A stretch of DNA of 64,000 nucleotides from a virus: positions 1 through 64,000 of IMG/VR virus record IMGVR_UViG_3300045988_088152. One strand, written 5' to 3'. The notes below the pieces were generated by a model. That model saw nothing but the letters and a program-made list of their open reading frames with translations, was not told the DNA's origin and did no database searches. This document shows positions 1-64,000 of the stretch, piece after piece; positions within the stretch are counted from its first letter, which is position 1; the number at the start of each line of letters is the position of its first letter. The position numbers and the translations under genes are program-made.

Positions 1-2
1 AC

Positions 3-419
3 GGCAAATGGTTTGGCGGTTATGCAAATGGCGTAAAAACTAAACTTGGGACTATCCGAAATTATACTGATGAAGCTATTCGCAATATTAGAAAACAAGC
101 ATTTGAACTGAAAGGAATTGCGTTTGAATGTAGAGATTTCATTCGATACACGCTAGATGATGCAAACAATATGGTTATCTATTGTGACCCTCCCTACCGC
201 GATACTACTAAATATGCTACGTCTGACTTTCCGTATGAAAAATTTTATGCTTGGTGCAAAGAGATGGCTAAAACCAATATTGTTCTGATTAGTGAATATT
301 GGATGCCAGAGGACGGATTTGAATGTATCTGGGAAGGCAAACTGAAATGCACATTGGACAAGGCAAGCCGTACAACTAAAACAGAAAAATTGTATAGGTG
401 TATTCCATGCAAACAGTAA
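3..419 (+). CDS. DNA N6-adenine methyltransferase (Dam/D12-class-like), 5' end cut by the window edge
   Basis: The frame is open from nt 3. It contains the catalytic motif DPPY (..MVIYCDPPYRDTT..) and ends in TAA at 417-419. Confidence 0.7.
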   Translation, partial: GKWFGGYANGVKTKLGTIRNYTDEAIRNIRKQAFELKGIAFECRDFIRYTLDDANNMVIYCDPPYRDTTKYATSDFPYEKFYAWCKEMAKTNIVLISEYWMPEDGFECIWEGKLKCTLDKASRTTKTEKLYRCIPCKQ

Positions 420-3400
420 AATTAACCCCAATGCGCATGATATTCAATAACCCTGAATCCAATTTTTCAATTATATCATGCAGCACTAAGGATGAAACAA
501 TAGAAACACATCCTAAATATGGCACAATCAGCCTAAAAGGAACAGGCATTGCTGATCTAAAGATAGAGCAATCCATTGATTGTATCATAGAGCCATGTAA
601 GGATGATAAATATAAGTATAGTTATAAATTCATTGGCTTTGCTGGATTTGTAGCCAAAGATGGCAAATTTGAGCTAACAGAAAAAGCCGAACTACAGACA
701 TTGCGCAGCTTAATGACCAATGGACAAGCTGAATCATGTCATGCCGCATATCCTCATTTTGTCAGTATGGTGTTGAACGGTGAAGCCGACAAGCTGGACT
801 ACAAAAAAATTCGTGGCGTAGGCAAGGTGCTATTGCCAAGATATATTGACAAAATCAAAACAATCAACAAGCGTGTTGAATTTATGGGAGAAACATATGC
901 TTGGGGCATTGAGCATGATGAGGATATAAATAAAATTGCAGCGACATATAAGAATATATATGGATTCAGCAAGGATATAAATACCAATCCATATGCTGTT
1001 ATGATTAACTTGCTTGAGTGGTCATTTGATAGGGCTGATAGAGCAATAACCAAAAAAACAGTAAAATGGTTGGATAGCTATGAACGATGCGAGGCGGCTA
1101 CTATCTATGCCCTAAAGCATAATGAACTGGACGGCAATACAAGGATGCAAGCCAAGGCATTATTTGATGTGGTCAAGCACAAAGCCCCTCAATGCGTTCA
1201 TCATCTCCTCGATGTTGTGACGAAAGCGGCGCAAGTACACTATGACGCGCCTAGCCAAAATACGTCTCTACAAGCCACATATAGCGCCGAACAGCATATT
1301 GCTGATGTCATCAAGAAAAAAATAGCCAATCCACATTACTATCCTATGGATTGGCAGAAGTTTACAAATGTAGACGGATTAGAGCTGACTGATGAACAGG
1401 CGCGGATTCTTGAGATGGCTTGTAAGCAGGATGTGATGATGTTGACTGGATCGGCTGGTTGTGTTGATTGTGATACTGAATTTTTTACTGGCGCTGGTTG
1501 GAAGCGAATTGCTGATTATCAAAACGGTGATATGGTTCTTCAGTACAACGAGGATGGAACGGCAGAGCTTGTAAGTCCTATTGCTTATATCAAGAAGCCA
1601 TGCGATACACTGTGGCATATGGAAACAAAGTATGGTGTTGATATGACTGTATGCGACGAACACAGAATTATTTATTGGTCGCAAAAAGGACATCAACATG
1701 AATGCACTATTCAAGATGTTATCGATAAGCAAAAAGGCAATGGATGGGCAGGGCAATTCGCCACATCGTTTGGTTATAGCGGCATAGGCATTAGCTTGAC
1801 TGATGAGCAAATTCGTGTCATGTGTGCCGTTATTTGTGATGGATCATTTTACAGTCGTGCGTCAAACTCAAATAGATGTCGATTCCATATTAAAAAATAT
1901 CGTAAAAAAGAACGTCTCAAAAAGCTATTTGATGAAGCTGGTATTGAATATACAGAGGTGCAGTCTGCGGCTGAAGGATATAAAGATTTTTATATCCGAG
2001 CCCCTATCAGAACCAAGATATTCGATGATATGTGGTATCAATGTAATTCACATCAGCTACAAGTTATCTGCGATGAAATTATTTTTTGGGACGGCTCTGT
2101 AAATATCAGTAAAGGCGGGGTTGAACGAAAGAGATTTTCTGCGAACGTTAAAGAAAATGCCGATTTCGTTCAGTTTGCTTTTACCACTTGTGGTTATAGA
2201 GCCTCAATCTCATCAAGAAATAGAAGCGGGCAGAAATATTTTACTTGTGGGAAGTGGTATACGAGAAAAAGCGTTGAGTACGATGTAATCATTACTTCGC
2301 GTAATATGGTTGGTATTTGTTGCGATAACAGACAAAACCATAAAAAAACAATGCCGATTCAAGTTCCAACAATAGATGGCTATAAGTATTGTTTTACTGT
2401 TCCTTCACATATGCTCGTTCTAAGACGTAATGGTAATATTTTTATCACCGGTAACTGCGGTAAAACAGCTGCTACAAAAGCCGTAGTTGAGATGCTAGAA
2501 GCCAATAATTATACTTATACCCTCTTATCCCCAACTGGAATTGCGGCAAAGAGGCTAAGAGAAGCAACAGGGCGTGAAGCAAGCACGATTCATATGTTCT
2601 TGACTTGTGGCGATAATCTTGGTGACTATGTGCTAATTGACGAGATGAGCATGGTTAGCGTCCATTTGTTATCAATGCTATTTGACAAAGTAACAGACAG
2701 TACCAAGATAATCTTCATAGCTGACCCATCTCAGCTTGCATCTATTGCTTGTGGCAACATTGTTGAGGATATGCTTGATAGCGGCATAGTGACTGTATGC
2801 AACTTGACTAAGGTGTTCAGATACAACACGTCTGGCATTATTACAATAGCTACTGATGTACGAAATGGAGCAAATGACCATCTGACAGATACTTTCACAG
2901 ATTATAAGTTCATTGAAACTGATACATTAGTAATCAAGCAAATTGAACAAGAGTATGCGCGGCTCTTAGCAGATGGATATAGTAAGGATGATGTGCTGAT
3001 TCTATCTCCATTCAATAAGGGTGAGGTTGGCTCATTGGCTATCAATGCGGCAATTCAAGCCAAATTCAATCCAAATGAATTAAGCAAGGTTGAGCATACT
3101 GTCAATGATACACCTATTTATTTCAAAGTAGGCGATAAGGTAATCAATAAAAAGAATGAATATGCTATGCCGCTTGTTGATGATGATACGGCTTTTGTGG
3201 CTAATGGCGATATTGGCACGGTGATGGAAATTGTACCTGATGAAAAAGAGCCATATATGATTGTGCGATATGATTGCGGCGATTGCATAGTAGATAAGGC
3301 GCATATCAAGAATACACTATTGGCATATGCGATTTCTATTCATAGTTGCCAAGGTAGCCAAGCAAAGGCTGTGATTGCGGTGATTGATAGAAGTCATGTA

Positions 3401-3553
3401 AGGATGTTAAGTCGTAATTTGTGCTATACAGCGGTATCACGTGCACAAGAGCGGTTAATATTGATTGGAGATGAGGCGGCTATTCAAGAGGGATTGAAAG
3501 TACAAGAGGAGAAGGAAAGAGATACTGAATTAAAGGAGATGCTGATTAAATGA
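398..3553 (+). CDS. SF1 RecD/Dda-like DNA helicase precursor interrupted by an intein
   Basis: The Walker A motif is split: LTGSAG|C..intein..N|CGKT. Downstream motifs include DEMSMV, and the C-terminus has SIHSCQGSQ..CYTAVSRAQERL. The start could be GTG 398 or ATG 407, which follows a GGTG ribosome-binding site. Confidence 0.8.
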   Translation: MYSMQTVKLTPMRMIFNNPESNFSIISCSTKDETIETHPKYGTISLKGTGIADLKIEQSIDCIIEPCKDDKYKYSYKFIGFAGFVAKDGKFELTEKAELQTLRSLMTNGQAESCHAAYPHFVSMVLNGEADKLDYKKIRGVGKVLLPRYIDKIKTINKRVEFMGETYAWGIEHDEDINKIAATYKNIYGFSKDINTNPYAVMINLLEWSFDRADRAITKKTVKWLDSYERCEAATIYALKHNELDGNTRMQAKALFDVVKHKAPQCVHHLLDVVTKAAQVHYDAPSQNTSLQATYSAEQHIADVIKKKIANPHYYPMDWQKFTNVDGLELTDEQARILEMACKQDVMMLTGSAGCVDCDTEFFTGAGWKRIADYQNGDMVLQYNEDGTAELVSPIAYIKKPCDTLWHMETKYGVDMTVCDEHRIIYWSQKGHQHECTIQDVIDKQKGNGWAGQFATSFGYSGIGISLTDEQIRVMCAVICDGSFYSRASNSNRCRFHIKKYRKKERLKKLFDEAGIEYTEVQSAAEGYKDFYIRAPIRTKIFDDMWYQCNSHQLQVICDEIIFWDGSVNISKGGVERKRFSANVKENADFVQFAFTTCGYRASISSRNRSGQKYFTCGKWYTRKSVEYDVIITSRNMVGICCDNRQNHKKTMPIQVPTIDGYKYCFTVPSHMLVLRRNGNIFITGNCGKTAATKAVVEMLEANNYTYTLLSPTGIAAKRLREATGREASTIHMFLTCGDNLGDYVLIDEMSMVSVHLLSMLFDKVTDSTKIIFIADPSQLASIACGNIVEDMLDSGIVTVCNLTKVFRYNTSGIITIATDVRNGANDHLTDTFTDYKFIETDTLVIKQIEQEYARLLADGYSKDDVLILSPFNKGEVGSLAINAAIQAKFNPNELSKVEHTVNDTPIYFKVGDKVINKKNEYAMPLVDDDTAFVANGDIGTVMEIVPDEKEPYMIVRYDCGDCIVDKAHIKNTLLAYAISIHSCQGSQAKAVIAVIDRSHVRMLSRNLCYTAVSRAQERLILIGDEAAIQEGLKVQEEKERDTELKEMLIK
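1460..2455 (+). mobile_element. Intein (332 aa) with a LAGLIDADG homing-endonuclease domain, inserted in the helicase P-loop
   Basis: It begins with Cys1 (CVDCDTEF) and has block B ..TVCDEH... Two dodecapeptide motifs are present (AVICDGSF, IIFWDGSV). It ends ..NGNIFITGN followed by the +1 Cys. Removing it restores GSAGCGKT. Confidence 0.8.
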
Positions 3554-3921
3554 ACTATGAATTTCATGTAGGGGATTATGTTGAAACAGTAGATGAATGG
3601 GTTGGATATATTGAGAGCATTCATGATTTGTTGCATGGGGTTACTGGTCTGTATGTACGATTTGCAGATGACGATTGTCAATGTTTTGAAGTAACAGATA
3701 AAACTATCTCAAACAATTTTGCCCGTATCGGCGCATATGATTTCACTAAGAAAGAAAAGAAGAGGATTGAACCAATCGGTGATTGCAACAAGCACATTTT
3801 TGCCAATGCAATCAAGTCGGATAATCAGCTTGTAAGAATGGTAAGTGATGATATTCTAAATAAGATTAATGAGCTTGTTGATGCGGTGAATTTGCTAATG
3901 GATAAGGATGAGGATAGATGA
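3550..3921 (+). CDS. hypothetical protein
   Basis: ORF whose start overlaps the helicase stop (ATGA coupling) and lies in the same operon. Confidence 0.5.
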   Translation: MNYEFHVGDYVETVDEWVGYIESIHDLLHGVTGLYVRFADDDCQCFEVTDKTISNNFARIGAYDFTKKEKKRIEPIGDCNKHIFANAIKSDNQLVRMVSDDILNKINELVDAVNLLMDKDEDR

Positions 3922-4115
3922 ATACTGCTTATGGCGTTATCAAGCCTGATTATATGCATACAACTGCCAGTATGCAACCAACCAGAGTATGTTCAGTATG
4001 TGGAGCAAATGAGCTTGGATATACCGGTTCATATTATAGTAAAGATGAATTTTGGCTTTGTCCAGAATGTCTAAAGAGATTAAAGAAATTGCTTGACAAG
4101 GAGAATGAGGAATGA
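3918..4115 (+). CDS. small zinc-ribbon protein
   Basis: It has CSVC..CPEC cysteine pairs and its start is ATGA-coupled to the upstream gene. Confidence 0.5.
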   Translation: MNTAYGVIKPDYMHTTASMQPTRVCSVCGANELGYTGSYYSKDEFWLCPECLKRLKKLLDKENEE

Positions 4116-4309
4116 CCAAACGGCTATGTGATTTATGTGGTAAAGAGATTATAAGCATTAAAAACAGATATACTGTCAGCATTGATAATGATTGTGTACA
4201 AGCTGAATATTTTAAAGTTGTTGAGGACGTATGCTCAGATTGTGCCAATTCTATTTATCACTATATCGAAGGCTTAAAAAAGCCTCTTGACAAATCAACC
4301 GAATCGTGA
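4112..4309 (+). CDS. small zinc-ribbon protein
   Basis: It has CDLC..CSDC cysteine pairs and its start is ATGA-coupled to the upstream gene. Confidence 0.5.
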   Translation: MTKRLCDLCGKEIISIKNRYTVSIDNDCVQAEYFKVVEDVCSDCANSIYHYIEGLKKPLDKSTES

Positions 4310-4315
4310 TAATAT
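4287..4315 (+). promoter_or_regulatory. sigmaA-type promoter (TTGACA-17-TAATAT)
   Basis: Sequence cTTGACAAAT..17 nt..TAATAT. It belongs to the conserved cTTGACAAAT promoter family of this window and lies upstream of the 4337 gene and nrdJ. Confidence 0.55.
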
Positions 4316-4336
4316 ATAGGACAAGGAGGTAATGTA

Positions 4337-4522
4337 ATGACTGTTGGTGAATTTTATGACGCCATTGCACATTATGTCATTAGTTTTATGAACAGAGATA
4401 TTGTTAATCAATCTGTTCGCATCCATATTGGAAACCAGCTATATGATGTTGACCATATTGACACAGTAATTGATATGGATACCAATAAGCCAAATATTGT
4501 TATTCATGTTAAAGAGAAATAA
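4337..4522 (+). CDS. hypothetical protein
   Basis: An AAGGAGG ribosome-binding site lies upstream of the ATG. Confidence 0.5.
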   Translation: MTVGEFYDAIAHYVISFMNRDIVNQSVRIHIGNQLYDVDHIDTVIDMDTNKPNIVIHVKEK

Positions 4523-4537
4523 AAGGAGGACGATTTA

Positions 4538-6976
4538 TTGTTTGTAAATGAGGTATATGAATCTATTTGGAAAGATAGATACCAAAAGGATGGCGAGTCA
4601 TATGATAACCAGCTATGGCGTGTAGCTGATTTTGTAGCATCCGCAGAAGGGGATTGGAACGCGCCTAAATGGGCAGATAGATTCTTCAGTATTATGAAAG
4701 AAGGCTATTTCTTCCCCGCTGGACGCACCATGAGCAATGCCGGTATTGGCGAAAAGCTAACTCTAAACAACTGCTTTGTAGCACCTATTATTGGTAATAG
4801 CATGGAGCAGATTTTTAATGCGGTTAAGCTAGGTGCTATGACACATAAGGCTGGTGGCGGCATTGGATACGCTTTTAGTAATCTAGCACCTAATGGCTAT
4901 AAGACCCGTAATGATGCCATTGCATCTGGTCCAGTTAGTTTCATGGATGTATTTAATGCTCAGACGGCTACAGTACAGCAAGGCTCAAGACGCGGCGCAA
5001 ACATGGGTATGCTAAGTGTATATCATCCTGATATTCTTGAATTTATTCATGCTAAGTCAGCTACAGAAGGACGACTCAATCATTTCAACCTATCTGTTGT
5101 AGTAGATGATGCTTTTATGCATCTTGTCATTGACAATGGTCAAGTTCAGCTACATTGGCCTATTTATGATGAGAAGGGCAATAAGCTACCACCAGATAAG
5201 TGGGATAAGCAATTTACAAAGCTAGTTCCAGCTCGTGATATTTGGAATGAAATCATGCAGATGGCATATGATAATGGCGAACCGGGCGTATTCTATGAGG
5301 ACAATGCCAATAACCGTAATCCTGCATGGTATGTAGAAAGAATTGTTTGTAGCAATCCATGCGCTGAATATCTAGCAGGAACAATCAATGCAGCAGACCC
5401 ATCGCAATATGGTGGCGCTTGTAATCTTGGTTCGTTGTTCCTACACAATTTTGTAAAGAATCCATTTACTAAGCAAGCACATCTTGATACTGATGCTCTA
5501 AGAAATACAATCTCTATTGCAGTTCGTATGCTTGATGATATTATTGATGTTAATAAATTTCCTGACAAGATTTACGAAAATTATCAAAAGAGTATGCGCA
5601 CTATTGGTATTGGTATCACTGGTTTAGCAGATATGCTTGCTATGCTTGGCATGAAATATGATAGTCAAGAAGCGAGAGATTATGTTGAATCTCTAATGCA
5701 AATGATTACCAACGCAGAATATTATGCGTCAGTTCAGCTTGCTAAAGAAAAGGGTTGTTTCCCTCTATGTAAACCAGACAATCATATGCGCGGCAATTAT
5801 GTAATGGACACATTAGAATCTACATTGGCTAAGGATATTGCCAAATATGGCATTCGTAATGCTAAGATTCAGGCGGTTGCACCATGCGGCACAATCTCTA
5901 TGGCGTTTGGTAATAACTGCTCTAGTGGTATCGAGCCAATCTTCTCATTAAGCTATGACCGAAAGGTAAAAATTGGCGGTCAGGACGATAAGGACGTAAA
6001 AATCGTCAAGATGATGGATTATGCTTATTATCTTTATCATAAGCTAAAGGATGAGGGCAAGCAGCTTGATTTTGACGAACATGATATTTTCCCAACTGCG
6101 CTTAATATGTCTGTTGATGACCATGTAGCTATGCTTGCTATTATCAGCAAATATACCGACATGAGCGTCAGCAAGACAATCAACGTGCCTACTGAAGCAT
6201 CATTTGATAAAGTCAAGGATATTTATATTCAGTGTTGGAAGAAGGGCATTAAGGGTTGCACCATCTTTAGACCAAATGCAATCCGTCAGGGTATTTTGCT
6301 TACTGATACAAAGAAAGACACTGAGCCTAAACCTGAATCCACATCTCCTACTCTTCCTCGCGGCTCAATCATCGAACCAAGCAATGACCTGATTGGCAAA
6401 AAGCGCAAAATCCAGACAGGATGTGGCTCACTTCATGTTCTAGCATTTTTTGACCCTATTGATGGCACTCTACAAGAGGTATATTTCAATAAAGGGTCGA
6501 CTGGTGGATGTGCTAATTTCATGACAGGCCTAAGCCGCATGGTCAGTCTACTATGCCGCGCTGGTGTAGATATTATGACCATCAAAGACCAGCTTGATTC
6601 GACTGGTGTATGCCCATCTTATGCTACTCGCAAGGCAACTCATCACGATACAAGCAAAGGCTCGTGTTGCCCCATGGCTATTGGTAATGCTCTAGTAGAT
6701 ATGTACAATGAGATGCAGAGTGAGCTAGATGATAAAGAGGATGATATTCCTGTCACATCAAGAAAAATAAATAAAGCATCTAAAACAATCGCTGAAAATT
6801 TTGATAAGGCAACAGAGGTATTCAACAAAGTTGTCGATAAGCTTGCTCAAATGGCAAAAGATAGCGGTAATGTTTACAACGCACCAACAGAGGTGTGCCC
6901 TGAATGCGGTGAGCCTATCGTGCATATTGGTGGATGTGTGCAATGCCCTAATTGTTCTTGGAGTCGATGTGAATAA
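4538..6976 (+). CDS. nrdJ: Ribonucleotide reductase, class II (adenosylcobalamin-dependent)
   Basis: TTG start after an AAGGAGGA ribosome-binding site. RNR core motifs are present (NPCAEY, ACNLGS, APCGTIS), as is a C-terminal Cys-rich tail (CPECGEPIVHIGGCVQCPNCSWSRCE). Confidence 0.85.
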   Translation: MFVNEVYESIWKDRYQKDGESYDNQLWRVADFVASAEGDWNAPKWADRFFSIMKEGYFFPAGRTMSNAGIGEKLTLNNCFVAPIIGNSMEQIFNAVKLGAMTHKAGGGIGYAFSNLAPNGYKTRNDAIASGPVSFMDVFNAQTATVQQGSRRGANMGMLSVYHPDILEFIHAKSATEGRLNHFNLSVVVDDAFMHLVIDNGQVQLHWPIYDEKGNKLPPDKWDKQFTKLVPARDIWNEIMQMAYDNGEPGVFYEDNANNRNPAWYVERIVCSNPCAEYLAGTINAADPSQYGGACNLGSLFLHNFVKNPFTKQAHLDTDALRNTISIAVRMLDDIIDVNKFPDKIYENYQKSMRTIGIGITGLADMLAMLGMKYDSQEARDYVESLMQMITNAEYYASVQLAKEKGCFPLCKPDNHMRGNYVMDTLESTLAKDIAKYGIRNAKIQAVAPCGTISMAFGNNCSSGIEPIFSLSYDRKVKIGGQDDKDVKIVKMMDYAYYLYHKLKDEGKQLDFDEHDIFPTALNMSVDDHVAMLAIISKYTDMSVSKTINVPTEASFDKVKDIYIQCWKKGIKGCTIFRPNAIRQGILLTDTKKDTEPKPESTSPTLPRGSIIEPSNDLIGKKRKIQTGCGSLHVLAFFDPIDGTLQEVYFNKGSTGGCANFMTGLSRMVSLLCRAGVDIMTIKDQLDSTGVCPSYATRKATHHDTSKGSCCPMAIGNALVDMYNEMQSELDDKEDDIPVTSRKINKASKTIAENFDKATEVFNKVVDKLAQMAKDSGNVYNAPTEVCPECGEPIVHIGGCVQCPNCSWSRCE

Positions 6977-6978
6977 TT

Positions 6979-7584
6979 ATGGCAGAAGAAAAATTTGTAG
7001 AACCTGAATTATTATTAAAATATTATCTTGACGATAAATTGTCAACAAGACAAATAGGGGAAATTTTTAATATCACACATGGGGTAATTAAAACAAAGTT
7101 GAAAAAATTGGGCGTAGAAATACGCCCATTCAACTCAAAAGAATATTATCGAAATAGGACTAAATACGTAATTCCAAACGACCCAAGACGCAGCTATGTA
7201 AAAATTGCAGAAGAACAATATGGCAACAATTTACCGGATGGTGCAGTTATTCATCATAGAGATAGAAATAGAAAAAATTCATCTCCTGATAATTTGTTCA
7301 TTTTTCCATCAAGCGAATTGCATAATTCATACCATGGATATTTGAAAGTGCATGATTATATTGAACCGGAAGAATTTCTTGCACAATATCAGGAGTTATA
7401 TGAAAGAGTATTATCTTATGATTTCTTAAAAATGGAATATATAGATAATATGAAATCTGTTAAACAAATATCAGATGAAAACAAGCCTATAAGTAGATTG
7501 GTCATAACTTCAAGACTAAAAGAATACGGTATTTGGAATATGCGTAAGCCAACTGTAAACCAATATGATACAAAATGTGAATAA
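6979..7584 (+). CDS. HNH homing endonuclease (free-standing)
   Basis: It has the HNH signature HHRDRNRKNSSPDNL..LHNSYH and an N-terminal HTH-like region. It starts 2 nt after the nrdJ stop. Confidence 0.7.
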   Translation: MAEEKFVEPELLLKYYLDDKLSTRQIGEIFNITHGVIKTKLKKLGVEIRPFNSKEYYRNRTKYVIPNDPRRSYVKIAEEQYGNNLPDGAVIHHRDRNRKNSSPDNLFIFPSSELHNSYHGYLKVHDYIEPEEFLAQYQELYERVLSYDFLKMEYIDNMKSVKQISDENKPISRLVITSRLKEYGIWNMRKPTVNQYDTKCE

Positions 7585-7602
7585 GAGAAGGAGTAAACTA
7601 AA

Positions 7603-7827
7603 ATGACAGAAAATCGTATCAATTTCTATCTAGGCAGACTAGGTAATGAGGACTGGATTTGTTCATGTGATGAACTAGATCTAATGGGCGAACCAAACAA
7701 AGGTGATTTAGTATATCTACCAATCAATGCTGACGATGATGAACAGGAAATGTATGTAGTGCTACAGAAATATGTTGCGCCAAATGAGATTAGCTATTTC
7801 TGCAAGCCATATAATTGGGAGGATTAA
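7603..7827 (+). CDS. hypothetical protein
   Basis: ORF preceded by an AGGAG ribosome-binding site. Confidence 0.45.
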   Translation: MTENRINFYLGRLGNEDWICSCDELDLMGEPNKGDLVYLPINADDDEQEMYVVLQKYVAPNEISYFCKPYNWED

Positions 7828-7831
7828 ATAA

Positions 7832-8089
7832 ATGGAATTTCTACTAAGATATTTTATTGATGGCAATGAAGATTGTGAAGGACGTGTGTGGACATATACC
7901 CATGCCGCGCGTATGATTATCCCTCGTATTGGTGAGCGCGTATGGGTCGATGATAACACTTGTGTAGAGGTTGATATGGTAACATATTCGCCTAATTACT
8001 ATGATGAGGACGATTTATATTTAGTAGATGTAGAATGCCATGACATTACAGAGGAAGTTCTGACCGAATGCGATGAGGAGGACGACTAA
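7832..8089 (+). CDS. hypothetical acidic protein
   Basis: ORF with a D/E-rich C-terminus. Confidence 0.45.
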   Translation: MEFLLRYFIDGNEDCEGRVWTYTHAARMIIPRIGERVWVDDNTCVEVDMVTYSPNYYDEDDLYLVDVECHDITEEVLTECDEEDD

Positions 8090-8713
8090 TTGCCTAGTGT
8101 ATCTAATGTTCGTGTATATGCACTAAATGATTCCATTAGAGCGGCTAAGTATCCAAAGGCGGTTGAGCTTGACGGCTTGACCGCCGAGCTTACTAAGGGT
8201 ATTTTGGCTTGCTTGAATTGCCCAACGGGTGAAGGGCATGATAATGCTCTAAATGGAATTATTGTCCAATTTGACCTTACATTTAGTCAAAAGGCATGGG
8301 TAGAATTGCAAAGATACCACTTCATGGATTTCGTCTCATCTTGCTCTACAATGCACAAACTACAAAATATGAACCCCAGATTGCAATGCAATCGTTATGT
8401 AGATCCTAGAGCTATTGATATTCTACAAGAAAAGATAGACCGCTACAATTGGCTAGTTGCCATGAATAAAAAGCCAGAATATAGTATCAATCCAGATGAA
8501 ATAAAAGAAGCGCGGCTTGAGATGCTATATAATATCCCTAGCGGGTTTGAGCTTACAGCTGCAATGACCACAAATTATAGGCAGCTTAAAACAATCTATC
8601 AACAAAGACGGTCTCACGCCCTTACTGATTGGCAGGTGTTCTGTGATTTTTGCGAGACGCTACCACGATTCCTAGAATTAACACAGAGAGGATATGAACC
8701 AAATGAAGATTAA
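8090..8713 (+). CDS. ThyX-fold (flavin-dependent thymidylate synthase-like) protein with a degenerate active-site signature
   Basis: TTG start after GAGGAGG. GHDNALNGIIVQFDLTF..W..LQRYHF..SSCSTMH aligns to ThyX GHE..FEH..F.F....W..RHR..S..SGRY. IPSG..T..TTNYRQL..RRSHA aligns to LP..T..T.N.R.L..R.DSHAQ. Confidence 0.6.
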   Translation: MPSVSNVRVYALNDSIRAAKYPKAVELDGLTAELTKGILACLNCPTGEGHDNALNGIIVQFDLTFSQKAWVELQRYHFMDFVSSCSTMHKLQNMNPRLQCNRYVDPRAIDILQEKIDRYNWLVAMNKKPEYSINPDEIKEARLEMLYNIPSGFELTAAMTTNYRQLKTIYQQRRSHALTDWQVFCDFCETLPRFLELTQRGYEPNED

Positions 8714-9209
8714 AGCTAAGCGACTATCAGATACAGCTAAGCTACCTACTTATGGTAGTGAAAAAGCGGCATGCTGTGACTTATATTGCGACCTAAGGGT
8801 AGATAAGTGCATTGACCTGAATCCTACACATGTCGATTTCAAGCATATGGAATATAGCGGTGTTTGCTTTGATAGAGTTAATATTGCGCCACATGAGACA
8901 ATTAAGATTCCTACAGGATGGGCATTTCAGCCACCTGAAGGATATGCTGGATTCATTTATGCACGGTCTGGATTAGCTACCAAGAATGGCTTAAGACCGG
9001 CGAATTGTTTGGGAGTCTGCGATTGTGATTACGTTGGCGAATATATTGTAGCTGTTCATAATGACACAGACAAATATCAAGTCATCAACAATGGCGACCG
9101 CATTGCCCAGTTTGAATTTAGACCATATGAACAGGCTGAATTTAAGCTAGTTGATGAGCTAGATGAAACAGAGCGCGGGGACGGCGCATTCGGGTCTACT
9201 GGTATATGA
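8694..9209 (+). CDS. dut: dUTP diphosphatase (trimeric dUTPase)
   Basis: dUTPase motifs are present: AACCDLY, ARSGLA, GVCDCDYVGE, GDRIAQ, RGDGAFGSTG. ATG 8703 is an alternative start. Confidence 0.85.
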   Translation: MNQMKIKAKRLSDTAKLPTYGSEKAACCDLYCDLRVDKCIDLNPTHVDFKHMEYSGVCFDRVNIAPHETIKIPTGWAFQPPEGYAGFIYARSGLATKNGLRPANCLGVCDCDYVGEYIVAVHNDTDKYQVINNGDRIAQFEFRPYEQAEFKLVDELDETERGDGAFGSTGI

Positions 9210-9436
9210 TTTTACCACGACTATGTATCAATGGTAGTAGATACCGTGTAGAGCTATATTATCCAGAAGAGCCAGATGAGCCTATTGCTATCATGTCCGG
9301 TTCGGCTAAATCATCATGTGAACTATTTGCTAATATGCTATATATGGCATTAGAAAATTATGATGATGGATATGACATTGGATATAATGACGCTATAGAG
9401 GATATGGAAGGAGGTGAATTTGATGTGGAAGTTTAG
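9206..9436 (+). CDS. hypothetical acidic protein
   Basis: ORF with an ATGA-coupled start and a GYDxGY motif at the C-terminus. It stops at TAG. Confidence 0.45.
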   Translation: MILPRLCINGSRYRVELYYPEEPDEPIAIMSGSAKSSCELFANMLYMALENYDDGYDIGYNDAIEDMEGGEFDVEV

Positions 9437-9764
9437 ACCAATAGGAAAATACTATGAGCTATTAGTCGATGGCGACAGCATCTATCTATGCCGCAAACAG
9501 GATACTATCATTCAAGCCGTGATTGAAGACCTATGTAATAGACACAATGCTGAGATGGCTAAATATGAGAATCTGGATGTTGAGCTTGTCAGCTGCGATG
9601 AGGCATACTTGAATGGGCTTGAAGATGGACGTGAAGAAGCTGCTCAAGAACGATATGACACTGGATATGACGACGGGTATCAAATGGGCAAAACAGATGG
9701 ATATGACTTAGGATATAGGCGTGGATTAGCTGATGCTATTGCTTGTGAAGATAAATTAACATAG
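9423..9764 (+). CDS. hypothetical protein with GYD/GY repeats
   Basis: ATG follows a GGAGGTG ribosome-binding site. The repeats read YDTGYDDGYQMGKTDGYDLGYRRG. It ends with the tandem stops TAG TAA. Confidence 0.5.
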   Translation: MWKFRPIGKYYELLVDGDSIYLCRKQDTIIQAVIEDLCNRHNAEMAKYENLDVELVSCDEAYLNGLEDGREEAAQERYDTGYDDGYQMGKTDGYDLGYRRGLADAIACEDKLT

Positions 9765-9773
9765 TAAAAAAAT

Positions 9774-9813
9774 GGGGAACATGGTAGACATAATAATCTA
9801 TCCAATGTTCCCC
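9774..9813. terminator. Bidirectional hairpin terminator between convergent blocks
   Basis: GGGGAACAT..loop..ATGTTCCCC lies between the last + gene (ends 9764) and the last - gene (ends 9825). Confidence 0.6.
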
Positions 9814-9824
9814 ATAATTATATA

Positions 9825-10358
9825 TTAGCCGCCAACAGCTTCTTTCATTACAATAGTAAACGTCTGGTCTCCTGTATTCTTGACCTGTTTGGCTTCAGTA
9901 GTATATCCTGCTTTAGTAGCTGTAACAGTATATGTATCACCAATGCCGCTTAGTAAGAATTGCTTAGTATTGCCAGCAACAGGCTCAACCGTCTCGCCGT
10001 CAACATCCGTCACAGTAATAAGAGCGTCCTTTGGCGTTACATCAACAGTAAGCAAGAAGCCCTCTTGTAGAGTAACAGCACCCTTGACTACCTTGAAAAA
10101 GCGCCCATCAAGACCAACGCCGCAATTGCCACGACCCATAATAGGCGCACCAATTTCTTCGCCTTCCGAACCATGTAGAGTGATATAACCAGCGCCACCA
10201 ACTTTAACCACGGTAAATAATGCTCCATCCCAGAGCTGACCGCAAGTAGATACTGCTTTACTTCTATCAACAGTTGTTGCATTTGCATCACAAATCACCC
10301 CGTTAATAATCTTGAGTGTATTTTTATCTAGCTTAATGCCTCCACACCAATTAGCCAT
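9825..10358 (-). CDS. hypothetical structural or adhesin-like protein with a C-terminal PEGA/carboxypeptidase-regulatory-like beta domain
   Basis: The pattern TVDVTPKDALITVTD..YTVTATKAGYTT..FTIVM is present. It lies downstream of a tail-fibre gene. Confidence 0.35.
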   Translation of the reverse strand: MANWCGGIKLDKNTLKIINGVICDANATTVDRSKAVSTCGQLWDGALFTVVKVGGAGYITLHGSEGEEIGAPIMGRGNCGVGLDGRFFKVVKGAVTLQEGFLLTVDVTPKDALITVTDVDGETVEPVAGNTKQFLLSGIGDTYTVTATKAGYTTEAKQVKNTGDQTFTIVMKEAVGG

Positions 10359-10379
10359 ATTTCATTCCCCTCTCTATAA

Positions 10380-11192
10380 TTATGCTTTAGCTACCCATGC
10401 TAATGCGCCATTTACAATGCCTAGCACCTTATCGTTATCGTCAGCTGTGAATGCTGGTAAAATAGCATCAACATATGCCTTATCAACTGCATCATTTGGT
10501 TCAGTCGCGTCAGCCGTTAGCTTGAGTTTACCTACCATAGTGCCGCCTGATTTGAGCAATGCACTAGCTTGGATTGCACCTGTCTTGCCATCTACATATT
10601 CTTTAGTAGTGGCATGATTCACTGATGTTGGCGCACCTACACTGATAGGCACATAAGTAGCTTGTGTATCAGCCTTAACAAATGCTGCTGTGCCATCATT
10701 TGAGCCAGTTAATCTAGGCGCATTTGTACCGGTTGCTTCAATGGTAGAGCCGATATATAATGGAGCCGGACCGTCTGTGCTGATTCTATGGGCATTGACA
10801 ATACCATGCTCATTCATGTTCAGGTCGCTATCAATCATGCCATCATCGCCAAGTAGACTATGCCCATCTACATACGCCTTGGTTGCCGCATCTTGGTCTG
10901 CAACTGGGTCGAGCAGATCAGTGATTTTATGGTTGTTCAAGCTGACCTCTGATTCAATAGCCATGCCGCTATCTGTATTGCTAATGGATTTAACGCCCAT
11001 GATATTATTGCCGTTCATATATAGGTTGCCGCTCATTGGCACTGTGCCATCTGACTTGAAATCACCTGATGCGCCAGCACCTCCAACGCCGCCCTTTACA
11101 TTAAGCACGGGTCTGCCCTGTGCATCCTTGGTATAATTAAATTGGTCTGAATTTAATAGATAACCACCATCTGCGGCTCTGATTGTTGCCAT
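10380..11192 (-). CDS. tail fibre protein
   Basis: It has three copies of the phage-fibre motif D(A)xxK.YVD (ATKAYVDG, TTKEYVDG, VDKAYVDA) and is Gly-rich. Confidence 0.6.
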   Translation of the reverse strand: MATIRAADGGYLLNSDQFNYTKDAQGRPVLNVKGGVGGAGASGDFKSDGTVPMSGNLYMNGNNIMGVKSISNTDSGMAIESEVSLNNHKITDLLDPVADQDAATKAYVDGHSLLGDDGMIDSDLNMNEHGIVNAHRISTDGPAPLYIGSTIEATGTNAPRLTGSNDGTAAFVKADTQATYVPISVGAPTSVNHATTKEYVDGKTGAIQASALLKSGGTMVGKLKLTADATEPNDAVDKAYVDAILPAFTADDNDKVLGIVNGALAWVAKA

Positions 11193-11208
11193 ATATTATC
11201 ACATCCTA

Positions 11209-11475
11209 TCAACTATATTCATCTGGATTCTCATTCTTTTTAGCAAAGATGCGCTTAAATGCTAGAGAAATCAGTTCAAAGCCAAAAGCACCAGCTGCAT
11301 ATATCAGCACATCGCTAAGGTCACATCCAATTGTCTCGCCCCAACGTATAACAGCATATGTCTTTAAGCAAGCTGCCCATATCATTACTAAAGTTAAGAG
11401 CCGGAGACAGTATATTACTATCGTCCGGCTCATTTCTCCTTTAGCCCATCTTCGCTTATTCCTAAGTTTAAGCAT
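11209..11475 (-). CDS. small membrane protein (two hydrophobic segments) of the lysis cassette
   Basis: It lies immediately downstream of the endolysin and has hydrophobic stretches IVIYCLRLLTLVMIWAA and VLIYAAGAFGFELISLAF. Confidence 0.4.
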   Translation of the reverse strand: MLKLRNKRRWAKGEMSRTIVIYCLRLLTLVMIWAACLKTYAVIRWGETIGCDLSDVLIYAAGAFGFELISLAFKRIFAKKNENPDEYS

Positions 11476-11481
11476 GGGTTA

Positions 11482-12150
11482 TCATCCCTTATTAGCTAAT
11501 TTCTCCATCAGGTCTTTATTGTATTTATATGTATCTAGCCAATCTACTGTAGCATCAGTGAATCCAAAGCGGCTCTTTACTTTTGCTTTATTTGCCTCAT
11601 GCTTTTCATCAATCTTCTCAGCTTTAGACCCATCGTTAAGTACCATTACGGTATGTCTAGATTCATTTACTAGCACATCACCGCGCTTTAGATAATCACT
11701 AGATGTTAGATATTTCTTATCTGTAATCATCTCAAATTTGCCCGTTTTAGCCCATTGCTGTTTCATCTGAAATGTAGCAGGAGCATTGCCTTGTGCATAT
11801 GCTACATCCATATTAACACCAGCCGCCTCAGCACAAACCGCCATAAATGCGCTACAGTCTGTTTCACATGGGATCTTAATTGCGGCTAGATTCCATTCGA
11901 CTTTCTTTGCTTCAGCTCTAAGCGTATTTCTTTGCCATTGATCATAGCCAATATTTTTATTAGCTACACCAGCTTCACACGCCTTAGCCATCTTTTCAGC
12001 CGTCTTTGAGTCTTTGGCTCGAATTAGCAATGTCCAACCACCACTATACCAACCTGATTTATTTAGCTCACGACCTGATTGATTACCAGCTTGACCGCCA
12101 TGGATACCACCATGTTCATCAATGCTGGCTTGACCAATATATACAGCCAT
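11482..12150 (-). CDS. endolysin, papain-like (NlpC/P60 or CHAP-type) peptidoglycan peptidase
   Basis: The start ATG 12150 follows a GAGGAGA ribosome-binding site, 1 nt after the holin stop. Cys motif ETDCSAF and His motif SRHTVMVL are present. It is adjacent to the holin. Confidence 0.55.
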   Translation of the reverse strand: MAVYIGQASIDEHGGIHGGQAGNQSGRELNKSGWYSGGWTLLIRAKDSKTAEKMAKACEAGVANKNIGYDQWQRNTLRAEAKKVEWNLAAIKIPCETDCSAFMAVCAEAAGVNMDVAYAQGNAPATFQMKQQWAKTGKFEMITDKKYLTSSDYLKRGDVLVNESRHTVMVLNDGSKAEKIDEKHEANKAKVKSRFGFTDATVDWLDTYKYNKDLMEKLANKG

Positions 12151-12151
12151 A

Positions 12152-12469
12152 TTACTTAGTCTCCTCTTGCTTAGTGCCATATAGCTCATTATGGAGCAGT
12201 AGGACGCTGGATTCAATCATGTTCTCAATAGTAGCCGAATCGAATTTGATACCGTGCTCAGACAGGTAGTTGACAACATATGCCTTTTTCTCTTGTGCTT
12301 GTTCGGTCTTGAATAGTTGTTCTGCGGCTCTGACAGCAATATCTACATATTGCTGTGTCTGGGCAATCTTGGTTTCACCATATTTCTGCTTGAGATATGG
12401 TACAAGAACGCCAGTAAGAACAGCTACAATAAGACTAATAACGCTAACGATAATCTGAGTATAATCCAT
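12152..12469 (-). CDS. holin (LL-H-like family)
   Basis: It has an N-terminal transmembrane segment IIVSVISLIVAVLTGVLVPYL followed by ..AVRAAEQ..KKAYVVNYL..GI..IENMIESSV, and it lies directly upstream of the lysin. Confidence 0.6.
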   Translation of the reverse strand: MDYTQIIVSVISLIVAVLTGVLVPYLKQKYGETKIAQTQQYVDIAVRAAEQLFKTEQAQEKKAYVVNYLSEHGIKFDSATIENMIESSVLLLHNELYGTKQEETK

Positions 12470-12492
12470 TTTATATTCCTCCTATATTCCTA

Positions 12493-13122
12493 TTATTCAG
12501 TAATTTCTTTCCATCCAGCAGGATATGCAGATGGACTATATGTATTGGCATCAATCAAGCTTTCATATACCTTACCTTCAAATTTGACTTTGTCGCCCTT
12601 CTTATACGCATCATGTGCGCCTGTTGGTTGGACAAAATCAGGGATTGTTTCAGCGGGTGGAGTTTCTGGTTCAGTTGTACTACCGCCTCCACCACCTCCT
12701 GTGGATTCAGTCACTTCTTCCCAACCATATACACCCGGTTCCCATACATTGTTATCAATAGAGCTTTTCCATTTCTTTCCATTATGCATGACAATATCGC
12801 CGAGCTTATATGCGTCGGTCGCGCCTAGTGGCTGAACCCATAGAGGGATGCCGCTTGGGTCAATACCAACCGCCTTATATAGGCTAGTGGCTGCATCTGG
12901 CGTCCATTGAGCCGCAGATGTATGATCTTGTAGCACCTGATATAACTGTGGGTCGCCTACAGCATTAACGCCATACGCTACCCAATCACCAGTTACATAT
13001 TTTACATTAACAGCCCATTCATCAAAGATGCTAGATACAACTAGCGCCTTTTCTTCTGGTAGAGTTGTAGCAAAATACTGTACTGCTTTTCTAAATTGCT
13101 CTGCATATGCAATTCTTTCCAT
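12493..13122 (-). CDS. protein with two CBM5/12-like carbohydrate-binding repeats, associated with a tail fibre
   Basis: The repeats YKLGDIVMHNGKKWKS..W and YKKGDKVKFEGKVYESL..YPAGW are separated by a GGGGGGS linker. It is a paralogue of 18959-19357. Confidence 0.5.
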   Translation of the reverse strand: MERIAYAEQFRKAVQYFATTLPEEKALVVSSIFDEWAVNVKYVTGDWVAYGVNAVGDPQLYQVLQDHTSAAQWTPDAATSLYKAVGIDPSGIPLWVQPLGATDAYKLGDIVMHNGKKWKSSIDNNVWEPGVYGWEEVTESTGGGGGGSTTEPETPPAETIPDFVQPTGAHDAYKKGDKVKFEGKVYESLIDANTYSPSAYPAGWKEITE

Positions 13123-13334
13123 TATTCAGCCACCTCCTCTTTTGTAGACAAGCCAATCATAGTATCAATAACCTTATTAGCCTCATCTAGTTTTGTTTGT
13201 AGCTCATCAATTAGAGCCTGTTGTGCCTGTTTATCAATCGTCTCTTGAGTTGGCGCATACACATGATTGCCATTCTCATCTATGATTTCTACATAACCAG
13301 CTTTTGCCGGTAATGTCGGAGTTGATAATGCCAT
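13122..13334 (-). CDS. hypothetical small protein
   Basis: ORF coupled to its neighbours and preceded by an AGGAGG ribosome-binding site. Confidence 0.45.
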   Translation of the reverse strand: MALSTPTLPAKAGYVEIIDENGNHVYAPTQETIDKQAQQALIDELQTKLDEANKVIDTMIGLSTKEEVAE

Positions 13335-13349
13335 ATATTACTACCTCCT

Positions 13350-14735
13350 TTATGATTTTGCTTTAATATAAGTATACAACCTATCAGAAATAGACACTTC
13401 TGGAATATTTAATGATCCCCACGAATAAGCTATCATTATACCATCACTTGTAAGCCAATATATTGTTGAGCCATCCTTACTAACAGTCCCAGTCACAAAT
13501 TTTACATTACTAATATGCTGTATTTTTTTCCAATTAAATCCGTTGGAATAACCGGTTGTATAAACATCTGTTCCATTACCATTTGTAATCGTTGCAATAA
13601 TTACATCGCCTTTAACAATTAGTGTACAAGGATAATTGTTATCAGATACAACCGGGAACCCCGTGTTCACCCAATTTGTAAAATCAGTGCTTGCCATAAT
13701 AGAAAAATTGTCATTTATGTTACCAACTGCAACAACCACATTGTCGTTACCAGCTAATTGTCCATAATATTTATTTGAAGGATAAGTAAAATGTAGTGAT
13801 GACAATGGTCCTGTACAGGCTAATTCACCTTGACCAACCAGCCTTGTAAGGTTTGCATTATATTGACCACCCATAGCAAATGCCATATTGTTTAAATATA
13901 ATCCATGACTTATAAAAGTGCAAAAGTCCGTTGTGTTTACTGATGTGATTGAAGAACTAGAACTCGTTATCGAGTCCATTTTTTCAAACGTAATCGTTGT
14001 CGAAGGAGACCCAACGGCATAAAAATTTGTACTATTTGGAACTAATATTACCTTATGTATTATCGCATTAAATTGAACAGACGATCTTGTTTGATTTGTG
14101 GCATTAAGAGAATCACGAATATACACATACCTTAAATTGGGACCACTGTGATCTCCCGCGCCAACACAACAAATGTATTTTCCAGACATTTCTTGGTATT
14201 GTATATCTTTTAAAACAGTACTAACAGTACCACCAGCAGATGACGTTGATATTGTTGAATACAAAGATTCCGTAAGATTACCATTATATATCGTACCGTG
14301 ATCATTATTGTTTAAAATTGTACCAACTCTAGCAAACTTATCATTATCTAAAAGTGCTATTTGAAAACTACTGGATGGTTCTTTGCTGCTATAACTTGTT
14401 ATGGGCGTAGATGCTCGTTTTGTTTCATTAAAAGATGTGTCTAATACAGATACTAATTCTGGATAATCTTCTGCATTAACGTTCTGACCATTACACAGCA
14501 ACCACTTGTCCCCAAGATTTGTCCTAGCTGTTGTCAACGTATCACCAACTTGGAATGCTCCTCCATTTTTTGAAATAGATTGTAACGCATCATCCAACGT
14601 CTTGCCAGATGGAAGATTAGTAGCCGCTTGTGCTGTCGTATCTAATAGTACCTGTCCACTATTTGTTTCTGGATATAGAGTATCATAATCTGTGCCATTA
14701 TAATTCTCTATAATAAAATTTTTCTTTTCAGCCAA
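13350..14735 (-). CDS. tail fibre or receptor-binding protein with a phage tail-collar motif
   Basis: It has the collar-like motif GDKWLLCNGQNVNAEDYPELVSVL and a Ser/Thr/Asn-rich beta C-terminal part. Confidence 0.55.
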   Translation of the reverse strand: MAEKKNFIIENYNGTDYDTLYPETNSGQVLLDTTAQAATNLPSGKTLDDALQSISKNGGAFQVGDTLTTARTNLGDKWLLCNGQNVNAEDYPELVSVLDTSFNETKRASTPITSYSSKEPSSSFQIALLDNDKFARVGTILNNNDHGTIYNGNLTESLYSTISTSSAGGTVSTVLKDIQYQEMSGKYICCVGAGDHSGPNLRYVYIRDSLNATNQTRSSVQFNAIIHKVILVPNSTNFYAVGSPSTTITFEKMDSITSSSSSITSVNTTDFCTFISHGLYLNNMAFAMGGQYNANLTRLVGQGELACTGPLSSLHFTYPSNKYYGQLAGNDNVVVAVGNINDNFSIMASTDFTNWVNTGFPVVSDNNYPCTLIVKGDVIIATITNGNGTDVYTTGYSNGFNWKKIQHISNVKFVTGTVSKDGSTIYWLTSDGIMIAYSWGSLNIPEVSISDRLYTYIKAKS

Positions 14736-14741
14736 TTATAT

Positions 14742-15023
14742 TCACTCCTTCAATTTGAAGTATACCTGCCCACTTGTCATACCAGCAGGAGGTTGAGTAG
14801 CAACCTTGATTATATCTTGTTTGAATGTGGGGTCAGATGTTGATTGAACGGCTACTAGACGATTTGTCACATAGTTAAATAAAGCCGCCATTATCGTCTT
14901 ATCTGTCAACTGGTCGTTCTGTAGGATGGCTAGAGCCGCCTCGTATTGACCAACTGACATATATTGCTTGAACTGCGTATTCAAGTCAACATCAGTCAGA
15001 TGTAAATCTTGATATTTCATCAT
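14742..15023 (-). CDS. hypothetical protein (tail module)
   Basis: Coupled ORF that resembles the neighbouring 15020-15346 product. Confidence 0.4.
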   Translation of the reverse strand: MMKYQDLHLTDVDLNTQFKQYMSVGQYEAALAILQNDQLTDKTIMAALFNYVTNRLVAVQSTSDPTFKQDIIKVATQPPAGMTSGQVYFKLKE

Positions 15024-15346
15024 ACGTTAGCCGCTCCTGTCACATGAAACCAAAAATCTGTGGCTTGCTGGAATGTTGGTTGCGTTTCAGATACAATATA
15101 AGCAGGGCTATATCTATCACCAAAATATTGCTCTGTTGCCGTCAAGCCATCTAGCACATCATTCATAAGACCAGCTGAAATAATTTTCTGTTGCCCATTT
15201 GGCATCTGAGATAATACCTGTTGCGCCACATCGTAGCTACCAGCCTCCATAGCATCTTGATACTGTTTTACCAACTCAGCATCATCGGCTGTGATATCTA
15301 GCATGGTTGGGAATGTATCAACTTGACTGGGAAATTTAGTTGCCAT
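15020..15346 (-). CDS. hypothetical protein (tail module)
   Basis: ORF coupled to the downstream gene by an ATGA overlap. Confidence 0.4.
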   Translation of the reverse strand: MATKFPSQVDTFPTMLDITADDAELVKQYQDAMEAGSYDVAQQVLSQMPNGQQKIISAGLMNDVLDGLTATEQYFGDRYSPAYIVSETQPTFQQATDFWFHVTGAANV

Positions 15347-15359
15347 TTAATCACCTCGT

Positions 15360-16847
15360 TTAATACTCTGTATAATATGGATACCAGCTTGACGCTGATA
15401 TAGTCATACTATTTGTATCGCCATATTGCGCATTATATGACTGTATCATATATTTCTTTGGGTCGCCTTGCAATTTCATAGCATGGCTCATAATAATATT
15501 GACATCAAGCCAAGGAATTGGTATAGTAGCTAATGAGATGCTATCATTAAGCCGACAACGCCAATATAACTCTATATCAGCTCTTTGCTTTGCTAGATCA
15601 TTAGACATGATATTGTCGTATTCACCACTATAGCATACATGTCTAATAATACCAACGGAGCTAGAGCCAATAGGATTACCAACGTAGAATGGACTATCTG
15701 GATTATCATCATATGCTACAGCTGATGCTTGGTCATTGCCTAAGTCTAAGAATGTATTATCAGCTTGGAACTGAGAGACATAATATTTATCTTTTGTTAG
15801 AGCTGTAATAAATGCACCTGTTTTATCAACCAACCTATATGTACCCAATGTGGTAGACTCTGCTTCACTAGCACCAACAGTAATTGTAAGTTGAATATCA
15901 CCTGTTACATCACTAGGTGGTACAAAACCAACCAACGTCCATTCTTGTAATGGTGAGCCACCTGTTTCAGTTGGCGTTAATGATGGTATATGCAATGTCA
16001 CAGTCGACCCTGATACAGTTGTACTATCACTGAAATGGTCAATATCATGACTACGCCCATATACCTCTATATAGTTCTTAACATTCTCAAAATCTGTGCT
16101 TACTGATTCTGAGATGAGGATGTTTTGCCACACATCGTCATCAATTAAGGTCGGTGCATCTTTACCACTTGGTATCATCTCATAGTGGAATACACCATCT
16201 GTATCAAAATACATCTGATACTGAGGTAAGATGTTACGTAGTTCCTTAAGAATATCATATACTGTGCCGCCTTGAGCTATCTCAATATCATATGGCACTT
16301 CTTGGATTGTGTCATCTATATTCTTACATTCACTGACAATGTATTTATTGAACCCACCTAATTCCAATGCAGCGATTATAGCCCCACGCACATCTGAGCC
16401 AATAGGTATCTTAGTAGGTACACCCTGCAATTCACCATTTCTCAATCCCGTCAATTTAGACATCAAGTCAAGCCCTGAAAAAGATAGAGTATATGTCGCC
16501 GCATCATATTGATAGCTAGGTGCATTGATTAGATATATACCCTGATTATACCATTGGATATTACCTGTACGGATATTAAGATATCCAATCCATGGTCTGA
16601 TATATTTATCAAGAAAAATCTTGCCACCGGGCCGAATCTCAAATGAGCTATCTGTAACAACTAGGTTACATTCACACGAACGCCGCAAATCAGCATTAGC
16701 ATCAACCGTGACAGATAATCCAATCAGGTTGCCGCTTAGTTCATCTACGACGTTCATGTTAAAATCTAGTAGGTCAAGCTTAATATATTGCTTAATATAT
16801 GATTGCTTGAGGATATTATAATCATCCTGTGTGATATTCAATGCCAT
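15360..16847 (-). CDS. tail tip or baseplate structural protein
   Basis: A large ORF in the distal-tail module. The call rests on position only. Confidence 0.35.
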   Translation of the reverse strand: MALNITQDDYNILKQSYIKQYIKLDLLDFNMNVVDELSGNLIGLSVTVDANADLRRSCECNLVVTDSSFEIRPGGKIFLDKYIRPWIGYLNIRTGNIQWYNQGIYLINAPSYQYDAATYTLSFSGLDLMSKLTGLRNGELQGVPTKIPIGSDVRGAIIAALELGGFNKYIVSECKNIDDTIQEVPYDIEIAQGGTVYDILKELRNILPQYQMYFDTDGVFHYEMIPSGKDAPTLIDDDVWQNILISESVSTDFENVKNYIEVYGRSHDIDHFSDSTTVSGSTVTLHIPSLTPTETGGSPLQEWTLVGFVPPSDVTGDIQLTITVGASEAESTTLGTYRLVDKTGAFITALTKDKYYVSQFQADNTFLDLGNDQASAVAYDDNPDSPFYVGNPIGSSSVGIIRHVCYSGEYDNIMSNDLAKQRADIELYWRCRLNDSISLATIPIPWLDVNIIMSHAMKLQGDPKKYMIQSYNAQYGDTNSMTISASSWYPYYTEY

Positions 16848-16850
16848 ATA

Positions 16851-17759
16851 TTAAGCCTCCGTTGGGATAAGTCCATTCATAAACAGATCGGACTTGTTAT
16901 CCGGCTTACCTGTCTCTGTCCAGCTTGCACTAATATCACACATGCCCATACCATAATTGCTATCATAAGATACCGATGGATTTCCTGTGATAAGGCAGAG
17001 CCAAGCCTCGCCATTCCAATCCTTTATTACCTTGTGTTTGCCATTGGTTAGGAATTTTAGTAGGGTATTCTTTCTAGTTGTGATTTCCCGTCTATCAATA
17101 TTTCCCGTTTGCTCAAAATCAGCTGGTAGTACCTTACCTTGAATCGAGCCGGTCTGATAATTCTGTAGTCCATTGCTAATAACGACAGGATATTGCCGCC
17201 CATATGGTGTAAATACGCCTACTTGCCGCATTTGGTCATTATTACCATATGCAACGCCACAATATAGTTTATATACCGTATCATAGTCGCAAATAAATAC
17301 ACCCTTGAAATTAGTAGCAATTTGCTCTACAATATAATCACCCTCAACATGACTCATCATAGGCACATAGGCATATTGATATTCAGTAAGATTAAGTGCC
17401 AAATTATCAGTAAATGTAAACGATAATTCTGACAGACTGTTAATCTGCTCCTCTTTAATTGTTGTCCATTCAAATTCGCCAACTTTACGTCGCTTGAGTC
17501 TATAGCCTGTAATATCCTTAGCAATTTGGTCAACATTGCCAGCAGAGATATTGTTCTCAAAGTTACAATCCATGACCGTATCCCAATCCCAATCGGTAGG
17601 GATAGTTGGGTCATATGGCTTAGTGACATTGTTGCTTACGTTGAAATGATCATATATGCCGTTCTCAATGCGCGTCTTAGTGATATGTGAGACGTTGGTT
17701 GGCATAGGGTCAATAGCGTTTCTATCTGAACAAAAGTTATAGCCTAATACAGCAATCAT
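16851..17759 (-). CDS. tail or baseplate structural protein
   Basis: ORF in the tail module, coupled to the upstream gene. Confidence 0.35.
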   Translation of the reverse strand: MIAVLGYNFCSDRNAIDPMPTNVSHITKTRIENGIYDHFNVSNNVTKPYDPTIPTDWDWDTVMDCNFENNISAGNVDQIAKDITGYRLKRRKVGEFEWTTIKEEQINSLSELSFTFTDNLALNLTEYQYAYVPMMSHVEGDYIVEQIATNFKGVFICDYDTVYKLYCGVAYGNNDQMRQVGVFTPYGRQYPVVISNGLQNYQTGSIQGKVLPADFEQTGNIDRREITTRKNTLLKFLTNGKHKVIKDWNGEAWLCLITGNPSVSYDSNYGMGMCDISASWTETGKPDNKSDLFMNGLIPTEA

Positions 17760-18838
17760 ACCGTCTCACCTCTATTCTCAATTTTTAAGTCGTATACATT
17801 GTTGATGCGCCGATTCCATATGCATAGATATTCTGTATCAGTTGGCTTTGCTATCTTATTAGAGAAGATACCATAGTAATGCCGCCATTTAGGATGAATG
17901 GCTACAAGCTCAATCCATACATATTCACCCTCTTCACGATATGTTAATGTGACGGTTGCTCCATCATCATTAGTAAACGTGAGGATAGTTGAGTTAGGAT
18001 TAAAGTCGCGCCCCCATATACCCATGGTATAATCACCAGCTATCTCATAGTTATCTTTCCATTCCACCCATGAGCCTTCAGCTCTGAGATCGACCTCTTT
18101 GTCATCAATATATGTAGGAGGATATGGGTTAGAATCGCCCGGAATACCAACCATATTATTCTCAATCGTCACATATCCGTCACGACAATTATTGGTCAAA
18201 TACATGGTTGTATATAATCTCGGTATGACATATACAATGTATATACTGACTTTGCCTGATTCTACAGCCGTTCCTTCTACAGTTTGCCCAACTACCTCAA
18301 TCTGATATGTCAACTTATCCTCAAAGCCTGAGAACATATAGGACACAATTGTTGGTACAGGTTGATTCTGTAGATATTTAACGCCGCTTGTTGCTACTAA
18401 ATCGCCCTGAGCATCATAGAGATTGAATTGATATTGCGCCAACTGCTCAGATTCAGCTTGATTATATTGTGCCTCAAATTCAAAGGATGCGTTAGGGATA
18501 TTATTGCTAGGTGGCATATTGGTAAAAATTAAAGTAGGTTGAGTATAGCAATAGAATAGAATAGGGTCTGATTCAACTGATATATTGCCCTGTGCATCAA
18601 TCGTCTGAATCGTCGCCTGATATCGTGTGCCATTGGTTAATGTATTGGCCGGTAATGTATGGATATAAGCAAATGATGTAACTGTCTGTTTATATACCTG
18701 AGCTAATGTTGCATTATTTTTTATTGTTAATATATTGCCTGTGACCTGAGAGCCGCCTTGTGAATAGAACTTGAACTGCTGTTCTCTACTTGCATCAAAT
18801 GCTGCTACTGGATATAAACTGGGTTTAGTTAAAGCCAT
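17756..18838 (-). CDS. tail or baseplate structural protein (beta-rich, FN3-like N-terminal half)
   Basis: ORF preceded by an AGGAGGA ribosome-binding site. The call rests on position. Confidence 0.35.
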   Translation of the reverse strand: MALTKPSLYPVAAFDASREQQFKFYSQGGSQVTGNILTIKNNATLAQVYKQTVTSFAYIHTLPANTLTNGTRYQATIQTIDAQGNISVESDPILFYCYTQPTLIFTNMPPSNNIPNASFEFEAQYNQAESEQLAQYQFNLYDAQGDLVATSGVKYLQNQPVPTIVSYMFSGFEDKLTYQIEVVGQTVEGTAVESGKVSIYIVYVIPRLYTTMYLTNNCRDGYVTIENNMVGIPGDSNPYPPTYIDDKEVDLRAEGSWVEWKDNYEIAGDYTMGIWGRDFNPNSTILTFTNDDGATVTLTYREEGEYVWIELVAIHPKWRHYYGIFSNKIAKPTDTEYLCIWNRRINNVYDLKIENRGETV

Positions 18839-18915
18839 ATCTCATCCTCCTTTCTATGTATTTGTTGTTCCTGTGACATGATACCAATAATCACATCCTA
18901 GTTAAATTAAATTTT

Positions 18916-18948
18916 ATCCTCTATGATTCAATATGACTCATAGAGGAT
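18916..18948 (-). terminator. hairpin (11-bp stem) between tail gene sets
   Basis: ATCCTCTATGA..11-nt loop..TCATAGAGGAT lies in the 120-nt gap between 18959 and 18838. Confidence 0.45.
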
Positions 18949-18958
18949 ATTGTTTTAT

Positions 18959-19357
18959 TTATGCCTGTTCCTGCCAACCAGCCGGATATGCCGCTGGTGA
19001 ATATACATTCGCATCAATCAAGCTGATATAATGCTTACCATTAAACGTAACCTTGTCACCCTTATTGTAAGCATCATGCGCACCAGTAGGCTGCACAAAT
19101 TCCGGCCATTCATCTAGTGAAACGACCACAAACAGTGCAGGTGTAATATCAGGTGCCCAATCCGCTTGTGAGATATGTGCTTGAACCACGCGATATAGTA
19201 CATTTTTGTATTGCAACCGCTCATCTACTACATAAGCACGTCCTACTACCCACTGTGGGAATAGCTCTACTGCTTGTAGTGCGTCTTCATCGGTTAAGCT
19301 GATAGCTGCTTTTTCAATATAGGGACGTAATGCTCTAGCTCTTTCTATATATGTCAT
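18959..19357 (-). CDS. CBM5/12-like carbohydrate-binding protein, paralogue of 12493-13122
   Basis: FVQPTGAHDAYNKGDKVTFNGKHYISLIDANVYSPAAYPAGW closely matches the C-terminus of the 12493-13122 product. Confidence 0.5.
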   Translation of the reverse strand: MTYIERARALRPYIEKAAISLTDEDALQAVELFPQWVVGRAYVVDERLQYKNVLYRVVQAHISQADWAPDITPALFVVVSLDEWPEFVQPTGAHDAYNKGDKVTFNGKHYISLIDANVYSPAAYPAGWQEQA

Positions 19358-19665
19358 TCTGCTTCTCCTAATAGAATCTTAGCAGCGGTTTCCGCATCTG
19401 TGAGTGGCAATGCCGCCCCCATTTGTTCATAACTGCCTTCTGGTTCAGTGCCTTTCAGCATATGACCTGTGAGATGAAACACCGTGTCAGCAAGTGCCTG
19501 ATATTCCTTCCCGTCCTCGTCGGTCAGCGTCACGACCATCTTCGCGCAAAATCCTTCTGCCTGATTTTCCTCGCACGGTACATAGCAGCCGTTGCCGTGC
19601 AGTCTGATGGGTACAACACTGTCCGCATACCCGGCAAATGCGCCGTCCTGCTTTACTGCATACAT
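19354..19665 (-). CDS. hypothetical protein (GC-rich island)
   Basis: ATG 19665 follows a GGAGGGA ribosome-binding site and overlaps the stop of the upstream gene. The longer 19764 start would overlap that gene by 112 nt. Confidence 0.45.
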   Translation of the reverse strand: MYAVKQDGAFAGYADSVVPIRLHGNGCYVPCEENQAEGFCAKMVVTLTDEDGKEYQALADTVFHLTGHMLKGTEPEGSYEQMGAALPLTDAETAAKILLGEAE

Positions 19666-20027
19666 GGTGTCCCTCCAAATTTCTCTTGATAGATTTTCTC
19701 CAATTGCTCTGTGCTTGCTGTTCTCAACCGATTCTTCCAGTAACCGTTTTTCTGTCCCAGCCATTTTTCATCTGTAAAGTCTTCACCACAGCCGTTTTTT
19801 GCATACCATCGATAGAGGCGCTCAAGCATTTCTTGCCGCTCTGCCCCTTCTGGTGTATTCTTCCTGAAATGCTCCCATCCGTTTTCACTCGTCACGCAGC
19901 AGATTAGTTTACCATTGAGATAGAGGAAGTTTTCATGCTCTTGCAAAATCGTACCATATGGGATATTAACCTCCCCAGAGATGGATTTTCCCTTGAATCG
20001 CTTATATGTGATATAGTCCATATTCAT
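19653..20027 (-). CDS. hypothetical protein (GC-rich island)
   Basis: ORF directly downstream of the tail-fibre gene. Confidence 0.45.
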   Translation of the reverse strand: MNMDYITYKRFKGKSISGEVNIPYGTILQEHENFLYLNGKLICCVTSENGWEHFRKNTPEGAERQEMLERLYRWYAKNGCGEDFTDEKWLGQKNGYWKNRLRTASTEQLEKIYQEKFGGTPCMQ

Positions 20028-20030
20028 ACC

Positions 20031-21377
20031 TCATACACAAAAGCCGGGTGCGAAACCAAGCGAGGCGTATGCGGCGGCACGGCTGACCGTGCCGCCAGCA
20101 TACACAATCGCGAAAAATGTGGGATAGCTGGCATACGGGGAACGAAGCCACCAATTAACGGTTGTACTTGTCGCGCTGTGATTGTATTTGACCTTGCTGT
20201 TTCCGGCGCTGTAATACGAATACTGTGACTGTTTACTGGCTTCGTTGCTATTTGCGTAAGTGGTAGACCCGAATACTTCGTATTCCGATAACAGGAAAAA
20301 GTAATCTGTCGTCGCTGTGACGTAGCTCTTCACATTGCCTATGCCATCGCCTGTGTTGTCCGTATACTTGGTAACAGACTTAATAACGGCACGGAGCTCT
20401 GCCGGAATGACCGCAATAATCGTACCGGAATAACTCGAGAGGCTCGTCCCGCAAATGTTTGTACGCATATTTGACGATGCCCAACCGCCAGAGTTTGAGT
20501 TGGTGGTATTCATGCGAAATCCACCGCCGGTATTGTTGTAATATCTGTCACATAGCGCAACGTCTATGCCGCCAGAGAGAGCAGTCTTTGCAAATTGAAA
20601 ATGGATTCTGTTTATACCCTCTAACTCTTCATTGTGGTTAAATCCAATGATAAAAGCGTAGGTTGTGTAATTAGATAGTGTCAACACTCCAACCGTACCA
20701 TTTAACGTTACTTCCTTTCGGTCGCCGATGCTCCAATAGTTCGCGCCCTGTCCTGCATCAGACACAACTTTGATAACGTCCCACTCGTTGTCGTTGAGTG
20801 TAGACGAAACAAAATAGAGTGTCAACGTGTAGGAGGTCGTACCAGACACGACATCAACAGAGCCGCTTGTGGTTTGCCCATTCTTTGTGGCAACGATTGT
20901 ATATGTACCGGTTTCCGTGACGGTGAATACAACTGTTCCAGTGCTGGTTTTTGTCTGAATTGTTGCGCCATCCTTTTGCAATGAAACAGAAGCGCCAGAA
21001 TCTACTGTAACAGTAATAGTCGCAGAGAAGAATGATAGTGACACCATATAAGTATCTGTGATAGATACTGTTTTTGTGTCAGATGTTTGTCCACCCAGCG
21101 TAGCAGATACGCTCCATATGCCAATCTCTGGTACTGCAAGCGTACAAACGCCGGTGTTGTCAGATGTTCCGGTAATTGTTTTTGAACCATTTGTTGCAGT
21201 GACCATGGCACCAGCAGATACCGTTACAATAAGTTGTGGAACTATACCAAGCGAAATTGCCTGAATCGCTGTCACAAATTCATCTGGATAAGTTAATAGC
21301 TCAGTTGTGCCGCCTTTTGTCCTAATAGCATTAGCTACTGAGATCAAATCGGTTGTATTAGTTAAATATTCAGCCAT
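20031..21377 (-). CDS. tail fibre or receptor-binding protein
   Basis: The start ATG 21377 overlaps the upstream stop (TAATG). The N-terminus reads LISVANAIRTKGG. Ig/PEGA-like repeats follow. The C-terminus reads NWWLRSP..GFAPGFCV, a lectin-like ending common in Firmicutes surface proteins. Confidence 0.55.
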   Translation of the reverse strand: MAEYLTNTTDLISVANAIRTKGGTTELLTYPDEFVTAIQAISLGIVPQLIVTVSAGAMVTATNGSKTITGTSDNTGVCTLAVPEIGIWSVSATLGGQTSDTKTVSITDTYMVSLSFFSATITVTVDSGASVSLQKDGATIQTKTSTGTVVFTVTETGTYTIVATKNGQTTSGSVDVVSGTTSYTLTLYFVSSTLNDNEWDVIKVVSDAGQGANYWSIGDRKEVTLNGTVGVLTLSNYTTYAFIIGFNHNEELEGINRIHFQFAKTALSGGIDVALCDRYYNNTGGGFRMNTTNSNSGGWASSNMRTNICGTSLSSYSGTIIAVIPAELRAVIKSVTKYTDNTGDGIGNVKSYVTATTDYFFLLSEYEVFGSTTYANSNEASKQSQYSYYSAGNSKVKYNHSATSTTVNWWLRSPYASYPTFFAIVYAGGTVSRAAAYASLGFAPGFCV

Positions 21378-22747
21378 TAAAATTTCACCCCACTTGCATC
21401 TGCTATTGCAACAGCTGTCCATACACCATTTACTACTCGTAGGAATTTTCCATTATCGGCAGTGGTTACAGCTGGCACTTCGCGAACCGTAACATCGCCC
21501 GTCTGACCGTTAACGCTAATGACCGGTGCTGATGTCAATGGTGTAATTGTTTGATTGCCAAGTGTAATCGTACCGTTCTCAATCTTAGCGTCAGTAATGC
21601 CATAACCAGCTATTGTAGTAGGCTTATCTAGTACATTATTCCATTCGACTGCATCTGCTGTACCACCGCCAGTTGCTGATAATGTGCCATTTTCAGTAAC
21701 ACTAAGCCCAGCACCTATTTTAACACCGCCAAGCTGTGTAGTAGACGCTATTGGAATATCTGTAATAAAGCCACTATCGTTATCCAATTGACTCGTTTTA
21801 CTTGGGATAATAGTAGTATCAGGTAAAGCACCAACATCACTAGCATTGAGCTGAACTGCTCCTGTTTTACTATTAACAGATGTAACAGGTGCTGTTTCTA
21901 GTTTCTTATCAAGTTGTGTTTGTACATTGCTAGTAACGCCATCAAGATAACCAAGCTCAGTTGACGTAACATTGCTTACTGCTACCTTACCAGATGAGTT
22001 AGATATCAATACTCTATCAATAGCTAGATTGTTCTCAGTAATGGTACTAGCCGCACCTACTATAACATCTTGCTTGCTAGTTAGAGCTGTTTGTAAGCTA
22101 GTTACATTCGTCTTTAATGTGCCAACATCAGTCTGTAGTCCGTCAATGTCACTTTCAGCCATAGCAATATTATCTTCATTGGTGTTGATTTGCGTCTTTA
22201 GCACATCGGTAAAATCATTGTGTGTACGAACATATGTCGTGCCATCGCCAACATCATCCTGTGTTAATACAACCACACCCGTTTTGCCATTGACTAAATC
22301 AACATTACCGCCGGCAGATATAGTTACATCACCAGTCTGTCCATTAACAGATGTGACAGGATATGGTGGTGTATTGTTTGTACCATACAACCCCAATTGA
22401 CTGGATGTTTGATTGCCTGATAAAGTCGTGCCATTGATAGATGGTCTATTTGTCAACTGATTATAATCTGTAGCACCAGTGCTACCACCGCCAGATGAAC
22501 CACCACCTGTGATAATAAATGCCTGATTCATTGAGCCATTTGGACAAAATACCCTATAGCTCTTATTTACAGTTGGTGTATTACCATAATATGCTATATT
22601 GCTATGCGTCTTACCATTGACACGTACTGAACAGGTATTATTATCCCCTACAGCTGTTATTATGGCTGTATATATCTTAACTGAATTCTTGACTGCATTT
22701 TGAGCCAAGATGTCAATAGATTGTAATAATTCTTCACTAGGTAACAT
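21377..22747 (-). CDS. tail fibre-like protein
   Basis: It has a repeated V(T/I)SVNGxTG(D/A)V motif (4 copies) plus QLGGVKIG. It is the first gene after the tape measure. Confidence 0.5.
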   Translation of the reverse strand: MLPSEELLQSIDILAQNAVKNSVKIYTAIITAVGDNNTCSVRVNGKTHSNIAYYGNTPTVNKSYRVFCPNGSMNQAFIITGGGSSGGGSTGATDYNQLTNRPSINGTTLSGNQTSSQLGLYGTNNTPPYPVTSVNGQTGDVTISAGGNVDLVNGKTGVVVLTQDDVGDGTTYVRTHNDFTDVLKTQINTNEDNIAMAESDIDGLQTDVGTLKTNVTSLQTALTSKQDVIVGAASTITENNLAIDRVLISNSSGKVAVSNVTSTELGYLDGVTSNVQTQLDKKLETAPVTSVNSKTGAVQLNASDVGALPDTTIIPSKTSQLDNDSGFITDIPIASTTQLGGVKIGAGLSVTENGTLSATGGGTADAVEWNNVLDKPTTIAGYGITDAKIENGTITLGNQTITPLTSAPVISVNGQTGDVTVREVPAVTTADNGKFLRVVNGVWTAVAIADASGVKF

Positions 22748-22767
22748 TAAATCACCTCTTTTATATA

Positions 22768-22801
22768 ATCATGGTAGCCATAATTATACAGCTACCATGA
22801 T
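22768..22801 (-). terminator. hairpin (11-bp stem) just after the tape-measure stop
   Basis: ATCATGGTAGC..12-nt loop..GCTACCATGAT. Confidence 0.4.
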
Positions 22802-22807
22802 ATTATG

Positions 22808-25800
22808 TTAACTACGTCTTGTCACATATTGTTGTGCCAATTCTCTTAGTCCGCTTACGAACGACTGAGCATCGCGCACATTTGGTAATGTAACATTGCT
22901 AATATTGAGCGTCTGTGCCCAACTCTGTGCCTTTTGAGCCAAAGATGACAACATATCCCTAGGTGTCATAGACCCCCAACGCCATAGATTATCTGTAATG
23001 CCGCTTGGCAATATACCATCGCCCTGATTCAGCACTCTTAGCTCTGGACCATTTTCACCAACTAGAGATAAGCCACTATTGGCGCTTCTTGTCCCTTTGG
23101 CATAACCACTATATCCAGCTTTATGCATCTCAGATGCTAGGTTGAGAAGATAGCCCTTAGATATATCAGATTTTGACTTATTATATAGGTCTTGAATCTC
23201 ATCCTTAGTAATAGCTCCACTAAAGATTCTATTATATAGCCGTTGATCGCCAAAATCCTCCATGTCAACAGCAGTCGCCGCATTATATTGAGCCTGTGTT
23301 AACTCTGGATTTTTCTCAGTCCACTCATCCTTTTTGTCTACATAGTTTTGTCTATGAAGTATCTCTTTATCGAACCACCATGCTTTACTACCAGACTCAT
23401 ATGCCTCTTTGTATAAATCACGATTACTAGCCCATGTATCCTGTTTGCTAACATCTGTTCCGAAATATTTTGAGGCGGCTTCATCACCATATGCCTCTCT
23501 ATATTCCTTAATCATCTGTTGCTTAGTATCTCTGAGCTGAGTCCAGTATGCTACCTCGGATTGGGACTGAGCGTTCTTTATCTTTTCGCCAAAGTCGGTA
23601 TCAACACCATAATATTTTACATTTTCTTCACGAATTTGCTTTTTTAGTTCAGCTTTGCGTTCTGCTTTTTCATCAAGAGCAGCTTGCCTTGCGGCATATG
23701 CTTTTTGGATTTGGTTAAATGCCGCGCCCGGAGACATCGCACTACCAAATAATTTAGAAAGCTCACTATCACTTAACGACTCAAAGACAGACCCACTAAT
23801 TTCGTCTTTTAAAGCATCCATCAGATACTTCCGCAACTCTGACGGATACCTTTTTATTTTTCCGCCGGTTACATCGCCATCGCCAAAATATTGACTAAAG
23901 AATGCAGAAGATTTATCGCCAAGACTACTTAAAATATCCTGCATTTGGCGTTGTTCAACATCTCGATATGTTTCTTGGTAGTCTTTCTGTGCGCTAGATA
24001 TAGCATCAGCATCTTGCATATATTGGAAACGTCCTTCACTATATACTAGCATACGGCGTTGCTTAGCTTTTTCTATAGCCTCTAGCTTTTCTTCAAGAGC
24101 TATCTTATCCTCAAGTAGCTGATTCTGACGGTCGTATTCATCTGCTACTTCTTGAGCTACTTTACCCTCAGCACTTGCATTACTAATTGCAGATTTGACT
24201 GCTGCATCATATTGATCGTTAATAGAATCACTCATTGCGTTTATCATATCGCGCGTGCGTTCTATTGAGCTAATAATACTGTTTGCATCACCACTTGCAA
24301 ATGCTTGATTAAGAGAACCGCTAATCGACGCTACCGTAGATGATACCTTGCTCTTGACAGTATCTAACATGCCACTAAGCATATCAGATAAATTGCCACA
24401 ATTCTTTTCTACATAGTCCATTATTTCATCGATGCTATATTTACCATCCGACAATAATGACATTAGTAGATTTTTTATAGTCTCGACGAAATTAGCAAAT
24501 TCAGCCTCAGCTTGTTGATACTGTTCACTTGTTTCATCAAATCCTTGTTGTTTGAGCTGAGATAGATAATCCTGATAGGATTGATATATAGTGGCTACTT
24601 CTGATAGAGTTGACTCTAGGTCAGATTTGCTAATATCTGGATCAATTAGCTTAAGACGGGTTGATTCATCAGTTAGATATTCACGCAGTTCTTCAACGGT
24701 ATTGATGGTTTTAGCTTTAACCTCTTCTTGGTCTTTTTTTGTTGAGGATGAGCCTCCGCCGCCACCTCCTCCACCTGATGGGACAAAAGAGGATATTTGT
24801 GCAAGTTGCTCTTGATATTTCTTTTGCTCTATTTGATATTTCTCTTGACCTGCTTTATAAGCATAATCCTGTAACCATTTTTTATATGCAGCTGGGTCAC
24901 TTGCTACGCTCTTTCTATACTTCTCTTGATAAGTACGTTGTAGGTTTTTAGATAACTCGGTATCACTAAGTCCAATTCCGACTCCAGCAGCAGACATCAT
25001 ACTTGATATTTGATCGGTCGTTATCAACGCTGCTTGACCAACCGCATATATCTGATCAATAAGGTTTTTGAAGTTTGTCTGAGACTGTGCTTGTTGCGTT
25101 TGAATAAACAATTGCGCCATGTTAGCCATAGAACCGTTGGTAGACAACGCATAACTAGCAGTGTTTGTAAGCTGTCCATTAGTGTCAAATAGTGATTTGA
25201 CAAAATCCTCAGTTGCCCCGGATGCTCCTGCCGTTGCCGCCTTATAATTTGTAATTATCTCATTGTATTGGTCAAACTCCGATATTAATTCTTCTGTGGT
25301 TATACCAAGTTCTTGTACATCACTAGCTACTCCACTTAAATCAGTATTTTGTACTACACTATTAAGCGTTTCCCAATTAGTGATAAAATCAAGTTGCCAC
25401 TGGTCAAGATTTTCACCATTATCTGCAAGAATTTTTAGAGCATCGTAATAATCCTTTGTTGATGCAACAAGCTCACCTACTTGCTGAGTAGCAGAATCAC
25501 TAGATGTGATAACATCTTGAGTATATTTTGACCAATTAGCCAATGACTGTCCTTGAGATTTTGCCCAATCAATCGTCTTTTGCTTTTTTTCAGTGATTGT
25601 TACACCCAATTCATTAAGAGCATTTTGAGCAATTTCAGCAGCCTCGCTCCAATTTCCAAAAGAGGATGCCTCTAAATATGCCTCATATGTTGTAGAATCT
25701 ACATACTCATGTAGAGCTTCAAACGCTGCATTGGTTGCATCTTCAACAGACTCAAATGTTCCCCTCAACGCATTTGCTTGTTCATCTGTTATAGTTAGAG

Positions 25801-27166
25801 TTTGTTGCCAAGTTGTAAGTGTTTTGTTACCAAATTCATCTGTGCTTAATCCACTTACGGTTGCGCCAGTTACTTGCTTACCACCAGTTGTAACTTTACG
25901 AGCCGCCTCAACTGTATCTGTCTGACGTAATTCAATCAGCTTTTCATAAGCTTCAATCTGCTTTTCTAACTGCTCACGTTCTGCTTGTAATTCTGCTTCG
26001 TTACCATCATATGGTATATTATTAAGCTCATCTAGCTTTTTCTTAATTTCTTCATACCCTGTCTTGGTATTTTCTAGCTCTTGGTTAGCATCGTCCATAG
26101 AAGCAACAAGATTTTCAAACTTATTGTTTTCTACGGCTTGATTTACAGCTTTAATAACTTCAACTAAAGCCGTAATAGCTGCAACTGTGCCACCAACTAT
26201 TAGAGCAATTTTGCCACTAGCAAGCATACCAAGAAATGAGTCGCCACCAACGCCTAGATTTTTAAGCTGCAACCCAACCTCAGCAATTTTACCAACCGTC
26301 TGTCCAACTATGCCAACTAGACCAGTAACACCAGTGCTTAATACACCAATTCTAGTAATAGCCGCACCAACATCATTGTTGGCAAAATTGAGCATAGCTG
26401 TACCGGCATTGATAAAGCCACTAACTAGGTCTTTAGATAATACGCGATTTGCAAAATCTTCAAATTCTGCTTTAAGAGCCTGTTGCTTTGCTTCTAGGCT
26501 CTCCATATATTTACTGTTTTCTTGTGCCGCAGAACCAACCGACTCTAAGGCTGTTTTAGTTGCGTCAGCCGCATGATCAAAGTTCTGCATCACACTGGCA
26601 AGGACTTTATATTGATTCTGCCCCGCGATAGTATCACCAAGAGCCGTTCTTTGTGCATCTGTCATAGAATCCCATTTGGGCTTCAATTCAGATAACACAT
26701 CAAATGTACTCTTTAAGCTACCATCTACATTTTCTACTGTAATACCATATTCTGCAAGAGCATCTTTATTCTTTACAATACGAGCTGCAATCGTCGATAA
26801 ACCTCTGGCAACCTGACTACTGCGCCCTTGCATGATTTCTGTACCGCTAGTTACGAGACCTATGACTTGTTCAAATGAATTACCATAAGTAGCCATACCG
26901 CTAGCAGCAATTTCCATTGCTTGTGATAGGTCATTAGTACCCACACTGAAATTGTTTGCTACTTCGTTGTATGCATCAATAACATGAGTGGCAAAACTAG
27001 CGTCCTCACCAAATGCACGAATCTGTGAAACAATAGAGGCGGCTGCATCTTCTGCTGAAACAGCCGTATCAGCTACGTTCTGATAAGAAGCAGCAACTTT
27101 TGCAAGCATAGCGGCATCTGAATCATTAAATCCACTTTTTCGGAACATAGATGCTGCCGATACCAT
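22808..27166 (-). CDS. tail tape-measure protein, C-terminal major part (TP901-type core)
   Basis: 1452 aa. It begins inside the conserved TMP core (VSAASMFRKSGF..LSQAMEIAASG..GRSSQVARGL) and contains long coiled-coil and Gly-run regions. No ribosome-binding site precedes ATG 27166. Confidence 0.8.
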   Translation of the reverse strand: MVSAASMFRKSGFNDSDAAMLAKVAASYQNVADTAVSAEDAAASIVSQIRAFGEDASFATHVIDAYNEVANNFSVGTNDLSQAMEIAASGMATYGNSFEQVIGLVTSGTEIMQGRSSQVARGLSTIAARIVKNKDALAEYGITVENVDGSLKSTFDVLSELKPKWDSMTDAQRTALGDTIAGQNQYKVLASVMQNFDHAADATKTALESVGSAAQENSKYMESLEAKQQALKAEFEDFANRVLSKDLVSGFINAGTAMLNFANNDVGAAITRIGVLSTGVTGLVGIVGQTVGKIAEVGLQLKNLGVGGDSFLGMLASGKIALIVGGTVAAITALVEVIKAVNQAVENNKFENLVASMDDANQELENTKTGYEEIKKKLDELNNIPYDGNEAELQAEREQLEKQIEAYEKLIELRQTDTVEAARKVTTGGKQVTGATVSGLSTDEFGNKTLTTWQQTLTITDEQANALRGTFESVEDATNAAFEALHEYVDSTTYEAYLEASSFGNWSEAAEIAQNALNELGVTITEKKQKTIDWAKSQGQSLANWSKYTQDVITSSDSATQQVGELVASTKDYYDALKILADNGENLDQWQLDFITNWETLNSVVQNTDLSGVASDVQELGITTEELISEFDQYNEIITNYKAATAGASGATEDFVKSLFDTNGQLTNTASYALSTNGSMANMAQLFIQTQQAQSQTNFKNLIDQIYAVGQAALITTDQISSMMSAAGVGIGLSDTELSKNLQRTYQEKYRKSVASDPAAYKKWLQDYAYKAGQEKYQIEQKKYQEQLAQISSFVPSGGGGGGGGSSSTKKDQEEVKAKTINTVEELREYLTDESTRLKLIDPDISKSDLESTLSEVATIYQSYQDYLSQLKQQGFDETSEQYQQAEAEFANFVETIKNLLMSLLSDGKYSIDEIMDYVEKNCGNLSDMLSGMLDTVKSKVSSTVASISGSLNQAFASGDANSIISSIERTRDMINAMSDSINDQYDAAVKSAISNASAEGKVAQEVADEYDRQNQLLEDKIALEEKLEAIEKAKQRRMLVYSEGRFQYMQDADAISSAQKDYQETYRDVEQRQMQDILSSLGDKSSAFFSQYFGDGDVTGGKIKRYPSELRKYLMDALKDEISGSVFESLSDSELSKLFGSAMSPGAAFNQIQKAYAARQAALDEKAERKAELKKQIREENVKYYGVDTDFGEKIKNAQSQSEVAYWTQLRDTKQQMIKEYREAYGDEAASKYFGTDVSKQDTWASNRDLYKEAYESGSKAWWFDKEILHRQNYVDKKDEWTEKNPELTQAQYNAATAVDMEDFGDQRLYNRIFSGAITKDEIQDLYNKSKSDISKGYLLNLASEMHKAGYSGYAKGTRSANSGLSLVGENGPELRVLNQGDGILPSGITDNLWRWGSMTPRDMLSSLAQKAQSWAQTLNISNVTLPNVRDAQSFVSGLRELAQQYVTRRS

Positions 27167-27192
27167 CTCTGACGGTTATAAATTATCTAATA

Positions 27193-27396
27193 TTACAATT
27201 TCCCCCAACGCCAATCATCGTCTAATCCCCATTCATTGATTCGCCGCTCTTCCTCTTTGGTACGGCTATCAATATGATAAGACGATTGATTATTTTGTTG
27301 ATTATCATGCTTTCCAAATAAACCAACTATTACACAGTATAATGTCCAGATACCAATAGCTGGAAAAATCAACATAATAAGCATTAAAGCAAACAT
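27193..27396 (-). CDS. small membrane protein encoded inside the TMP intervening sequence
   Basis: ATG 27396 lies 8 nt after AAAGGAGG. The transmembrane segment is MFALMLIMLIFPAIGIWTLYCVIVGLF, followed by a polar tail. Confidence 0.55.
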   Translation of the reverse strand: MFALMLIMLIFPAIGIWTLYCVIVGLFGKHDNQQNNQSSYHIDSRTKEEERRINEWGLDDDWRWGKL

Positions 27397-27422
27397 GATA
27401 GATACCTCCTTTAAGTATCTAT

Positions 27423-27451
27423 AACATAGCACATATTAGATAATTTGTCAA
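27423..27451 (-). promoter_or_regulatory. promoter-like element TTGACA-17-TATGTT
   Basis: Minus-strand TTGACAaattatctaatatgtgcTATGTT lies upstream of the small membrane-protein gene. Confidence 0.35.
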
Positions 27452-27742
27452 GGGGTTTTCAATCCCTTCCTGAATATTTCTTCACCCTATATGTTTGGAA
27501 GGTCGCCCTGTATATTCGATTGACACACCGCTCATCACGGCTTCGCGCCCAATCTGCCCTTTTATGATACATTATTTATCATTGATTCTTTAGGTTTTTC
27601 AACCATTGAATCATCCTTATCGTCTTTCTGCTTTCGCACTAATTCATTGTTAATAATGAATGATTTTCACACTCAGGCATATCTCATCCTCATGTTGTAG
27701 TGATAAGGCTCTTGAGGCTTTCAAGGGTTTAGGGGCTGTTCT

Positions 27743-28189
27743 CTATGCTGCTTTACCATCGCAACATACCGGCTCAGACCGATTTGGTTTACCGGTTCTT
27801 GCTACTTCTCTACCAGATTGACTTAGCTTTGCAACGTATTTATCAAGTGCTGTACCCTGTAAATCACTGACCTTCTTGAAGTCGGTCATAGCATCATCAA
27901 GATTCTTGACTTGTTCATACATACTGCTCAAAGCACCCGTTGCTAAATCAAGAACTTGTCTAAATTGCTGATAGGTAACAGCAATATTTTCTGTTTCTGT
28001 ATTAAGATTCTCAGTAGATTGAGTTACACCATCTAGCTCTTTTTTGGTTCTCTCTGCACCATCTGCTGTAACGCTAATCTTTAACTTAGTATCCTTATTA
28101 TTTTGTATTTCTTTGAGTTGTTTCTTTATACTCTCTTCCTGTAGTTGAACATCAACCAGAATCGAGTAGTTAGAGTTACTTCCAGCCAT
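27743..28189 (-). CDS. tail tape-measure protein, N-terminal part
   Basis: ..LDDAMTDFKKVSDLQGTALDKYVAKLSQSGREVARTGKPNRSE.. is the N-terminal flank of the TP901-type core. The ORF then runs 9 codons further into the intervening sequence and stops at TAG. Confidence 0.65.
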   Translation of the reverse strand: MAGSNSNYSILVDVQLQEESIKKQLKEIQNNKDTKLKISVTADGAERTKKELDGVTQSTENLNTETENIAVTYQQFRQVLDLATGALSSMYEQVKNLDDAMTDFKKVSDLQGTALDKYVAKLSQSGREVARTGKPNRSEPVCCDGKAA

Positions 28190-28192
28190 TCA

Positions 28193-28693
28193 TCACACTC
28201 CCTTTTTTATTTGTGAGTAGGCTATGAGGATTCCTTCTGCGCAATCATCCTCATTCTTTTTGCTACTTGGGGCAACCCATGCCAAATCGAGGCTAAATTC
28301 TTCATTCGCCATCTCTATGGCTTTTTTCTTCAGAACATCTCTTTGCAATCCAGCTCTAGTGCCGTCAAAGAGATTAAGGTCGCCACGCCATTTACTTGGC
28401 ATCAAGAAGCATGGCTTTATCTTGAAGCCAGCACATAATGCTAATATCACGCCTTGTACTGCACCTAATTTCTCTATAGTAGACGCACCTTTTTTTAATG
28501 GCACTTCCTCTGCATAGAGAATTGTCGGCTTATACTGTCTAAATATGCTCGATAATTCCATAGTAAGCCCCATTACTCTATCATGCCAATCATCGCCCTT
28601 TGGTTTAATTGTGCCATATGCAATAAGTCGCCCATTATCAAATATAGACCATCCAGTAGATGACGTACTAGCATCTAATCCTGCTATAATCAT
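28193..28693 (-). CDS. ruvC: RuvC-family Holliday-junction resolvase
   Basis: MIIAGLDASTSSTGWSIF.., ..ILYAEEVP.. and ..DDCAEGILIAY match the RuvC catalytic D/E/D/D layout. Confidence 0.7.
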   Translation of the reverse strand: MIIAGLDASTSSTGWSIFDNGRLIAYGTIKPKGDDWHDRVMGLTMELSSIFRQYKPTILYAEEVPLKKGASTIEKLGAVQGVILALCAGFKIKPCFLMPSKWRGDLNLFDGTRAGLQRDVLKKKAIEMANEEFSLDLAWVAPSSKKNEDDCAEGILIAYSQIKKGV

Positions 28694-28695
28694 AT

Positions 28696-29250
28696 CTAGT
28701 CCACCTTAGTGGTTGTGACCTCTATGGCTTTATTGTGCATCTGCACCTTAAGCCCAGCTGCCTCCAACCCCTCTTTCATCCATTGTTTCATCTTGCGTCT
28801 ACCTATACGCTTATTCAATTCAGTCCATGCGTCACGTTGATTCCTAAATGCGCCATCGCCGAATAATGAGCCGGTTGCGCCATTATATATCAATTCAGCT
28901 AAGTACGGTCTAGCATCTTGTCCGTAAAAATCACCAGCTAGACCAATATGTTGTCCATAACTAGAGCTATTTGGGTCTGTATTACCAATGCTCATTTTAT
29001 CGGGTTTATATTTGAACTCGCCCTCAACTGTTCTTTTATTTACTACTTTTGTAGTGCCAGCTCCCCATGCTCTATAGAAATCACCAGTCCGCTCATATTC
29101 CTCTGGATTATATGCCATATACACTATATCATGTATCGTACCGATATTTTCATCATATATCTTGTCTATGACATAGTTTATAGCTTTAGCTATAGGACTA
29201 TGTAACATAACTAAGACTTCTTTATCATTTCTTGCTTGGGATAGAGGCAT
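28696..29250 (-). CDS. hypothetical protein (tail module)
   Basis: It has its own GAGGTG ribosome-binding site and ends at TAG. Confidence 0.45.
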   Translation of the reverse strand: MPLSQARNDKEVLVMLHSPIAKAINYVIDKIYDENIGTIHDIVYMAYNPEEYERTGDFYRAWGAGTTKVVNKRTVEGEFKYKPDKMSIGNTDPNSSSYGQHIGLAGDFYGQDARPYLAELIYNGATGSLFGDGAFRNQRDAWTELNKRIGRRKMKQWMKEGLEAAGLKVQMHNKAIEVTTTKVD

Positions 29251-29626
29251 TCTTCATCACCTCATCTACCTTATTACTAAATCTTGGTAATTCTCTTGCA
29301 ATCTGCGTAATAGACTTCTGTAGAGATTCCTCATACTTGATAGCATCATAGAGTTGGAAAATATTCTCAATTCTATCATGTACTTCTTCAATAACACCCG
29401 TCTTGAGCCAATAATCATGGTCATGCGCCTCAATCTCTTCTTTTTTAAGGTCAGTTGCAAAATAGAGGATACACATATCAATGCTCTGTTGCCGCTCTGC
29501 CCATGAATTTAGCTTCTTTAGTCCATCAACAATAGACTGAATCTGGCTATATGTTAGATACTGATTGACCTTAATACCATATTCTTTAATCTCTACTGGC
29601 TCTTTGCTCATAATATTTTCCTTCAT
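29225..29626 (-). CDS. putative tail assembly chaperone
   Basis: The call rests on position (between the major tail gene and the TMP) and on its size and acidic helical character. Confidence 0.35.
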   Translation of the reverse strand: MKENIMSKEPVEIKEYGIKVNQYLTYSQIQSIVDGLKKLNSWAERQQSIDMCILYFATDLKKEEIEAHDHDYWLKTGVIEEVHDRIENIFQLYDAIKYEESLQKSITQIARELPRFSNKVDEVMKNASIPSKK

Positions 29627-29940
29627 TATTCCTTATTCTCCTTTACTACCTTATATTTTCCTTTATATTTCCTTAATTCTACATTGTCTGGGATATAGTT
29701 ATATGGGTTTTCTACCTTGATGACCTCATCGCCTACTTGTACATATAGATAGCCATGTCGCTCAAACTGCACATTACCAGTTGGCGCAGATTTGATTGGG
29801 CAATTAGCCATATATGCTAGCGGCTTCCAGATGTGATGCTCAATACACCGCCGCACATAAGGACAGATAGGATGTTCCTCTTGCTTGTTGCAAGTTGGGA
29901 TTTCATCATAATTTACTACATTACAATATGGACAATCCAT
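29626..29940 (-). CDS. hypothetical Cys-rich protein
   Basis: It has a CPYC..C..C..C pattern and is the first gene after the major-tail terminator. Confidence 0.4.
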   Translation of the reverse strand: MDCPYCNVVNYDEIPTCNKQEEHPICPYVRRCIEHHIWKPLAYMANCPIKSAPTGNVQFERHGYLYVQVGDEVIKVENPYNYIPDNVELRKYKGKYKVVKENKE

Positions 29941-29975
29941 TATTTTTCACCTACTTTATTTGAATGTAATAAAAT

Positions 29976-30001
29976 GGGGAAAGATACGAATATCTCTCCC
30001 C
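29976..30001 (-). terminator. Rho-independent terminator after the major tail gene
   Basis: Minus-strand GGGGAGAGAUA-UUCG-UAUCUUUCCCC followed by AUUUUAUU. The stem is perfect, with one G-U pair, only on the minus strand. Confidence 0.65.
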
Positions 30002-30017
30002 ATTAAAATTAAACGAA

Positions 30018-31088
30018 TTAGCCGGTTACAGTAACCTCAAAATAACCAACAACAGATGGACCATTACCGGGGTCTGCACCCTTTAGAGTTGCGGAAATAT
30101 GAGCCTTACCAGCCGCCTTAGCGGTGACAACACCCTTAGCATCAACAGATGCAAACGTATCACCATCTTCAACAGCAAACGTAAAGTTGGCATTGTCAAC
30201 CATCTTAGGTGCTTTATTGCCGTTAAACAGAACATAACAAACAGCAGTCTGAGTCCCCTGAGCAGCTAGAGACATGTCAGCATCCTCAAATGCAATAGCT
30301 CTGACTTCGTTCTGCCACTTTGCACCAAAGATTTCTTCAGTCATAGTGCCATAATAAGATTCGCCTTCGCAAGAATCAGTGTTATCAACTGCTAGAGCAG
30401 AGCCAGACAGAGAAACAGTAGCCGCAGAAGTTGCAGTAAGGTTAAGGTCTTGTGCGCCATCAAGCTGTAGTCTAGGAATATCAGTAATTAGACGACCAAC
30501 CTTAGTTGCATTGTTCGTAGTAGAAATATCCGCATTGAACAGGTCGTTAAGAATGATGACATGAAGCTCATCTGGCACATAGTCAACTGGGATAATGATG
30601 CTATCAGCATTGGCATTCTGATAGAAATACGTCACACAATACTTCTCACCAACCGCAGCGTTAGGAATAGCCATTGTATATGCGCCAGCCGCCTCAGTAA
30701 TTGTGCCAACAGTATAATCTTTCTCACTAGGAGTACGATACCAACCAATCATAGAGCCAGCAACAGCGGTTGGAGCCTGTGGTAGAGTGACCTTACCAGC
30801 AGTCTGAACAGTGAGTTCATTCTGATAAACACCAAGACCGCCCTTCTGTAGATCGACACCAAGGTTGGCAGCAATATACTCTAGCTTAAAGCAAGAGTCA
30901 GTAATCTGAACAGTTAGACCAGAGTCATGGTAATACTTACCAATTAGTGCATTGCCCTTGCCCCCACGAATTTCTTCTGAAGAAATAGTAAAGCCAAAGG
31001 TTGACTCGGTTAGAGTCTTAGCGAAGCCGATGATAGTCTGCCCCTTGAGTAGAATAGCATCACCAACGCCAGCTAGGAATTTTCTCAT
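30018..31088 (-). CDS. major tail protein with a C-terminal Big_2 (Ig-like) domain
   Basis: The Ig-like domain ending reads FASVDAKGVVTAKAAGKAHISATLKG..FEVTVTG. A strong ribosome-binding site precedes it and a terminator follows. Its position is upstream of the chaperone and TMP. Confidence 0.6.
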   Translation of the reverse strand: MRKFLAGVGDAILLKGQTIIGFAKTLTESTFGFTISSEEIRGGKGNALIGKYYHDSGLTVQITDSCFKLEYIAANLGVDLQKGGLGVYQNELTVQTAGKVTLPQAPTAVAGSMIGWYRTPSEKDYTVGTITEAAGAYTMAIPNAAVGEKYCVTYFYQNANADSIIIPVDYVPDELHVIILNDLFNADISTTNNATKVGRLITDIPRLQLDGAQDLNLTATSAATVSLSGSALAVDNTDSCEGESYYGTMTEEIFGAKWQNEVRAIAFEDADMSLAAQGTQTAVCYVLFNGNKAPKMVDNANFTFAVEDGDTFASVDAKGVVTAKAAGKAHISATLKGADPGNGPSVVGYFEVTVTG

Positions 31089-31102
31089 ATAAGATTTCCT
31101 CC

Positions 31103-31927
31103 TTATTGATTTACAATATTATTTATTTGTTTTATCATATCGGAGTTGGCTTGTTTAACTATGCCATCTCCACCCATAGATTTATTGTAAGACTCAACAG
31201 ATGTAACATACCCATCGAACCTGTCTTTCTTTTTCTTGTATATCCAATGCTCAAGCTCTTTAGCCTTTCCAGCATATAGCATAATAGGACGCAAGGTTGT
31301 AAATTCAACCTCTCCTGCGCATTCTTCAAATAGTAACTGTAACGACCGCATTGTATAATGCATCAATGTTTGTTTATCAATGCCGCAGTGAGCCGTAATG
31401 ATAGCCATGCGCCGCTCTAGGTTCGGCACATTGATACCCTGACTTTTAAGCCTATCCACTTCACCCATCATCTTTTTTAAATCTGGGTCAATGTATGTGT
31501 CGTCATAATGCAGCACATTCTGATACAGTATGATACGCTTAATATCATCAAATTGCTTGCCTGTGATTTCAAATGAATCATCAGGCGCAAGTATGCTGAT
31601 TTTTTCCTTTTCATTCAGCTTGATTTTCCAATCTGGCATACCAAGACACAATTTCAGAATATTACAGAATTTATCTAGCATCAATCCTGATTGGTCTGTA
31701 GGTAACATGACTTTAAGCAAAAAATCAAGATAGCTCATCTGTATTATCTCAACAGAATTGAGCGCATTTTTATCTATTTGAAGAATATCACAGCTTGACA
31801 AAAAGACCTCGCTGTCATATACTGATATAGGCGTTATATCAATATGGGTCGTGTCTGATAATTTGTATGGTACTGGCTTATCGAAATAAAAATATCCCTT
31901 TTCAAGGACAGCAATGTCAATCGACAC
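31103..31927 (-). CDS. hypothetical protein (head-tail joining module by position)
   Basis: Coupled ORF. Confidence 0.35.
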   Translation of the reverse strand: MSIDIAVLEKGYFYFDKPVPYKLSDTTHIDITPISVYDSEVFLSSCDILQIDKNALNSVEIIQMSYLDFLLKVMLPTDQSGLMLDKFCNILKLCLGMPDWKIKLNEKEKISILAPDDSFEITGKQFDDIKRIILYQNVLHYDDTYIDPDLKKMMGEVDRLKSQGINVPNLERRMAIITAHCGIDKQTLMHYTMRSLQLLFEECAGEVEFTTLRPIMLYAGKAKELEHWIYKKKKDRFDGYVTSVESYNKSMGGDGIVKQANSDMIKQINNIVNQ

Positions 31928-32495
31928 AATCTACCACCTTGCCAGAATCTCCAACATTGACCGCCATATATAGCTGAACACCTGTAAATGTCTTATTGTT
32001 ACCAATAGCTGACTTAGCAGCACTATATCGGCTCATATCATCTAAAAACATGAGCTTGCCTACGCCGCCTACTTCTGCGCCATTAAGCAAATATAGCATA
32101 CAGTGAATGAACAAATCGCCGCGATTGACAGGAATACCGTTATATTCAACTAGACTCATCTGACCACCATATAGACAATCAAACGCATAGACTACTGTGC
32201 TAGTATATAGCTCAGAAGCATGGATATAATATTGATATATCTTAACAATCTGCTTAGATTCAGCCATAGCATCCTCAATTAGATTAGTTAAAAATACACT
32301 ATATGTATCCTGTTTTCCTTGTGCCCATACTAACTTCATCTTCTGTTGAAATGTAAGCGGTTCGTGACTCAATGCCTTATAGTCCTTATATGCCAGCATC
32401 TTCCAAAATATCTCAGCAATAGGGTCGGTCGATTTTGCTAGGTATACCATAATATTATATGGTATTGTCGGTAAACGACTTAATGAGTTATACAT
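31917..32495 (-). CDS. hypothetical protein (head-tail joining module by position)
   Basis: Coupled ORF. Confidence 0.35.
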   Translation of the reverse strand: MYNSLSRLPTIPYNIMVYLAKSTDPIAEIFWKMLAYKDYKALSHEPLTFQQKMKLVWAQGKQDTYSVFLTNLIEDAMAESKQIVKIYQYYIHASELYTSTVVYAFDCLYGGQMSLVEYNGIPVNRGDLFIHCMLYLLNGAEVGGVGKLMFLDDMSRYSAAKSAIGNNKTFTGVQLYMAVNVGDSGKVVDCVD

Positions 32496-32509
32496 CTAAC
32501 CGCCCTCCT

Positions 32510-33262
32510 TTAACCCATTGGAAATGGCGCGTTTTCGTCCATTGGATAATCAATAGAGCTATTATCCGCAAGCTGATTCGCAATATCATCACCGGCATGA
32601 GCCTCATCAAGATATAGCTCAAGAGTGAGCAATGTCGGCTTATCAATACCATATGCATTGATTGCATTCTGATAAGATAACAGCTTGAATGGTCTGCCAC
32701 CTAGAATGTATCTGGTATTCAACTTGAATAGTCTATATACATCCTCATTACCCTGAACCATAACAACAGCATGGTTGTTTGGCGTAATGACGGGCGTACT
32801 TACCTGTGCTGACGGTGATTGCATATCATAATCAACAACGCATGGTGCGCTAAAGATTACGGCATTGACCTCATCTTTAATCCGCATGACATTGTTGCAA
32901 CGACGCACACCAACAGCACGAGGTAAACCATCAAATTTGCCAGAATCATGGACAATCCACACATTGCTATCAAACTTGTAATACAGTCCACGCACAACAA
33001 AATGGTCAATATCTCTAAATATTAGCTGTAAAAAATCAATAGTATCCTTTTGTCCGGTCGATGTAGTTGCAACAGTAGGTGCAACCCATGCTTGAACACA
33101 ACTATATTCATTAGACCCTATTTTATTTTGTTCTAGCAATTCGCCGCCATTCTCAGGTGTTTTAGCAGATGTGTTGTCCCATTGTGCACAAATGTATTCT
33201 TGCGTCAAATCGCGGTAATAATCATTGGGGCTTGGTTGATATTGAAACATCTCATATGCCAT
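32510..33262 (-). CDS. hypothetical protein (head-tail joining module by position)
   Basis: ATG 33262 lies 1 nt after the upstream TGA. Confidence 0.35.
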   Translation of the reverse strand: MAYEMFQYQPSPNDYYRDLTQEYICAQWDNTSAKTPENGGELLEQNKIGSNEYSCVQAWVAPTVATTSTGQKDTIDFLQLIFRDIDHFVVRGLYYKFDSNVWIVHDSGKFDGLPRAVGVRRCNNVMRIKDEVNAVIFSAPCVVDYDMQSPSAQVSTPVITPNNHAVVMVQGNEDVYRLFKLNTRYILGGRPFKLLSYQNAINAYGIDKPTLLTLELYLDEAHAGDDIANQLADNSSIDYPMDENAPFPMG

Positions 33263-33263
33263 A

Positions 33264-33530
33264 TCAATCACCCATCCTTTCAATCCTGTTCGTCATCCGC
33301 AATACACATGAACGAATAATAGGATGAGTAAGCTCAAGCCCCATTTTGCTTAATCCTGCTAGTGTATCGGCAATCTCGCCATCAACCGCCCTAAATCGCA
33401 CAGATAGCCGCTCACAATATGTTGTATAGTCGGCTTCTTCGATTGTCGGCTCAAGACTGGTTAAATCTTCAAACAGCAACAGGACTTTATATAAAGCATG
33501 AATTTTATCTTGCTTATCTGTTCTACTCAT
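33264..33530 (-). CDS. hypothetical protein
   Basis: ORF within the late operon. Confidence 0.35.
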   Translation of the reverse strand: MSRTDKQDKIHALYKVLLLFEDLTSLEPTIEEADYTTYCERLSVRFRAVDGEIADTLAGLSKMGLELTHPIIRSCVLRMTNRIERMGD

Positions 33531-33544
33531 ATATCCACCCCTCT

Positions 33545-33985
33545 TTAATAATTATAGGAGGATAGATATAAGAGCTGGTATTTGTCGTGAATGAGCCTAT
33601 CTACATCTTCTTCTAGCTTATCAATGACGTTCTGTTTTTCTTTGAAATTCTGCGAGGATACGCCATCCATCTGGAAAGATGATGGAACTTTAAGTTTTTG
33701 TGCAATCTGTGTTGCTACGTCCGTCTCGCCGCGCCACCAGTATATAACCCAATATTCGGCAAGAATCTGAATCTCTAAATCTGTTAAATCTGCGTCAAAT
33801 TGTCTAAGCTCTGAATCATATGTTAGGGGTTGCTCACATTCTATAAACTTTGCTGCTGAACTAATTATCCATCCATCAATCTTGTCGTGAAACAGCTCAA
33901 TGTTTGCATCATATAGCTTGCGCAGTTTATAATCATCAATTACACTTAATGCTCTTTGTCCAATAACATCAAATGATGTTGCCAT
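33545..33985 (-). CDS. hypothetical protein (possible head-tail adaptor)
   Basis: The call rests on position only. Confidence 0.3.
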   Translation of the reverse strand: MATSFDVIGQRALSVIDDYKLRKLYDANIELFHDKIDGWIISSAAKFIECEQPLTYDSELRQFDADLTDLEIQILAEYWVIYWWRGETDVATQIAQKLKVPSSFQMDGVSSQNFKEKQNVIDKLEEDVDRLIHDKYQLLYLSSYNY

Positions 33986-33991
33986 AATTTA

Positions 33992-34648
33992 TCACTCCTT
34001 GTCATCAAGGGGTTCAATATCAATTAGATTTTTACCACTAAGTTCACCAATCTTAACAAGCACGTTAGCATCAACAGGATGACCGTCAAGCACCATGTTG
34101 GAAATAGTATCTACAATGATTTGCTTCTGCTGGTCAGTTGCGCCCTTATATACTTCACAAATATCAACCACATTCTGCTTAAGTAGCTCCTTGAGCTTTG
34201 TCGCACTAAGAATATGACGATAAATTTCATCTAGGTCGCACTTATGAACAAATTCTGGGTCATCAATATATACCATGCCACTAGATACAGTTTCGGGCAT
34301 ATTATTTACAACAGAAAACGCCTCTGACTCTGGAATCATCTTATACTTATACTGTCCTTCAATTCTGTGCATACGAGTGCCACGTAGATTGATATTGCCC
34401 GGACACATATTGATAAACTTGATATTTCTAAGCGCCTTAGATTTATCCTCAGCAGATGCCACATCTGTCTTGACCTGAGACTGTGCCTGCATAAGTACCT
34501 GCATCTGCGCCATCATTTCTTCCATACGCTTCTGCTGTTCTGCAAGCTGCGCCTTTAGTTGCTTCTTTTCCATGTCAACAGCCGATGTTTCAGTCTGCTT
34601 GGTTGTCTTAGTAGTCGTAGTGGATTTAGTGTTCGTAGTATTTGCCAT
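33992..34648 (-). CDS. hypothetical protein with a Thr/Gln-rich coiled-coil N-terminus
   Basis: It is the first ORF after the capsid terminator. Confidence 0.35.
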   Translation of the reverse strand: MANTTNTKSTTTTKTTKQTETSAVDMEKKQLKAQLAEQQKRMEEMMAQMQVLMQAQSQVKTDVASAEDKSKALRNIKFINMCPGNINLRGTRMHRIEGQYKYKMIPESEAFSVVNNMPETVSSGMVYIDDPEFVHKCDLDEIYRHILSATKLKELLKQNVVDICEVYKGATDQQKQIIVDTISNMVLDGHPVDANVLVKIGELSGKNLIDIEPLDDKE

Positions 34649-34684
34649 TCCTTTTATTTTCCTTTCTTATTTCCGTTATAAATA

Positions 34685-34707
34685 GAGAGGGGTTAATAGC
34701 CCCTCTC
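34685..34707 (-). terminator. hairpin terminator or attenuator after the major capsid gene
   Basis: GAGAGGGG-7-nt loop-CCCCTCTC followed, on the minus strand, by UAUUUAU. Confidence 0.55.
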
Positions 34708-34716
34708 AGATAATTA

Positions 34717-35808
34717 TTACTCAGTGATGGTGTATAGACCAGCGAAGGATGCGCCAACGAACTCGAAACCATAGTTCTTGCGCATGGTAAAGTTCTGTGT
34801 AAGATCAGCATTCTCGTAGAACTGGTTACTATTGGTGAGAGTAGTAGACATAGCACCAACAACGAGCTTAGAGCCAACAGGAGAAACAACATATAGCTTG
34901 TTGTCGTCAAGAGCTAGACCATAGTTAGAGCCAGTAGGCATCTGGGGTAGCTCATAAAGAGCAAAACCATAGAAGTCACGGAGAACATGGACAGAGCCGC
35001 CATTAGCGTCATAAGTGCCACGATAACCCATAGTGCTATCAGGTAGAACATTAGCTAGAGCAGAAGCAGTACCCATGATAATTGGCTTGATGCCATTGTT
35101 ATAAGCCTGAACGCGCTGTGCTAGAGCAATTAGCTTCTTGGCATCAAATGCAGCATTCTCGAGGAACTGAGAAGGATAGGAAGCGCCAGCTAGACCAGCA
35201 TTAAGAGCGGCAACAGCCATCTTCTGCATATCAATCTCAATGGAAAGAACGATAGCACGGACGAAATCAGCAATATCTTCCTTGCCAGCCATTACACGAT
35301 ACATATCAACGTAAGTGGTGATAATGCGCTCCTGCATGGAAATTACAACATCCCCAGCATACTTCTTCTGACGGAAAGTAGTGCGCTCCCCAGTGCCACC
35401 AGCAGAGACGGTGTAAAGGGTACGAGGCATAACCTTGACCTTAACAATGTCGCCAATACCAGCCATACGGAAGTCAACGAATGGAGCAAGGGACTCAGTG
35501 ACATATGCAGGAAGAACTGCATTGACTAGGGCGTTAATGACAGCAAAGTTTGCCCAACGAACCATAGGATTCGCTGCCCATGCGTCAGCATTCTCAGCAT
35601 TACGAGTGCAGTTGGAAAGACGCTCAACTTCTGCAAAATATGCAGCGTTGACAACATCATGCTTTTCAGCAAGAGGCTTAGTTGCATCATAAGCACCTAG
35701 CTTACGGCCCTGTTCAGCCTCGGACTTGTGGAAATGATAGTCCATGAACTGCTCATAGAACTTAGTGTTGCCATTGGAGAAAGCAACAATTTCTTTGCTT
35801 AGATTCAT
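34717..35808 (-). CDS. major capsid protein
   Basis: 363 aa, with a strong ribosome-binding site (AAGGAGATATATATT-ATG) and a terminator downstream. Its position is after the protease/scaffold gene. No motif-level proof. Confidence 0.55.
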   Translation of the reverse strand: MNLSKEIVAFSNGNTKFYEQFMDYHFHKSEAEQGRKLGAYDATKPLAEKHDVVNAAYFAEVERLSNCTRNAENADAWAANPMVRWANFAVINALVNAVLPAYVTESLAPFVDFRMAGIGDIVKVKVMPRTLYTVSAGGTGERTTFRQKKYAGDVVISMQERIITTYVDMYRVMAGKEDIADFVRAIVLSIEIDMQKMAVAALNAGLAGASYPSQFLENAAFDAKKLIALAQRVQAYNNGIKPIIMGTASALANVLPDSTMGYRGTYDANGGSVHVLRDFYGFALYELPQMPTGSNYGLALDDNKLYVVSPVGSKLVVGAMSTTLTNSNQFYENADLTQNFTMRKNYGFEFVGASFAGLYTITE

Positions 35809-35843
35809 AATATATATCTCCTTTGCTTATTTATTAAATTTAA

Positions 35844-36359
35844 TTAGTTAGCTGCGCACTTGAGAATCCAAGTAGGAACGGCTTCGATACCGATATCGAC
35901 AGTATGGGTTGCCTCAATGGTAAAATAAGTACCGGCAGTTGGCTTGGTGTTAGTAGCAACCAGTCTACCATTGGTATCAACAGATGCATATGTGTTCTTA
36001 CCATCAGCGGGTGCGGTAGTAAATGCAGAAGCAGGAACTTCAAGGAAAGTACGACCAGCAGTTAGACCCTTGATGGAGAATGCACTGCCCTTGGGGTTAT
36101 AGAAATAACGAGGGTCGCTCATTTCCTGCTGTTCAACAGTGGTGCCAACAGCAGGCTTTTCAACAAGCCATAGATCAGTAACGTTGGCAGCAGGTAGTGC
36201 GCAAGCAAATTCATAACCGCCATCAGTTGCTAGACCAAGAGCGCCACGAGTAACGAACTGACCATTATCTAGGTCATTGTCCTTGCAAATACCAGCACAG
36301 TTGATGGCATCATTCTGCCAATCGTCAAGAGTGCGGATAACAAAAGAGTGATTATTCAT
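35844..36359 (-). CDS. hypothetical head protein (decoration or scaffold candidate)
   Basis: It lies between the scaffold/protease gene and the capsid gene. Confidence 0.3.
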   Translation of the reverse strand: MNNHSFVIRTLDDWQNDAINCAGICKDNDLDNGQFVTRGALGLATDGGYEFACALPAANVTDLWLVEKPAVGTTVEQQEMSDPRYFYNPKGSAFSIKGLTAGRTFLEVPASAFTTAPADGKNTYASVDTNGRLVATNTKPTAGTYFTIEATHTVDIGIEAVPTWILKCAAN

Positions 36360-36393
36360 AATATATTTGTCTCCTTTTTAATCAATTTTAGTT

Positions 36394-38082
36394 TTAGTCC
36401 CATAGACCTTTATGCTCCTTCTTTTCAACAGGAGCAGCGAAAGTAAATACATCGGTTTTTTCTTTCTTTGGTGTTTTCTTTACAGCAGAGAAACAATATG
36501 CCTTAACCTTATTTGCCCAAGCATCAACATCCGCAAATTCACAAGACATGCCTTCTTCGCGCATCTGCTTATAGCAATCCTCAGACATATATTCCTTGCA
36601 TTCAGCCATAATAGCCTCGACAGAAATAGCCTTTTCCTTGTCCTCTACATCTTTCTTAAACTGACGTAGCGTCTCAAGCTCAGAATTCTGCCCCATAATG
36701 ATATTGTCCCTATCTTCAATATCTTTTTCAAGCTGTGCAATACGGGCTTTCATATCATCTGCGGACATTTCTTCCTCATGCTCATCATTATCGTCATGCT
36801 CATCGCATTCGCCACAATCAGCTAGACGATAGTCATCAACATTTTCAGGTTCAGCAAATCTCTTGATATTATCAGTCTCAGTAAATTCTTGCTTGACCTC
36901 AACAACCTCATCTGCAAGAGTAAGACCGTCCTCAGTCAGACTAAAATCGAGCCGATACATGGTCTTTGCACGATCTGTAACAATGGCAAACTTCTGATTA
37001 TCTTCTTCATAGATACCCTGAATACCATATTCCCAATTCTGGCGCTCTTCAATAGCGGTCCAAAGCATACCCCAAAGATCGCCAATATTAACCGCGCTAA
37101 AATCAATTTCAGCCATTTTCTTGTCCTCCTTTCTTTCAGAATCGTCATCAAGGTCTAACTTCTTATAGATAGCCTCAATTTTATTTACAACCTCAGTCTC
37201 GTCATTCTGCTTTGCATATGCTAGTGCAGATGATAGAGCATTTCGGTTATAGATGAATTTGTCACCATCAAGCATCATAATCGGGTACTTGAGGTGTTCA
37301 GATGGCGCATCTTTCCAACCATCTTCTACGAGTAGATATACAGATTTAACAAGCGTGTCACGATTCTTAGCCTCCATGATTTTATCTCTCATAGCCGCCT
37401 TGTCGTAATCGCCCCAATCAGCCGTAGACATGGCTTCTTTAGACTTGTCAATCTTATATGTTTTCTTTTCAGCCATTGATTGTTTCCTTTCTTCGACAAA
37501 TTGCTTTAGATTAGATAGAGAATCAGATTTAGCAAAATAAGCATCTGCATCCTCAGTAGAAAATCGCACCATTTTAATATCTGCATCGGGACAGCTACCG
37601 TTTATGGCTTTTCCAAGTACAGTCAATCCAAAAATGTCTAGCGCTACTACCTTGCCTTCATCCTCATCATTATCCGTTGTTACTGTCATTTCAACAGAGC
37701 TATTGCGAAGATTATCAAACTCAAAGATGTTGTTTAGTTCCTTGCTATAGTGTTTGCTAACAACCGCATAAGCATATGCTTTAGTAACGCCATCTTCCTC
37801 AACAAACTCAATCTCTTGTTCACGCGGAAAATAGCCATACTGAATTTCTGAAGGCAAGTGTGTAGTCGCATCGCCATTCTGAATTTTCGCAACAAGCATA
37901 TTGCCAAGAATAGATTGAGCGTCGCGCCGTAGTACGTCATTACTAATATCTAGTTTGTGTGCATTTGGCTTAGTGCTTAAAAAGCAGCACTTAAACACAG
38001 TAAATTTATGCTCTGGGTAATTATCACACCATTCAGGATATTCAACAGCATCTTCAAGCTGAAATTTTACATCTTTCTGCAA
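36394..38082 (-). CDS. putative prohead protease/scaffolding fusion protein
   Basis: TTG start after AAGGAGGA. The C-terminal half is highly acidic coiled coil. Its position is between the portal and capsid genes. Confidence 0.3.
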   Translation of the reverse strand: MQKDVKFQLEDAVEYPEWCDNYPEHKFTVFKCCFLSTKPNAHKLDISNDVLRRDAQSILGNMLVAKIQNGDATTHLPSEIQYGYFPREQEIEFVEEDGVTKAYAYAVVSKHYSKELNNIFEFDNLRNSSVEMTVTTDNDEDEGKVVALDIFGLTVLGKAINGSCPDADIKMVRFSTEDADAYFAKSDSLSNLKQFVEERKQSMAEKKTYKIDKSKEAMSTADWGDYDKAAMRDKIMEAKNRDTLVKSVYLLVEDGWKDAPSEHLKYPIMMLDGDKFIYNRNALSSALAYAKQNDETEVVNKIEAIYKKLDLDDDSERKEDKKMAEIDFSAVNIGDLWGMLWTAIEERQNWEYGIQGIYEEDNQKFAIVTDRAKTMYRLDFSLTEDGLTLADEVVEVKQEFTETDNIKRFAEPENVDDYRLADCGECDEHDDNDEHEEEMSADDMKARIAQLEKDIEDRDNIIMGQNSELETLRQFKKDVEDKEKAISVEAIMAECKEYMSEDCYKQMREEGMSCEFADVDAWANKVKAYCFSAVKKTPKKEKTDVFTFAAPVEKKEHKGLWD

Positions 38083-38119
38083 TTATCTTCCTCCTTTCTT
38101 CAAGGATGGTAATATATGG

Positions 38120-38539
38120 TTAATTGACATTTTGTGAATCAACACCAGTATAGTCAACAGACCACATTTTCATTTCCTCAATAAGCCCCTTAGTATAGTG
38201 GTTCTTTTGCAGCTTATTGACATAAATATCCTCAATCTGCAACATGTGCATTTTTTCATAATATGGCAATGTCTTATTGTCTATATATTTATAGAACATG
38301 TTTTTGATTTCACCACGACACGCCTCAGTTGTATATGCTACAGTTGCATCTAGCTTGCTCTCAATTCTCTTGAGCGTCGCTTTAATGGTATTTTGCTTAA
38401 TCTTGTCATCTTGTTCACTCTGATATTTTTTTAGAGCCTTCGCAATACATAGTTTAATAGGTTTGCAACATAAGGTAATAACCGCTGCTAAAGAAAGGAT
38501 TGCTCCTAAAATTGCGGCAATATTCTTGACTGTTTCCAA
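38120..38539 (-). CDS. membrane-anchored hypothetical protein
   Basis: It has the N-terminal transmembrane segment IAAILGAILSLAAVITLCC. Confidence 0.4.
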   Translation of the reverse strand: METVKNIAAILGAILSLAAVITLCCKPIKLCIAKALKKYQSEQDDKIKQNTIKATLKRIESKLDATVAYTTEACRGEIKNMFYKYIDNKTLPYYEKMHMLQIEDIYVNKLQKNHYTKGLIEEMKMWSVDYTGVDSQNVN

Positions 38540-38564
38540 TCATAGATTCCTCCTTTCTAGCGTA

Positions 38565-38741
38565 TTATCCTTCTATTCCATTCTTTTCAAGCCATTTTAG
38601 CAATTTTGCGTTTCGCTTATAGTAATGCGCGTCATCATCTAAGTATTTAGCTGAAAAGCCAGCCTTATCAAGTTCCCATGCTAAAGCGCTATCAGCAATG
38701 AAATAATCTTCTGGATTTCTTGGGATTCCAAGGATAATCAT
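38565..38741 (-). CDS. hypothetical small protein
   Basis: ATG 38741 follows a GGAGGA ribosome-binding site and overlaps the upstream stop (ATGA). Confidence 0.4.
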   Translation of the reverse strand: MIILGIPRNPEDYFIADSALAWELDKAGFSAKYLDDDAHYYKRNAKLLKWLEKNGIEG

Positions 38742-39250
38742 TGGTAATCCTCCAACCCAACAATGCCCCAACTGTCAATATGACGGTCATATTCGTCATA
38801 TTCTGTTGACATTTGTTTAGCTTTATCATCCAATAGAATAATCTGCGCTACAACTTTATTCATATCTTCCATCAAATCTTGTAGCATAGCATTTGCATTA
38901 AAATCTTTTTCTTCTTTAGCAATATAATACGTCTGCTTAATAACTTGATATAAGTCAAGCGTTTCTCTAAGCATAGTATTCATCATTTGCTCAAGATTAT
39001 CATATGTTCGCTTATCGCCGCGCGTCTCAGGATAATATGTGGTAATATTCCACTGATGCTTAAAATCACTTACAGTATCAGCCATAAGCGGCCAGAGATG
39101 CGCCAGTTTATGATGGATAATATTTGCGGCATTAGGCATAGCAAATTTTACTTCCATCCACGACACGCAACGGTCGAATGTGCGGTTCAACTGGAAATAC
39201 TGCCCAACTAGAATATCTAGGGCTTCACTTGTTCTTTCTGATAACATCAT
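38738..39250 (-). CDS. hypothetical helical protein
   Basis: ORF directly downstream of the portal gene. Confidence 0.35.
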   Translation of the reverse strand: MMLSERTSEALDILVGQYFQLNRTFDRCVSWMEVKFAMPNAANIIHHKLAHLWPLMADTVSDFKHQWNITTYYPETRGDKRTYDNLEQMMNTMLRETLDLYQVIKQTYYIAKEEKDFNANAMLQDLMEDMNKVVAQIILLDDKAKQMSTEYDEYDRHIDSWGIVGLEDYQ

Positions 39251-39261
39251 AATATTTCACC

Positions 39262-40839
39262 TTATTCTAATGAATCTCGGCTTGCTTCCCCAGATTCGGT
39301 CAGTGCGGTCGAATTTTCTCTTGGTCTACCACCTTCGTTATCTGAGCCGCCCTTGGTTGTATTGGTATTTTTCAAGAGCTGTGTATATTTATCGATCCAA
39401 CCTGTATATTTACTCTCAGCCATCATTGCTTCAAATACCTGCGGCTGATAACCAGATACGGATGCCCATGTCTGCATAGGTAGAACAATACCAGAATCAG
39501 CCATTTTCTTCACTTTGTCAAATCGAGCTTCACGCTCAAATGGGTAATTAGACCCGTCAAAGATAAATTTCCACTTATATTTCTTTGTTAGCTGATTAAC
39601 ATAAAATTCTAGGAAATTGCTAAACTGTGGATATAGCGGCTTCATAGTCTGGTACATATCATTAAGCCCAGCCTCAATCTCAGCATTGGACTGTCTATCA
39701 GAGCTATAAATAACACGGCTCACACCAGACCCAACACCGGCAGATGTAGCAAGTTGAGTGGAATACATATCTGTATTCTTATCCTCAAACTGATAGAACT
39801 TAATATTTTCAAGCGGCATTGCGGCAAGTTTGGACAATGATCCAAGACCAGCCTTTGCCTTCTGCATGAATCCCCCCAGTGTCTTTGGGTCAATTGCAAA
39901 CTGATTCGCTTTTGTGCCAGATTTAGCCGAATCAAATAGACGAATTTCACCAGCTAAAATAGCATAAGCTGACGCAATGTCCTTATTATACTGCAACTGA
40001 GCAATATCATCATTAGCAATGGCATTCTTCAGAAATGGCGCTAAGAAGGGCGTATTATTAAATGTACTAGGATTCCACTTAAATGCCCATGCGCCATCAC
40101 TAGGTGATGTTTGCGTCCACATAGCATATGCGCCATTTCGTCTATTTAATGGATTTGTAGGGCGATAATTTTTGAACGCTTCTTCCTCAGAGCCAAATAC
40201 ACGCTGATAATATTTCTTAAATGCTGGGTCAAATCCATTGATGTCTACACCAGCTTGTAGGAAATAGCTCATGTCAAAATCAAATAACATACCCTTTTCC
40301 CAATATCCGGTAAGTAGGCATCTATCTTGTGGCAAAATCTGTAGGGCGAATTTCATTCCTTTATTGCCCCACTTCGTCTTTCTGAACCAAGTGAAATATG
40401 TCTCATGCGTCACAATTTGTGCTACAACTTTACCAAATTCAGCCTTGTAGTCAAATTTGTTCAAAAAATCATACACACGCCGCTTATCCTCTTGGTATGT
40501 GCTTGATTCATAGTCACTCTGAGTAAAAGCATTGATGCAAACAGGCTGTAAGTCAAATGCTAGAGCATTGCAATATGCTTGTAGAGTTCTGGCAAATATC
40601 ATATCCCAGAATTTCATATATTCCATATAACCCTGAATTTGCTCTGAATTTTCCTTATATTCAGCAAGAGCCTTGCGAATTTTATCAGAACTAGGTGTTT
40701 CTGGGTTGTTGTTCAAACTCTGTAATAGTTGATTGCTCAACATTGGAGACCAAAAGCCAAACTGGTCATATGCATATAATGCTTGTGCAAATTCCGTTAC
40801 GGCTTGAGCCTGTTCAAATGTTACTAGCGGTTCTGCCAA
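39262..40839 (-). CDS. portal protein
   Basis: 525 aa with a TTG start after AAGGAGGG. The call rests on size and on position after terL. Confidence 0.5.
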   Translation of the reverse strand: MAEPLVTFEQAQAVTEFAQALYAYDQFGFWSPMLSNQLLQSLNNNPETPSSDKIRKALAEYKENSEQIQGYMEYMKFWDMIFARTLQAYCNALAFDLQPVCINAFTQSDYESSTYQEDKRRVYDFLNKFDYKAEFGKVVAQIVTHETYFTWFRKTKWGNKGMKFALQILPQDRCLLTGYWEKGMLFDFDMSYFLQAGVDINGFDPAFKKYYQRVFGSEEEAFKNYRPTNPLNRRNGAYAMWTQTSPSDGAWAFKWNPSTFNNTPFLAPFLKNAIANDDIAQLQYNKDIASAYAILAGEIRLFDSAKSGTKANQFAIDPKTLGGFMQKAKAGLGSLSKLAAMPLENIKFYQFEDKNTDMYSTQLATSAGVGSGVSRVIYSSDRQSNAEIEAGLNDMYQTMKPLYPQFSNFLEFYVNQLTKKYKWKFIFDGSNYPFEREARFDKVKKMADSGIVLPMQTWASVSGYQPQVFEAMMAESKYTGWIDKYTQLLKNTNTTKGGSDNEGGRPRENSTALTESGEASRDSLE

Positions 40840-41077
40840 ATTTCGCCCTCCTTTCTTTGTTTTATTGTTTATATATTAGAGCAGTTAGATTATGGACTTC
40901 ATTAACGTATGCCAAAGTTCATTGAGCTACTTATCCTCCCTATCCGCTCGTTTTATATTTTTGAGTGTTTTTATTTTCGGCTTTTGACTAAGCCTAAGTT
41001 GGAACTTGGATTCCACACAACCCTAATAGTACCTCCACGACAACACACCAACATAGTAGCCGCTTCATAGGCAAATA

Positions 41078-42922
41078 TCAATAGACTAATTGAATGGAGT
41101 CTATATCAAACTCATCTTCTTGCAACTGTTGTTGCCATGCGTTCTCAATCAAATCAATAATATAGTTACCATACATGATAGTCACAATTCTATCCTTTGT
41201 TCCTGTGCGCGGTTCTTCCAATTTGATTTTATCCTGCTTGATAACCGTCTTTAGATTAACTGCCTCTATAACCATCATATCAGTTTGACCATACGGCTCA
41301 AGCTGATTAGCTAATTCTTCAGCAGTGTATTGATAATATTCTCCACTATCTGTTAGCTCGTTCTGATAGTCTTGCATAGAAATAAGAAATTTCATATTGT
41401 TAGTTTCAAGCTGTTTGCGTAATGACAACCAACCACTACTGTTTAATTCAGGTGTCGCAATAACAGGTATTAAGCAAGGTACTGCGTTCTTATCAACCGT
41501 TCTACTATGATAATCGTCAACTTTAGCTTGAGATACTACTTGGTATTTATCAGCAAGCCCAAATCCACGAGAATCCCATCTTGAGCCTAAATCTGGACGT
41601 AGTAATGGTTCTGTCAAATGATTAAATATGACTTCTCCACCACTTCTTCCATCGAATGCGGCATAATCAGCGTCATAGACCCACCATAAATATCTAAATC
41701 TATCAGACGCGCCTATTGTATCAGAAGCATCATGCCCCTCTATATAGTCAACGTGTCGTTCAAATCTATTCTTTTTGCTATTCCAATGCGCCGACATTAA
41801 CGTTATAATGGTATTGTCGTTTTTTGTGCAACCAGTGGTGTTCGCAAAAGCAATATCCATGACTACTAACCGTATCTCGTCCTCTTTCTTTTCTGGAAAG
41901 TCAGGTTGTTCACCAGCAAAAAATTGTAATGCAGTGGGCGGACGGAAACAATGCTCAATGATTTGATTCTCTTTGAAAGATTTTAGATTAAAGAACGCAT
42001 CATCGCCCTCTGAAATCATCTCGTTCAAATCTTCCATTCTAAAGTCCATTTCGCCGCCAGCCTTACCATTCCAATAATCAGCCCACGTCTTAAAACCATT
42101 ATCAATAGCCATAAATATATCACCGGCAAAAATATTACATCTTACTTTGGTGTCGGTAAATATACGAGTAAATGTCTTTTTGAATAATAGCCAAAACCAC
42201 TCAAACTTATATCTAGCAGATGTGATATATATATGTTGACATTCCTCTTTCCAACGTGGATTATTACCATATACAGGATTACTAAGATATTTGGCTTGCC
42301 TTGGATGCGCCATCTTCTCAAAGACGGAATCAACCATGCCTTTTTTCAACAAGCGGGCTTCTTCATATGTAAGAATTGTTGCTCTTGGGCCACGAGAGCT
42401 ATCTTGACACGGTAATACACGCAAAGTAGAACCGTTAAGCTTGTTCTCTATTCTATAACCATCTTCTGGTTTAGTAATAACCAAATATTCATGCTCATAC
42501 ATATATAAGAGATATGGCGATAATTTTTTAATCAATTCATCCCTTATTTTATCTTCAACCATCTTGTTTGCCTGTGCAACAGTTGATGATGTAATTACCG
42601 CCTCTGTGTAAGGATAAAGATTCATCTTTACAATATTGCCTAGACCCACAATGAAGGTTTTGGATAAGCCACGACAACATATTGCAAAAAATACATCGGA
42701 TATGCCCATCAGATATATCATTATCATCTGAAATGGGCGCAACTTAATACCAAGAACTAAATCAACATATATATGCCAATTCCGGCGTAACTAGAATAAA
42801 GTCAGCCACTCTATAGCATTTTCCTCTTTCTTTGCATCTTTCATTGCGTTTTCTTTTGCTTTTGCCGTAATTAGGTGGTTTCCAAGGAACTTGCGTCTCA
42901 AGCCCCCCATCTGACTTTTCAT
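41078..42922 (-). CDS. terL: terminase large subunit containing an in-frame TAG at codon 44 (42791-42793)
   Basis: P-loop-like CCRGLSKT preceded by GIKLRPFQ. ATG 42922 has a ribosome-binding site (GGGTGGTGA) 17 nt after the upstream stop. The downstream TTG 42742 has no ribosome-binding site. The reading frame is continuous except for the TAG. Confidence 0.65.
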
Positions 42923-42938
42923 TCTATATCACCACCCA

Positions 42939-43766
42939 TCATCTCTTTTGGTCTGAGGGCAAATCTGGATATTCGCGCCCGCCCCCAACCAAATTGCGAC
43001 AACATCTCAAAATATCTTTCCATGTCGGCTCAAATCCGCTGAAATCCTTATATTTATTCAAATCCTCACATTCGCATGGTTTTGTATTCTCAATATTCCA
43101 TGCCATGCGCTCTATGAATTTTTCAGTATCGCTCTGCTTATTTTCCTTAAATTGGTCTAGTTTTAGTACCTTCATCCATTTAAGAATTTCATCACCAGCA
43201 TCTTTGTCTGTAGGGTCTTTGAATTTACGCAAATGAGCGCGACATAGATTTAGATAAGCCATCTCTTTAGCCGTGTCCATATCAAGGATTTCTGCTGTAT
43301 ATCGTTCAAAAATATCATCGAGCCACTGATATTCCTGTTCTTCATAATCAGTGCCCCACTGACGATTCCATCTCGCTTTAAGCGCTACCTCATCCGTTTC
43401 GCCTTTAGCAACATCACCCAAATCCTTGAAATTAGACAACTCCATATCACTATCCCATACGCCTGTTAATTTATCAGGCGATGTAGATAGATATGTATGA
43501 TACAACATAAATAGACTAGGCTTTTTGCCTTTAGCTGCCTTTTCTAGGGTGTCAAGACAAGCAGTATATTCAGCGCGTCTCATAGGAATGCCAGTCTGCA
43601 TACAGGTTGACCATAATGCCGCGCCTTGGTCTTTAGTGGATTCAAGAGCTTGCTTATATAGCTCAGTCACACATGACTTGCATGGCTTAATATATTCGCC
43701 CGTTTTGATTGGGCTTTTATAGAATTGGCTATCTTGCTTTTCTTTGCCACAATATGGGCAAAACAT
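42939..43766 (-). CDS. putative terminase small subunit with an N-terminal zinc ribbon
   Basis: It has CPYC..C..C and lies immediately upstream of terL. Confidence 0.35.
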   Translation of the reverse strand: MFCPYCGKEKQDSQFYKSPIKTGEYIKPCKSCVTELYKQALESTKDQGAALWSTCMQTGIPMRRAEYTACLDTLEKAAKGKKPSLFMLYHTYLSTSPDKLTGVWDSDMELSNFKDLGDVAKGETDEVALKARWNRQWGTDYEEQEYQWLDDIFERYTAEILDMDTAKEMAYLNLCRAHLRKFKDPTDKDAGDEILKWMKVLKLDQFKENKQSDTEKFIERMAWNIENTKPCECEDLNKYKDFSGFEPTWKDILRCCRNLVGGGREYPDLPSDQKR

Positions 43767-44574
43767 ATTCTCATTCCTTTCCGTTCCGTTTATTTTCCTA
43801 TAAATATGACGAAGCAGCCAAGATTGCTCTTAGCTGCTTCGTATTTGTCAAAGTACAATATTCAGTTAAACAACAGTTCCCATTGAGTTGGGCTTATTGT
43901 AGATATGAGCCGATTGGCTCTGACCACCATCCTTTCTTTAATTATGCTTCGGATAAACCAGTGGATAATTCAAGAGAATAGTGACCTCCTTTCGGATATT
44001 CATAGCCGCCAATGAGTAGTAGCGACAGGCAGTTACAGTATATACCTAGATACAAATATTTCGTTAAAGCTCCATTTATCAAGCGCCATCGGGCATCTAG
44101 CGCCACTCACTGTTATGTTTTATTATTTTACAAGTGCGGCATATTCTTACCGTGTCGTCCGGTGTTATGGTGCAATGGGTCTTAGATGCCATCACATCTC
44201 GCCTTTGCATCGTTCTAATGGCGATGCGGTTTTCATTGTTGTCATATGGTATACCGCAAACCTTCGATTAACGTCCACATATTGCCGAAAGACAACCCGG
44301 TTCTATGCTTCATACGCTCGTATAACACACCTGTTGCTATACGCCTATCGTCAAGGATAGGATTTTGCAAGAGCCGCTATACACGGCTCTGAAATCTCCT
44401 TGTACACATGGCACATGAGATAAATTGTCATATCTCGCCACAGCATATGACACGCTCGTATTAGGCTCTGCATTGGTGCAGATTCACGGCGAAGATATTC
44501 AACTCTACTAGGTGGGTCAATCGCCCCACAAGCATGATTAACGCAGCCGTAGCTATCACCTAACAGAGAATGAA
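43767..44574 (-). other. 808-nt non-coding, hairpin-dense region (candidate structured RNA, late promoter or pac region)
   Basis: No ORF here has a ribosome-binding site. At least 8 perfect stems of 5-10 bp are present (43809-43842, 44207-44227, 44344-44361, 44371-44389, 44426-44452, 44468-44481 and others). Confidence 0.4.
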
Positions 44575-45774
44575 TCAATTCAAAATATATTTCTTAGTCC
44601 ACGTCTTTTGTCCATCTTCAAACAACATAAGCAATGCACCAGCTCTTGACAACTTGCGACATCTCTTGCTATAATCATCAATGCCAACAATGGACGGACA
44701 TTTAATTACTTCTTTCTCAGTATTCAAGCCAATACCAACTGACTGTTGCTCAAGATGATGAAAATGCCCAAGTAGTAGGATATCAATATCAATCTGATGA
44801 TAGTCCTCAAAGAACGCGATTTCTCTAGTCACATCCTTTGTGTCATCGCCATGATATGCTAGGATATTCACGCCTTGAATCGTCTTGAACCCACATTCTG
44901 CATAAGGCGCAACCTCAATGTTGGGATTGTCTTTGAGCCGCAACCGTACAATCTGCGTGATAATCTTGGCAATATTATCTTCTGGCAGGTCGCCCTTCTT
45001 CATGTTCAATGAACGAATTTGACTATGATTACCACCAACGGCAATATATTCAATCGGCACTTGTAGTCGCTCACTTAGCTCAACTAGCCACTGACTGATA
45101 TATTCGGCATATTCCATGGAACAATCTACAATTCCAGCCTTGAGCTTCATAAGGTCAGACATATGTAGTATTCCCTGAATGGAATCCCCCATATCGAACA
45201 CAACTAGGCGGCTAAATGACGATACTGAATATGCGTCATCTTCAATGCTGTTCATTAACTTTTCCATTCGCGTCTTGAATACATCAGGATTGTACACATT
45301 GACCTTCTCGCCAAACAATGAATCCATATCAATCATTGTTCCATAATGCTCATCGCCAATGCACAACACACCAACTTGTTCTTTGATTGGGTCTGGCTCA
45401 AATTTGCGGCTAAACTTGATTGGCTCAAGCCGATTGATAGCAGAAACAATTTCTTCATTGAGCATATCATGTCGCGCCACTTCGCGCTTATTCGCTACAT
45501 ACTCAAGATTTTCTGTGCGAAGTTTAAGACGTGATTTCTCTAGTTCCTGTTTAGCCTCTCTGAGCTGTGATAGAATATCAACGTCTTTTTCATCTGATTC
45601 ACAATCGTCTGCACCATTTAGCATATTGCGAACAAATACAGCACAACGCCGTAGATATTCCTCGCTCCAGACGCCCCTATAATCTTCACCAAGACAACGT
45701 GCCGTCCATTCCTGCAAGTCAATTAGCTTACTATCTAGCAGCTCAGTCGCTTGTTGTATCTTTTGTAGATTCAT
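44575..45774 (-). CDS. calcineurin-like metallophosphoesterase
   Basis: The ordered motifs are CIGDEHYG, DMGDSIQG, GGNHS, AYHGDD and LLGHFHH. Confidence 0.7.
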   Translation of the reverse strand: MNLQKIQQATELLDSKLIDLQEWTARCLGEDYRGVWSEEYLRRCAVFVRNMLNGADDCESDEKDVDILSQLREAKQELEKSRLKLRTENLEYVANKREVARHDMLNEEIVSAINRLEPIKFSRKFEPDPIKEQVGVLCIGDEHYGTMIDMDSLFGEKVNVYNPDVFKTRMEKLMNSIEDDAYSVSSFSRLVVFDMGDSIQGILHMSDLMKLKAGIVDCSMEYAEYISQWLVELSERLQVPIEYIAVGGNHSQIRSLNMKKGDLPEDNIAKIITQIVRLRLKDNPNIEVAPYAECGFKTIQGVNILAYHGDDTKDVTREIAFFEDYHQIDIDILLLGHFHHLEQQSVGIGLNTEKEVIKCPSIVGIDDYSKRCRKLSRAGALLMLFEDGQKTWTKKYILN

Positions 45775-46306
45775 TCAATTTCTGTTCCTTTTCCTTCTTT
45801 TTCCGTTCATAATCTTCTTTTTTCTTGTTGATGACGTTAATAAAGTCATCATAGCTCTGTTGTTTTGCTTTCTCAATGCGGTCATCTTGCATCTGCTCCA
45901 ATGTACGTTTTGCCGTTCGTTCTGCCTCTGCTTGAGTAATTAACTTTAAGTCATTAGGTGTTAATTTACGATTTCTTACCCTTTGACGATACAATTTAGT
46001 TACACCTTTACCATTTACATTGTTTATAAATGCATCATTTGCGTCATAGGTTATGTTAAACCAAGCTGGGTTAATTTGCTCAACAAGTTCACCCTGTTCA
46101 TTCTTAGCCATCACTCTGCGCTCAGGATACTTTTTTAATCTAAACGTTCCAACACCTGGCATTTGGCATCTTCCATCAAAATGCAACATATGAACAATGG
46201 TGTCAACGCATGCTTGCCAATACTTTTTTACTGTCTCTGGCTTAGATTCAAGTAAACTAGCCGCATATTCATAAAATTGCTGATTCAGCTTATTATGTTC
46301 AGCCAT
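45743..46306 (-). CDS. HU/IHF-like DNA-binding protein with a basic C-terminal extension
   Basis: It shows the HU arm pattern ..MPGVGTFRLKKYPERRVMAKNEQGELVEQINPAWFNITYDAN... Confidence 0.5.
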   Translation of the reverse strand: MAEHNKLNQQFYEYAASLLESKPETVKKYWQACVDTIVHMLHFDGRCQMPGVGTFRLKKYPERRVMAKNEQGELVEQINPAWFNITYDANDAFINNVNGKGVTKLYRQRVRNRKLTPNDLKLITQAEAERTAKRTLEQMQDDRIEKAKQQSYDDFINVINKKKEDYERKKKEKEQKLNESTKDTTSD

Positions 46307-46718
46307 CTTCTTCTTCCTTCATAAACTTGGGGTTATCAGGATAATTCTCTAATACCCAAGCATCCCATTCTTCTTTGGAGCATTTTTCACCAAATGCCGT
46401 ATTCATCTTAACATAACTAGCCATGTGATATTCTGGCTTAAAGAACAATTTTAGAAATCCTTGTCTATTTGGATAATACATACGACGCTTTTGGAAACCG
46501 TTCCAATATTCACCAGCAGGACGAGGCGCAAACGGCTTAAATGTCAATACACCAATATCAGGTAGTGAATACTCTACGCCATGCTGTAGTGTCTCACGAA
46601 TGACGTCATGATAATTCGTTAATACAATTTCAATAATCTTGGGGTCAACGCCTGTACGCCGTATCAACTCTTTTTTCATATCGGCTTTACCAAGCCGAGG
46701 ATATTTATTTTTATGCAA
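46299..46718 (-). CDS. HU/IHF-like DNA-binding protein
   Basis: ..KKELIRRTGVDPKIIEIVL..LPDIGVLTFKPFAPRPAGEY..FKP.. matches the HU fold pattern. A TTG start is proposed. Confidence 0.5.
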   Translation of the reverse strand: MHKNKYPRLGKADMKKELIRRTGVDPKIIEIVLTNYHDVIRETLQHGVEYSLPDIGVLTFKPFAPRPAGEYWNGFQKRRMYYPNRQGFLKLFFKPEYHMASYVKMNTAFGEKCSKEEWDAWVLENYPDNPKFMKEEEDG

Positions 46719-46787
46719 TTATATCGTTCCTTTCCCTATTAGTCTACCACAATATATTGTGGTAAGTTCATTTTGTCCATATATTTC

Positions 46788-49361
46788 CTACTGTTTTAAC
46801 ATGTCTCCCGTGCGGACAGGTGGAGCTTCACGCGATTCAGTACGCCGCTGATTATCCGCCTTCTTATAGCATTCCTCTGAGCAATAATGCTGACATACAT
46901 CGCGCGGCTTGAATCGCTTGCCGCAAATGGGACAAATTGGATTGAGTTGCGCCGTATTGATTCTCAAATTTTCTACAATCGTCCAACCAAAACAAGCCCA
47001 CAGCATTTTCTTATTACTTGATTTTTTGACCGTATATAAATAAGCAACTAAGCTATTAACCACAACATCTAGCGGCTCATTGCTATACTCCACTATATCT
47101 TGTGTTATGCGGCGATATTTATACAAATCGTCTTCATTGATATGTGGGTCATCGCCATAATCGAATCGGCGCTGATTCCATATCCACCAATTATACCTCT
47201 CTATGATTGGTGAATTTTCTCTAGTGGTATAATCAACTGATTTATTTATCAGCATCGTCCAGTCAAATTTTCCAATCTTGTTATTATAGCGGATTCTGGA
47301 AGCAGGGATTTTTGTCGATATACGATTCATTGTGGAATTGTTAGGAGGTTCTACTTGGGTATCTGGGTCTTTGTCTTTGGCATATTGAAAGAAATTTGGA
47401 ACACGAGCTTTTGTATATTGCTTGATAGTGTTATTGATTTGTTTCGGTCGTTCTGGCAGCCATTGCGTCTTAGCGCAATCTATAACAGCGTTGTTCTCGA
47501 AACAAAGCCATTTTACTACATCTAGCTCTTCTTGTGTGATTTCGCCACTGTTCCATATTTTTGTAATATTGTTACTAACCGGTCCTATATTGCCTTTAGT
47601 ATAAGCATTGACCATTCCATTATACATGCTGTCTGGATTTAATAAGCCGCCCTTAGCTTTTTTGAGGTCATATGCTAGAGGAACTATATCTTGCATATTG
47701 TGTTTGGCGCAACTTGTCAACGTTCTATCTTTTACTACTAGAGCCTTATCCCCATCTACGTCAAACATAAGGTAACGTGAAATAAGGTCGTGGCAACTAG
47801 TATATATACACTTAGTTCCACCAAACCAATAATCAAGCTCTAAGTTGCGCCGATTCGTCCTAATTGCCCATTCTCGATATAGGTGCGGCGAACGTAAGCA
47901 AGCCAATGTTTCTTCGTCTCGATATTGATTTGTATATACATCGCCATCTGCAAGCAGTCCTTGTGGGTTTTGTTGTCCTAAAAATAACCATTCGCAAAAC
48001 GCATATAGATCGGGCGCTAAGAATAGATATTTTCCATTTACTCTAAGCCGCCCACCTTTGGCTTGTTTAACTAGGCTTTTTTTAGTCTGTTTCAAAATTT
48101 CTCGGTTATATGAATCTTTGAACAGCTCAGGATATATCAGCAACGCCTCTTGCATAGCTGATTTATACCGGTTATTCTCTGTTGCGCCAAGTAGCCTCAT
48201 AGTAACTTGATAATCATTACCAACATCATCAATCTCTTGCGCCGTCTTAGAGATGATGCGGTCAATCTCATTATCTGTCATATCGCTCAATGTCTGCAAC
48301 ATCTGATAGTTGATGCGGCTCTTTGGAATATAAGGCTCCTCTATATTGCAATAACAAGCATTGCATCCAAAATTTTTGAATCGCGCCTTATAGCAATCCC
48401 ACGAATCATAAAATTTCCATAGCTTGAATTGGCTCTTTGTGAATATATACCGTATATCTTCCTCTATAATTTTATGCTCATTTCCATAAATATCTGTTAC
48501 AGTTGTCTCCCCACCACATTTCTCTTTGATAAACTTGTCAAATGGAAATGTAACAAGCAATCCCTTTACCCATGGCATACGTACCATTCTTGTTGTTTCA
48601 TCAAGCATAATACCGCATCCGTCCATATGAGGAATAACCGTATTTGTCATCTCGCGTTTAATTTCATACGTAACACCATCAATATGGTCAACCAATCCCG
48701 GAACAGCCGTTTCCCAATCATCTACCACAATTGATTTGTCAATGTCAAAATCTTGCCAAACATCTGTAGCAGAGTTCATAAGCGCCAAATAAGCAAGGAA
48801 CTTGTTTTGATTCATGCCTCCCCGCTCATTGATTTCATCTATGGTCAAGCCGCACATCAATTTTTGCTCAATGCGCTTAAACGACGATTCTTTGACAAAT
48901 ACAGCTCTTTTCGTTCTTATCTGTCCTGCTGATGCAGTAAGGAACACATATTTTTCACCATTGTAAATAAATCCTTGACGAACTAGATTATTAAATACTT
49001 GAAAGAAAAATACGTTGATAATGAACAGCTCATCTGTCAATTTGAATGGCTCAAGACCTAAGCTGCGTGTTAAATCGGATTCAAATAGATTAACAACCGT
49101 CTTATCTGTCACAGCATCTTGTCGCAATTCTCTAGTTACGTTTCGATTTACTGCATCATCAAGCAATTCAGATAACCGTGCCTTTTCTTTTTTGAGTAAA
49201 CGATTTACCGACTTGATGCGCCAATCTGGCTTTCCGTCATCCTTCCATCGCTTACGCAACGAATATAACCGAACGAGCCGAGTATGTAATATCATTTCGT
49301 TATCGTCATAAAATGCGCTAGTATCTATTGAATGCAAATAAATTTGCGTCTGTAGGCTCAA
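46788..49361 (-). CDS. YonO-like single-subunit RNA polymerase (two-barrel, beta'-like catalytic motif)
   Basis: LRSPHLYREW..(36 aa)..MFDVDGDKALVV parallels beta' NRAPTLHRLG..NADFDGDQMAVH. A C-terminal zinc ribbon CPICG..C..C is present. TTG start after AGAGGTGA. It is followed by HU-like genes, as with yonO-yonN in SPbeta. Confidence 0.6.
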   Translation of the reverse strand: MSLQTQIYLHSIDTSAFYDDNEMILHTRLVRLYSLRKRWKDDGKPDWRIKSVNRLLKKEKARLSELLDDAVNRNVTRELRQDAVTDKTVVNLFESDLTRSLGLEPFKLTDELFIINVFFFQVFNNLVRQGFIYNGEKYVFLTASAGQIRTKRAVFVKESSFKRIEQKLMCGLTIDEINERGGMNQNKFLAYLALMNSATDVWQDFDIDKSIVVDDWETAVPGLVDHIDGVTYEIKREMTNTVIPHMDGCGIMLDETTRMVRMPWVKGLLVTFPFDKFIKEKCGGETTVTDIYGNEHKIIEEDIRYIFTKSQFKLWKFYDSWDCYKARFKNFGCNACYCNIEEPYIPKSRINYQMLQTLSDMTDNEIDRIISKTAQEIDDVGNDYQVTMRLLGATENNRYKSAMQEALLIYPELFKDSYNREILKQTKKSLVKQAKGGRLRVNGKYLFLAPDLYAFCEWLFLGQQNPQGLLADGDVYTNQYRDEETLACLRSPHLYREWAIRTNRRNLELDYWFGGTKCIYTSCHDLISRYLMFDVDGDKALVVKDRTLTSCAKHNMQDIVPLAYDLKKAKGGLLNPDSMYNGMVNAYTKGNIGPVSNNITKIWNSGEITQEELDVVKWLCFENNAVIDCAKTQWLPERPKQINNTIKQYTKARVPNFFQYAKDKDPDTQVEPPNNSTMNRISTKIPASRIRYNNKIGKFDWTMLINKSVDYTTRENSPIIERYNWWIWNQRRFDYGDDPHINEDDLYKYRRITQDIVEYSNEPLDVVVNSLVAYLYTVKKSSNKKMLWACFGWTIVENLRINTAQLNPICPICGKRFKPRDVCQHYCSEECYKKADNQRRTESREAPPVRTGDMLKQ

Positions 49362-49555
49362 AAAATCACCTCTAATTCATTCTCTGAACTACCATATATC
49401 CAAAACGCCCAATCACGCTCAGTTGGCTCATATTCATCATCCCATACTTCTGGTTCTGTATTTTCCGATACATACCAGTTATAGCTCATTTCGCTCCACA
49501 ATTTATTACTACCTCCTTGAGCTTAATGCTATTATATCATATATTTGATTATTTG

Positions 49556-50134
49556 TCAACCCAATATATCTCTTTCCATCCGCTCATTCACACAGGCAAG
49601 AATTTCATCTTCTGTGGCATATCTAAGTCCCATATCTTCATAAATTTTAGACATTTTTCTTGTGCAAGCAGGACTTAACATCTGAGCAAGAACACCAGCA
49701 TCTTCATTGATTTCTTCGGATAGTTCAGCAATAGTCAAATACGTCTTTCCATTGCAAACAACCGGCGTACCCGCACGTCCAGTTCTTGGTCTTTGTGCTT
49801 TCACAACATCATCTCTAATATCATCAGGTGTTACTTCTCGATAATTCATATGTTCCCCAAGATTTTGATTGTATCCATTCTCAGGAAGATACGAGCCTGT
49901 TTCTTGAATTAACATACCTTCGTAAAATCTTGCCTCGTCACGGGTTAAATTTTCTACAAGTATCTCATGTTTGAAATTTTTCCATCCATATTTCACTATA
50001 TCTTTCCAAAATCTCTGATTTGTTTGGTATCCAAAGCCATCGTTCCATCTTGTCACATAATTTTCAGCAATCCCATAATAGACCAAGCCGTTCTCTAAGT
50101 TTGTATGCTTATATACAACGTTATTATTTTCCAT
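49556..50134 (-). CDS. GIY-YIG homing endonuclease (free-standing)
   Basis: It has VYKHTN..NGLVYYGIA..R..GY..N..E. The C-terminal region GTPVVCNGKTYLTIAELSEEI looks like a DNA-binding module. Confidence 0.65.
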   Translation of the reverse strand: MENNNVVYKHTNLENGLVYYGIAENYVTRWNDGFGYQTNQRFWKDIVKYGWKNFKHEILVENLTRDEARFYEGMLIQETGSYLPENGYNQNLGEHMNYREVTPDDIRDDVVKAQRPRTGRAGTPVVCNGKTYLTIAELSEEINEDAGVLAQMLSPACTRKMSKIYEDMGLRYATEDEILACVNERMERDILG

Positions 50135-50278
50135 ATTTATCTCCTATCTATCAATTCTAAGAAAGAAAGTACCAAAGAAAGAAACAATGTATAAGTAAAT
50201 ACTAACGTATTTACTTATTTACTATATTATACCATATTTTCATCACTTTATCAAGTGGTAAAATAAAAAATTTTTCTA

Positions 50279-50307
50279 TTGACATTACATACTTTCTATG
50301 CTATAAT
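50279..50307 (+). promoter_or_regulatory. sigmaA-type promoter TTGACA-17-TATAAT
   Basis: Exact consensus hexamers with a 17-nt spacer. Confidence 0.6.
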
Positions 50308-50338
50308 ATCCATTAGTATATATAATAATATATAATTA

Positions 50339-50386
50339 CAATTTAACTATTATCTACTCATAAATTCGTAGATAATAGTTAAATTG
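50339..50386. repeat. perfect 19-bp inverted repeat (10-nt spacer) between two tandem promoters
   Basis: CAATTTAACTATTATCTAC-tcataaattc-GTAGATAATAGTTAAATTG. Confidence 0.85.
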
Positions 50387-50417
50387 ATGCGAAAAATCAA
50401 TTTGTCAAAAATTATGC

Positions 50418-50446
50418 TTGACAAGTGCAAATTGATGTGATATAAT
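50418..50446 (+). promoter_or_regulatory. sigmaA-type promoter TTGACA-17-TATAAT with extended -10 (TGA)
   Basis: gcTTGACAagtgcaaattgatgTGaTATAAT lies 20 nt upstream of the ribosome-binding site and ATG 50467. Confidence 0.65.
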
Positions 50447-50466
50447 CATGGCGTGAGGTGAGATAA

Positions 50467-50697
50467 ATGCCAAGAACAAAGAAAGTTAACGCCGTAGTCC
50501 AATATAGCGATACTGGCTGGATTATTAATGATTGCGGCAATGGACAATTTGAGCTATACAACACCAGCACTAAGCAGATTTTAGCAAAGAGCAATAATCC
50601 ATTGGATTTTGATAAGCATATAGACACAATTTTTGGCAAGGAGGCGGCTAAGCATGTTCGAGATTTTCAAGCTGAGCAAGAAGAAGAAAGAGCTTGA
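50467..50697 (+). CDS. hypothetical early protein
   Basis: GAGGTGA ribosome-binding site. It is the first gene after the promoter. Confidence 0.5.
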   Translation: MPRTKKVNAVVQYSDTGWIINDCGNGQFELYNTSTKQILAKSNNPLDFDKHIDTIFGKEAAKHVRDFQAEQEEERA

Positions 50698-51823
50698 AGA
50701 ACAAATTGCTCAACTCAAAGCAGATATTTCTAGTATGCAAACAGAAATTGATAACTATGACGAACATCAGCAAATTGCGGCGCATCAATACGAAAACACC
50801 ATGCGCTCTGCAAAGGCGGCTCAATCCGTCCTTGATGCACTAAATGGTAAAATCCATGCTATTGAAGAAATGCAGGATTATAATATCCCGTATTATCAGG
50901 ATTCGCTAGATGAACTTGAGCATAAGCGCTATGAGCTACAAAGCAAAATTGAATCTGCTGTAGATACTGGTCTATATCGCATTGAGCAAGGATATACACT
51001 CAATGATTCTGCTAGACGTGGTAAAGAAATGCAGGATGTATATGGGCGTGGATTGTGTTATGCTATGTCAGGATATATTGATAGCAAAGAAAAATCTGTC
51101 ACAACAGGCAATATTGCTAAAAGCAAAGAATTGATTAAGAATAAATTTAATTCTTATCAGTCTAAAGCAAATAAAGTTGGATTAGCGCTTAATGCTGAAT
51201 ATGTCAAAGCGCGGCTTGATATACTAGATATTAACTTAGCTATCAAAGTCAAACAGAAAGAAGAAAAAGCTCGAATTCGTGAAGAAAAGCGTAGATTGAG
51301 AGAACAAGAGCAGTTGCTTGCTGATATTGCTAGAGAGCGCGCAAAGTTGCTAGAAGAAAAGAAAGCAATGAATATTGCGTTTGATAAGGCACTGACAAAT
51401 GATGAGCGTAATAAGATCAAATCTCAATTAGCTAGTATCGACAAGCGTCTCGATTCTATTGCTTATCGTGAGTCGCATAGCAAGGCTGGTTGGCTATATG
51501 TCATTAGTTCACCTAGCCTGCCCGGATTAGTGAAGTTAGGTTGCACCAGAAGATTGAATCCTGCATTGAGAGTGCGCGAACTCAGCTCAAGCAGTTTGCC
51601 AGAACCATATCATGCTCATTGTTTCGTATTTAGCGACGACTGCTTTGAGCTAGAAAATAATATCCATAAATATTTTGACAAAGAGCGGGTCAACCCTGAT
51701 AGAGAATTTTTTCGTATCGAGCCAAAAGAGGCTATTGATGTGTTAAAAGAAATTTTCAACGTAGATGTCCATTTTGTAGATGAAGATTGCAATGAAAACG
51801 AGGAGGATGAATATGCGAGTTAA
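50654..51823 (+). CDS. DUF4041-like coiled-coil protein with a C-terminal T5orf172/MUG113 (GIY-YIG superfamily) domain
   Basis: ATG 50654 follows AAGGAGG. The C-terminus reads GWLYVISSPSLPGLVKLGCTRR..R..EL..FF, typical of T5orf172. Confidence 0.6.
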   Translation: MFEIFKLSKKKKELEEQIAQLKADISSMQTEIDNYDEHQQIAAHQYENTMRSAKAAQSVLDALNGKIHAIEEMQDYNIPYYQDSLDELEHKRYELQSKIESAVDTGLYRIEQGYTLNDSARRGKEMQDVYGRGLCYAMSGYIDSKEKSVTTGNIAKSKELIKNKFNSYQSKANKVGLALNAEYVKARLDILDINLAIKVKQKEEKARIREEKRRLREQEQLLADIARERAKLLEEKKAMNIAFDKALTNDERNKIKSQLASIDKRLDSIAYRESHSKAGWLYVISSPSLPGLVKLGCTRRLNPALRVRELSSSSLPEPYHAHCFVFSDDCFELENNIHKYFDKERVNPDREFFRIEPKEAIDVLKEIFNVDVHFVDEDCNENEEDEYAS

Positions 51824-51971
51824 ATTCAAAGACCCTATGTTTACCAATGTATATACAGTTTACAATGTTAGAGATAATAAAAGTGGATATCCTCATTTCT
51901 TGCTTTATATCGGTAGACAATGGAGATATATTAGTGCAAAATATTTTATTCCGATCGAGGAGGATGAATAA
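51813..51971 (+). CDS. hypothetical small protein
   Basis: ATG follows the GAGGAGGATGAAT cassette. Confidence 0.45.
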   Translation: MRVKFKDPMFTNVYTVYNVRDNKSGYPHFLLYIGRQWRYISAKYFIPIEEDE

Positions 51972-52271
51972 ATGAGCGTATATGTATATGAAAGCCATCT
52001 TGGTGGACTTTATACGTCAGATGATTATATTCCGTCTGATGAATTATATTGTGAGCAATGTGATGACAGCGATTATGAAATTGGCTCATTTGATACATTT
52101 GAAGAATTTCTTAGATATTATGCAGACAATATCTATGTCGACCCGTTGGATGGAGGATATAGCCTTGATTTAGTTATCTCAGATGTGGGTTATGCTTTTG
52201 ATGATGATTTGGCAAAAGAAGAAGCCGCAAATATTGTCAGAACAGCGAAGAAAGAAATGGAGGATGAATAA
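51972..52271 (+). CDS. hypothetical very acidic protein
   Basis: ATG follows the GGAGGATGAATAA cassette. The protein is D/E/Y-rich. Confidence 0.5.
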   Translation: MSVYVYESHLGGLYTSDDYIPSDELYCEQCDDSDYEIGSFDTFEEFLRYYADNIYVDPLDGGYSLDLVISDVGYAFDDDLAKEEAANIVRTAKKEMEDE

Positions 52272-52478
52272 ATGATTATCTATACTTGTCCTAAATGTGG
52301 TGGTGATGTTTATCATAATTATATTTCGCTTATTGATATATGGGCTTGCCTAGATTGTGACTGGCGGTATGAAGTGCCAGATAAACTTGAATATCGCCCA
52401 TTCGAGCAAATTAAAATTAAATCAGATGAAGATTGGACACTATATGAAGCGCTTGATAATGTAATGACGAATGGATAA
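52272..52478 (+). CDS. small zinc-ribbon protein
   Basis: It has CPKCGG..CLDCDW and uses the same ribosome-binding-site cassette. Confidence 0.5.
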   Translation: MIIYTCPKCGGDVYHNYISLIDIWACLDCDWRYEVPDKLEYRPFEQIKIKSDEDWTLYEALDNVMTNG

Positions 52479-52493
52479 GGAGGATGAACAAAT

Positions 52494-53030
52494 ATGACAA
52501 GAGAAATGATGATTGACGCACTTATGTTGTATTGTGACAGATATGAAAAATGTGATAATTGTGAATTAAAAAATTTGTACGATGAAGAAGTAAATCTTTT
52601 TACAAATGATCGTGGATGCGCATTTGATGGAATGAGCGATGATATGCTCAATAAATGCTATAACTGGTATAAAGAACTAGACCCAGCAGCTTGTGAAAAT
52701 GCTGAAGGTGAATGTTGTAATGTTGAGCCTGATGACCTCAAATTACATATTGAACCAAAGGTGGCACGGCATTATGCAATCTGCCAGAAGCTTAATCAGG
52801 TATATAAAGCAAAGAACCATGATTATGGTGATTCATTTGGTGACACATACAAAAAACTCGGCATTATCAGTGCTGTGACTCGTCTTAGTGATAAGATGAA
52901 CCGGCTCATGTCGCTTGCTGTATCGCATGATGCACAGGTCAAAGATGAAAAGATTGAGGACACGTTGCTTGATATGACTAATTATGCTATTATGACGTTA
53001 ATTGAATTGGGATATGAACCAGAGAATTAA
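52494..53030 (+). CDS. DUF1599-like (all-alpha, MazG-like NTP-pyrophosphohydrolase-related) protein
   Basis: It has the signature KNHDYGDSF..G..RLSDKMNRL..EDTLLDMTNYA. Confidence 0.5.
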   Translation: MTREMMIDALMLYCDRYEKCDNCELKNLYDEEVNLFTNDRGCAFDGMSDDMLNKCYNWYKELDPAACENAEGECCNVEPDDLKLHIEPKVARHYAICQKLNQVYKAKNHDYGDSFGDTYKKLGIISAVTRLSDKMNRLMSLAVSHDAQVKDEKIEDTLLDMTNYAIMTLIELGYEPEN

Positions 53031-53430
53031 GCGCGGCATTGAATCGGCTTGTAGAGCAAGCAAAGAATCTGAATTTCCCAGATACCATCTCGGCGCAGCT
53101 CTGTACTATAAGGGCGTATTGCTTGCTACAGGATGCAACAGCACCAAAACAAGCCCGTTACAAAAAAGATTAAATAAAGAACGTGGATTTGATCCTAATG
53201 GAACCGGGGTTAATAATTCACTACATGCAGAGATCCATGCACTTAATAAGGTAAAATATTTAGATATTGACTTTAGTAAAGCAGTGCTTTATATATATCG
53301 TGAATGCGCAAATGGCAACAAAGCAATGGCCCGTCCATGCCCTGCTTGTATGAAATATATAAAAGAATTGGGAATTAAGCATATTTGCTATAGTACGGCT
53401 GATGGGATTGCCAAAGAAAGGATTGATTAA
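53002..53430 (+). CDS. dCMP/cytidine deaminase-family zinc enzyme
   Basis: HAEIHAL..PCPACMKYI zinc-binding motifs (H-A-E, PC..C) are present. Confidence 0.75.
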   Translation: MNWDMNQRIKRGIESACRASKESEFPRYHLGAALYYKGVLLATGCNSTKTSPLQKRLNKERGFDPNGTGVNNSLHAEIHALNKVKYLDIDFSKAVLYIYRECANGNKAMARPCPACMKYIKELGIKHICYSTADGIAKERID

Positions 53431-53613
53431 ATGAAATATATTAATCAAGATTATATAGAAATCAAGCCAATCGAATGTGCTGGATGTGACTATTACCAAA
53501 TTGGCACAGATGCGTGGAATATCGTTGTTGGACTTGGTGGATTGGTTAATATGGCAAATCAAGCTAATAAAATTATTGAAAATTACATAAATAAACTTGA
53601 GACGGAGGATTAA
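53431..53613 (+). CDS. hypothetical small protein
   Basis: Coupled ORF (TAAATG). Confidence 0.4.
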   Translation: MKYINQDYIEIKPIECAGCDYYQIGTDAWNIVVGLGGLVNMANQANKIIENYINKLETED

Positions 53614-53614
53614 A

Positions 53615-53842
53615 ATGGAGAAAAATAGGATGGCTGAACTGAAACCATGTCCGTTTTGCGGGGGTATGGCTCTAATAAACGACGACCCTTATGCGGTTGA
53701 GGATACAGAAGACCGGTATTGGGCATTTAATATTGTATGTAGTAAATGCTGTGCAACATCTGGACTTGCATACTCGATTGAAATGGCTATCGAAGCATGG
53801 AATAGGAGAGTTGATAATGATTTGGCATTATCCAACGCTTAA
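53615..53842 (+). CDS. Lar-family restriction-alleviation-like zinc protein
   Basis: ATG follows a GGAGGA ribosome-binding site. LKPCPFCGG..C..CC..A..AIEAWNRR is the Lar-like signature. Confidence 0.55.
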   Translation: MEKNRMAELKPCPFCGGMALINDDPYAVEDTEDRYWAFNIVCSKCCATSGLAYSIEMAIEAWNRRVDNDLALSNA

Positions 53843-54095
53843 AGATGATGGGTGGTATCCATCTAAAGACCACGTTTGTCCTGTTGGTGGAGCATATCAT
53901 ATCTTACAAATGAAAGAAACTCCCAATAACCTGTATTCGTATAACGATGATGATTTTATTGTCGCTTATTACAACAATCTACTAGAATGTTGGGAAACAG
54001 AGAGTTACATGGATTATATTCAATGGGAAGATGTAAAACGCTGGTGTGTTCTCACAGATAGAGAAGGTGATCCGGTAAAAGATATGGAGGGCTGA
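53817..54095 (+). CDS. hypothetical protein
   Basis: ATG 53817 follows an AGGAGAG ribosome-binding site. Confidence 0.45.
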   Translation: MIWHYPTLKDDGWYPSKDHVCPVGGAYHILQMKETPNNLYSYNDDDFIVAYYNNLLECWETESYMDYIQWEDVKRWCVLTDREGDPVKDMEG

Positions 54096-54098
54096 TAA

Positions 54099-54356
54099 AT
54101 GCGACTAATTGACGCTGATAAATTAGTGGATATGCTATACGATAATGAGTACACTATACTTTGCCCATTGGACGAGGTGAGTGGCGTTGTTGATGCTTGT
54201 CAAACCGTTGATGCTGTACCAGTTGTAAGATGTAAAAATTGTACCTATTTTAGAACGAATGATGAAAATGTGCCATATTGTCTTAATCCATTTGGATTAG
54301 ATGACCCTGAACCAAATGGATTTTGTAGTTATGGGAGAAAGAAAAATGTGGATTAA
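54099..54356 (+). CDS. hypothetical Cys-containing protein
   Basis: ORF preceded by a GGAGGG ribosome-binding site. Confidence 0.45.
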   Translation: MRLIDADKLVDMLYDNEYTILCPLDEVSGVVDACQTVDAVPVVRCKNCTYFRTNDENVPYCLNPFGLDDPEPNGFCSYGRKKNVD

Positions 54357-54642
54357 ATTCAAACGTTGGTTGATTAGGAAATTGGGCGGTTATGTCGCGC
54401 CATGTATCAAATGTAATGAATATAAAAATACTCTTATTGACATAACTCGTCCAGTTGAGACAATTATGGCTATGTATCGAATTGATGACCTGACATGGAC
54501 TAATCGCGATGATGCTCATGATGTTATTGAAAACGCAATTAGGTACGATATTGGAAGTCGTATAATGCACGGTGAATATATTAAATTAACCGAGCATGAT
54601 GGTTGTATATATGGAAGTTTGAAGGTGGTGAGACAAGTATGA
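54346..54642 (+). CDS. hypothetical protein
   Basis: ATG 54346 follows a GGGAGA ribosome-binding site. Confidence 0.4.
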   Translation: MWIKFKRWLIRKLGGYVAPCIKCNEYKNTLIDITRPVETIMAMYRIDDLTWTNRDDAHDVIENAIRYDIGSRIMHGEYIKLTEHDGCIYGSLKVVRQV

Positions 54643-54947
54643 AAATTACAATAAATACAAACGAAGTATCAGTATGTGATGGATGCTCGAATTGGCGTAT
54701 CTGCAAATTTAGTGAAGATGTGAAACGAGCTGAAACAGAATATAAACAACTAAGAGAAAATGCAAATTGGCCTGAATGTGTAGAAACGACGCTAGGGTGT
54801 AAATATAAACAATTTGTGACAAATTGGTGTAGTACCGAGATTTGTGCTGGTCAAAAATACAAGCTCGATAGAGTAACATATGTGATCTCAGGCAACCCGT
54901 CAGCCATTTATAATAATGAAGATTCAGCTTGGAATGCAATAGAATAA
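54639..54947 (+). CDS. hypothetical protein
   Basis: ATG 54639 follows GGTGGTGAG and overlaps the upstream stop (ATGA). Confidence 0.45.
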   Translation: MKITINTNEVSVCDGCSNWRICKFSEDVKRAETEYKQLRENANWPECVETTLGCKYKQFVTNWCSTEICAGQKYKLDRVTYVISGNPSAIYNNEDSAWNAIE

Positions 54948-54951
54948 AATG

Positions 54952-55010
54952 AAATCTGCCCCAAGACCCTATGTATGTGTTATAGGGAAATAAATTGGGG
55001 CAGATTTTTT
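54952..55010. terminator. bidirectional terminator (12-bp stem with a nested hairpin)
   Basis: AAATCTGCCCCA..TGGGGCAGATTT followed by TTT. It lies between convergent genes ending at 54947 (+) and 55009 (-). Confidence 0.7.
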
Positions 55011-56055
55011 ATTGATTGCACTTTTCACTTGCAACCAAATCCTTGAGCTTGTCGCTCTGCTTATTGTTCATATTGATGTCGACAAATTCGCGCCGCTGTT
55101 TGCCCGTGATACAACTAAGCTGGCTGGTCTGAATAATCTTAGCACAAGCCTCTTTATTGATTTTCTCAAAGCTGGGATAATGCTCATAGACATCTAATAG
55201 TCGGTTAGCTATCCATTCCTTTGTAGCTGGCTTGATGATATAAACCTCTTTAACTTTGACATATTCGCCGCCAAATGCCTCTAGGGTTAATTGAGCAAGT
55301 CGCGCCTCAAATGCTTTATATTGCTCTGTGGACACATATGGTTTATAGACCCTATTATCTATGACCTTGCCCCAATTTGGCGGCATTATCTCATTGACGG
55401 CTTTAGAATATATTGATAGGCAGATTTGATGGTCTTGGCTATCTTCTGGAACATCGTATGTTTCGAGCCATGTTTCTTTTCCCTCTGGGTTGCTTCTTTG
55501 CTTATAGAGCCGATAGCCTCTATTCAAGTCTATAACATAACGGTTCTTCATGGTTAGCAATTTGCGCCTAGTCCATTGAGCAAGGATATTATATATAACG
55601 CCATTAACCAAACTCATATAGCCATAATGCTCTGAATTTTCTACGGCTTGGCTATATGTATAGCTGAAATTATCATTAACCTCTTGGAACATTCTGAGTA
55701 GATTGCTGGTTGACGCATATATGGTGGCGCAGTTTGTCTTTAGAAATATTTGATAAAGGGCGGCTTCAAATGCGGCTTGGTATGAATCTTTATCTAGTTC
55801 ATTGATAAGTGCGTCTGCTTCAGGATAGACCTCTTGGACAATATAGCGGGTTGGATAAACATTGTCTACTGTATCTAGCTGGCAGTAGTTGCGGATTTTA
55901 TCTAGCTGAGAAGCACGAGAGCCGCCATCTCTTGGAGGCATATCAATGGCTTTACATAATTCACGATATTTCAATTCGCGCCCTTCTATTTTGATTAGAG
56001 CATTGACCAGCTTGCCATCTTCATTGGATGGCAGGTATTTTATTTTGTTTGGCAT
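55009..56055 (-). CDS. hypothetical protein, candidate DNA-binding or initiator protein next to the iteron region
   Basis: ATG 56055 follows an AAAGGAAA ribosome-binding site. There is no recognisable catalytic motif. The function is inferred only from adjacency to the repeats. Confidence 0.3.
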   Translation of the reverse strand: MPNKIKYLPSNEDGKLVNALIKIEGRELKYRELCKAIDMPPRDGGSRASQLDKIRNYCQLDTVDNVYPTRYIVQEVYPEADALINELDKDSYQAAFEAALYQIFLKTNCATIYASTSNLLRMFQEVNDNFSYTYSQAVENSEHYGYMSLVNGVIYNILAQWTRRKLLTMKNRYVIDLNRGYRLYKQRSNPEGKETWLETYDVPEDSQDHQICLSIYSKAVNEIMPPNWGKVIDNRVYKPYVSTEQYKAFEARLAQLTLEAFGGEYVKVKEVYIIKPATKEWIANRLLDVYEHYPSFEKINKEACAKIIQTSQLSCITGKQRREFVDINMNNKQSDKLKDLVASEKCNQ

Positions 56056-56646
56056 ATTATTTCCTTTCTGTAACAATTTTGTAATACTCGGACTTTCAGG
56101 GGTCGTCACTCGGACTTTGCGTGACACTATGATAATACTAGCGTATTATATTACATTCACGGAAAATCCGAGTCCATTTCGCCCATATAAAATATAGCAA
56201 TTTTTAACATCATCATATTATCATTATCTAATTATACCATATTCTAAGCATTTATTTGTTAATAAATTGTAAATTATTATAACTTAGATTCTGCTATTTA
56301 ATTTTAGCAGACTTTGAGTTAAGTTGAGCTGGTTGTGTGATAATTGCTAAAATGTATGTGGCATTACAGGTTATGTGATTTGTTGTGCTAAATGCCAATT
56401 TCTTCCATTTCTACCATTCTCATCCATAACCATGCCCCGGTACTGGAAAATGCTGTCAGTACAAAAAAACGCCGGTAAATATAGCTTTGTGGGCGTATCG
56501 CCTTATTTTACTTGCATATGATACCATACGGTATCATTTTCGGCATTATCGAATAAAAAATCGAAAATGGCGGATCGGAATTGATAGTTCAAAATTGAAT
56601 ATGTAGCATGCTACGTGTTACACGTATCGCATTTTTTGGTAAACAC

Positions 56647-56927
56647 CATTTACCCCACCATAGTAAACCTCATTTACTATCATTTACCTTATTATCCATA
56701 TTATACTAACCATTATATCATATTACTATATCTGATATACCACACAAGATACAATGATATTCAATACAATTATATCGATATCTAAATACTGTTACCATTA
56801 TGTAACACTTTTGTAACTATTATAATCAGTACAATATATAGATACAATCTATCGATAAAAACATACAATAGTCAATATCGATATAATTATATCTATATAA
56901 CTATTAAGATATTGTACTAATAAGCAA
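56647..56927. repeat. iteron-like repeat cluster in an AT-rich non-coding DNA (candidate origin or partition site)
   Basis: CATTTAC occurs 3 times (56647, 56671, 56681). ATACAAT occurs 4 times (56749, 56764, 56842, 56863), with GTACAAT at 56829 and inverted ATTGTAC at 56921. The palindromic core ATCGAT occurs 3 times (56774, 56851, 56877). Confidence 0.6.
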
Positions 56928-57326
56928 TGAATGGATAATCATGCAGTATATACATATCATAACTATACAAGAATTAATACAATTCTAGCATATTCTAATT
57001 TTCTAGTCGCATATTATAGCTATTTACCTATAAAACAATGAATATTGAAACTATATAAAATATGAATAACGGAATACTTTTCTTTGCCGTATGATTTCAC
57101 GGCTCGACCCAAAAACGGCGCTATGAAGCTTGTATGACCTCTCAGCGGTATTATAGACTTTTTGCCGTTGTCAAGTTATTATATACTATAATATATATAA
57201 TATCTGTTTCGTCAATTTGCATAAAATCAGCCGCATTTTTTGTGTAATATTTTTATAATGGATGGGTTGACTTTTTTAGTGTTTTGCTATATTATATAGA
57301 CAGACGGAAACGAAAGGAGTGATAAA

Positions 57327-57404
57327 ATGATAGCGGTACTTGAACGCATTGCCTACGCTCTTGAACGAATCGCAGAGCTTCTGGAAGAGCTTGTCAAGAA
57401 GTAA
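57327..57404 (+). CDS. 25-aa amphipathic leucine-rich peptide
   Basis: AAAGGAG ribosome-binding site 7 nt upstream. The peptide is MIAVLERIAYALERIAELLEELVKK. A TTGACT promoter-like element lies about 50 nt upstream. Confidence 0.35.
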   Translation: MIAVLERIAYALERIAELLEELVKK

Positions 57405-57568
57405 AGCAATGCAAGGGAAGGCGGTTGAAATACACCGCCGACCCTATACCGCTAAAATAAACAAAAACAATCAATCAATTTTGTACAATATGACGATTGA
57501 CATTATAAAAAATATCGGTTATACTTAAGGCACAAACAAACAAACAAACAAACAGGAGGAATAAAACA

Positions 57569-57781
57569 ATGAGAATTTATGAACTTGAAACCCAATTCGA
57601 CGCACGCAAGAGCTTTTACGGCAAAGCACATGTTATCGACTACGAAAACGGAACTTTGGAACTCCAGAGTTACAACACGATTGTTTCCAATTGTGTCAAT
57701 GGCAAAGTAGAAGAGCTCGGAAAATGGAGTAATACCACAACGCGCCACCAGAAAGAATTCCGTAAACAGTTTGAAAACTAA
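57569..57781 (+). CDS. hypothetical protein (GC-rich island)
   Basis: AGGAGGA ribosome-binding site. Confidence 0.5.
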   Translation: MRIYELETQFDARKSFYGKAHVIDYENGTLELQSYNTIVSNCVNGKVEELGKWSNTTTRHQKEFRKQFEN

Positions 57782-57800
57782 TATTTGAGGAGGAACAAAA

Positions 57801-58139
57801 ATGAAAAAAGAATGTAGAGAATACGCGCAGGGCGTCGCGGAAGAGATCGAAGCCATTTACAACGGCACGACGGAAGAGGAAAACGACGACGGCGAAAAGA
57901 AGAGTCTATATGACTATGTGGCAGACGCGCTCGATTTTGAAGCCATTTTGACCAGTACAAAAACGGTTAAAGCCGTTCGCTTGTATGTTACACTGGGCGG
58001 CCCGACTTGCTACGTTGATACGGAGTTGCACGCGGTTGTTTGCGCATGGGGCGGAGACCGGGAAGAATACCCGCTCGACTGGGACGCTTGCGACGAACTC
58101 GAAAGTATCATTGCTGAATATATGGAAATGGAACGTTAA
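57801..58139 (+). CDS. hypothetical acidic protein (GC-rich island)
   Basis: GAGGAGGA ribosome-binding site. Confidence 0.5.
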   Translation: MKKECREYAQGVAEEIEAIYNGTTEEENDDGEKKSLYDYVADALDFEAILTSTKTVKAVRLYVTLGGPTCYVDTELHAVVCAWGGDREEYPLDWDACDELESIIAEYMEMER

Positions 58140-58223
58140 ACATTTCCGTGCGGTTTTCTATGCCGTTTTCCGTAAAAAAGCGGCACTCCATGAACAAAAA
58201 AACATGAAAAGAGGTTTACAATT

Positions 58224-58403
58224 ATGAAAGTTACTTATTTGTTGACGTGGGTAAACGAAAAAGAAACGGGGCGCGGGGATATGGGCGAACAGTGGCTAGA
58301 TTGCGACTATGAAACGGCTTGTCAGCTTGCTAAAATGTTCGCAAATGCAAGCGCCGGAAAAGCGTATGTTCGTATCATTCCCGCAAATGAAATTGCATAT
58401 TGA
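58224..58403 (+). CDS. hypothetical 59-aa protein (GC-rich island)
   Basis: Not in the ORF track (under 60 aa). AAGAGG ribosome-binding site. The protein is MKVTYLLTWVNEKETGRGD..IPANEIAY. Confidence 0.4.
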   Translation: MKVTYLLTWVNEKETGRGDMGEQWLDCDYETACQLAKMFANASAGKAYVRIIPANEIAY

Positions 58404-58543
58404 AAAAGGAGCGTAAAAATGAAAAAGAAAAACGCCGCTTAAATCCCGTTTACTGGGCATTTCAATTTTTAGGTTGTATGGTAGCAATTTCCAGCTTGTT
58501 CTGGATTCCATATCTTGTCAATATGATTTTAGGGGGTTGAATT

Positions 58544-58750
58544 ATGCACACTGTAAAATTTTGGGATAGTAAATTATACCGGCTTCAAAAATTAGCAGAT
58601 TCTATCAACTACCATATTGACAGCGATAAAGACTATTTACAAATTTGTAAATTATTGCCAGCGTCAAGAAGCAAACCCGCACCGGTCGAGATTCTACCAC
58701 TTTTTTACAATGTGGTCGAACGGGTGCAAAGTGTAAAAAATTGTAAATAA
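58544..58750 (+). CDS. hypothetical protein (GC-rich island)
   Basis: AGGGGG ribosome-binding site. Confidence 0.45.
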   Translation: MHTVKFWDSKLYRLQKLADSINYHIDSDKDYLQICKLLPASRSKPAPVEILPLFYNVVERVQSVKNCK

Positions 58751-58766
58751 TAGGGAGGATTTTACC

Positions 58767-58952
58767 ATGGAAAAAACTAGAAAAATTCGTTGTTATGTCA
58801 ATGGGGAATATTGCTTTACTACTACAAAATTTTCTAGTCAAAAAGCATTAAAAAATTATTTAAGAAGCGTAAAGCATGTTGAAATTGCGTCAATTCCTAT
58901 GAAATATGTTACAATTTACGACTATGACAAATTGACTTTTGAATACGTCTAA
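58767..58952 (+). CDS. hypothetical protein (GC-rich island)
   Basis: AGGGAGGATTTTACC-ATG. Confidence 0.45.
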   Translation: MEKTRKIRCYVNGEYCFTTTKFSSQKALKNYLRSVKHVEIASIPMKYVTIYDYDKLTFEYV

Positions 58953-58971
58953 ACAGGGGGAGGATTTTACA

Positions 58972-59292
58972 ATGTTATTTTATGGAAAATATGAGAATGG
59001 CAAGCGTTATATCTGCGCGTATGACGAAGAAAAGCACGGATCCCCGCGCGTCGTGTCGGACAGCTGGACATTTTTATATCACAACTCTGTTATTGTAAAC
59101 CGCGTATATAAAACAGAACGGGAAGCAATGGCGGGAACTTGGGGAAAATATAGTAATAAATCTGTTATCATGCCAGACGGAACAGAGACGACGCCCGCGC
59201 GTTATTTTGGGACGGAAGATATAAACGACGTGTTTATTCCATGGTATGACGGGTTATTTCCATTTTTTACAAATCCGGTTAGACGGCTCTAA
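58972..59292 (+). CDS. hypothetical protein (GC-rich island)
   Basis: GGGGGAGGATTTTACA-ATG at 58972. Confidence 0.45.
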   Translation: MLFYGKYENGKRYICAYDEEKHGSPRVVSDSWTFLYHNSVIVNRVYKTEREAMAGTWGKYSNKSVIMPDGTETTPARYFGTEDINDVFIPWYDGLFPFFTNPVRRL

Positions 59293-59386
59293 CTACCATA
59301 TTTTTCCACCATTCTTTGATCAAACGAAGTGAAAAATCGACGGGTCGAGCGGGCATAGACACGAATGCACCTTACAATTTTTTACA

Positions 59387-59520
59387 TTTTTCCCAGTAAT
59401 ATATAGTATGTATAATGGCTCGGCGGCGAAAAATCGAGCTGGATTTTCTCATGTGCGCGTGTGCGGATTAGGTTAAGCGAATTTTCCCCAGTAATATATG
59501 CCTATATACAATCGCGGCGG
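59387..59520 (+). repeat. two tandem ~45-nt units, each followed by GC-rich sequence
   Basis: The units are 95 nt apart, at 59387-59404 and 59482-59499: TTTTCCC(C)AGTAATATAT-N-TATA(A/C)AAT-..CGGCGGCG. Confidence 0.6.
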
Positions 59521-59653
59521 CGGCAATGCGGCTCAGGACAGGCGTGGCGGCTCGAATCAGCTGCGAGTATATCTTGCCTAGGGTAAATGTAAACGTGACT
59601 GAGATTGGCACAGACTGCGCGACACGGATATGATACAATCTGTGCTTACAGCT

Positions 59654-60069
59654 TGCGTATCTTATATCATATAGACAAATTGATAACTGACAACCGCACA
59701 TTATTTTACTACAGAAAAATGTGTGAATGTACAAAAATCTCCCACAGAAAATGTGATGATGTAAGTGAATATTCATATGAAAAAATGTGAATGATGTTGA
59801 CTTTGATGCTAATATGTCTATTGATATGTGTATGAAAGTAATGTTTCTATTTATAGACACAAATCTGCGTATTGTTTATAAATATATCTATCTACATCAT
59901 GCGTATTGTTATTTATATCATTTATGTGCATGATGATGTAGATGTATCTGCATATGAATATGTAAATGTATATGCAGATGATAATGGATGTGTATATAGA
60001 TATCTATATATGCACAAGCTGGAAAATGAAGAATGACTTTCGAGATTGTAGATATGTGCGGAAAATGAA
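59654..60069. repeat. several families of short direct repeats in non-coding DNA upstream of an early promoter
   Basis: TGCGTAT(T/C).T..TATATCA occurs 3 times (59654, 59866, 59900). GAAAA(A)ATGTG.(.)GATGT occurs 3 times (59714, 59747, 59779). GGAAAATGAA occurs twice (60021, 60060). Confidence 0.6.
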
Positions 60070-60124
60070 ATTCTAAAATCAGGATTGATATTTACAATCG
60101 TGGAATGAAAATTGAAATTCGTAC

Positions 60125-60153
60125 TTGACAAATAGAATCAAATGTGGTATATA
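60125..60153 (+). promoter_or_regulatory. sigmaA-type promoter TTGACA-17-TATATA, flanked by GAAT(T)GAAAATTGAAA direct repeats
   Basis: aCTTGACAAATAG..TGgTATATA. The flanking repeats are at 60103-60117 and 60169-60184. Confidence 0.55.
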
Positions 60154-60198
60154 CATATACAGAGGCGTGAATTGAAAATTGAAAAAGGAGAATCGATA

Positions 60199-60936
60199 AT
60201 GAAAAATGAAATTCGATATATGATTGCAGGAATTGGATTGGCATTAGTTGGGCTTGCTGCTTGTGGCGGATTTGTCTATACGCAAATTCAAGAATACAAT
60301 TCAATGATGGAGCAACGAGCCGTAGAGTCTAAGCCGGTTGTCAAATGGATTAAATGTGAGCCGATTGAGACAACCAAAATTGAATATCAGAAAGATGATG
60401 ATGTAGTCATTATAGAGACTATAAAAACCGATATCGAACCAGAGCCTCAGACTGAAGAACAGGAATCAGAATCTACTATTGCATATGAGCCGCCATTTCA
60501 TCTTACTGAATATGAAACATGGTTTGTTAACTGTGTGGTGGCCGGTGAAGCCGCTGGTGAACCATATGAAGGCAAAGTAGCTGTTGCTCAGTGCTATTTT
60601 GATGCTATGCTCAAGGACGGCTTGTCTGCTATAGAAGTAAAATCGGCATATGGATATAGCGGTTGGAATGAAAATCTGGATAAGCAAGACCCCAAAGCAT
60701 ATGATGAAGTTAAAAATGCTGTGATGGACGTGTTCTATGGCGGCAAATTTGTAACCGATAAGCCGATTCTATATTTCTACAATCCTGCATATGGTCGTAG
60801 TGATTGGCATGAAGCTCAGGAATATTGGGAAAGCATCGCTAATCATAAGTTCTTTTATCTTGCTGAAGATGAAAATGCAGAATGGACAAATATCCTCTTG
60901 ACAAAGGTAAACGAATATGGTATAATTGAACCGTAG
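60199..60936 (+). CDS. SleB/CwlJ-family cell-wall hydrolase with a lipoprotein-type signal peptide
   Basis: ATG follows an AAGGAGA ribosome-binding site. The signal peptide is MIAGIGLALVGLAAC|GG (lipobox). The hydrolase motif VVAGEAAGEPYEGKVAVAQ is present. Confidence 0.6.
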   Translation: MKNEIRYMIAGIGLALVGLAACGGFVYTQIQEYNSMMEQRAVESKPVVKWIKCEPIETTKIEYQKDDDVVIIETIKTDIEPEPQTEEQESESTIAYEPPFHLTEYETWFVNCVVAGEAAGEPYEGKVAVAQCYFDAMLKDGLSAIEVKSAYGYSGWNENLDKQDPKAYDEVKNAVMDVFYGGKFVTDKPILYFYNPAYGRSDWHEAQEYWESIANHKFFYLAEDENAEWTNILLTKVNEYGIIEP

Positions 60937-60946
60937 GTGATAATAT

Positions 60947-61522
60947 ATGTATGTACTTTATAACCAAAAATACTATCTCATGCAGAATGCAATTAAGCAA
61001 TTTGTTCCAACGCCCGAATTAAACGAGTCGTTTCAATTCATCGATAAAACCAAAGCCGAAAATGCGCTTGCTAATCTACCAAAGCAAATGCGCAATCTGG
61101 GTTATTTTGTGCAACAAATTGATGCACCATCTAAATCCGTCGATTTCGACCAGTTTACAAATGTAGAGCTAGTTGATTATGATTCAGCATTAGAGCAAAT
61201 TGGCTCATTCTGCGATCTACACGACCATCTTGTAGCAAGAGCGCCATGGATAGATAATAAATTGACCGAGGTAGAGAATAAAATTCAAGACGTGCTTCAT
61301 GCCATTGAATTTAATTCATATAATGCTAGAGATGGATATAAGATATATAAGTTGCTACATGATTTACGGCTCGAACGGCGCAAATATAAAGATGAGCAAA
61401 TTATAGCGGATGTGATGAAAAGTGGTTTTGCTGGTTCAAATTGGGAATTGGCTAGGACTAGAGTAGACGATTTGAAAGATAGACAATATCATGTTAGAGA
61501 AATGGAGGAGCTGTTTGAATGA
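60947..61522 (+). CDS. hypothetical protein
   Basis: ORF within the operon. Confidence 0.45.
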   Translation: MYVLYNQKYYLMQNAIKQFVPTPELNESFQFIDKTKAENALANLPKQMRNLGYFVQQIDAPSKSVDFDQFTNVELVDYDSALEQIGSFCDLHDHLVARAPWIDNKLTEVENKIQDVLHAIEFNSYNARDGYKIYKLLHDLRLERRKYKDEQIIADVMKSGFAGSNWELARTRVDDLKDRQYHVREMEELFE

Positions 61523-61740
61523 GTAAGTATAGACCGGGAACTTTAGAGTATATTCGTTGGGAATGTAATTGGATGGTTGAGCATCTTACTTATAGGTCAA
61601 GTCATGCAATCGATGAGCTTGAAAGAGTTAGAGCGAAAATGGCACTTGAAGAATACAAAAAGATTGTATCGGCTTGTGATAAGCTAATTGGATTGAGAAC
61701 AAACGATGGATTTATGGGATGCTATAGAGATAACGAATAA
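61519..61740 (+). CDS. hypothetical protein
   Basis: Start is ATGA-coupled to the upstream gene. Confidence 0.45.
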   Translation: MSKYRPGTLEYIRWECNWMVEHLTYRSSHAIDELERVRAKMALEEYKKIVSACDKLIGLRTNDGFMGCYRDNE

Positions 61741-61753
61741 AGGAGCTACTTAA

Positions 61754-62176
61754 ATGATTGAAACAAGAATTTATAAATGTGAATATTGCGGCGCAGAATT
61801 TGATGATGAGTATGAGGCGCATTGCCATGAGTATGTGTGTCAGTATGAAGATGTAAAGAAGTATAAAGGAAGTTGTCTTGCCTTTTACAATGATGACGGT
61901 GAAAGAATCAAATTTAATGCACAGACTGTATATGATGAACTAGGTAATGTAGCTGCATTTACAGTTGGTAATGATGACGATGTAAAATTTATTATTGGAT
62001 TGCTTGGTTGGGCTGGATATGATAATCCATTTAGACTTATTGAAGATGAGGCGAATCCAAACTACTATGGTCTGTGGTGGTTTGATGCTGATTTGCATTG
62101 TGGTGAATGGGTGCGAGTTGATGACCAGATTAAAAAGTGGACGGATATTAAAAATAAATTTGAAAAAGATACTTGA
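61754..62176 (+). CDS. hypothetical protein with an N-terminal C2HC zinc knuckle
   Basis: It has CEYCG..HCHEYVC and an AAGGAG ribosome-binding site. Confidence 0.45.
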   Translation: MIETRIYKCEYCGAEFDDEYEAHCHEYVCQYEDVKKYKGSCLAFYNDDGERIKFNAQTVYDELGNVAAFTVGNDDDVKFIIGLLGWAGYDNPFRLIEDEANPNYYGLWWFDADLHCGEWVRVDDQIKKWTDIKNKFEKDT

Positions 62177-62201
62177 CAAATTAAATTCTATATGGTATAA
62201 T
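62173..62201 (+). promoter_or_regulatory. sigmaA-type promoter TTGACA-17-TATAAT (extended -10 TGG)
   Basis: aCTTGACAAATT..aTGgTATAAT. Confidence 0.6.
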
Positions 62202-62232
62202 CCAATTATCAAATGAATGGAGGCAATAAGAT

Positions 62233-62574
62233 ATGGGGTTAGATATTAGAATTTATCAAATGAGGCCAGTTTGTTGTCCTCATTGTGGTGAATTGGTTAC
62301 ATATAAGGTGGTTGATGCCGTTGACGGCTCTGGTAGCGTATGGTACGAATTTCTTGCATCGGTTGGCTACTATAAGCCATATATAAAAGGGCAACAATAT
62401 AATCAAGATATGTATGGTATGGACATGACGTTGACCAATGAACAGGTGAACGAGTTGTCTAAATTTGTGGATAAGACAGAGTTAAAGGACTGGTATTATA
62501 TTACAGAGGTTAAAGACTTGATACAATCGGTTCGTATTGATGGCGATAAAATTGTAATCAATGCAGATTGGTGA
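62233..62574 (+). CDS. hypothetical protein with a CPHCG zinc-ribbon start
   Basis: GGAGG ribosome-binding site. Confidence 0.45.
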   Translation: MGLDIRIYQMRPVCCPHCGELVTYKVVDAVDGSGSVWYEFLASVGYYKPYIKGQQYNQDMYGMDMTLTNEQVNELSKFVDKTELKDWYYITEVKDLIQSVRIDGDKIVINADW

Positions 62575-62590
62575 GGATGAGGATTAGCAT

Positions 62591-62746
62591 ATGCTTAACA
62601 CCTATTTTAAAATTGGCGATTTCATTTGCCATGTTGACTGCTATGATAGAGAAACTGGACTATGGGGATATAGATGTGATGAAATCCCAATTCTCAATGG
62701 TTGGGCTTGTGAAAAATTTATTGAAATGAATAAAATTTGTTCTTGA
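62591..62746 (+). CDS. hypothetical 51-aa Cys-rich protein
   Basis: Not in the ORF track. GAGGATGAGGA ribosome-binding region. The protein is MLNTYFKIGDFICHVDCYDRETGLWGYRCDE... Confidence 0.35.
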   Translation: MLNTYFKIGDFICHVDCYDRETGLWGYRCDEIPILNGWACEKFIEMNKICS

Positions 62747-62771
62747 CAAATAGCTAATTGTGTGATATAAT
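62743..62771 (+). promoter_or_regulatory. sigmaA-type promoter TTGACA-17-TATAAT (extended -10)
   Basis: tCTTGACAAATAGctaattgtgTGaTATAAT. Confidence 0.6.
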
Positions 62772-62802
62772 ATAATTACCAAATGAAAGGATAGTAAATA
62801 TT

Positions 62803-63006
62803 ATGGACAAGAAATTGGTTAAGTTCATAGAAAGTGCATACGAGACGGCATTATTGTGTAACGACAAAACTGACGCAAAGTTTTATATGCATCAAAGTCT
62901 TGGAGCTTGCTGTTACGAATATGAGCGATCTGGGGATATGGATGCAATCAATATCTGGCGTGATGAATGGCGAGAAAAATTTGAAAAAATAATTCTTGAC
63001 AAATAG
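62803..63006 (+). CDS. hypothetical protein
   Basis: AAAGGA ribosome-binding site. It stops at a TAG that lies inside the next promoter. Confidence 0.45.
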   Translation: MDKKLVKFIESAYETALLCNDKTDAKFYMHQSLGACCYEYERSGDMDAINIWRDEWREKFEKIILDK

Positions 63007-63024
63007 TACCTCTTATGGTATAAT
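62996..63024 (+). promoter_or_regulatory. sigmaA-type promoter TTGACA-17-TATAAT driving the tRNA-like/leader transcript
   Basis: tCTTGACAAATAGtacctcttaTGgTATAAT. Confidence 0.6.
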
Positions 63025-63124
63025 ACAGATGTGGTTGAGAGATTGGGCAACCTCAATTACAGTTCTTCATTGTGAACCTCCTAGAATATAGTCCTGAGCA
63101 TGACGATAAAAGGCTCAGCAAAAA

Positions 63125-63217
63125 TGGCGGTGTCGGTTAATGGTAAGCCAGCTGGCCTATACCCAGTTTAGTCCTAGATTGGGGCAAAATCAGAGTTCGA
63201 CCCTCTGCGCCGCTACC
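63125..63217 (+). tRNA. class-II (long variable arm) tRNA-like gene with encoded CCA and an atypical anticodon loop CCUAUAC
   Basis: Acceptor stem GGCGGUG/CGCCGCU. D arm GGUU-AAUGGUA-AGCC. Anticodon stem GCUGG/CCAGU. A 23-nt variable region contains a GUCC/GGGC stem. T arm CAGAG-UUCGACC-CUCUG. It ends A73 then CCA. Confidence 0.6.
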
Positions 63218-63436
63218 AAGGTGATCGCAGTTAAAGCAATTTCAGTTAACACCTAAACAAACAGTTGAAATTGCGGGTTATGATTGTATGAGCCAAAAAT
63301 CAATTCGTTCAGAAATCAATCGTTAACTGACCACAATTCACCTATGAGTGTATAAAGTAGGGACCAAATTTTAAGGAAACCGTTTATAAGGCACTAGATA
63401 GTAATAAACGGAACCAATTATCAATGAGGTGATAAT

Positions 63437-63775
63437 ATGCGACTGTATTTTGATATTGATGACAACTGGTACGAAGGATATGATTCCTATGATTTTAAGC
63501 AAGACGTTAGAAATGGCATAGTGAAATCAATAACAAAAAATCTATTAACAGAAGGCAAATATAGCTTAACAGAAGAAGAAGCGCGTCAGATTGTTGAAGA
63601 AAACAAAGCTGAGATTATCGATAAGGTTGTACAGAAGGTGAGCGACGTAATTCTCAAGAAGCAAGAAATCAAATCGCTTGCGCCATCTTTTTCAGAGTTG
63701 AAAAATGCAGATGCTCAAGTGGTAAAGTATTTTGAAGAAATGGTCGATAAGGCGATTGCCAAGAGGTTTAAGTAA
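63437..63775 (+). CDS. hypothetical protein
   Basis: GAGGTGA ribosome-binding site. Confidence 0.45.
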   Translation: MRLYFDIDDNWYEGYDSYDFKQDVRNGIVKSITKNLLTEGKYSLTEEEARQIVEENKAEIIDKVVQKVSDVILKKQEIKSLAPSFSELKNADAQVVKYFEEMVDKAIAKRFK

Positions 63776-63776
63776 T

Positions 63777-64000
63777 ATGGAAAAATCTCCACTAAGAGCC
63801 ATAAGACAACACTGCTTGGAATGTAGCTGCGGTTCAGCTTATGAAGTAAAGAATTGTGTTATCCATGATTGTAATCTATATCCGTTTCGCCTAGGCAACA
63901 ATCCGTTTCGTACCCGCTCAATGACCGATGAACAGAAACAAGCTGCGACAGAACGGCTCAAATCAGCTCGTTTGGCAAAGAAATCATTGATTAATAATGA
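63777..64000 (+). CDS. small Cys-rich protein (IRxxCLECxxxxxxEVxxCxxxxCxLYPFRLG type), 3' end beyond the window
   Basis: ATG 63777 lies directly after the upstream TAA. The protein begins MEKSPLRAIRQHCLECSCGSAYEVKNCVIHDCNLYPFRLG.., and the frame stays open to the window end. Confidence 0.5.
   Translation, partial: MEKSPLRAIRQHCLECSCGSAYEVKNCVIHDCNLYPFRLGNNPFRTRSMTDEQKQAATERLKSARLAKKSLINN

Follow-up and report, generated by a model that had tools for sequence, protein, structure and literature searches.

The tape-measure protein (TMP) gene in the window analysed here, a stretch of 64,000 nucleotides, is very probably a single gene interrupted by a 618-nt self-splicing intron of the group I type, which lacks a homing endonuclease and carries a promoter and a small membrane-protein gene as cargo. 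This reading is carried by a junction defined against uninterrupted homologues, a fold with covariation, and the conservation of the cargo among related phages, all of which are observed.

The TMP gene is of the TP901 type, lies on the minus strand and is split between ORF 27743-28189, which encodes 148 aa with the C-terminal end ..SQSGREVARTGKPNRSEPVCCDGKAA, and ORF 22808-27166, which encodes 1452 aa starting with MVSAASMFRKSGF. Every sequence fact given in a preliminary description of this DNA, including the split TMP ORFs, the promoter and the interior hairpins, is present, and we confirm from the sequence that the longer ORF has no Shine-Dalgarno sequence upstream of its ATG (..AATTTATAACCGTCAGAG/ATG, with slashes marking junctions here and below). 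Profile searches place the cut within a domain: in the longer ORF the PF10145 match begins only at profile position 21 and the TIGR01760 match of this ORF alone at profile position 61, whereas the joined pieces match TIGR01760 over profile positions 5-317 (98 bits) and the spliced TMP matches PF10145 over positions 6-201 (80 bits). The TMP is one continuous TP901-family core domain (TIGR01760/PF10145) cut by the insert. In GenBank and gene-caller records such TMP genes are broken into two to four ‘hypothetical proteins’, as in Enterocloster phage CB457P1.

The boundaries of the insert were set from intact alleles, from the onset and end of nucleotide conservation in ~30 contigs, and from P1 together with the terminal G. 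The resulting parts of the gene are:

27791..28189, minus strand: TMP exon 1, 133 codons, ending ..GCA AGA ACC GGU (..A R T G), where intact homologues read ARTG/SEMV
22808..27172, minus strand: TMP exon 2, with 1454 codons and a stop codon, starting UCA GAG AUG GUA (S E M V)
27173..27790, minus strand (27790 to 27173): intervening sequence, a predicted group I-type intron of 618 nt, AAACCAAAUCGG...UAUAACCG
27173, minus strand: terminal G (omega-G) of the 3' splice site, a G in every family member
27743..27745, minus strand: UAG at which ribosomes running on from exon 1 would stop, 15 codons into the intron and inside P2

We place the intron at 27790 to 27173 because the uninterrupted homologues read ..ARTG/SEMV.. 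(DNA ACTGGT/TCAGAAATGG). These homologues are continuous across the site, which bears out the comparison with insert-free relatives that had been suggested earlier, and in all 11 of 11 the spacer between ‘RT’ and ‘[EQD]M’ is exactly two residues long (e.g., ..QVARTGSEMVMAAG..). Splicing between 27791 and 27790 and between 27173 and 27172 is in frame, gives ARTG-SEMVSAAS in agreement with each of the 11, and yields a predicted product of 1587 aa without an internal stop. The intron-less allele in the relative contig L005, ACTGGT/TCAGAAATGG, is the predicted ligation product itself. From the sequence, the ligated RNA is predicted to read GTAGCAAGAACCGGT/TCAGAGATGGTATCGGC at the junction, and the spliced TMP would contain the peptide ..EVARTGSEMVSAASMFR.. 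(core EVARTGSEMVSAAS). The intron begins with AAACC and ends with ACCG; wherever a member's 3' end is present, UC[AG]GA.AUG comes directly after a G. In IMG/VR and the JGI metagenomes, searches for the exact spliced junction or a near-identical intron-less allele returned only chance matches in unrelated genes.

The preliminary description had proposed the removal of exactly 606 nt, a cut that stays in frame but misses the biological junction, since homologues and conservation point to 27173-27790 and 618 nt. A 606-nt excision (KPNRSE/MV) leaves four extra residues that are absent from all intact homologues, and AAACCAAAUCGG is kept as intron while the exons diverge; the family HMMs have no power to separate 606 from 618 nt (98 vs 101 bits and 80.5 vs 81.2 bits). 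The junction peptide offered with it, KPNRSEMVSAAS, is wrong because KPNRSE is translated intron. Likewise, its 5' splice site after AAUCGGU (27781-27780) belongs after ACCGGU, between 27791 and 27790. Placing that junction too far downstream (given as 18 nt) produced an apparent ‘+1 frameshift’ at the canonical junctions, which disappears at the corrected site, where the junction is both canonical (U.G, terminal G) and in frame.

The element occurs at the identical TMP site in ~60 related gut-phage contigs (50-110 kb, with the downstream TMP ORFs intact), and since these are independent contigs with the same element at the same site, the split lies far beyond chance. Phages with only 61-78% identity in the flanking exons still share 90-96% identity in the ribozyme. 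Other introns with P/Q/R/S-like motifs are present in the TMP genes of relatives, two of which (L005 site C and L060) have endonuclease-type ORFs, and in one relative a 42-codon mini-exon lies between two inserts in the TMP gene and cannot be a stand-alone gene. A scan of GTDB genomes matched a single MAG contig (L039), a match that carries no host or prophage information.

These comparisons bear on the view that the insert, a DNA insertion of the moron type, always stays in the RNA, such that the TMP is made as two polypeptides of 148 and 1452 aa that assemble non-covalently. Both pieces are indeed complete ORFs with ATG starts, gene callers list them as separate genes everywhere, the insert has a promoter and a gene of its own as morons do, and no Rfam intron model matches it. 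Against this, the second piece has no ribosome-binding site, and the break lies within a conserved domain, at a point where no intact homologue is interrupted. Moreover, ~340 nt of the insert are non-coding, 90-96% conserved and rich in compensatory pair changes, for which a moron has no need; the exon bases co-vary with the intron guide; and sister phages have the 42-codon exon between two inserts. We therefore regard two separate TMP polypeptides as improbable. What survives of the moron option is its cargo, as the promoter and membrane-protein gene are moron-like but lie inside an intron, with no two-piece TMP created by DNA insertion.

The fold that we favor for the insert, from P1 to P10, is composed of the following elements:

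27791..27796, minus strand: exon strand of P1, ACCGGU, pairing with 27768-27773; U27791 is the 5' splice-site U
27768..27773, minus strand: internal guide GCCGGU (3' strand of P1), in which G27773 gives the U.G wobble
27774..27778, minus strand: P10 guide UCUGA, directly 5' of the P1 guide and complementary to exon-2 UCAGA; RNAalifold also predicts it
27168..27172, minus strand: exon-2 strand of P10, UCAGA, the first exon-2 bases
27745..27767, minus strand: P2 hairpin AUGUUGC-GAUGGUAAA-GCAGCAU, with both-side changes in 4/7 pairs
27733..27736, minus strand: 5' strand of P3, GCCC, pairing with 27505-27508 as a pseudoknot with P7; J3/4 UAAA is next
27505..27508, minus strand: 3' strand of P3, GGGC, from the covariation model
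27725..27727, minus strand: putative 5' strand of P4, CCC, pairing with GGG 27548-27550 (3 bp)
27556..27718, minus strand: P5 and its extension, with GCCU 27715-27718 pairing with GGGC 27556-27559
27702-27708/27615-27621, minus strand: P5a, three pairs with both-side changes
27629-27638 and 27593-27604, minus strand: GAAA-loop hairpins, both of which co-vary; the P5 extension also holds variable hairpins
27524..27547, minus strand: P6/P6a, CGC-GAA-GCCG-UGAUGAG-CGGU-GUG, with pairs 401/414 and 403/412 divided ~11:11 between two pair types
27514..27519, minus strand: 5' strand of P7, U[C]GAAU, with C27518 bulged and G27517 the candidate guanosine-binding G
27484..27503, minus strand: P8 hairpin (ACCU...GGGU), with both-side changes in two pairs
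27471..27483, minus strand: J8/7 GAAGAAAU and the 3' strand of P7, AUUCA; C27472 pairs with G27517
27450..27468, minus strand: P9 hairpin AAGGG-AUUGAAAAC-CCCUU, with both-side changes in 5/5 pairs

The guide GCCGGU, the P10 pairing CUGA/UCAG and the terminal G at 27173 had been rightly spotted earlier, as had two GAAA tetraloop stems, which we locate to the hairpins listed above. The hairpin then taken for P1, AUCGGU-CUGA-GCCGGU, is an alternative partner of the real guide and is not kept in L050, L057 and L041; the exon/AAUCGGU hairpin returned by RNAalifold is rejected on the same three members, the compensatory changes being in the guide. At the true P1, pairs 8/34 and 9/33 show both-side changes, and exon and guide change together: ACUGGU occurs with GCCAGU (L033, L055) and AGCGGU with GCCGC (L057, L058), while ACUGGC and ACCGGC, with the guides ACCAG and ACCGG (L041, L059), keep a C.A wobble at the splice site. 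The co-varying exon changes are synonymous or conservative. Over 23 sequences the 5' splice-site pair (12/30) is U.G in 20, C.A in 2 and C-G in 1, and this Watson-Crick C-G replacement of U.G is seen in two or three members (L003, L010, L025). Of the 19 sequences with both strands of P10, 18 pair them, the exception being L041, whose subfamily is without P10; the helix is nearly invariant and devoid of compensatory changes, such that covariation does not probe it.

Across 23 diverse members the full fold model has 96.3% of cells paired and both-side changes in 28 of its 69 pairs, a result reached by none of 500 shuffles, while slid controls have 29-42% paired. Helices P3, P5, P6a, P7, P8 and P9 all co-vary. 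Thus, the P3 pair 69/435 is C-G in 15 and U-A in 6, the P5 pair 85/385 is G-C in 21, A-U in 1 and U-A in 1, the P7 pair 423/473 is U-A in 14 and C-G in 9, and the P7 pair 427/470 is A-U in 12, G-C in 6, C-G in 3 and G-U in 2. The P3 register is shifted in L056, and the helix is exchanged for AGUG/CACU in L041. The covariation of P3 and P5 favors the pseudoknotted group I topology over a nested alternative (GCCC with the Q-side GGGC, and CCCUU with AAGGG, as drawn by RNAalifold), which has one-sided changes only, along with broken pairs. P4, of 3 bp, is invariant in all sequences and hence beyond the reach of covariation; its assignment is a probable one, made by position and by analogy with sister introns and the SPbeta intron. 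Within P7, the G27517-C27472 pair adjoining the bulged C27518 is invariant while the flanking pairs co-vary, and together with the bulge it is predicted to form the guanosine-binding pocket. RNAalifold independently recovers P2, P5a, P6, P7, P8, P9 and P10, and the single-sequence minimum free energy structure includes P1 (z = -2.2). The 3' splice site lies ~280 nt beyond P9 (up to ~730 nt in relatives), with no P9.0 or bridging helix established.

Known families offer little by way of a match. The Rfam search for a group I model, which the preliminary description had proposed, leaves the ribozyme unmatched by any Rfam model including RF00028 even at E<=10 (2 kb and 431 nt scanned), although the positive controls are found by RF00028 (SPbeta bnrdE at 92 bits, bnrdF at 42 and 37 bits). 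RF00028 also misses the P/Q/R/S-bearing introns with endonuclease-type ORFs in the TMP genes of L005 and L060, and its seed is reported to be without some group I subgroups (PMC11878797). In the TMP intron only R- and S-like segments of the P/Q/R/S consensus are discernible by eye. With the region as query, neither megablast nor blastn picked up an intron relative among 50,697 phage genomes, tblastn against phage genomes recovered only TMPs of 35% identity, and a local alignment to the SPbeta bnrdE intron is not significant (60.8 vs 51.3 +/- 5.1 for shuffles).

This divergence could be taken to mean that the insert is a group I intron in decay, its splicing lost or dependent on a protein cofactor from host or phage, the phage being defective or its TMP crippled. 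In keeping with decay, P3, P4 and P5 are unusually short (3-4 bp), RF00028 fails to recognise the core, some relatives have C-G rather than U.G at the splice site, and the loss of any homing endonuclease is typical of late intron life. However, strong purifying selection acts on the core, each helix that can be tested has compensatory changes, the ~60 carrier contigs are of 50-110 kb with intact downstream TMP ORFs, and an unspliced insert in an essential tail gene would not be tolerable across so many lineages. We accordingly give decay as small a chance as a two-piece TMP; the defective prophage raised in the preliminary description finds no support here.

Remoter still is any other route of removal, whether splicing as a group II intron, cleavage by a small self-cleaving ribozyme, bypass during translation or excision of the DNA between short repeats: the insert does not begin with GUGYG or end with AY, it has neither a domain V nor a reverse transcriptase, and no Rfam group II or hammerhead model matches it; the hammerhead-like UGAUGAG (CUGAUGAG in some relatives) is the loop of the co-varying P6a hairpin and not a three-way junction; 618 nt far exceeds any known bypass; and the short similar sequences flanking the insert, described earlier as an imperfect direct repeat (GGTCTGAG and CGTCAGAG), are there but are really the complementary P10 strands UCUGA and UCAGA, with no recombinase gene in the insert. 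Hence, of the four options that had been listed with the mechanism left unresolved, only the group I-like intron is backed by the junctions and the fold.

As a self-splicing group I intron, the element would work as follows. In the late transcript the last six bases of exon 1, ACCGGU, would pair with the guide GCCGGU to form P1 with U.G at the splice site, and the core would fold into P2, P3-P8, P4-P6, P7, with its bulge and G-C guanosine pocket, and P9. Free guanosine would attack after U27791; the UCUGA guide segment would then pair with the first exon-2 bases, UCAGA, as P10, and G27173 would enter the pocket. Exon ligation would give ..ACCGGU/UCAGAG.. and with it the 1587-aa TMP ..VARTG-SEMVSAAS.., while ribosomes running into the intron would halt at the UAG at 27743-27745. 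Catalysis by the intron is thus what its sequence leads us to expect.

Beyond P9 the intron holds a cassette in which a predicted host-type promoter and a strong ribosome-binding site precede a gene for a small single-pass membrane protein:

27423..27451, minus strand (27451 to 27423): putative promoter of the sigma-70/SigA type, TTGACA-17-TATGTT with a TG extension, just 3' of P9
27404..27412, minus strand: Shine-Dalgarno site AAAGGAGGU of the cargo gene, from the sequence
27193..27396, minus strand: cargo gene for a 67-aa membrane protein in which an N-terminal membrane helix is followed by a charged linker and, at the C-terminus, the motif NEWGLDDDWRWGKL

Both the TTGACA-17-TATGTT element and the gene for a 67-aa transmembrane protein are present in the insert as first described. 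No other promoter match in the 3 kb scanned is as good as the former (10/12 matches plus TG), which is kept in every family member, even where detached from P9, and is predicted to be active. The 67-aa ORF has a AAAGGAGGT site and an N-terminus that is hydrophobic over 27 residues. As transcripts from the cargo promoter would be without the ribozyme, host RNA polymerase could support expression of the protein separately from the late tail operon. All members and subfamilies have TTGACA-17-TAxxxT, a Shine-Dalgarno site and one to three small membrane-protein genes (58-110 aa), the proteins being very different in sequence between subfamilies. The cargo family comprises 1136 clusters, all unnamed, and the 67-aa protein has no match above noise in Pfam, PHROGs, NCBIfam or PADLOC. 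No family member has a homing endonuclease, their sole ORFs being the 58-110 aa membrane proteins with no family match; in the insert there is likewise no recombinase or IS200/IS605 transposase gene, and no terminator was found after the cassette. Our guess is that the cargo acts in phage competition at the membrane, for example, in the exclusion of superinfecting phages.

Group I introns have been described in phage protein genes, including the capsid and tail genes of Cluster J mycobacteriophages (PMC3706429), and those of phages have been reviewed together with the IStron CdISt1 of Clostridioides difficile (PMC3984707). With the phage introns of SPbeta (bnrdE/bnrdF), T4 (td/nrdB/nrdD), Twort and SPO1, the TMP intron shares the splice-site rules (U.G in P1, terminal G, P10 by the guide), the P3-P9 topology with the P3/P7 pseudoknot, an in-frame stop soon after the 5' splice site, and a place in a conserved part of an essential gene, with presence/absence polymorphism among related phages. 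Its J8/7-P7' segment GGGUGAAGAAAUAUUC resembles GGGUGAAGAUAUAGUC of the SPbeta bnrdE intron (S element GAAGAUAUAGUC). It differs in that P3, P4 and P5 are of only 3-4 bp, in that RF00028 finds the SPbeta introns but not this one, and in having, instead of a homing endonuclease, only ORFs for small membrane proteins downstream of a promoter that fits the host consensus. In a survey of the Bastillevirinae the loop-encoded proteins described were all endonucleases (PMC11878797).

Three further systems share parts of this layout. The T4 nrdD (sunY) intron has a compact 5' core followed by an ORF, and its distant 3' splice site is returned by P10/P9.0-type pairings; the ORF has its own expression signals and encodes the homing endonuclease I-TevII. 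The TMP intron shares the 5' core, the ORF after the core and a 3' splice site hundreds of nt from P7/P9, whereas its ORF encodes a membrane protein of 58-110 aa in one to three tandem copies rather than I-TevII, and P9.0 is not established here. With the IStron it has only the position of the cargo, 3' of P9, in common: the IStron carries IS605-family transposases that give mobility, while the TMP intron cargo has no nuclease or transposase signature and is always at a single site. Morons combine a host-type promoter with a small accessory gene, often for a membrane protein, in the late structural region, vary between related phages, and are located between genes, usually with a terminator. 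The TMP cassette likewise has a promoter and a small membrane-protein gene on the same strand in the late region; it lies instead inside a gene, is predicted to be made harmless by a ribozyme and has no terminator.

The split of the gene is hence ordinary in kind, and it is the cargo that is unusual. Phage group I introns are usually explained by homing endonucleases, and an intron family without one offers a test system for intron retention through cargo benefit. A broader possibility, which we advance tentatively, is that these elements constitute an endonuclease-less group I lineage whose payload is a host-RNA-polymerase promoter with fast-diversifying small membrane proteins (1-3 copies, >1000 clusters). 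The intron would then be a ‘safe harbour’ for moron-type genes in an essential late gene, persisting and spreading through cargo benefit and not through homing, with a ribozyme of a group I subtype outside current covariance models. If so, the benefit might lie in keeping competing phages from DNA entry or lysis at the membrane, the compartment where the TMP acts. The cargo points to a new and very large unannotated family of small phage membrane proteins, candidates for exclusion or anti-defence activity, and a covariance model for a group I subtype absent from current libraries can be started from the co-varying alignment. Screens based on RF00028 miss these introns and the TMP genes are annotated as separate hypothetical proteins; as a result, both the intron content and the length of the TMP, which sets tail length, are mis-estimated in these gut phages. 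The carriers themselves belong to an abundant, SPbeta-related group of gut phages of roughly 50-110 kb.

The tape-measure protein (TMP) gene of this phage lies in two parts on the minus strand, the second of which, ORF2, opens inside a conserved domain: its PF10145 match starts at profile position 21 and its TIGR01760 match at position 61, and on joining the halves the latter covers positions 5-317 (98 bits). Hence, one conserved domain has been cut. The ATG of ORF2 lacks a Shine-Dalgarno (SD) sequence and two GAAA-loop hairpins lie between the halves; along with the two ORFs, a promoter and a 67-aa ORF, these bear out the split gene of the preliminary description. The features, all on the minus strand, are:

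27743-28189: ORF of 148 aa, N-terminal half of a TP901-type TMP
27790->27173: intron, 618 nt, between exon ends ..ACC GGU and UCA GAG AUG
between the TMP halves: AAAGGAGGT
27451->27423: promoter TTGACA-17-TATGTT with TG extension, top-ranking promoter match of the 3-kb scan
27193-27396: cargo ORF of 67 aa with a 27-residue hydrophobic N-terminus
22808-27166: ORF2 of 1452 aa, C-terminal half of the TP901-type TMP

The preliminary description had removed 606 nt and suggested a comparison with insert-less TMP genes. That comparison shows the resulting junction, ARTGKPNRSEMV, to be four residues too long: in 11 of 11 uninterrupted homologues the protein is continuous, with two residues separating 'RT' from '[EQD]M' (e.g., ..QVARTGSEMVMAAG.., ..ARTASEMVEAAT.. 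and, in Enterocloster phages, ..ARTADEMVEAAT..). The dipeptide S-E (UCA GAG) is encoded in frame just upstream of the ORF2 ATG. This spacing and the in-frame S-E should therefore place the end of exon 1 at ..ACC GGU (27791) and the start of exon 2 at UCA GAG AUG (27172); the family HMMs (TIGR01760, PF10145) cannot separate the 606-nt from the 618-nt junction. An intron-less allele in the related contig L005, ACTGGT|TCAGAAATGG, is the exact predicted ligation product of intron alleles such as that of L033. Across about 30 contigs the sequence varies through ..ACYGG[U/C] and is then invariant starting with AAACCAAAUCGG, and the intron 3' end reads ..AC[CU]G|UCAGA.AUGG in all members. IMG/VR and JGI metagenome scans for the spliced junction or a near-identical intron-less allele returned chance matches only.

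These sites give junctions of the canonical group I type. In P1, exon ACCGGU pairs with the guide GCCGGU (27768-27773), and U27791.G27773 is the splice-site pair; directly 5' of the guide, UCUGA (27774-27778) forms P10 with exon-2 UCAGA; and the terminal base of the intron is G27173. The +1 frameshift that had seemed to accompany such junctions vanishes with the sites 27791|27790 and 27173|27172. The guide, P10 and terminal G proposed earlier thus stand, but the partner then assigned to the guide, AAUCGGU, is an intron-internal look-alike that is not conserved in relatives. P1 changes in a compensatory manner among related contigs:

L033, L055: exon end ACUGGU, guide GCCAGU; compensatory change
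L057, L058: exon end AGCGGU, guide GCCGC; compensatory change
L041, L059: exon ends ACUGGC and ACCGGC, guides ACCAG and ACCGG; C.A for U.G, wobble geometry kept

Selection for such exon-guide pairing, which links coding sequence to a non-coding insert, is hard to explain without RNA-level recognition of the splice site. In L003, L010 and L025, exon ..ACCGGC and guide GCCGG place a Watson-Crick C-G pair at the 5' splice site rather than the U.G wobble; L031, of the same subfamily, has U there.

The group I fold was modeled by hand and comprises P1, P10, P2, P3 (GCCC/GGGC) followed by J3/4 (UAAA), P4 (CCC/GGG), P5 (GCCU/GGGC) with a large extension, P6/P6a, P7 (U[C]GAAU/AUUCA), P8 followed by J8/7 (GAAGAAAU), and P9; no P9.0 pairing was established in it. 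A first alignment, of 22 sequences, has pairing in 98.4% of cells and both-side changes at 23 pairs (0/500 shuffles equal; slid controls 29-45%), with P3, P4 and P5 invariant. A second alignment of 23 sequences, to which a looser search pattern added divergent subfamilies, has 96.3% of cells paired and both-side changes in 28 of 69 pairs (0/500 shuffles equal; slid controls 29-42%). In this set the core helices vary as follows:

P3 pair 69/435: C-G 15, U-A 6
P5 pair 85/385: G-C 21, A-U 1, U-A 1
P7 pair 423/473: U-A 14, C-G 9
P7 pair 427/470: A-U 12, G-C 6, C-G 3, G-U 2

P3 is shifted in register in L056 and swapped as a whole for AGUG/CACU in L041; P4 does not vary, and P10 hardly does (paired in 18/19). 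An invariant G-C pair of P7 adjoins the bulged nucleotide, which is the guanosine-pocket arrangement. RNAalifold independently recovers P2, P5a, P6, P7, P8, P9 and P10, and P1 appears in the minimum free-energy structure computed from just the window sequence (z = -2.2). RNAalifold also offers a competing nested fold that matches GCCC to the Q-side GGGC; its pairs change on one side only and four of its cells are broken, and the pseudoknotted topology is favored for this reason.

The search with Rfam group I models that the preliminary description had proposed gave no RF00028 match in the window intron (E<=10); indeed, no Rfam 15 family matched the region at that threshold, even with the search confined to 431 nt. 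As controls, the SPbeta bnrdE intron scored 92 bits against RF00028 and the bnrdF intron 42 and 37 bits. The TMP introns of L005 and L060 likewise had no match (E<=1), though by eye they display the textbook P/Q/R/S elements AAUUGACGGGAAC, AACCCGCAGCC, GUUCAACGACC and AAGAUAUGGUC. According to a published survey, some subgroups are missing from the RF00028 seed (PMC11878797). The negative reflects a real distance from the curated model, and a defining feature is thereby lacking, without tipping the balance against the structural evidence. On visual inspection, the P3'-P8-J8/7-P7' block of the window intron (ACAGGGCGACC..AUAGGGUGAAGAAAUAUUC) parallels that of SPbeta (ACAGGAGGCACCC..AGAGGGUGAAGAUAUAGUC), and P6 opens with the same GCGAAGC in both; plain local alignment of the two was not significant.

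IMG/VR pattern scans, exact-protein look-ups and one GTDB scan gathered about 60 contigs, mostly of 50-110 kb and from human-gut metagenomes, all with the element at the same single TMP site and the same gene order: N-terminal TMP ORF, gap, small ORF, remaining TMP. The GTDB scan yielded one MAG contig and no host information, and the intron had no relative among annotated phages in either near or distant DNA searches. Where the flanking exons of two phages share 61-78% identity, their ribozymes share 90-96%; cargo identity runs from 31% to 95%. These sequence identities suggest lateral spread or very strong RNA constraint, coupled with modular cargo turnover.

On the sense strand 3' of P9, all members of all subfamilies carry TTGACA-(16-18)-TAxxxT, usually with TG; its detachment from the P9 hairpin in the L003 subfamily indicates that the motif is more than a helix component. 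All members also have a strong SD site there and 1-3 tandem ORFs of 58-110 aa, whose products have one or several membrane helices at the N-terminus and, in addition, a charged tail that in many cases terminates in a [DEN][DE][WY]G[YLFI] motif. Owing to differences in cargo, the introns span 575-1066 nt. No member of the family encodes an endonuclease. The cargo proteins matched no family in Pfam, PHROG, NCBIfam or PADLOC; at E<=0.01, a profile from 14 of them retrieved 1136 clusters (90% identity), none of which has a name.

The TMP gene is an intron hot-spot in the relatives, as tblastn of the spliced TMP against them located further interruptions:

site B, ..LAG|(K/Q)NQ..: L005 and Enterocloster phage CB457P1 (L001, OP172753.1)
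site C, ..MESL(E/N)..|: L005
site D, ..QGRS|SQVARG..: L060, L064-L066
coordinates of these introns: L005 5940-6433 and 6560-7981; L001 ~4057-5207

The window TMP has the site-A (618-nt) intron only. In L005 a 42-codon mini-exon separates two introns, and the CB457P1 TMP pieces stand in GenBank as three separate 'hypothetical proteins'. The L005 site-C and L060 introns hold endonuclease-type ORFs of roughly at least 365 aa with CxxC repeats and a Vsr/PD-(D/E)XK-like tail, and the CB457P1 site-B intron a 157-aa ORF with CxxC motifs. RF00028 detected none of the L001, L005 and L060 introns, which were those scanned. The ORF-less L005 site-B intron (494 nt) has a perfect TTGACA-17-TATAAT with TG (~6215-6245), preceded by a hairpin and in the same ACAAAU context as in the window intron, with no ORF after it.

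We place the phage among the SPbeta-like siphoviruses on account of an 857-aa ORF (46788-49361, minus), which matches PF05183 (RdRP) and resembles the single-subunit RNA polymerase YonO of SPbeta, and of the Yom-family tail genes, including a YomU-type tube, that neighbor the TMP in relatives; ribonucleotide reductase and a RecD-like helicase complete this context. In SPbeta-like phages, a YonO-type polymerase transcribes the late genes. The late pre-mRNA would self-splice to encode a 1587-aa TMP (..VARTG-SEMVSAAS..), and ribosomes running into the intron would halt at UAG 27743-27745, inside P2. Host RNA polymerase could initiate 3' of the ribozyme, at the promoter inside the intron, so that synthesis of the small membrane protein would not depend on late transcription and could occur early in infection or, were the phage temperate, in the lysogen. 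As a tentative guess, this protein might act at the membrane in phage-phage or phage-host conflict, a role favored by its rapid diversification, tandem paralogues and moron-like expression signals. Possible routes for endonuclease-free movement are co-infection recombination, trans-acting endonucleases and reverse splicing.

The locus is one gene, interrupted by a structured RNA whose pairs co-vary and whose splice-site logic and topology are those of group I, together with a conserved expression cassette. As group I introns are already known from phage structural genes, tail genes included (PMC3706429, PMC3984707), the split gene is a known kind of thing. What is new is a family of introns that lack an endonuclease and conserve a promoter and a membrane-protein payload, a core that lies beyond the current covariance model, and the abundance of the family in gut phages. 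The 3'-cargo layout recalls those of the T4 nrdD intron and the IStron, and the expression signals those of morons, but none fits fully.

Directly upstream of the TMP, in the tail module, lies a RuvC-like Holliday-junction resolvase gene (28193-28693, minus; PF02075, PHROG 159/827); it is syntenic in the close relatives L063-L065 and so lies outside the intron element. P0050, a 273-aa protein from a 1074-nt ENA contig, matches the TMP N-terminus at 83% identity over its first ~80 residues and continues into an unrelated C-terminal region (PF18766); it reflects either chimeric assembly or recombination. The RecD-like ORF (398-3553, plus; 1051 aa) exceeds typical RecD2 by ~300 aa and has a weak LAGLIDADG_3 match (residues 479-533, E = 8e-4) between its N-terminal HHH and AAA_30 ATPase domains, which may be an intein. 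The only match above the gathering score in an Rfam scan of the whole window was a drum RNA (RF02958, 55.9 bits, E = 9e-8) at 40960-41073 (minus), between ORFs 41078-42742 and 39262-40839 of the structural region.

Follow-up and report, generated by a model that had tools for sequence, protein, structure and literature searches.

Reading of the AUA codon is a long-standing decoding problem. A tRNA-Ile(UAU) with U34 is poorly charged by certain bacterial IleRS enzymes at least, as shown for that of E. coli, and is prone to misread AUG, as it does when E. coli ribosomes are used (PMC3575796). For this reason, cells read AUA by means of lysidine or agmatidine, or with specialized synthetases and ribosomes. 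Anticodon recognition alters the transfer step of IleRS 10^3- to 10^4-fold (bioRxiv 10.64898/2026.02.03.703510). In the ordinary class-I tRNA-Ile(UAU), which has a short variable loop and U33, adaptation lies in IleRS (Arg at the W905 position) and in the ribosome. The phage tRNA described here shares with this tRNA the UAU anticodon, A37, A73, and the predicted decoding of AUA without lysidine or TilS, and also its problems, namely that IleRS must accept U34 and that misreading of AUG has to be avoided (PMC3575796, PMC3919564), but it differs in the tRNA itself, where an additional hairpin of 15 nt presents GAU and where, in the present group of gut phages, positions 33 and 38 are both C.

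The combination of an extra arm with UAU, which fits no class-II identity of the Leu, Ser, or Tyr type, is shared with nematode nev-tRNA-Ile(UAU) (PMC3333845). The nev-tRNAs are derived from tRNA-Leu and are charged with Leu, whereas in the phage family the D arm is of class-I type, the extra-arm loop is 7 nt long with an invariant GAU, and the 3′ flank is 5 nt, and in these phages ATA evolves as an Ile codon. A long extra arm and UAU are also found together in bacterial allo-tRNA(UAU) species, which come from metagenomes and sometimes from phages (PMC5389517). In allo-tRNAs, however, the acceptor/T stems are of the 8/4 or 9/3 type, the D stem is long and capped by a tetraloop, the discriminator is G73 or U73, and the identity is Ser or Ala, whereas the phage tRNA has 7/5 stems as judged by covariation, a normal D arm (7-nt loop), and A73. 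Changes in the loop positions that flank the anticodon are shared with phage tRNAs proposed or shown to evade nucleases, those of mycobacteriophages against VapC and those of T5 against PARIS and retron effectors (PMC10264068, PMC11464382, PMC11555353); in phage tRNAs, such anticodon-loop changes are predicted to block anticodon nucleases (PMC10264068). The rare loss of U33 is shared with eukaryotic initiator tRNA-Met (C33) and Candida tRNA-Ser(CAG) (G33) (PMC5041475). Both are eukaryotic, the former being an initiator and the latter an ambiguous decoder of CUG, whereas the phage tRNA is a bacterial-type elongator. A hairpin that copies a cognate anticodon loop is found in the operator of E. 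coli thrS mRNA, where it recruits the matching synthetase and represses translation. That mimic lies in an mRNA and is repressive, whereas the phage hairpin would sit in the variable region of a tRNA and promote its own charging.

The window analyzed here is a 64,000-nt stretch of viral DNA (IMG/VR record IMGVR_UViG_3300045988_088152, positions 1 to 64,000), from a genome that is AT-rich only to a moderate degree (G+C about 39%). A reading made earlier from the sequence alone had described a 93-nt cloverleaf at 63125–63217; the cloverleaf exists as described, with its coordinates shifted by 1 nt. The features of the locus are as follows.

62996–63024, + strand: sigma-70-type promoter driving the tRNA, TTGACA-17-TATAAT with a TG extension; 12/12 consensus positions; kept upstream in related contigs.
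63031–63125, + strand: 5′ leader of about 95 nt from promoter to tRNA; start approximate, set by the predicted transcription start.
63126–63218, + strand: mature tRNA, 93 nt, with 7/5 acceptor/T stems; identified by ARAGORN, Rfam RF00005 (42.8 bits), family model R1 (105.1 bits), and covariation.
63135–63149, + strand: D arm GGUU-AAUGGUA-AGCC, 4-bp stem with U12·G23 and 7-nt loop, class-I-like; 2/4 pairs compensated (alignment A3).
63151–63167, + strand: anticodon arm GCUGG-CCUAUAC-CCAGU; 5/5 stem pairs compensated.
63168–63190, + strand: variable region, comprising 5′ flank UUA, extra arm GUCC-UAGAUUG-GGGC (63171–63185), and 3′ flank AAAAU; 3/4 stem pairs compensated.
63191–63207, + strand: T arm CAGAG-UUCGACC-CUCUG, read in sequence; 4/5 stem pairs compensated.

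Most of the anatomy given in the sequence-only reading stands. The 7-bp acceptor stem (GGCGGUG/CGCCGCU) contains two G–U pairs (G1·U72 and U6·G67), and the D-loop GG, the T loop UUCGACC, the discriminator A (63215), the encoded CCA (63216–63218), and the 23-nt variable region are all present. ARAGORN, which had been proposed as a check, calls the gene tRNA-Ile(tat) with anticodon UAU. When the region was searched alone, the Rfam tRNA model scored it above the gathering score (29 bits; E = 7.5e-8), whereas the fast-filter Rfam scan over the whole window missed it. The assignment to class II holds for the 23-nt variable region with its 4-bp paired stem, but not for the D arm. Bacterial class-II tRNAs (Leu, Ser, and Tyr) have a 3-bp D stem, an enlarged D loop, an extra-arm loop of 3–5 nt, and 1–3 unpaired 3′ nucleotides; here the D stem is 4 bp, the D and extra-arm loops are 7 nt each, and the 3′ flank is 5 nt. 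Nor is there the Leu, Ser, or Tyr anticodon expected of class II, UAU being found in every member of the family.

The minimum-energy fold of the single sequence is not a cloverleaf and is unremarkable against shuffles (z = −1.65), and support for the cloverleaf therefore comes from comparative evidence. The same five-helix RNA was found in about 60 viral and metagenome contigs representing about 15 lineages. In the alignment, 98.6% of the pair cells are standard pairs, and 20 of the 25 pairs, including pairs of the extra-arm stem, have changed on both sides. Such pairing was reached by none of 500 shuffles, and sliding the partners left only 33–46% paired; the covariation score was 0.843, compared with 0.25 in shuffles. 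The acceptor and T stems are both 100% paired, with compensation in 6/7 pairs of the former. Independently, RNAalifold with 14 distinct homologues returned exactly the same five-helix cloverleaf. Two competing folds were rejected. The minimum-energy helix, in which CCCAGUUUA pairs with UAGAUUGGG and which replaces the anticodon and extra arms, cannot be formed by L011-type sequences, and both of those arms covary. In an 8/4, allo-tRNA-like fold, U8 and the last T-stem base could pair in the window but not in L020, and U8 and A14 are invariant.

The window gene is thus a real, conserved, and covarying phage tRNA. With the family model R1, members score 80–107 bits and all other tRNAs in the 134 sources score 51 bits or less. 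The anticodon is UAU in all members of the approximately 15 lineages, including those found with three search patterns that left UAU unfixed. The T loop, D-loop GG, 7/5 stems, encoded CCA, and A37 are canonical and conserved; in most members the anticodon loop is canonical throughout, U33 included, and members sit in large phage tRNA arrays beside ordinary decoders. The discriminator is U73 in two lineages (L113 and L118); U73 is no feature of Ile identity known to us. When the window tRNA and two distant members were compared by blastn with 50,697 GenBank phage records, no family member was found, and the 751-bp locus likewise gave no blastn match. Nor was there a match in either of two scans across 185,579 species-representative genomes, both of which demanded the exact D-arm sequence of this group, a negative that covers cellular members with that D arm. 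A search of the literature, paywalled work excepted, turned up no report of a phage tRNA-Ile(UAU) with an extra arm. The tRNAs form a discrete, well-defined phage family that is apparently undescribed.

Within the variable region, the triplet GAU (63177–63179) occupies the center of the 7-nt loop on the 4-bp stem of the extra arm, and GAU is the anticodon of the major tRNA-Ile. This triplet is invariant in all lineages found with search patterns that left the loop free, the loops so recovered being UAGAUUG, UCGAUUG, CAGAUAA, UAGAUGA, UAGAUAG, CUGAUUU, CUGAUUA, CUGAUAU, and UAGAUGU. Several of these loops differ by one or two changes from CUGAUAU, which is the loop in class-I tRNA-Ile(GAU) genes of the same tRNA arrays. 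There is no conservation at positions 2, 6, and 7 of the extra-arm loop, the presumed counterparts of positions 33, 37, and 38 in an anticodon loop, and the mimicry of an anticodon loop is therefore only partial. The invariant GAU, the most unusual feature of this tRNA, was overlooked in the earlier reading.

In the anticodon arm, the loop CCUAUAC has C33 (63157) in place of U33, followed by the centered UAU (63158–63160), A37 (63161), and C38 (63162), as had been read before. A canonical elongator has U33 and a purine at position 37, of which only the latter is present. C33 is confined to this gut-phage group, and the other lineages of the family have U33. Siblings carry the same tRNA body with the canonical loop CUUAUAA (L021 and L027) or with the intermediate CCUAUAA (L036), and outside the anticodon arm these bodies and that of the window are identical or at most two bases apart. 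Between L021 and the L003-type C33 allele there are six differences, all of which fall in the 17 nt of the anticodon arm; the remaining 76 nt are the same. In L012, a class-I tRNA(UAU) with the loop CUUAUAA lies at the syntenic position, and in L013 a weaker tRNA-like sequence with the same loop lies at this locus. On the evidence of these siblings, C33 is lineage-specific and derived, with substitutions clustered in the anticodon arm. C33 is expected to weaken the U-turn, and hence AUA:UAU pairing, which is already weak.

The C33/C38 changes would be selected either to escape a host nuclease that recognizes the anticodon loop or to limit U34·G misreading of AUG, and one of these two is the most likely reason for them. 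It is plausible, as the earlier reading had considered, that the tRNA is a variant that resists anticodon nucleases, and the six differences confined to the anticodon arm fit this. U33-to-C was not found among the nuclease-escape changes reported in the literature, and we know of no nuclease that targets tRNA-Ile(UAU) or tRNA-Ile(LAU).

The earlier reading had listed an AUA decoder among its four options and regarded the choice between them as beyond the reach of sequence; most of them can be settled by comparison among relatives. For AUA decoding, UAU is invariant throughout the family, a class-I tRNA(UAU) replaces this tRNA in L012, and ATA evolves as a synonym of ATT and ATC. In a TerL codon alignment of 21 sequences, the columns that contain ATA also contain ATT in 34 of 46 cases and ATC in 21 of 46, as compared with CTA in 6 and TTA in 5, and the Leu codons co-occur with each other; to judge from these columns, ATA behaves as an Ile codon in these phages. 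AUA accounts for 22% of the Ile codons. One virion structural gene lacks it altogether and the portal gene has few such codons, whereas it is frequent in genes that include terL (17 of the 41 Ile codons) and that of the tape measure. The residues needed to read AUA, U34, A35, U36, and A37, are present at 63158–63161. Of the determinants for E. coli IleRS, A73 and U12·G23 are present, whereas C38, G4–C69, and U29–A41 mismatch A38, C4–G69, and C29–G41, by E. coli rules that may not be those of the host (PMC9976931).

Taken as a whole, the reading that we consider fairly probable is that of a functional, early-expressed elongator tRNA-Ile that decodes AUA, in which the extra arm would mimic tRNA-Ile(GAU) for IleRS and C33/C38 are derived. 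Host RNA polymerase would transcribe the tRNA early from the consensus promoter, and the product would decode AUA without the lysidine-modified tRNA-Ile2 of the host. IleRS requires G34/A35/U36 for catalysis, and the IleRS of some bacteria, at least, charges UAU tRNAs poorly; the extra arm would mimic the anticodon loop of tRNA-Ile(GAU) and serve as an identity handle for IleRS. Charging with Ile is what we infer, and the role of the extra arm as the IleRS handle is put forward tentatively, with perhaps a one-in-three standing. Slightly more doubtful is the fuller picture of a tRNA with two anticodon-type arms, in which the ribosome would read UAU and IleRS the extra-arm GAU, and in which U33 and A38 would have changed to C on this scaffold in the gut-phage group, the allele then spreading through many genomes. 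When a tRNA is bound by a class I synthetase, IleRS among them, its variable region is generally expected to face the solvent. A handle of this kind would also have to span a distance: with only 4 bp, the arm falls short of the anticodon pocket if docking and stacking of the tRNA are as usual. The extra arm is perhaps dispensable for charging in the host of L012, because this sibling appears to manage with a class-I tRNA(UAU).

Three other accounts take the RNA to be functional and give the extra arm a different meaning. Charging by LeuRS, as with the nematode tRNA, would place Leu at AUA, as missense recoding or deliberate proteome ambiguity. The long extra arm, A73, the A15–U48 Levitt pair, and G18G19 are identity elements of E. 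coli tRNA-Leu, and LeuRS disregards the anticodon (PMC9976931); moreover, in nematodes Leu is the only amino acid attached to class-II tRNAs that have anticodon UAU (PMC3333845). However, the ATA columns of TerL interchange with ATT and ATC rather than with CTA and TTA, the D arm is of class-I type without A20a, a 7-nt loop with a 5-nt 3′ flank is not what extra arms of tRNA-Leu look like, the invariant GAU has no role in a LeuRS model, and L012 substitutes a class-I tRNA(UAU) at the same locus, all of which make this account improbable. About equally improbable is a tRNA-shaped decoy or regulator that acts outside translation, such as one that soaks up a host nuclease or toxin directed at Ile anticodon loops, with the UAU and GAU loops as bait. 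It would explain the presence of two Ile-type loops on one RNA, which is otherwise unexplained, and C33 is almost never seen in elongator tRNAs (PMC5041475), while most allo-tRNA(UAU) species are proposed to act outside translation (PMC5389517); yet the conserved canonical elements (T loop, D-loop GG, 7/5 stems, encoded CCA, and A37), the U33 loop of most members, their place in tRNA arrays beside ordinary decoders, and the plain tRNA(UAU) of L012 and weaker tRNA-like sequence of L013 with the same loop point to a tRNA that works in translation. Still less likely is that the extra arm is a second working anticodon arm, so that the RNA, in two alternative stackings, reads AUA by one arm and AUU/AUC by the other. 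Its 7-nt loop, the closing A·R mismatch resembling the 26·44 pair, the exactly five nucleotides that follow it (RAWAU, ending in U48) like a class-I variable loop, and some fully canonical loops such as CUGAUAU in L073 suggest such an arm, but U33 and purine 37 are missing from most extra-arm loops, as from UAGAUUG in the window, the stem has no more than 4 bp, and arrays with the family tRNA also hold a normal tRNA-Ile(GAU).

Two further accounts are very unlikely. A decaying pseudogene or a chance cloverleaf would agree with the unremarkable single-sequence fold (z = −1.65, minimum-energy structure not a cloverleaf) and with the non-standard C33 and C38, but a degenerate tRNA, also among the earlier options, is contradicted by strong covariation, the gene being conserved with compensatory substitutions across about 60 contigs of many separate assemblies, and by a score above the Rfam gathering threshold. 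As unlikely is an amber suppressor that uses CUA at positions 33–35, one register off, to read through a TAG in terL. The loop CCUAUAC does contain CUA, and terL does have the in-frame TAG reported earlier (42791–42793, − strand), but positions 34–36 are UAU, and CUA at 33–35 occurs only in the C33 variants. The TAG is kept with the U33 loop CUUAUAA, which has no CUA (L021 and L054), with a class-I tRNA (L012 and L047), and with no tRNA at the site (L009 and L048), as well as with the C33 tRNA, and the link between the tRNA and terL that had been raised is thus not upheld. In addition, L058 and L059 read TAT TAG C/G TAT; the frame there changes by +1, and a 4-nt gap of this sort is beyond repair by read-through. 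Among the TAG codons of the window, only that in terL breaks a real gene, and 5 of the 62 ORFs terminate with TAG; general recoding of TAG was rejected, as translation by the standard code gives long ORFs and no gene other than terL is broken by TAG. By these comparisons, the terL TAG is unrelated to the tRNA, and it looks like a short translational hop.

For the preferred reading, an elongator tRNA-Ile that decodes AUA, the implications depend on the extra arm. If a GAU copy in the variable region solves the charging problem, it would be a new kind of tRNA identity element and a ready-made design for orthogonal or anticodon-independent Ile tRNAs, and the phage would deliver an AUA decoder that needs neither TilS and lysidine nor a specially adapted IleRS. 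The loops CUUAUAA, CCUAUAA, and CCUAUAC on one body form a natural series that could show what a non-U33 elongator tRNA is capable of, and whether variation in phage anticodon loops reflects an arms race with host tRNA nucleases. Even the most conservative reading leaves a well-defined tRNA family for which no description was found, with no member in the GenBank phage records or the scanned representative bacterial genomes.

Around the gene, the consensus promoter reported earlier was confirmed at all 12 positions. Searches of the neighborhood were negative: the 5′ leader (z = −0.65) and the 202 nt downstream of the tRNA (z = −0.84) fold no better than shuffles, an Rfam search of these flanking regions gave no match, and Pfam on ten proteins, six of them adjoining the tRNA, found no tRNA-related enzyme. 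A small ORF in the leader is not conserved in relatives. Its peptide, MWLRDWATSITVLHCEPPRI, which ends in AUA-UAG just upstream of the tRNA, was considered as an AUA-sensing attenuator and rejected, several relatives having a stop or a frameshift in it. The leader sequence is conserved among relatives, including L013, in which another tRNA-like gene comes after it.

The 93-nt tRNA gene lies at 63126–63218 on the plus strand and folds into the cloverleaf described by the sequence-only reading, one base to the right of the position given there. ARAGORN calls a tRNA with anticodon tat, in agreement with the UAU read by eye, and this is the sole tRNA called in the 64-kb window. The Rfam tRNA model scores 42.8 bits when the tRNA region is searched alone (gathering score 29); the gene was missed in a whole-window Rfam scan with fast filters. 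Its elements are listed below.

Elements of the tRNA encoded at 63126–63218 (+)
Acceptor stem: GGCGGUG/CGCCGCU, with G1·U72 and U6·G67
D arm: GGUU-AAUGGUA-AGCC
Anticodon arm: GCUGG-CCUAUAC-CCAGU
Variable region: 23 nt
T arm: CAGAG-UUCGACC-CUCUG
3′ end: discriminator A and encoded CCA

The minimum-energy fold of this RNA alone is a different structure (z = −1.65); a single sequence thus folds unconvincingly, and support for the cloverleaf comes from its relatives instead. With exact and degenerate DNA patterns, this 93-nt gene was found in many IMG/VR and metagenome contigs of the window's phage group, including a diverged allele (L011 type, from one of the comparison loci) in which both sides of pairs are changed in the acceptor, anticodon, T, and extra-arm stems. 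A pattern leaving the D arm and extra-arm loop free found further members in unrelated phages, several of them within large tRNA arrays, and a pattern leaving the anticodon free added six lineages; the collection scans used exact patterns, and the census is incomplete and biased to members sharing the search motifs. For 14 distinct sequences, RNAalifold returns exactly five helices, in which 98.6% of pair cells are standard and both sides have changed in 20 of the 25 pairs. The covariation score is 0.843 versus 0.25 in shuffles (reached by 0 of 500), and sliding the partners by 1–3 columns lowers pairing to 33–46%. On a covariance model of these sequences, members score 80–107 bits and all other tRNAs from 134 sources (133 loci and the window) at most 51 bits, and the family is therefore discrete. 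This covariation and score gap contradict the earlier suggestion of a degenerate tRNA, and a pseudogene or chance cloverleaf is ruled out on the same grounds.

Every member carries the anticodon UAU, including those found by patterns that left the anticodon free. The variable region always contains a hairpin with a G-C-closed, covarying 4-bp stem and a 7-nt loop, flanked on the 5′ side by 2–4 nt ending in A and on the 3′ side by 5 nt of the form R-A-W-A-U. The loop (UAGAUUG, UCGAUUG, CAGAUAA, UAGAUGA, UAGAUAG, CUGAUUU, CUGAUUA, CUGAUAU, or UAGAUGU) has GAU at its centre in every lineage recovered with loop-free patterns, and its four outer positions are variable. GAU is the anticodon of the major tRNA-Ile. 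Some of the same phage tRNA arrays contain class-I tRNA-Ile(GAU) genes whose anticodon loop matches CUGAUAU and CAGAUAA exactly or with one change. Because of its 7-nt loop, the A·R mismatch at its base, and a 5-nt tail ending in U48, the extra arm resembles, from sequence, a short version of an anticodon arm rather than the variable arm of a Leu, Ser, or Tyr tRNA. The class-II architecture proposed previously thus holds only in that an extra arm exists; the D arm is class-I-like, with a 4-bp stem and a loop of 7–8 nt.

Family members were found neither in GenBank phage records by blastn nor in species-representative genomes by D-arm-anchored patterns, and no description of the family was found in the searchable literature. 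The nearest systems are the class-I tRNA-Ile(UAU) found in a few bacteria, the nematode nev-tRNA-Ile(UAU), phage tRNAs whose anticodon loops are altered, and allo-tRNA(UAU), with its 8/4 stems, tetraloop D arm, and G73 or U73; from each of these the window tRNA differs in defining features.

Several lines point to a tRNA that is predicted to read AUA as Ile, one of the roles first suggested for it. At the syntenic position a sibling phage (L012) has a 76-nt class-I tRNA(UAU) with loop CUUAUAA; another (L013) has a tRNA-like sequence that shares this loop but is not called by ARAGORN and reaches only 29 bits on the family model, and a third (L009) has no tRNA there. In a TerL codon alignment of 21 related phages, 34 of the 46 columns that contain ATA also contain ATT and 21 contain ATC, but only 6 contain CTA and only 5 TTA; columns with CTA or TTA also contain other Leu codons. 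Of the Ile codons, 22% are AUA (14.5 per thousand codons); this codon does not occur in one virion structural gene, is rare in portal, and is used often in terL (17 of 41 Ile codons), in the tape measure gene, and in several further genes. The nematode nev-tRNA, a class-II tRNA(UAU), is charged with Leu (PMC3333845), and similar charging by LeuRS would put Leu at AUA. A73, A15–U48, and G18G19, all found in the phage tRNA, are also E. coli LeuRS determinants (PMC9976931), but the interchange of ATA with ATT/ATC in TerL makes such charging unlikely.

Charging of tRNA-Ile(UAU) by E. coli IleRS is poor unless Arg replaces W905 of the enzyme, and on E. coli ribosomes such a tRNA misreads AUG (PMC3575796). 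The IleRS transfer step changes by 10^3- to 10^4-fold with recognition of G34, A35, and U36 (bioRxiv 10.64898/2026.02.03.703510). In most hosts, a phage tRNA with U34 would therefore face a charging problem. GAU is invariant, lies in an anticodon-like loop, and occurs only on UAU tRNAs, and the simplest account is that it stands in for the Ile identity signal at IleRS, a proposal that we regard as possible though doubtful. Against it are the geometry (class I synthetases are expected to leave the variable region exposed to solvent, and the extra arm is short), the lack of conservation at loop positions 2, 6, and 7, the discriminator U73 in two lineages, and the class-I tRNA(UAU) at the same site in one sibling phage. 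Novelty would rise considerably if the extra arm proved to mimic an anticodon towards the synthetase.

The C33 noted in the window tRNA is genuine: the allele recurs in assemblies from many separate samples, and is thus no sequencing error and evidently tolerated. It is limited to the window's gut-phage group, where it is the commonest allele, whereas C38 is common elsewhere in the family. Within this group the loops are CUUAUAA (L021, L027), CCUAUAA (L036), and CCUAUAC (window and L011 types). The L021 and L003-type alleles differ at six positions, all inside the anticodon arm of 17 nt (U33C, A38C, and both sides of two compensated stem pairs), and are identical over the other 76 nt; the window allele has only two further substitutions, in the extra-arm stem. 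By our own arithmetic, with the six changes treated as four independent events placed randomly over 93 nt, the chance that all fall in the anticodon arm is about 1e-3. Non-U33 is otherwise limited to eukaryotic initiator tRNAs (C33) and Candida tRNA-Ser(CAG) (G33) (Grosjean and Westhof, PMC5041475). Few loop positions other than 33 and 38 can change while leaving the anticodon and A37 intact. A candidate explanation for C33/C38 is escape from recognition of the anticodon loop by a host nuclease, an idea put forward for other phage tRNAs too (PMC10264068); alternatively, the changes may tune the weak U34 anticodon against AUG.

The in-frame TAG in the large terminase gene, to which the tRNA had been tentatively linked, does exist.

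42791–42793, minus strand: TAG in CTG ACT TTA TTC TAG TTA CGC CGG AAT TGG (window 42742–42925)

Its relation to the tRNA does not hold, since the TAG is independent of tRNA type and bears the signature of a hop. It follows a Phe codon in the window, is conserved, and occurs in phages that carry the C33 tRNA, the U33 tRNA (L021/L054), or the class-I tRNA (L012/L047) as well as in one lacking a tRNA at that position (L009/L048), and the residues on both sides are homologous to uninterrupted TerL of phage PMBT24 and three loci (L060, L061, L063). The variants are TTC TAG TTA, TTY TAG TTC, TTC TAG CAA TTC, and, with a +1 frame change, TAT TAG C/G TAT. Each has a 3-, 4-, or 6-nt gap that starts with TAG and is flanked by a matching or near-matching codon, and removal of the gap and repeated codon restores LTLF|RRNWH or LTLY|RRNWH. 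The site thus looks, as judged from these alignments, like a short, programmed hop in translation, with a take-off codon followed by UAG and a landing codon, comparable to the short coding gaps reported in the terminase gene of Streptomyces phage Hau3 (PMC10732093). Suppression of the TAG does not match this pattern. Such a hop would use Phe or Tyr tRNAs, not Ile, so the tRNA studied here is unconnected to it.

The consensus promoter reported ahead of the tRNA matches at 12 of 12 positions (TTGACA-17-TATAAT with a TG extension, 62996–63024). Four perfect 12/12 sigma-70 promoters with TG extensions lie on the plus strand at 60898, 62173, 62743, and 62996, within 2.1 kb, and 60898–63024 (+) holds 30 promoter-like sites versus 16.8 expected from shuffles. 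The surrounding plus-strand block of small, mostly unannotated genes is taken as an early region. The leader between promoter and tRNA (about 95 nt, 63031–63125) is highly conserved among relatives, recurs in L013 (4520–4615) ahead of a different tRNA-like gene, and differs at several positions between the contigs whose anticodon-arm alleles are compared above. Its 20-codon ORF, ending AUA-UAG, is present in many relatives and broken by a stop or frame shift in others. The site directly 3′ of the tRNA (63219–63436) holds a variable cassette: in the window and several relatives a conserved non-coding module of about 190 nt, which folds no better than shuffles (z = −0.84), and in other relatives about 20 nt, a small ORF, or some other module.

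Other tRNA-like genes occur in siblings and further comparison loci. A 77-nt tRNA with Leu anticodon CAA (L001 1740–1816, L003 5580–5656, L006 3192–3268, and others), 1–2 kb past the window end, has a Leu-like D arm and a variable loop of only 5 nt; as a tRNA-Leu lacking the long arm, it mirrors the Ile tRNA that has gained one, and other siblings instead have a normal 85-nt class-II tRNA-Leu(CAA). A family of about 74 nt (L002 12328–12401, L005 3548–3621, L007 3075–3148, L018 6179–6252, L025 3774–3845) has good acceptor, D, and T arms, an anticodon stem of just 3 bp, no encoded CCA, and an "anticodon" triplet that varies among relatives (tat, tac, tgt, aat). In a 436-kb viral contig (L020), a 97-nt tRNA-like gene at 8113–8209 adjoins a member of the UAU family; ARAGORN assigns it a 4-base anticodon (taac), and its anticodon arm has a loop or insert of about 28 nt.

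The phage genome has a G+C content of about 39%, and its relatives are contigs of about 90–100 kb from human-gut and other metagenomes. The large terminase shares 47% identity with its counterpart in Enterocloster phage PMBT24, with a more distant relationship to SPbeta-like phages, and portal, tape measure, and other virion proteins are recognisable. Further features of the window are as follows.

398–3553, plus strand: 1051-aa RecD-like helicase with a weak mid-protein LAGLIDADG match (residues 479–533), which may be an intein or inserted endonuclease
46788–49361, minus strand: 857-aa protein with a Pfam match to a eukaryote-type RdRP family (PF05183), which we take to be a YonO-type RNA polymerase, as in SPbeta
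40960–41073, minus strand: Rfam match to drum RNA (RF02958; 55.9 bits, gathering score 43), in the gap that separates the terL stop (41078) from the start of the portal gene (40839)
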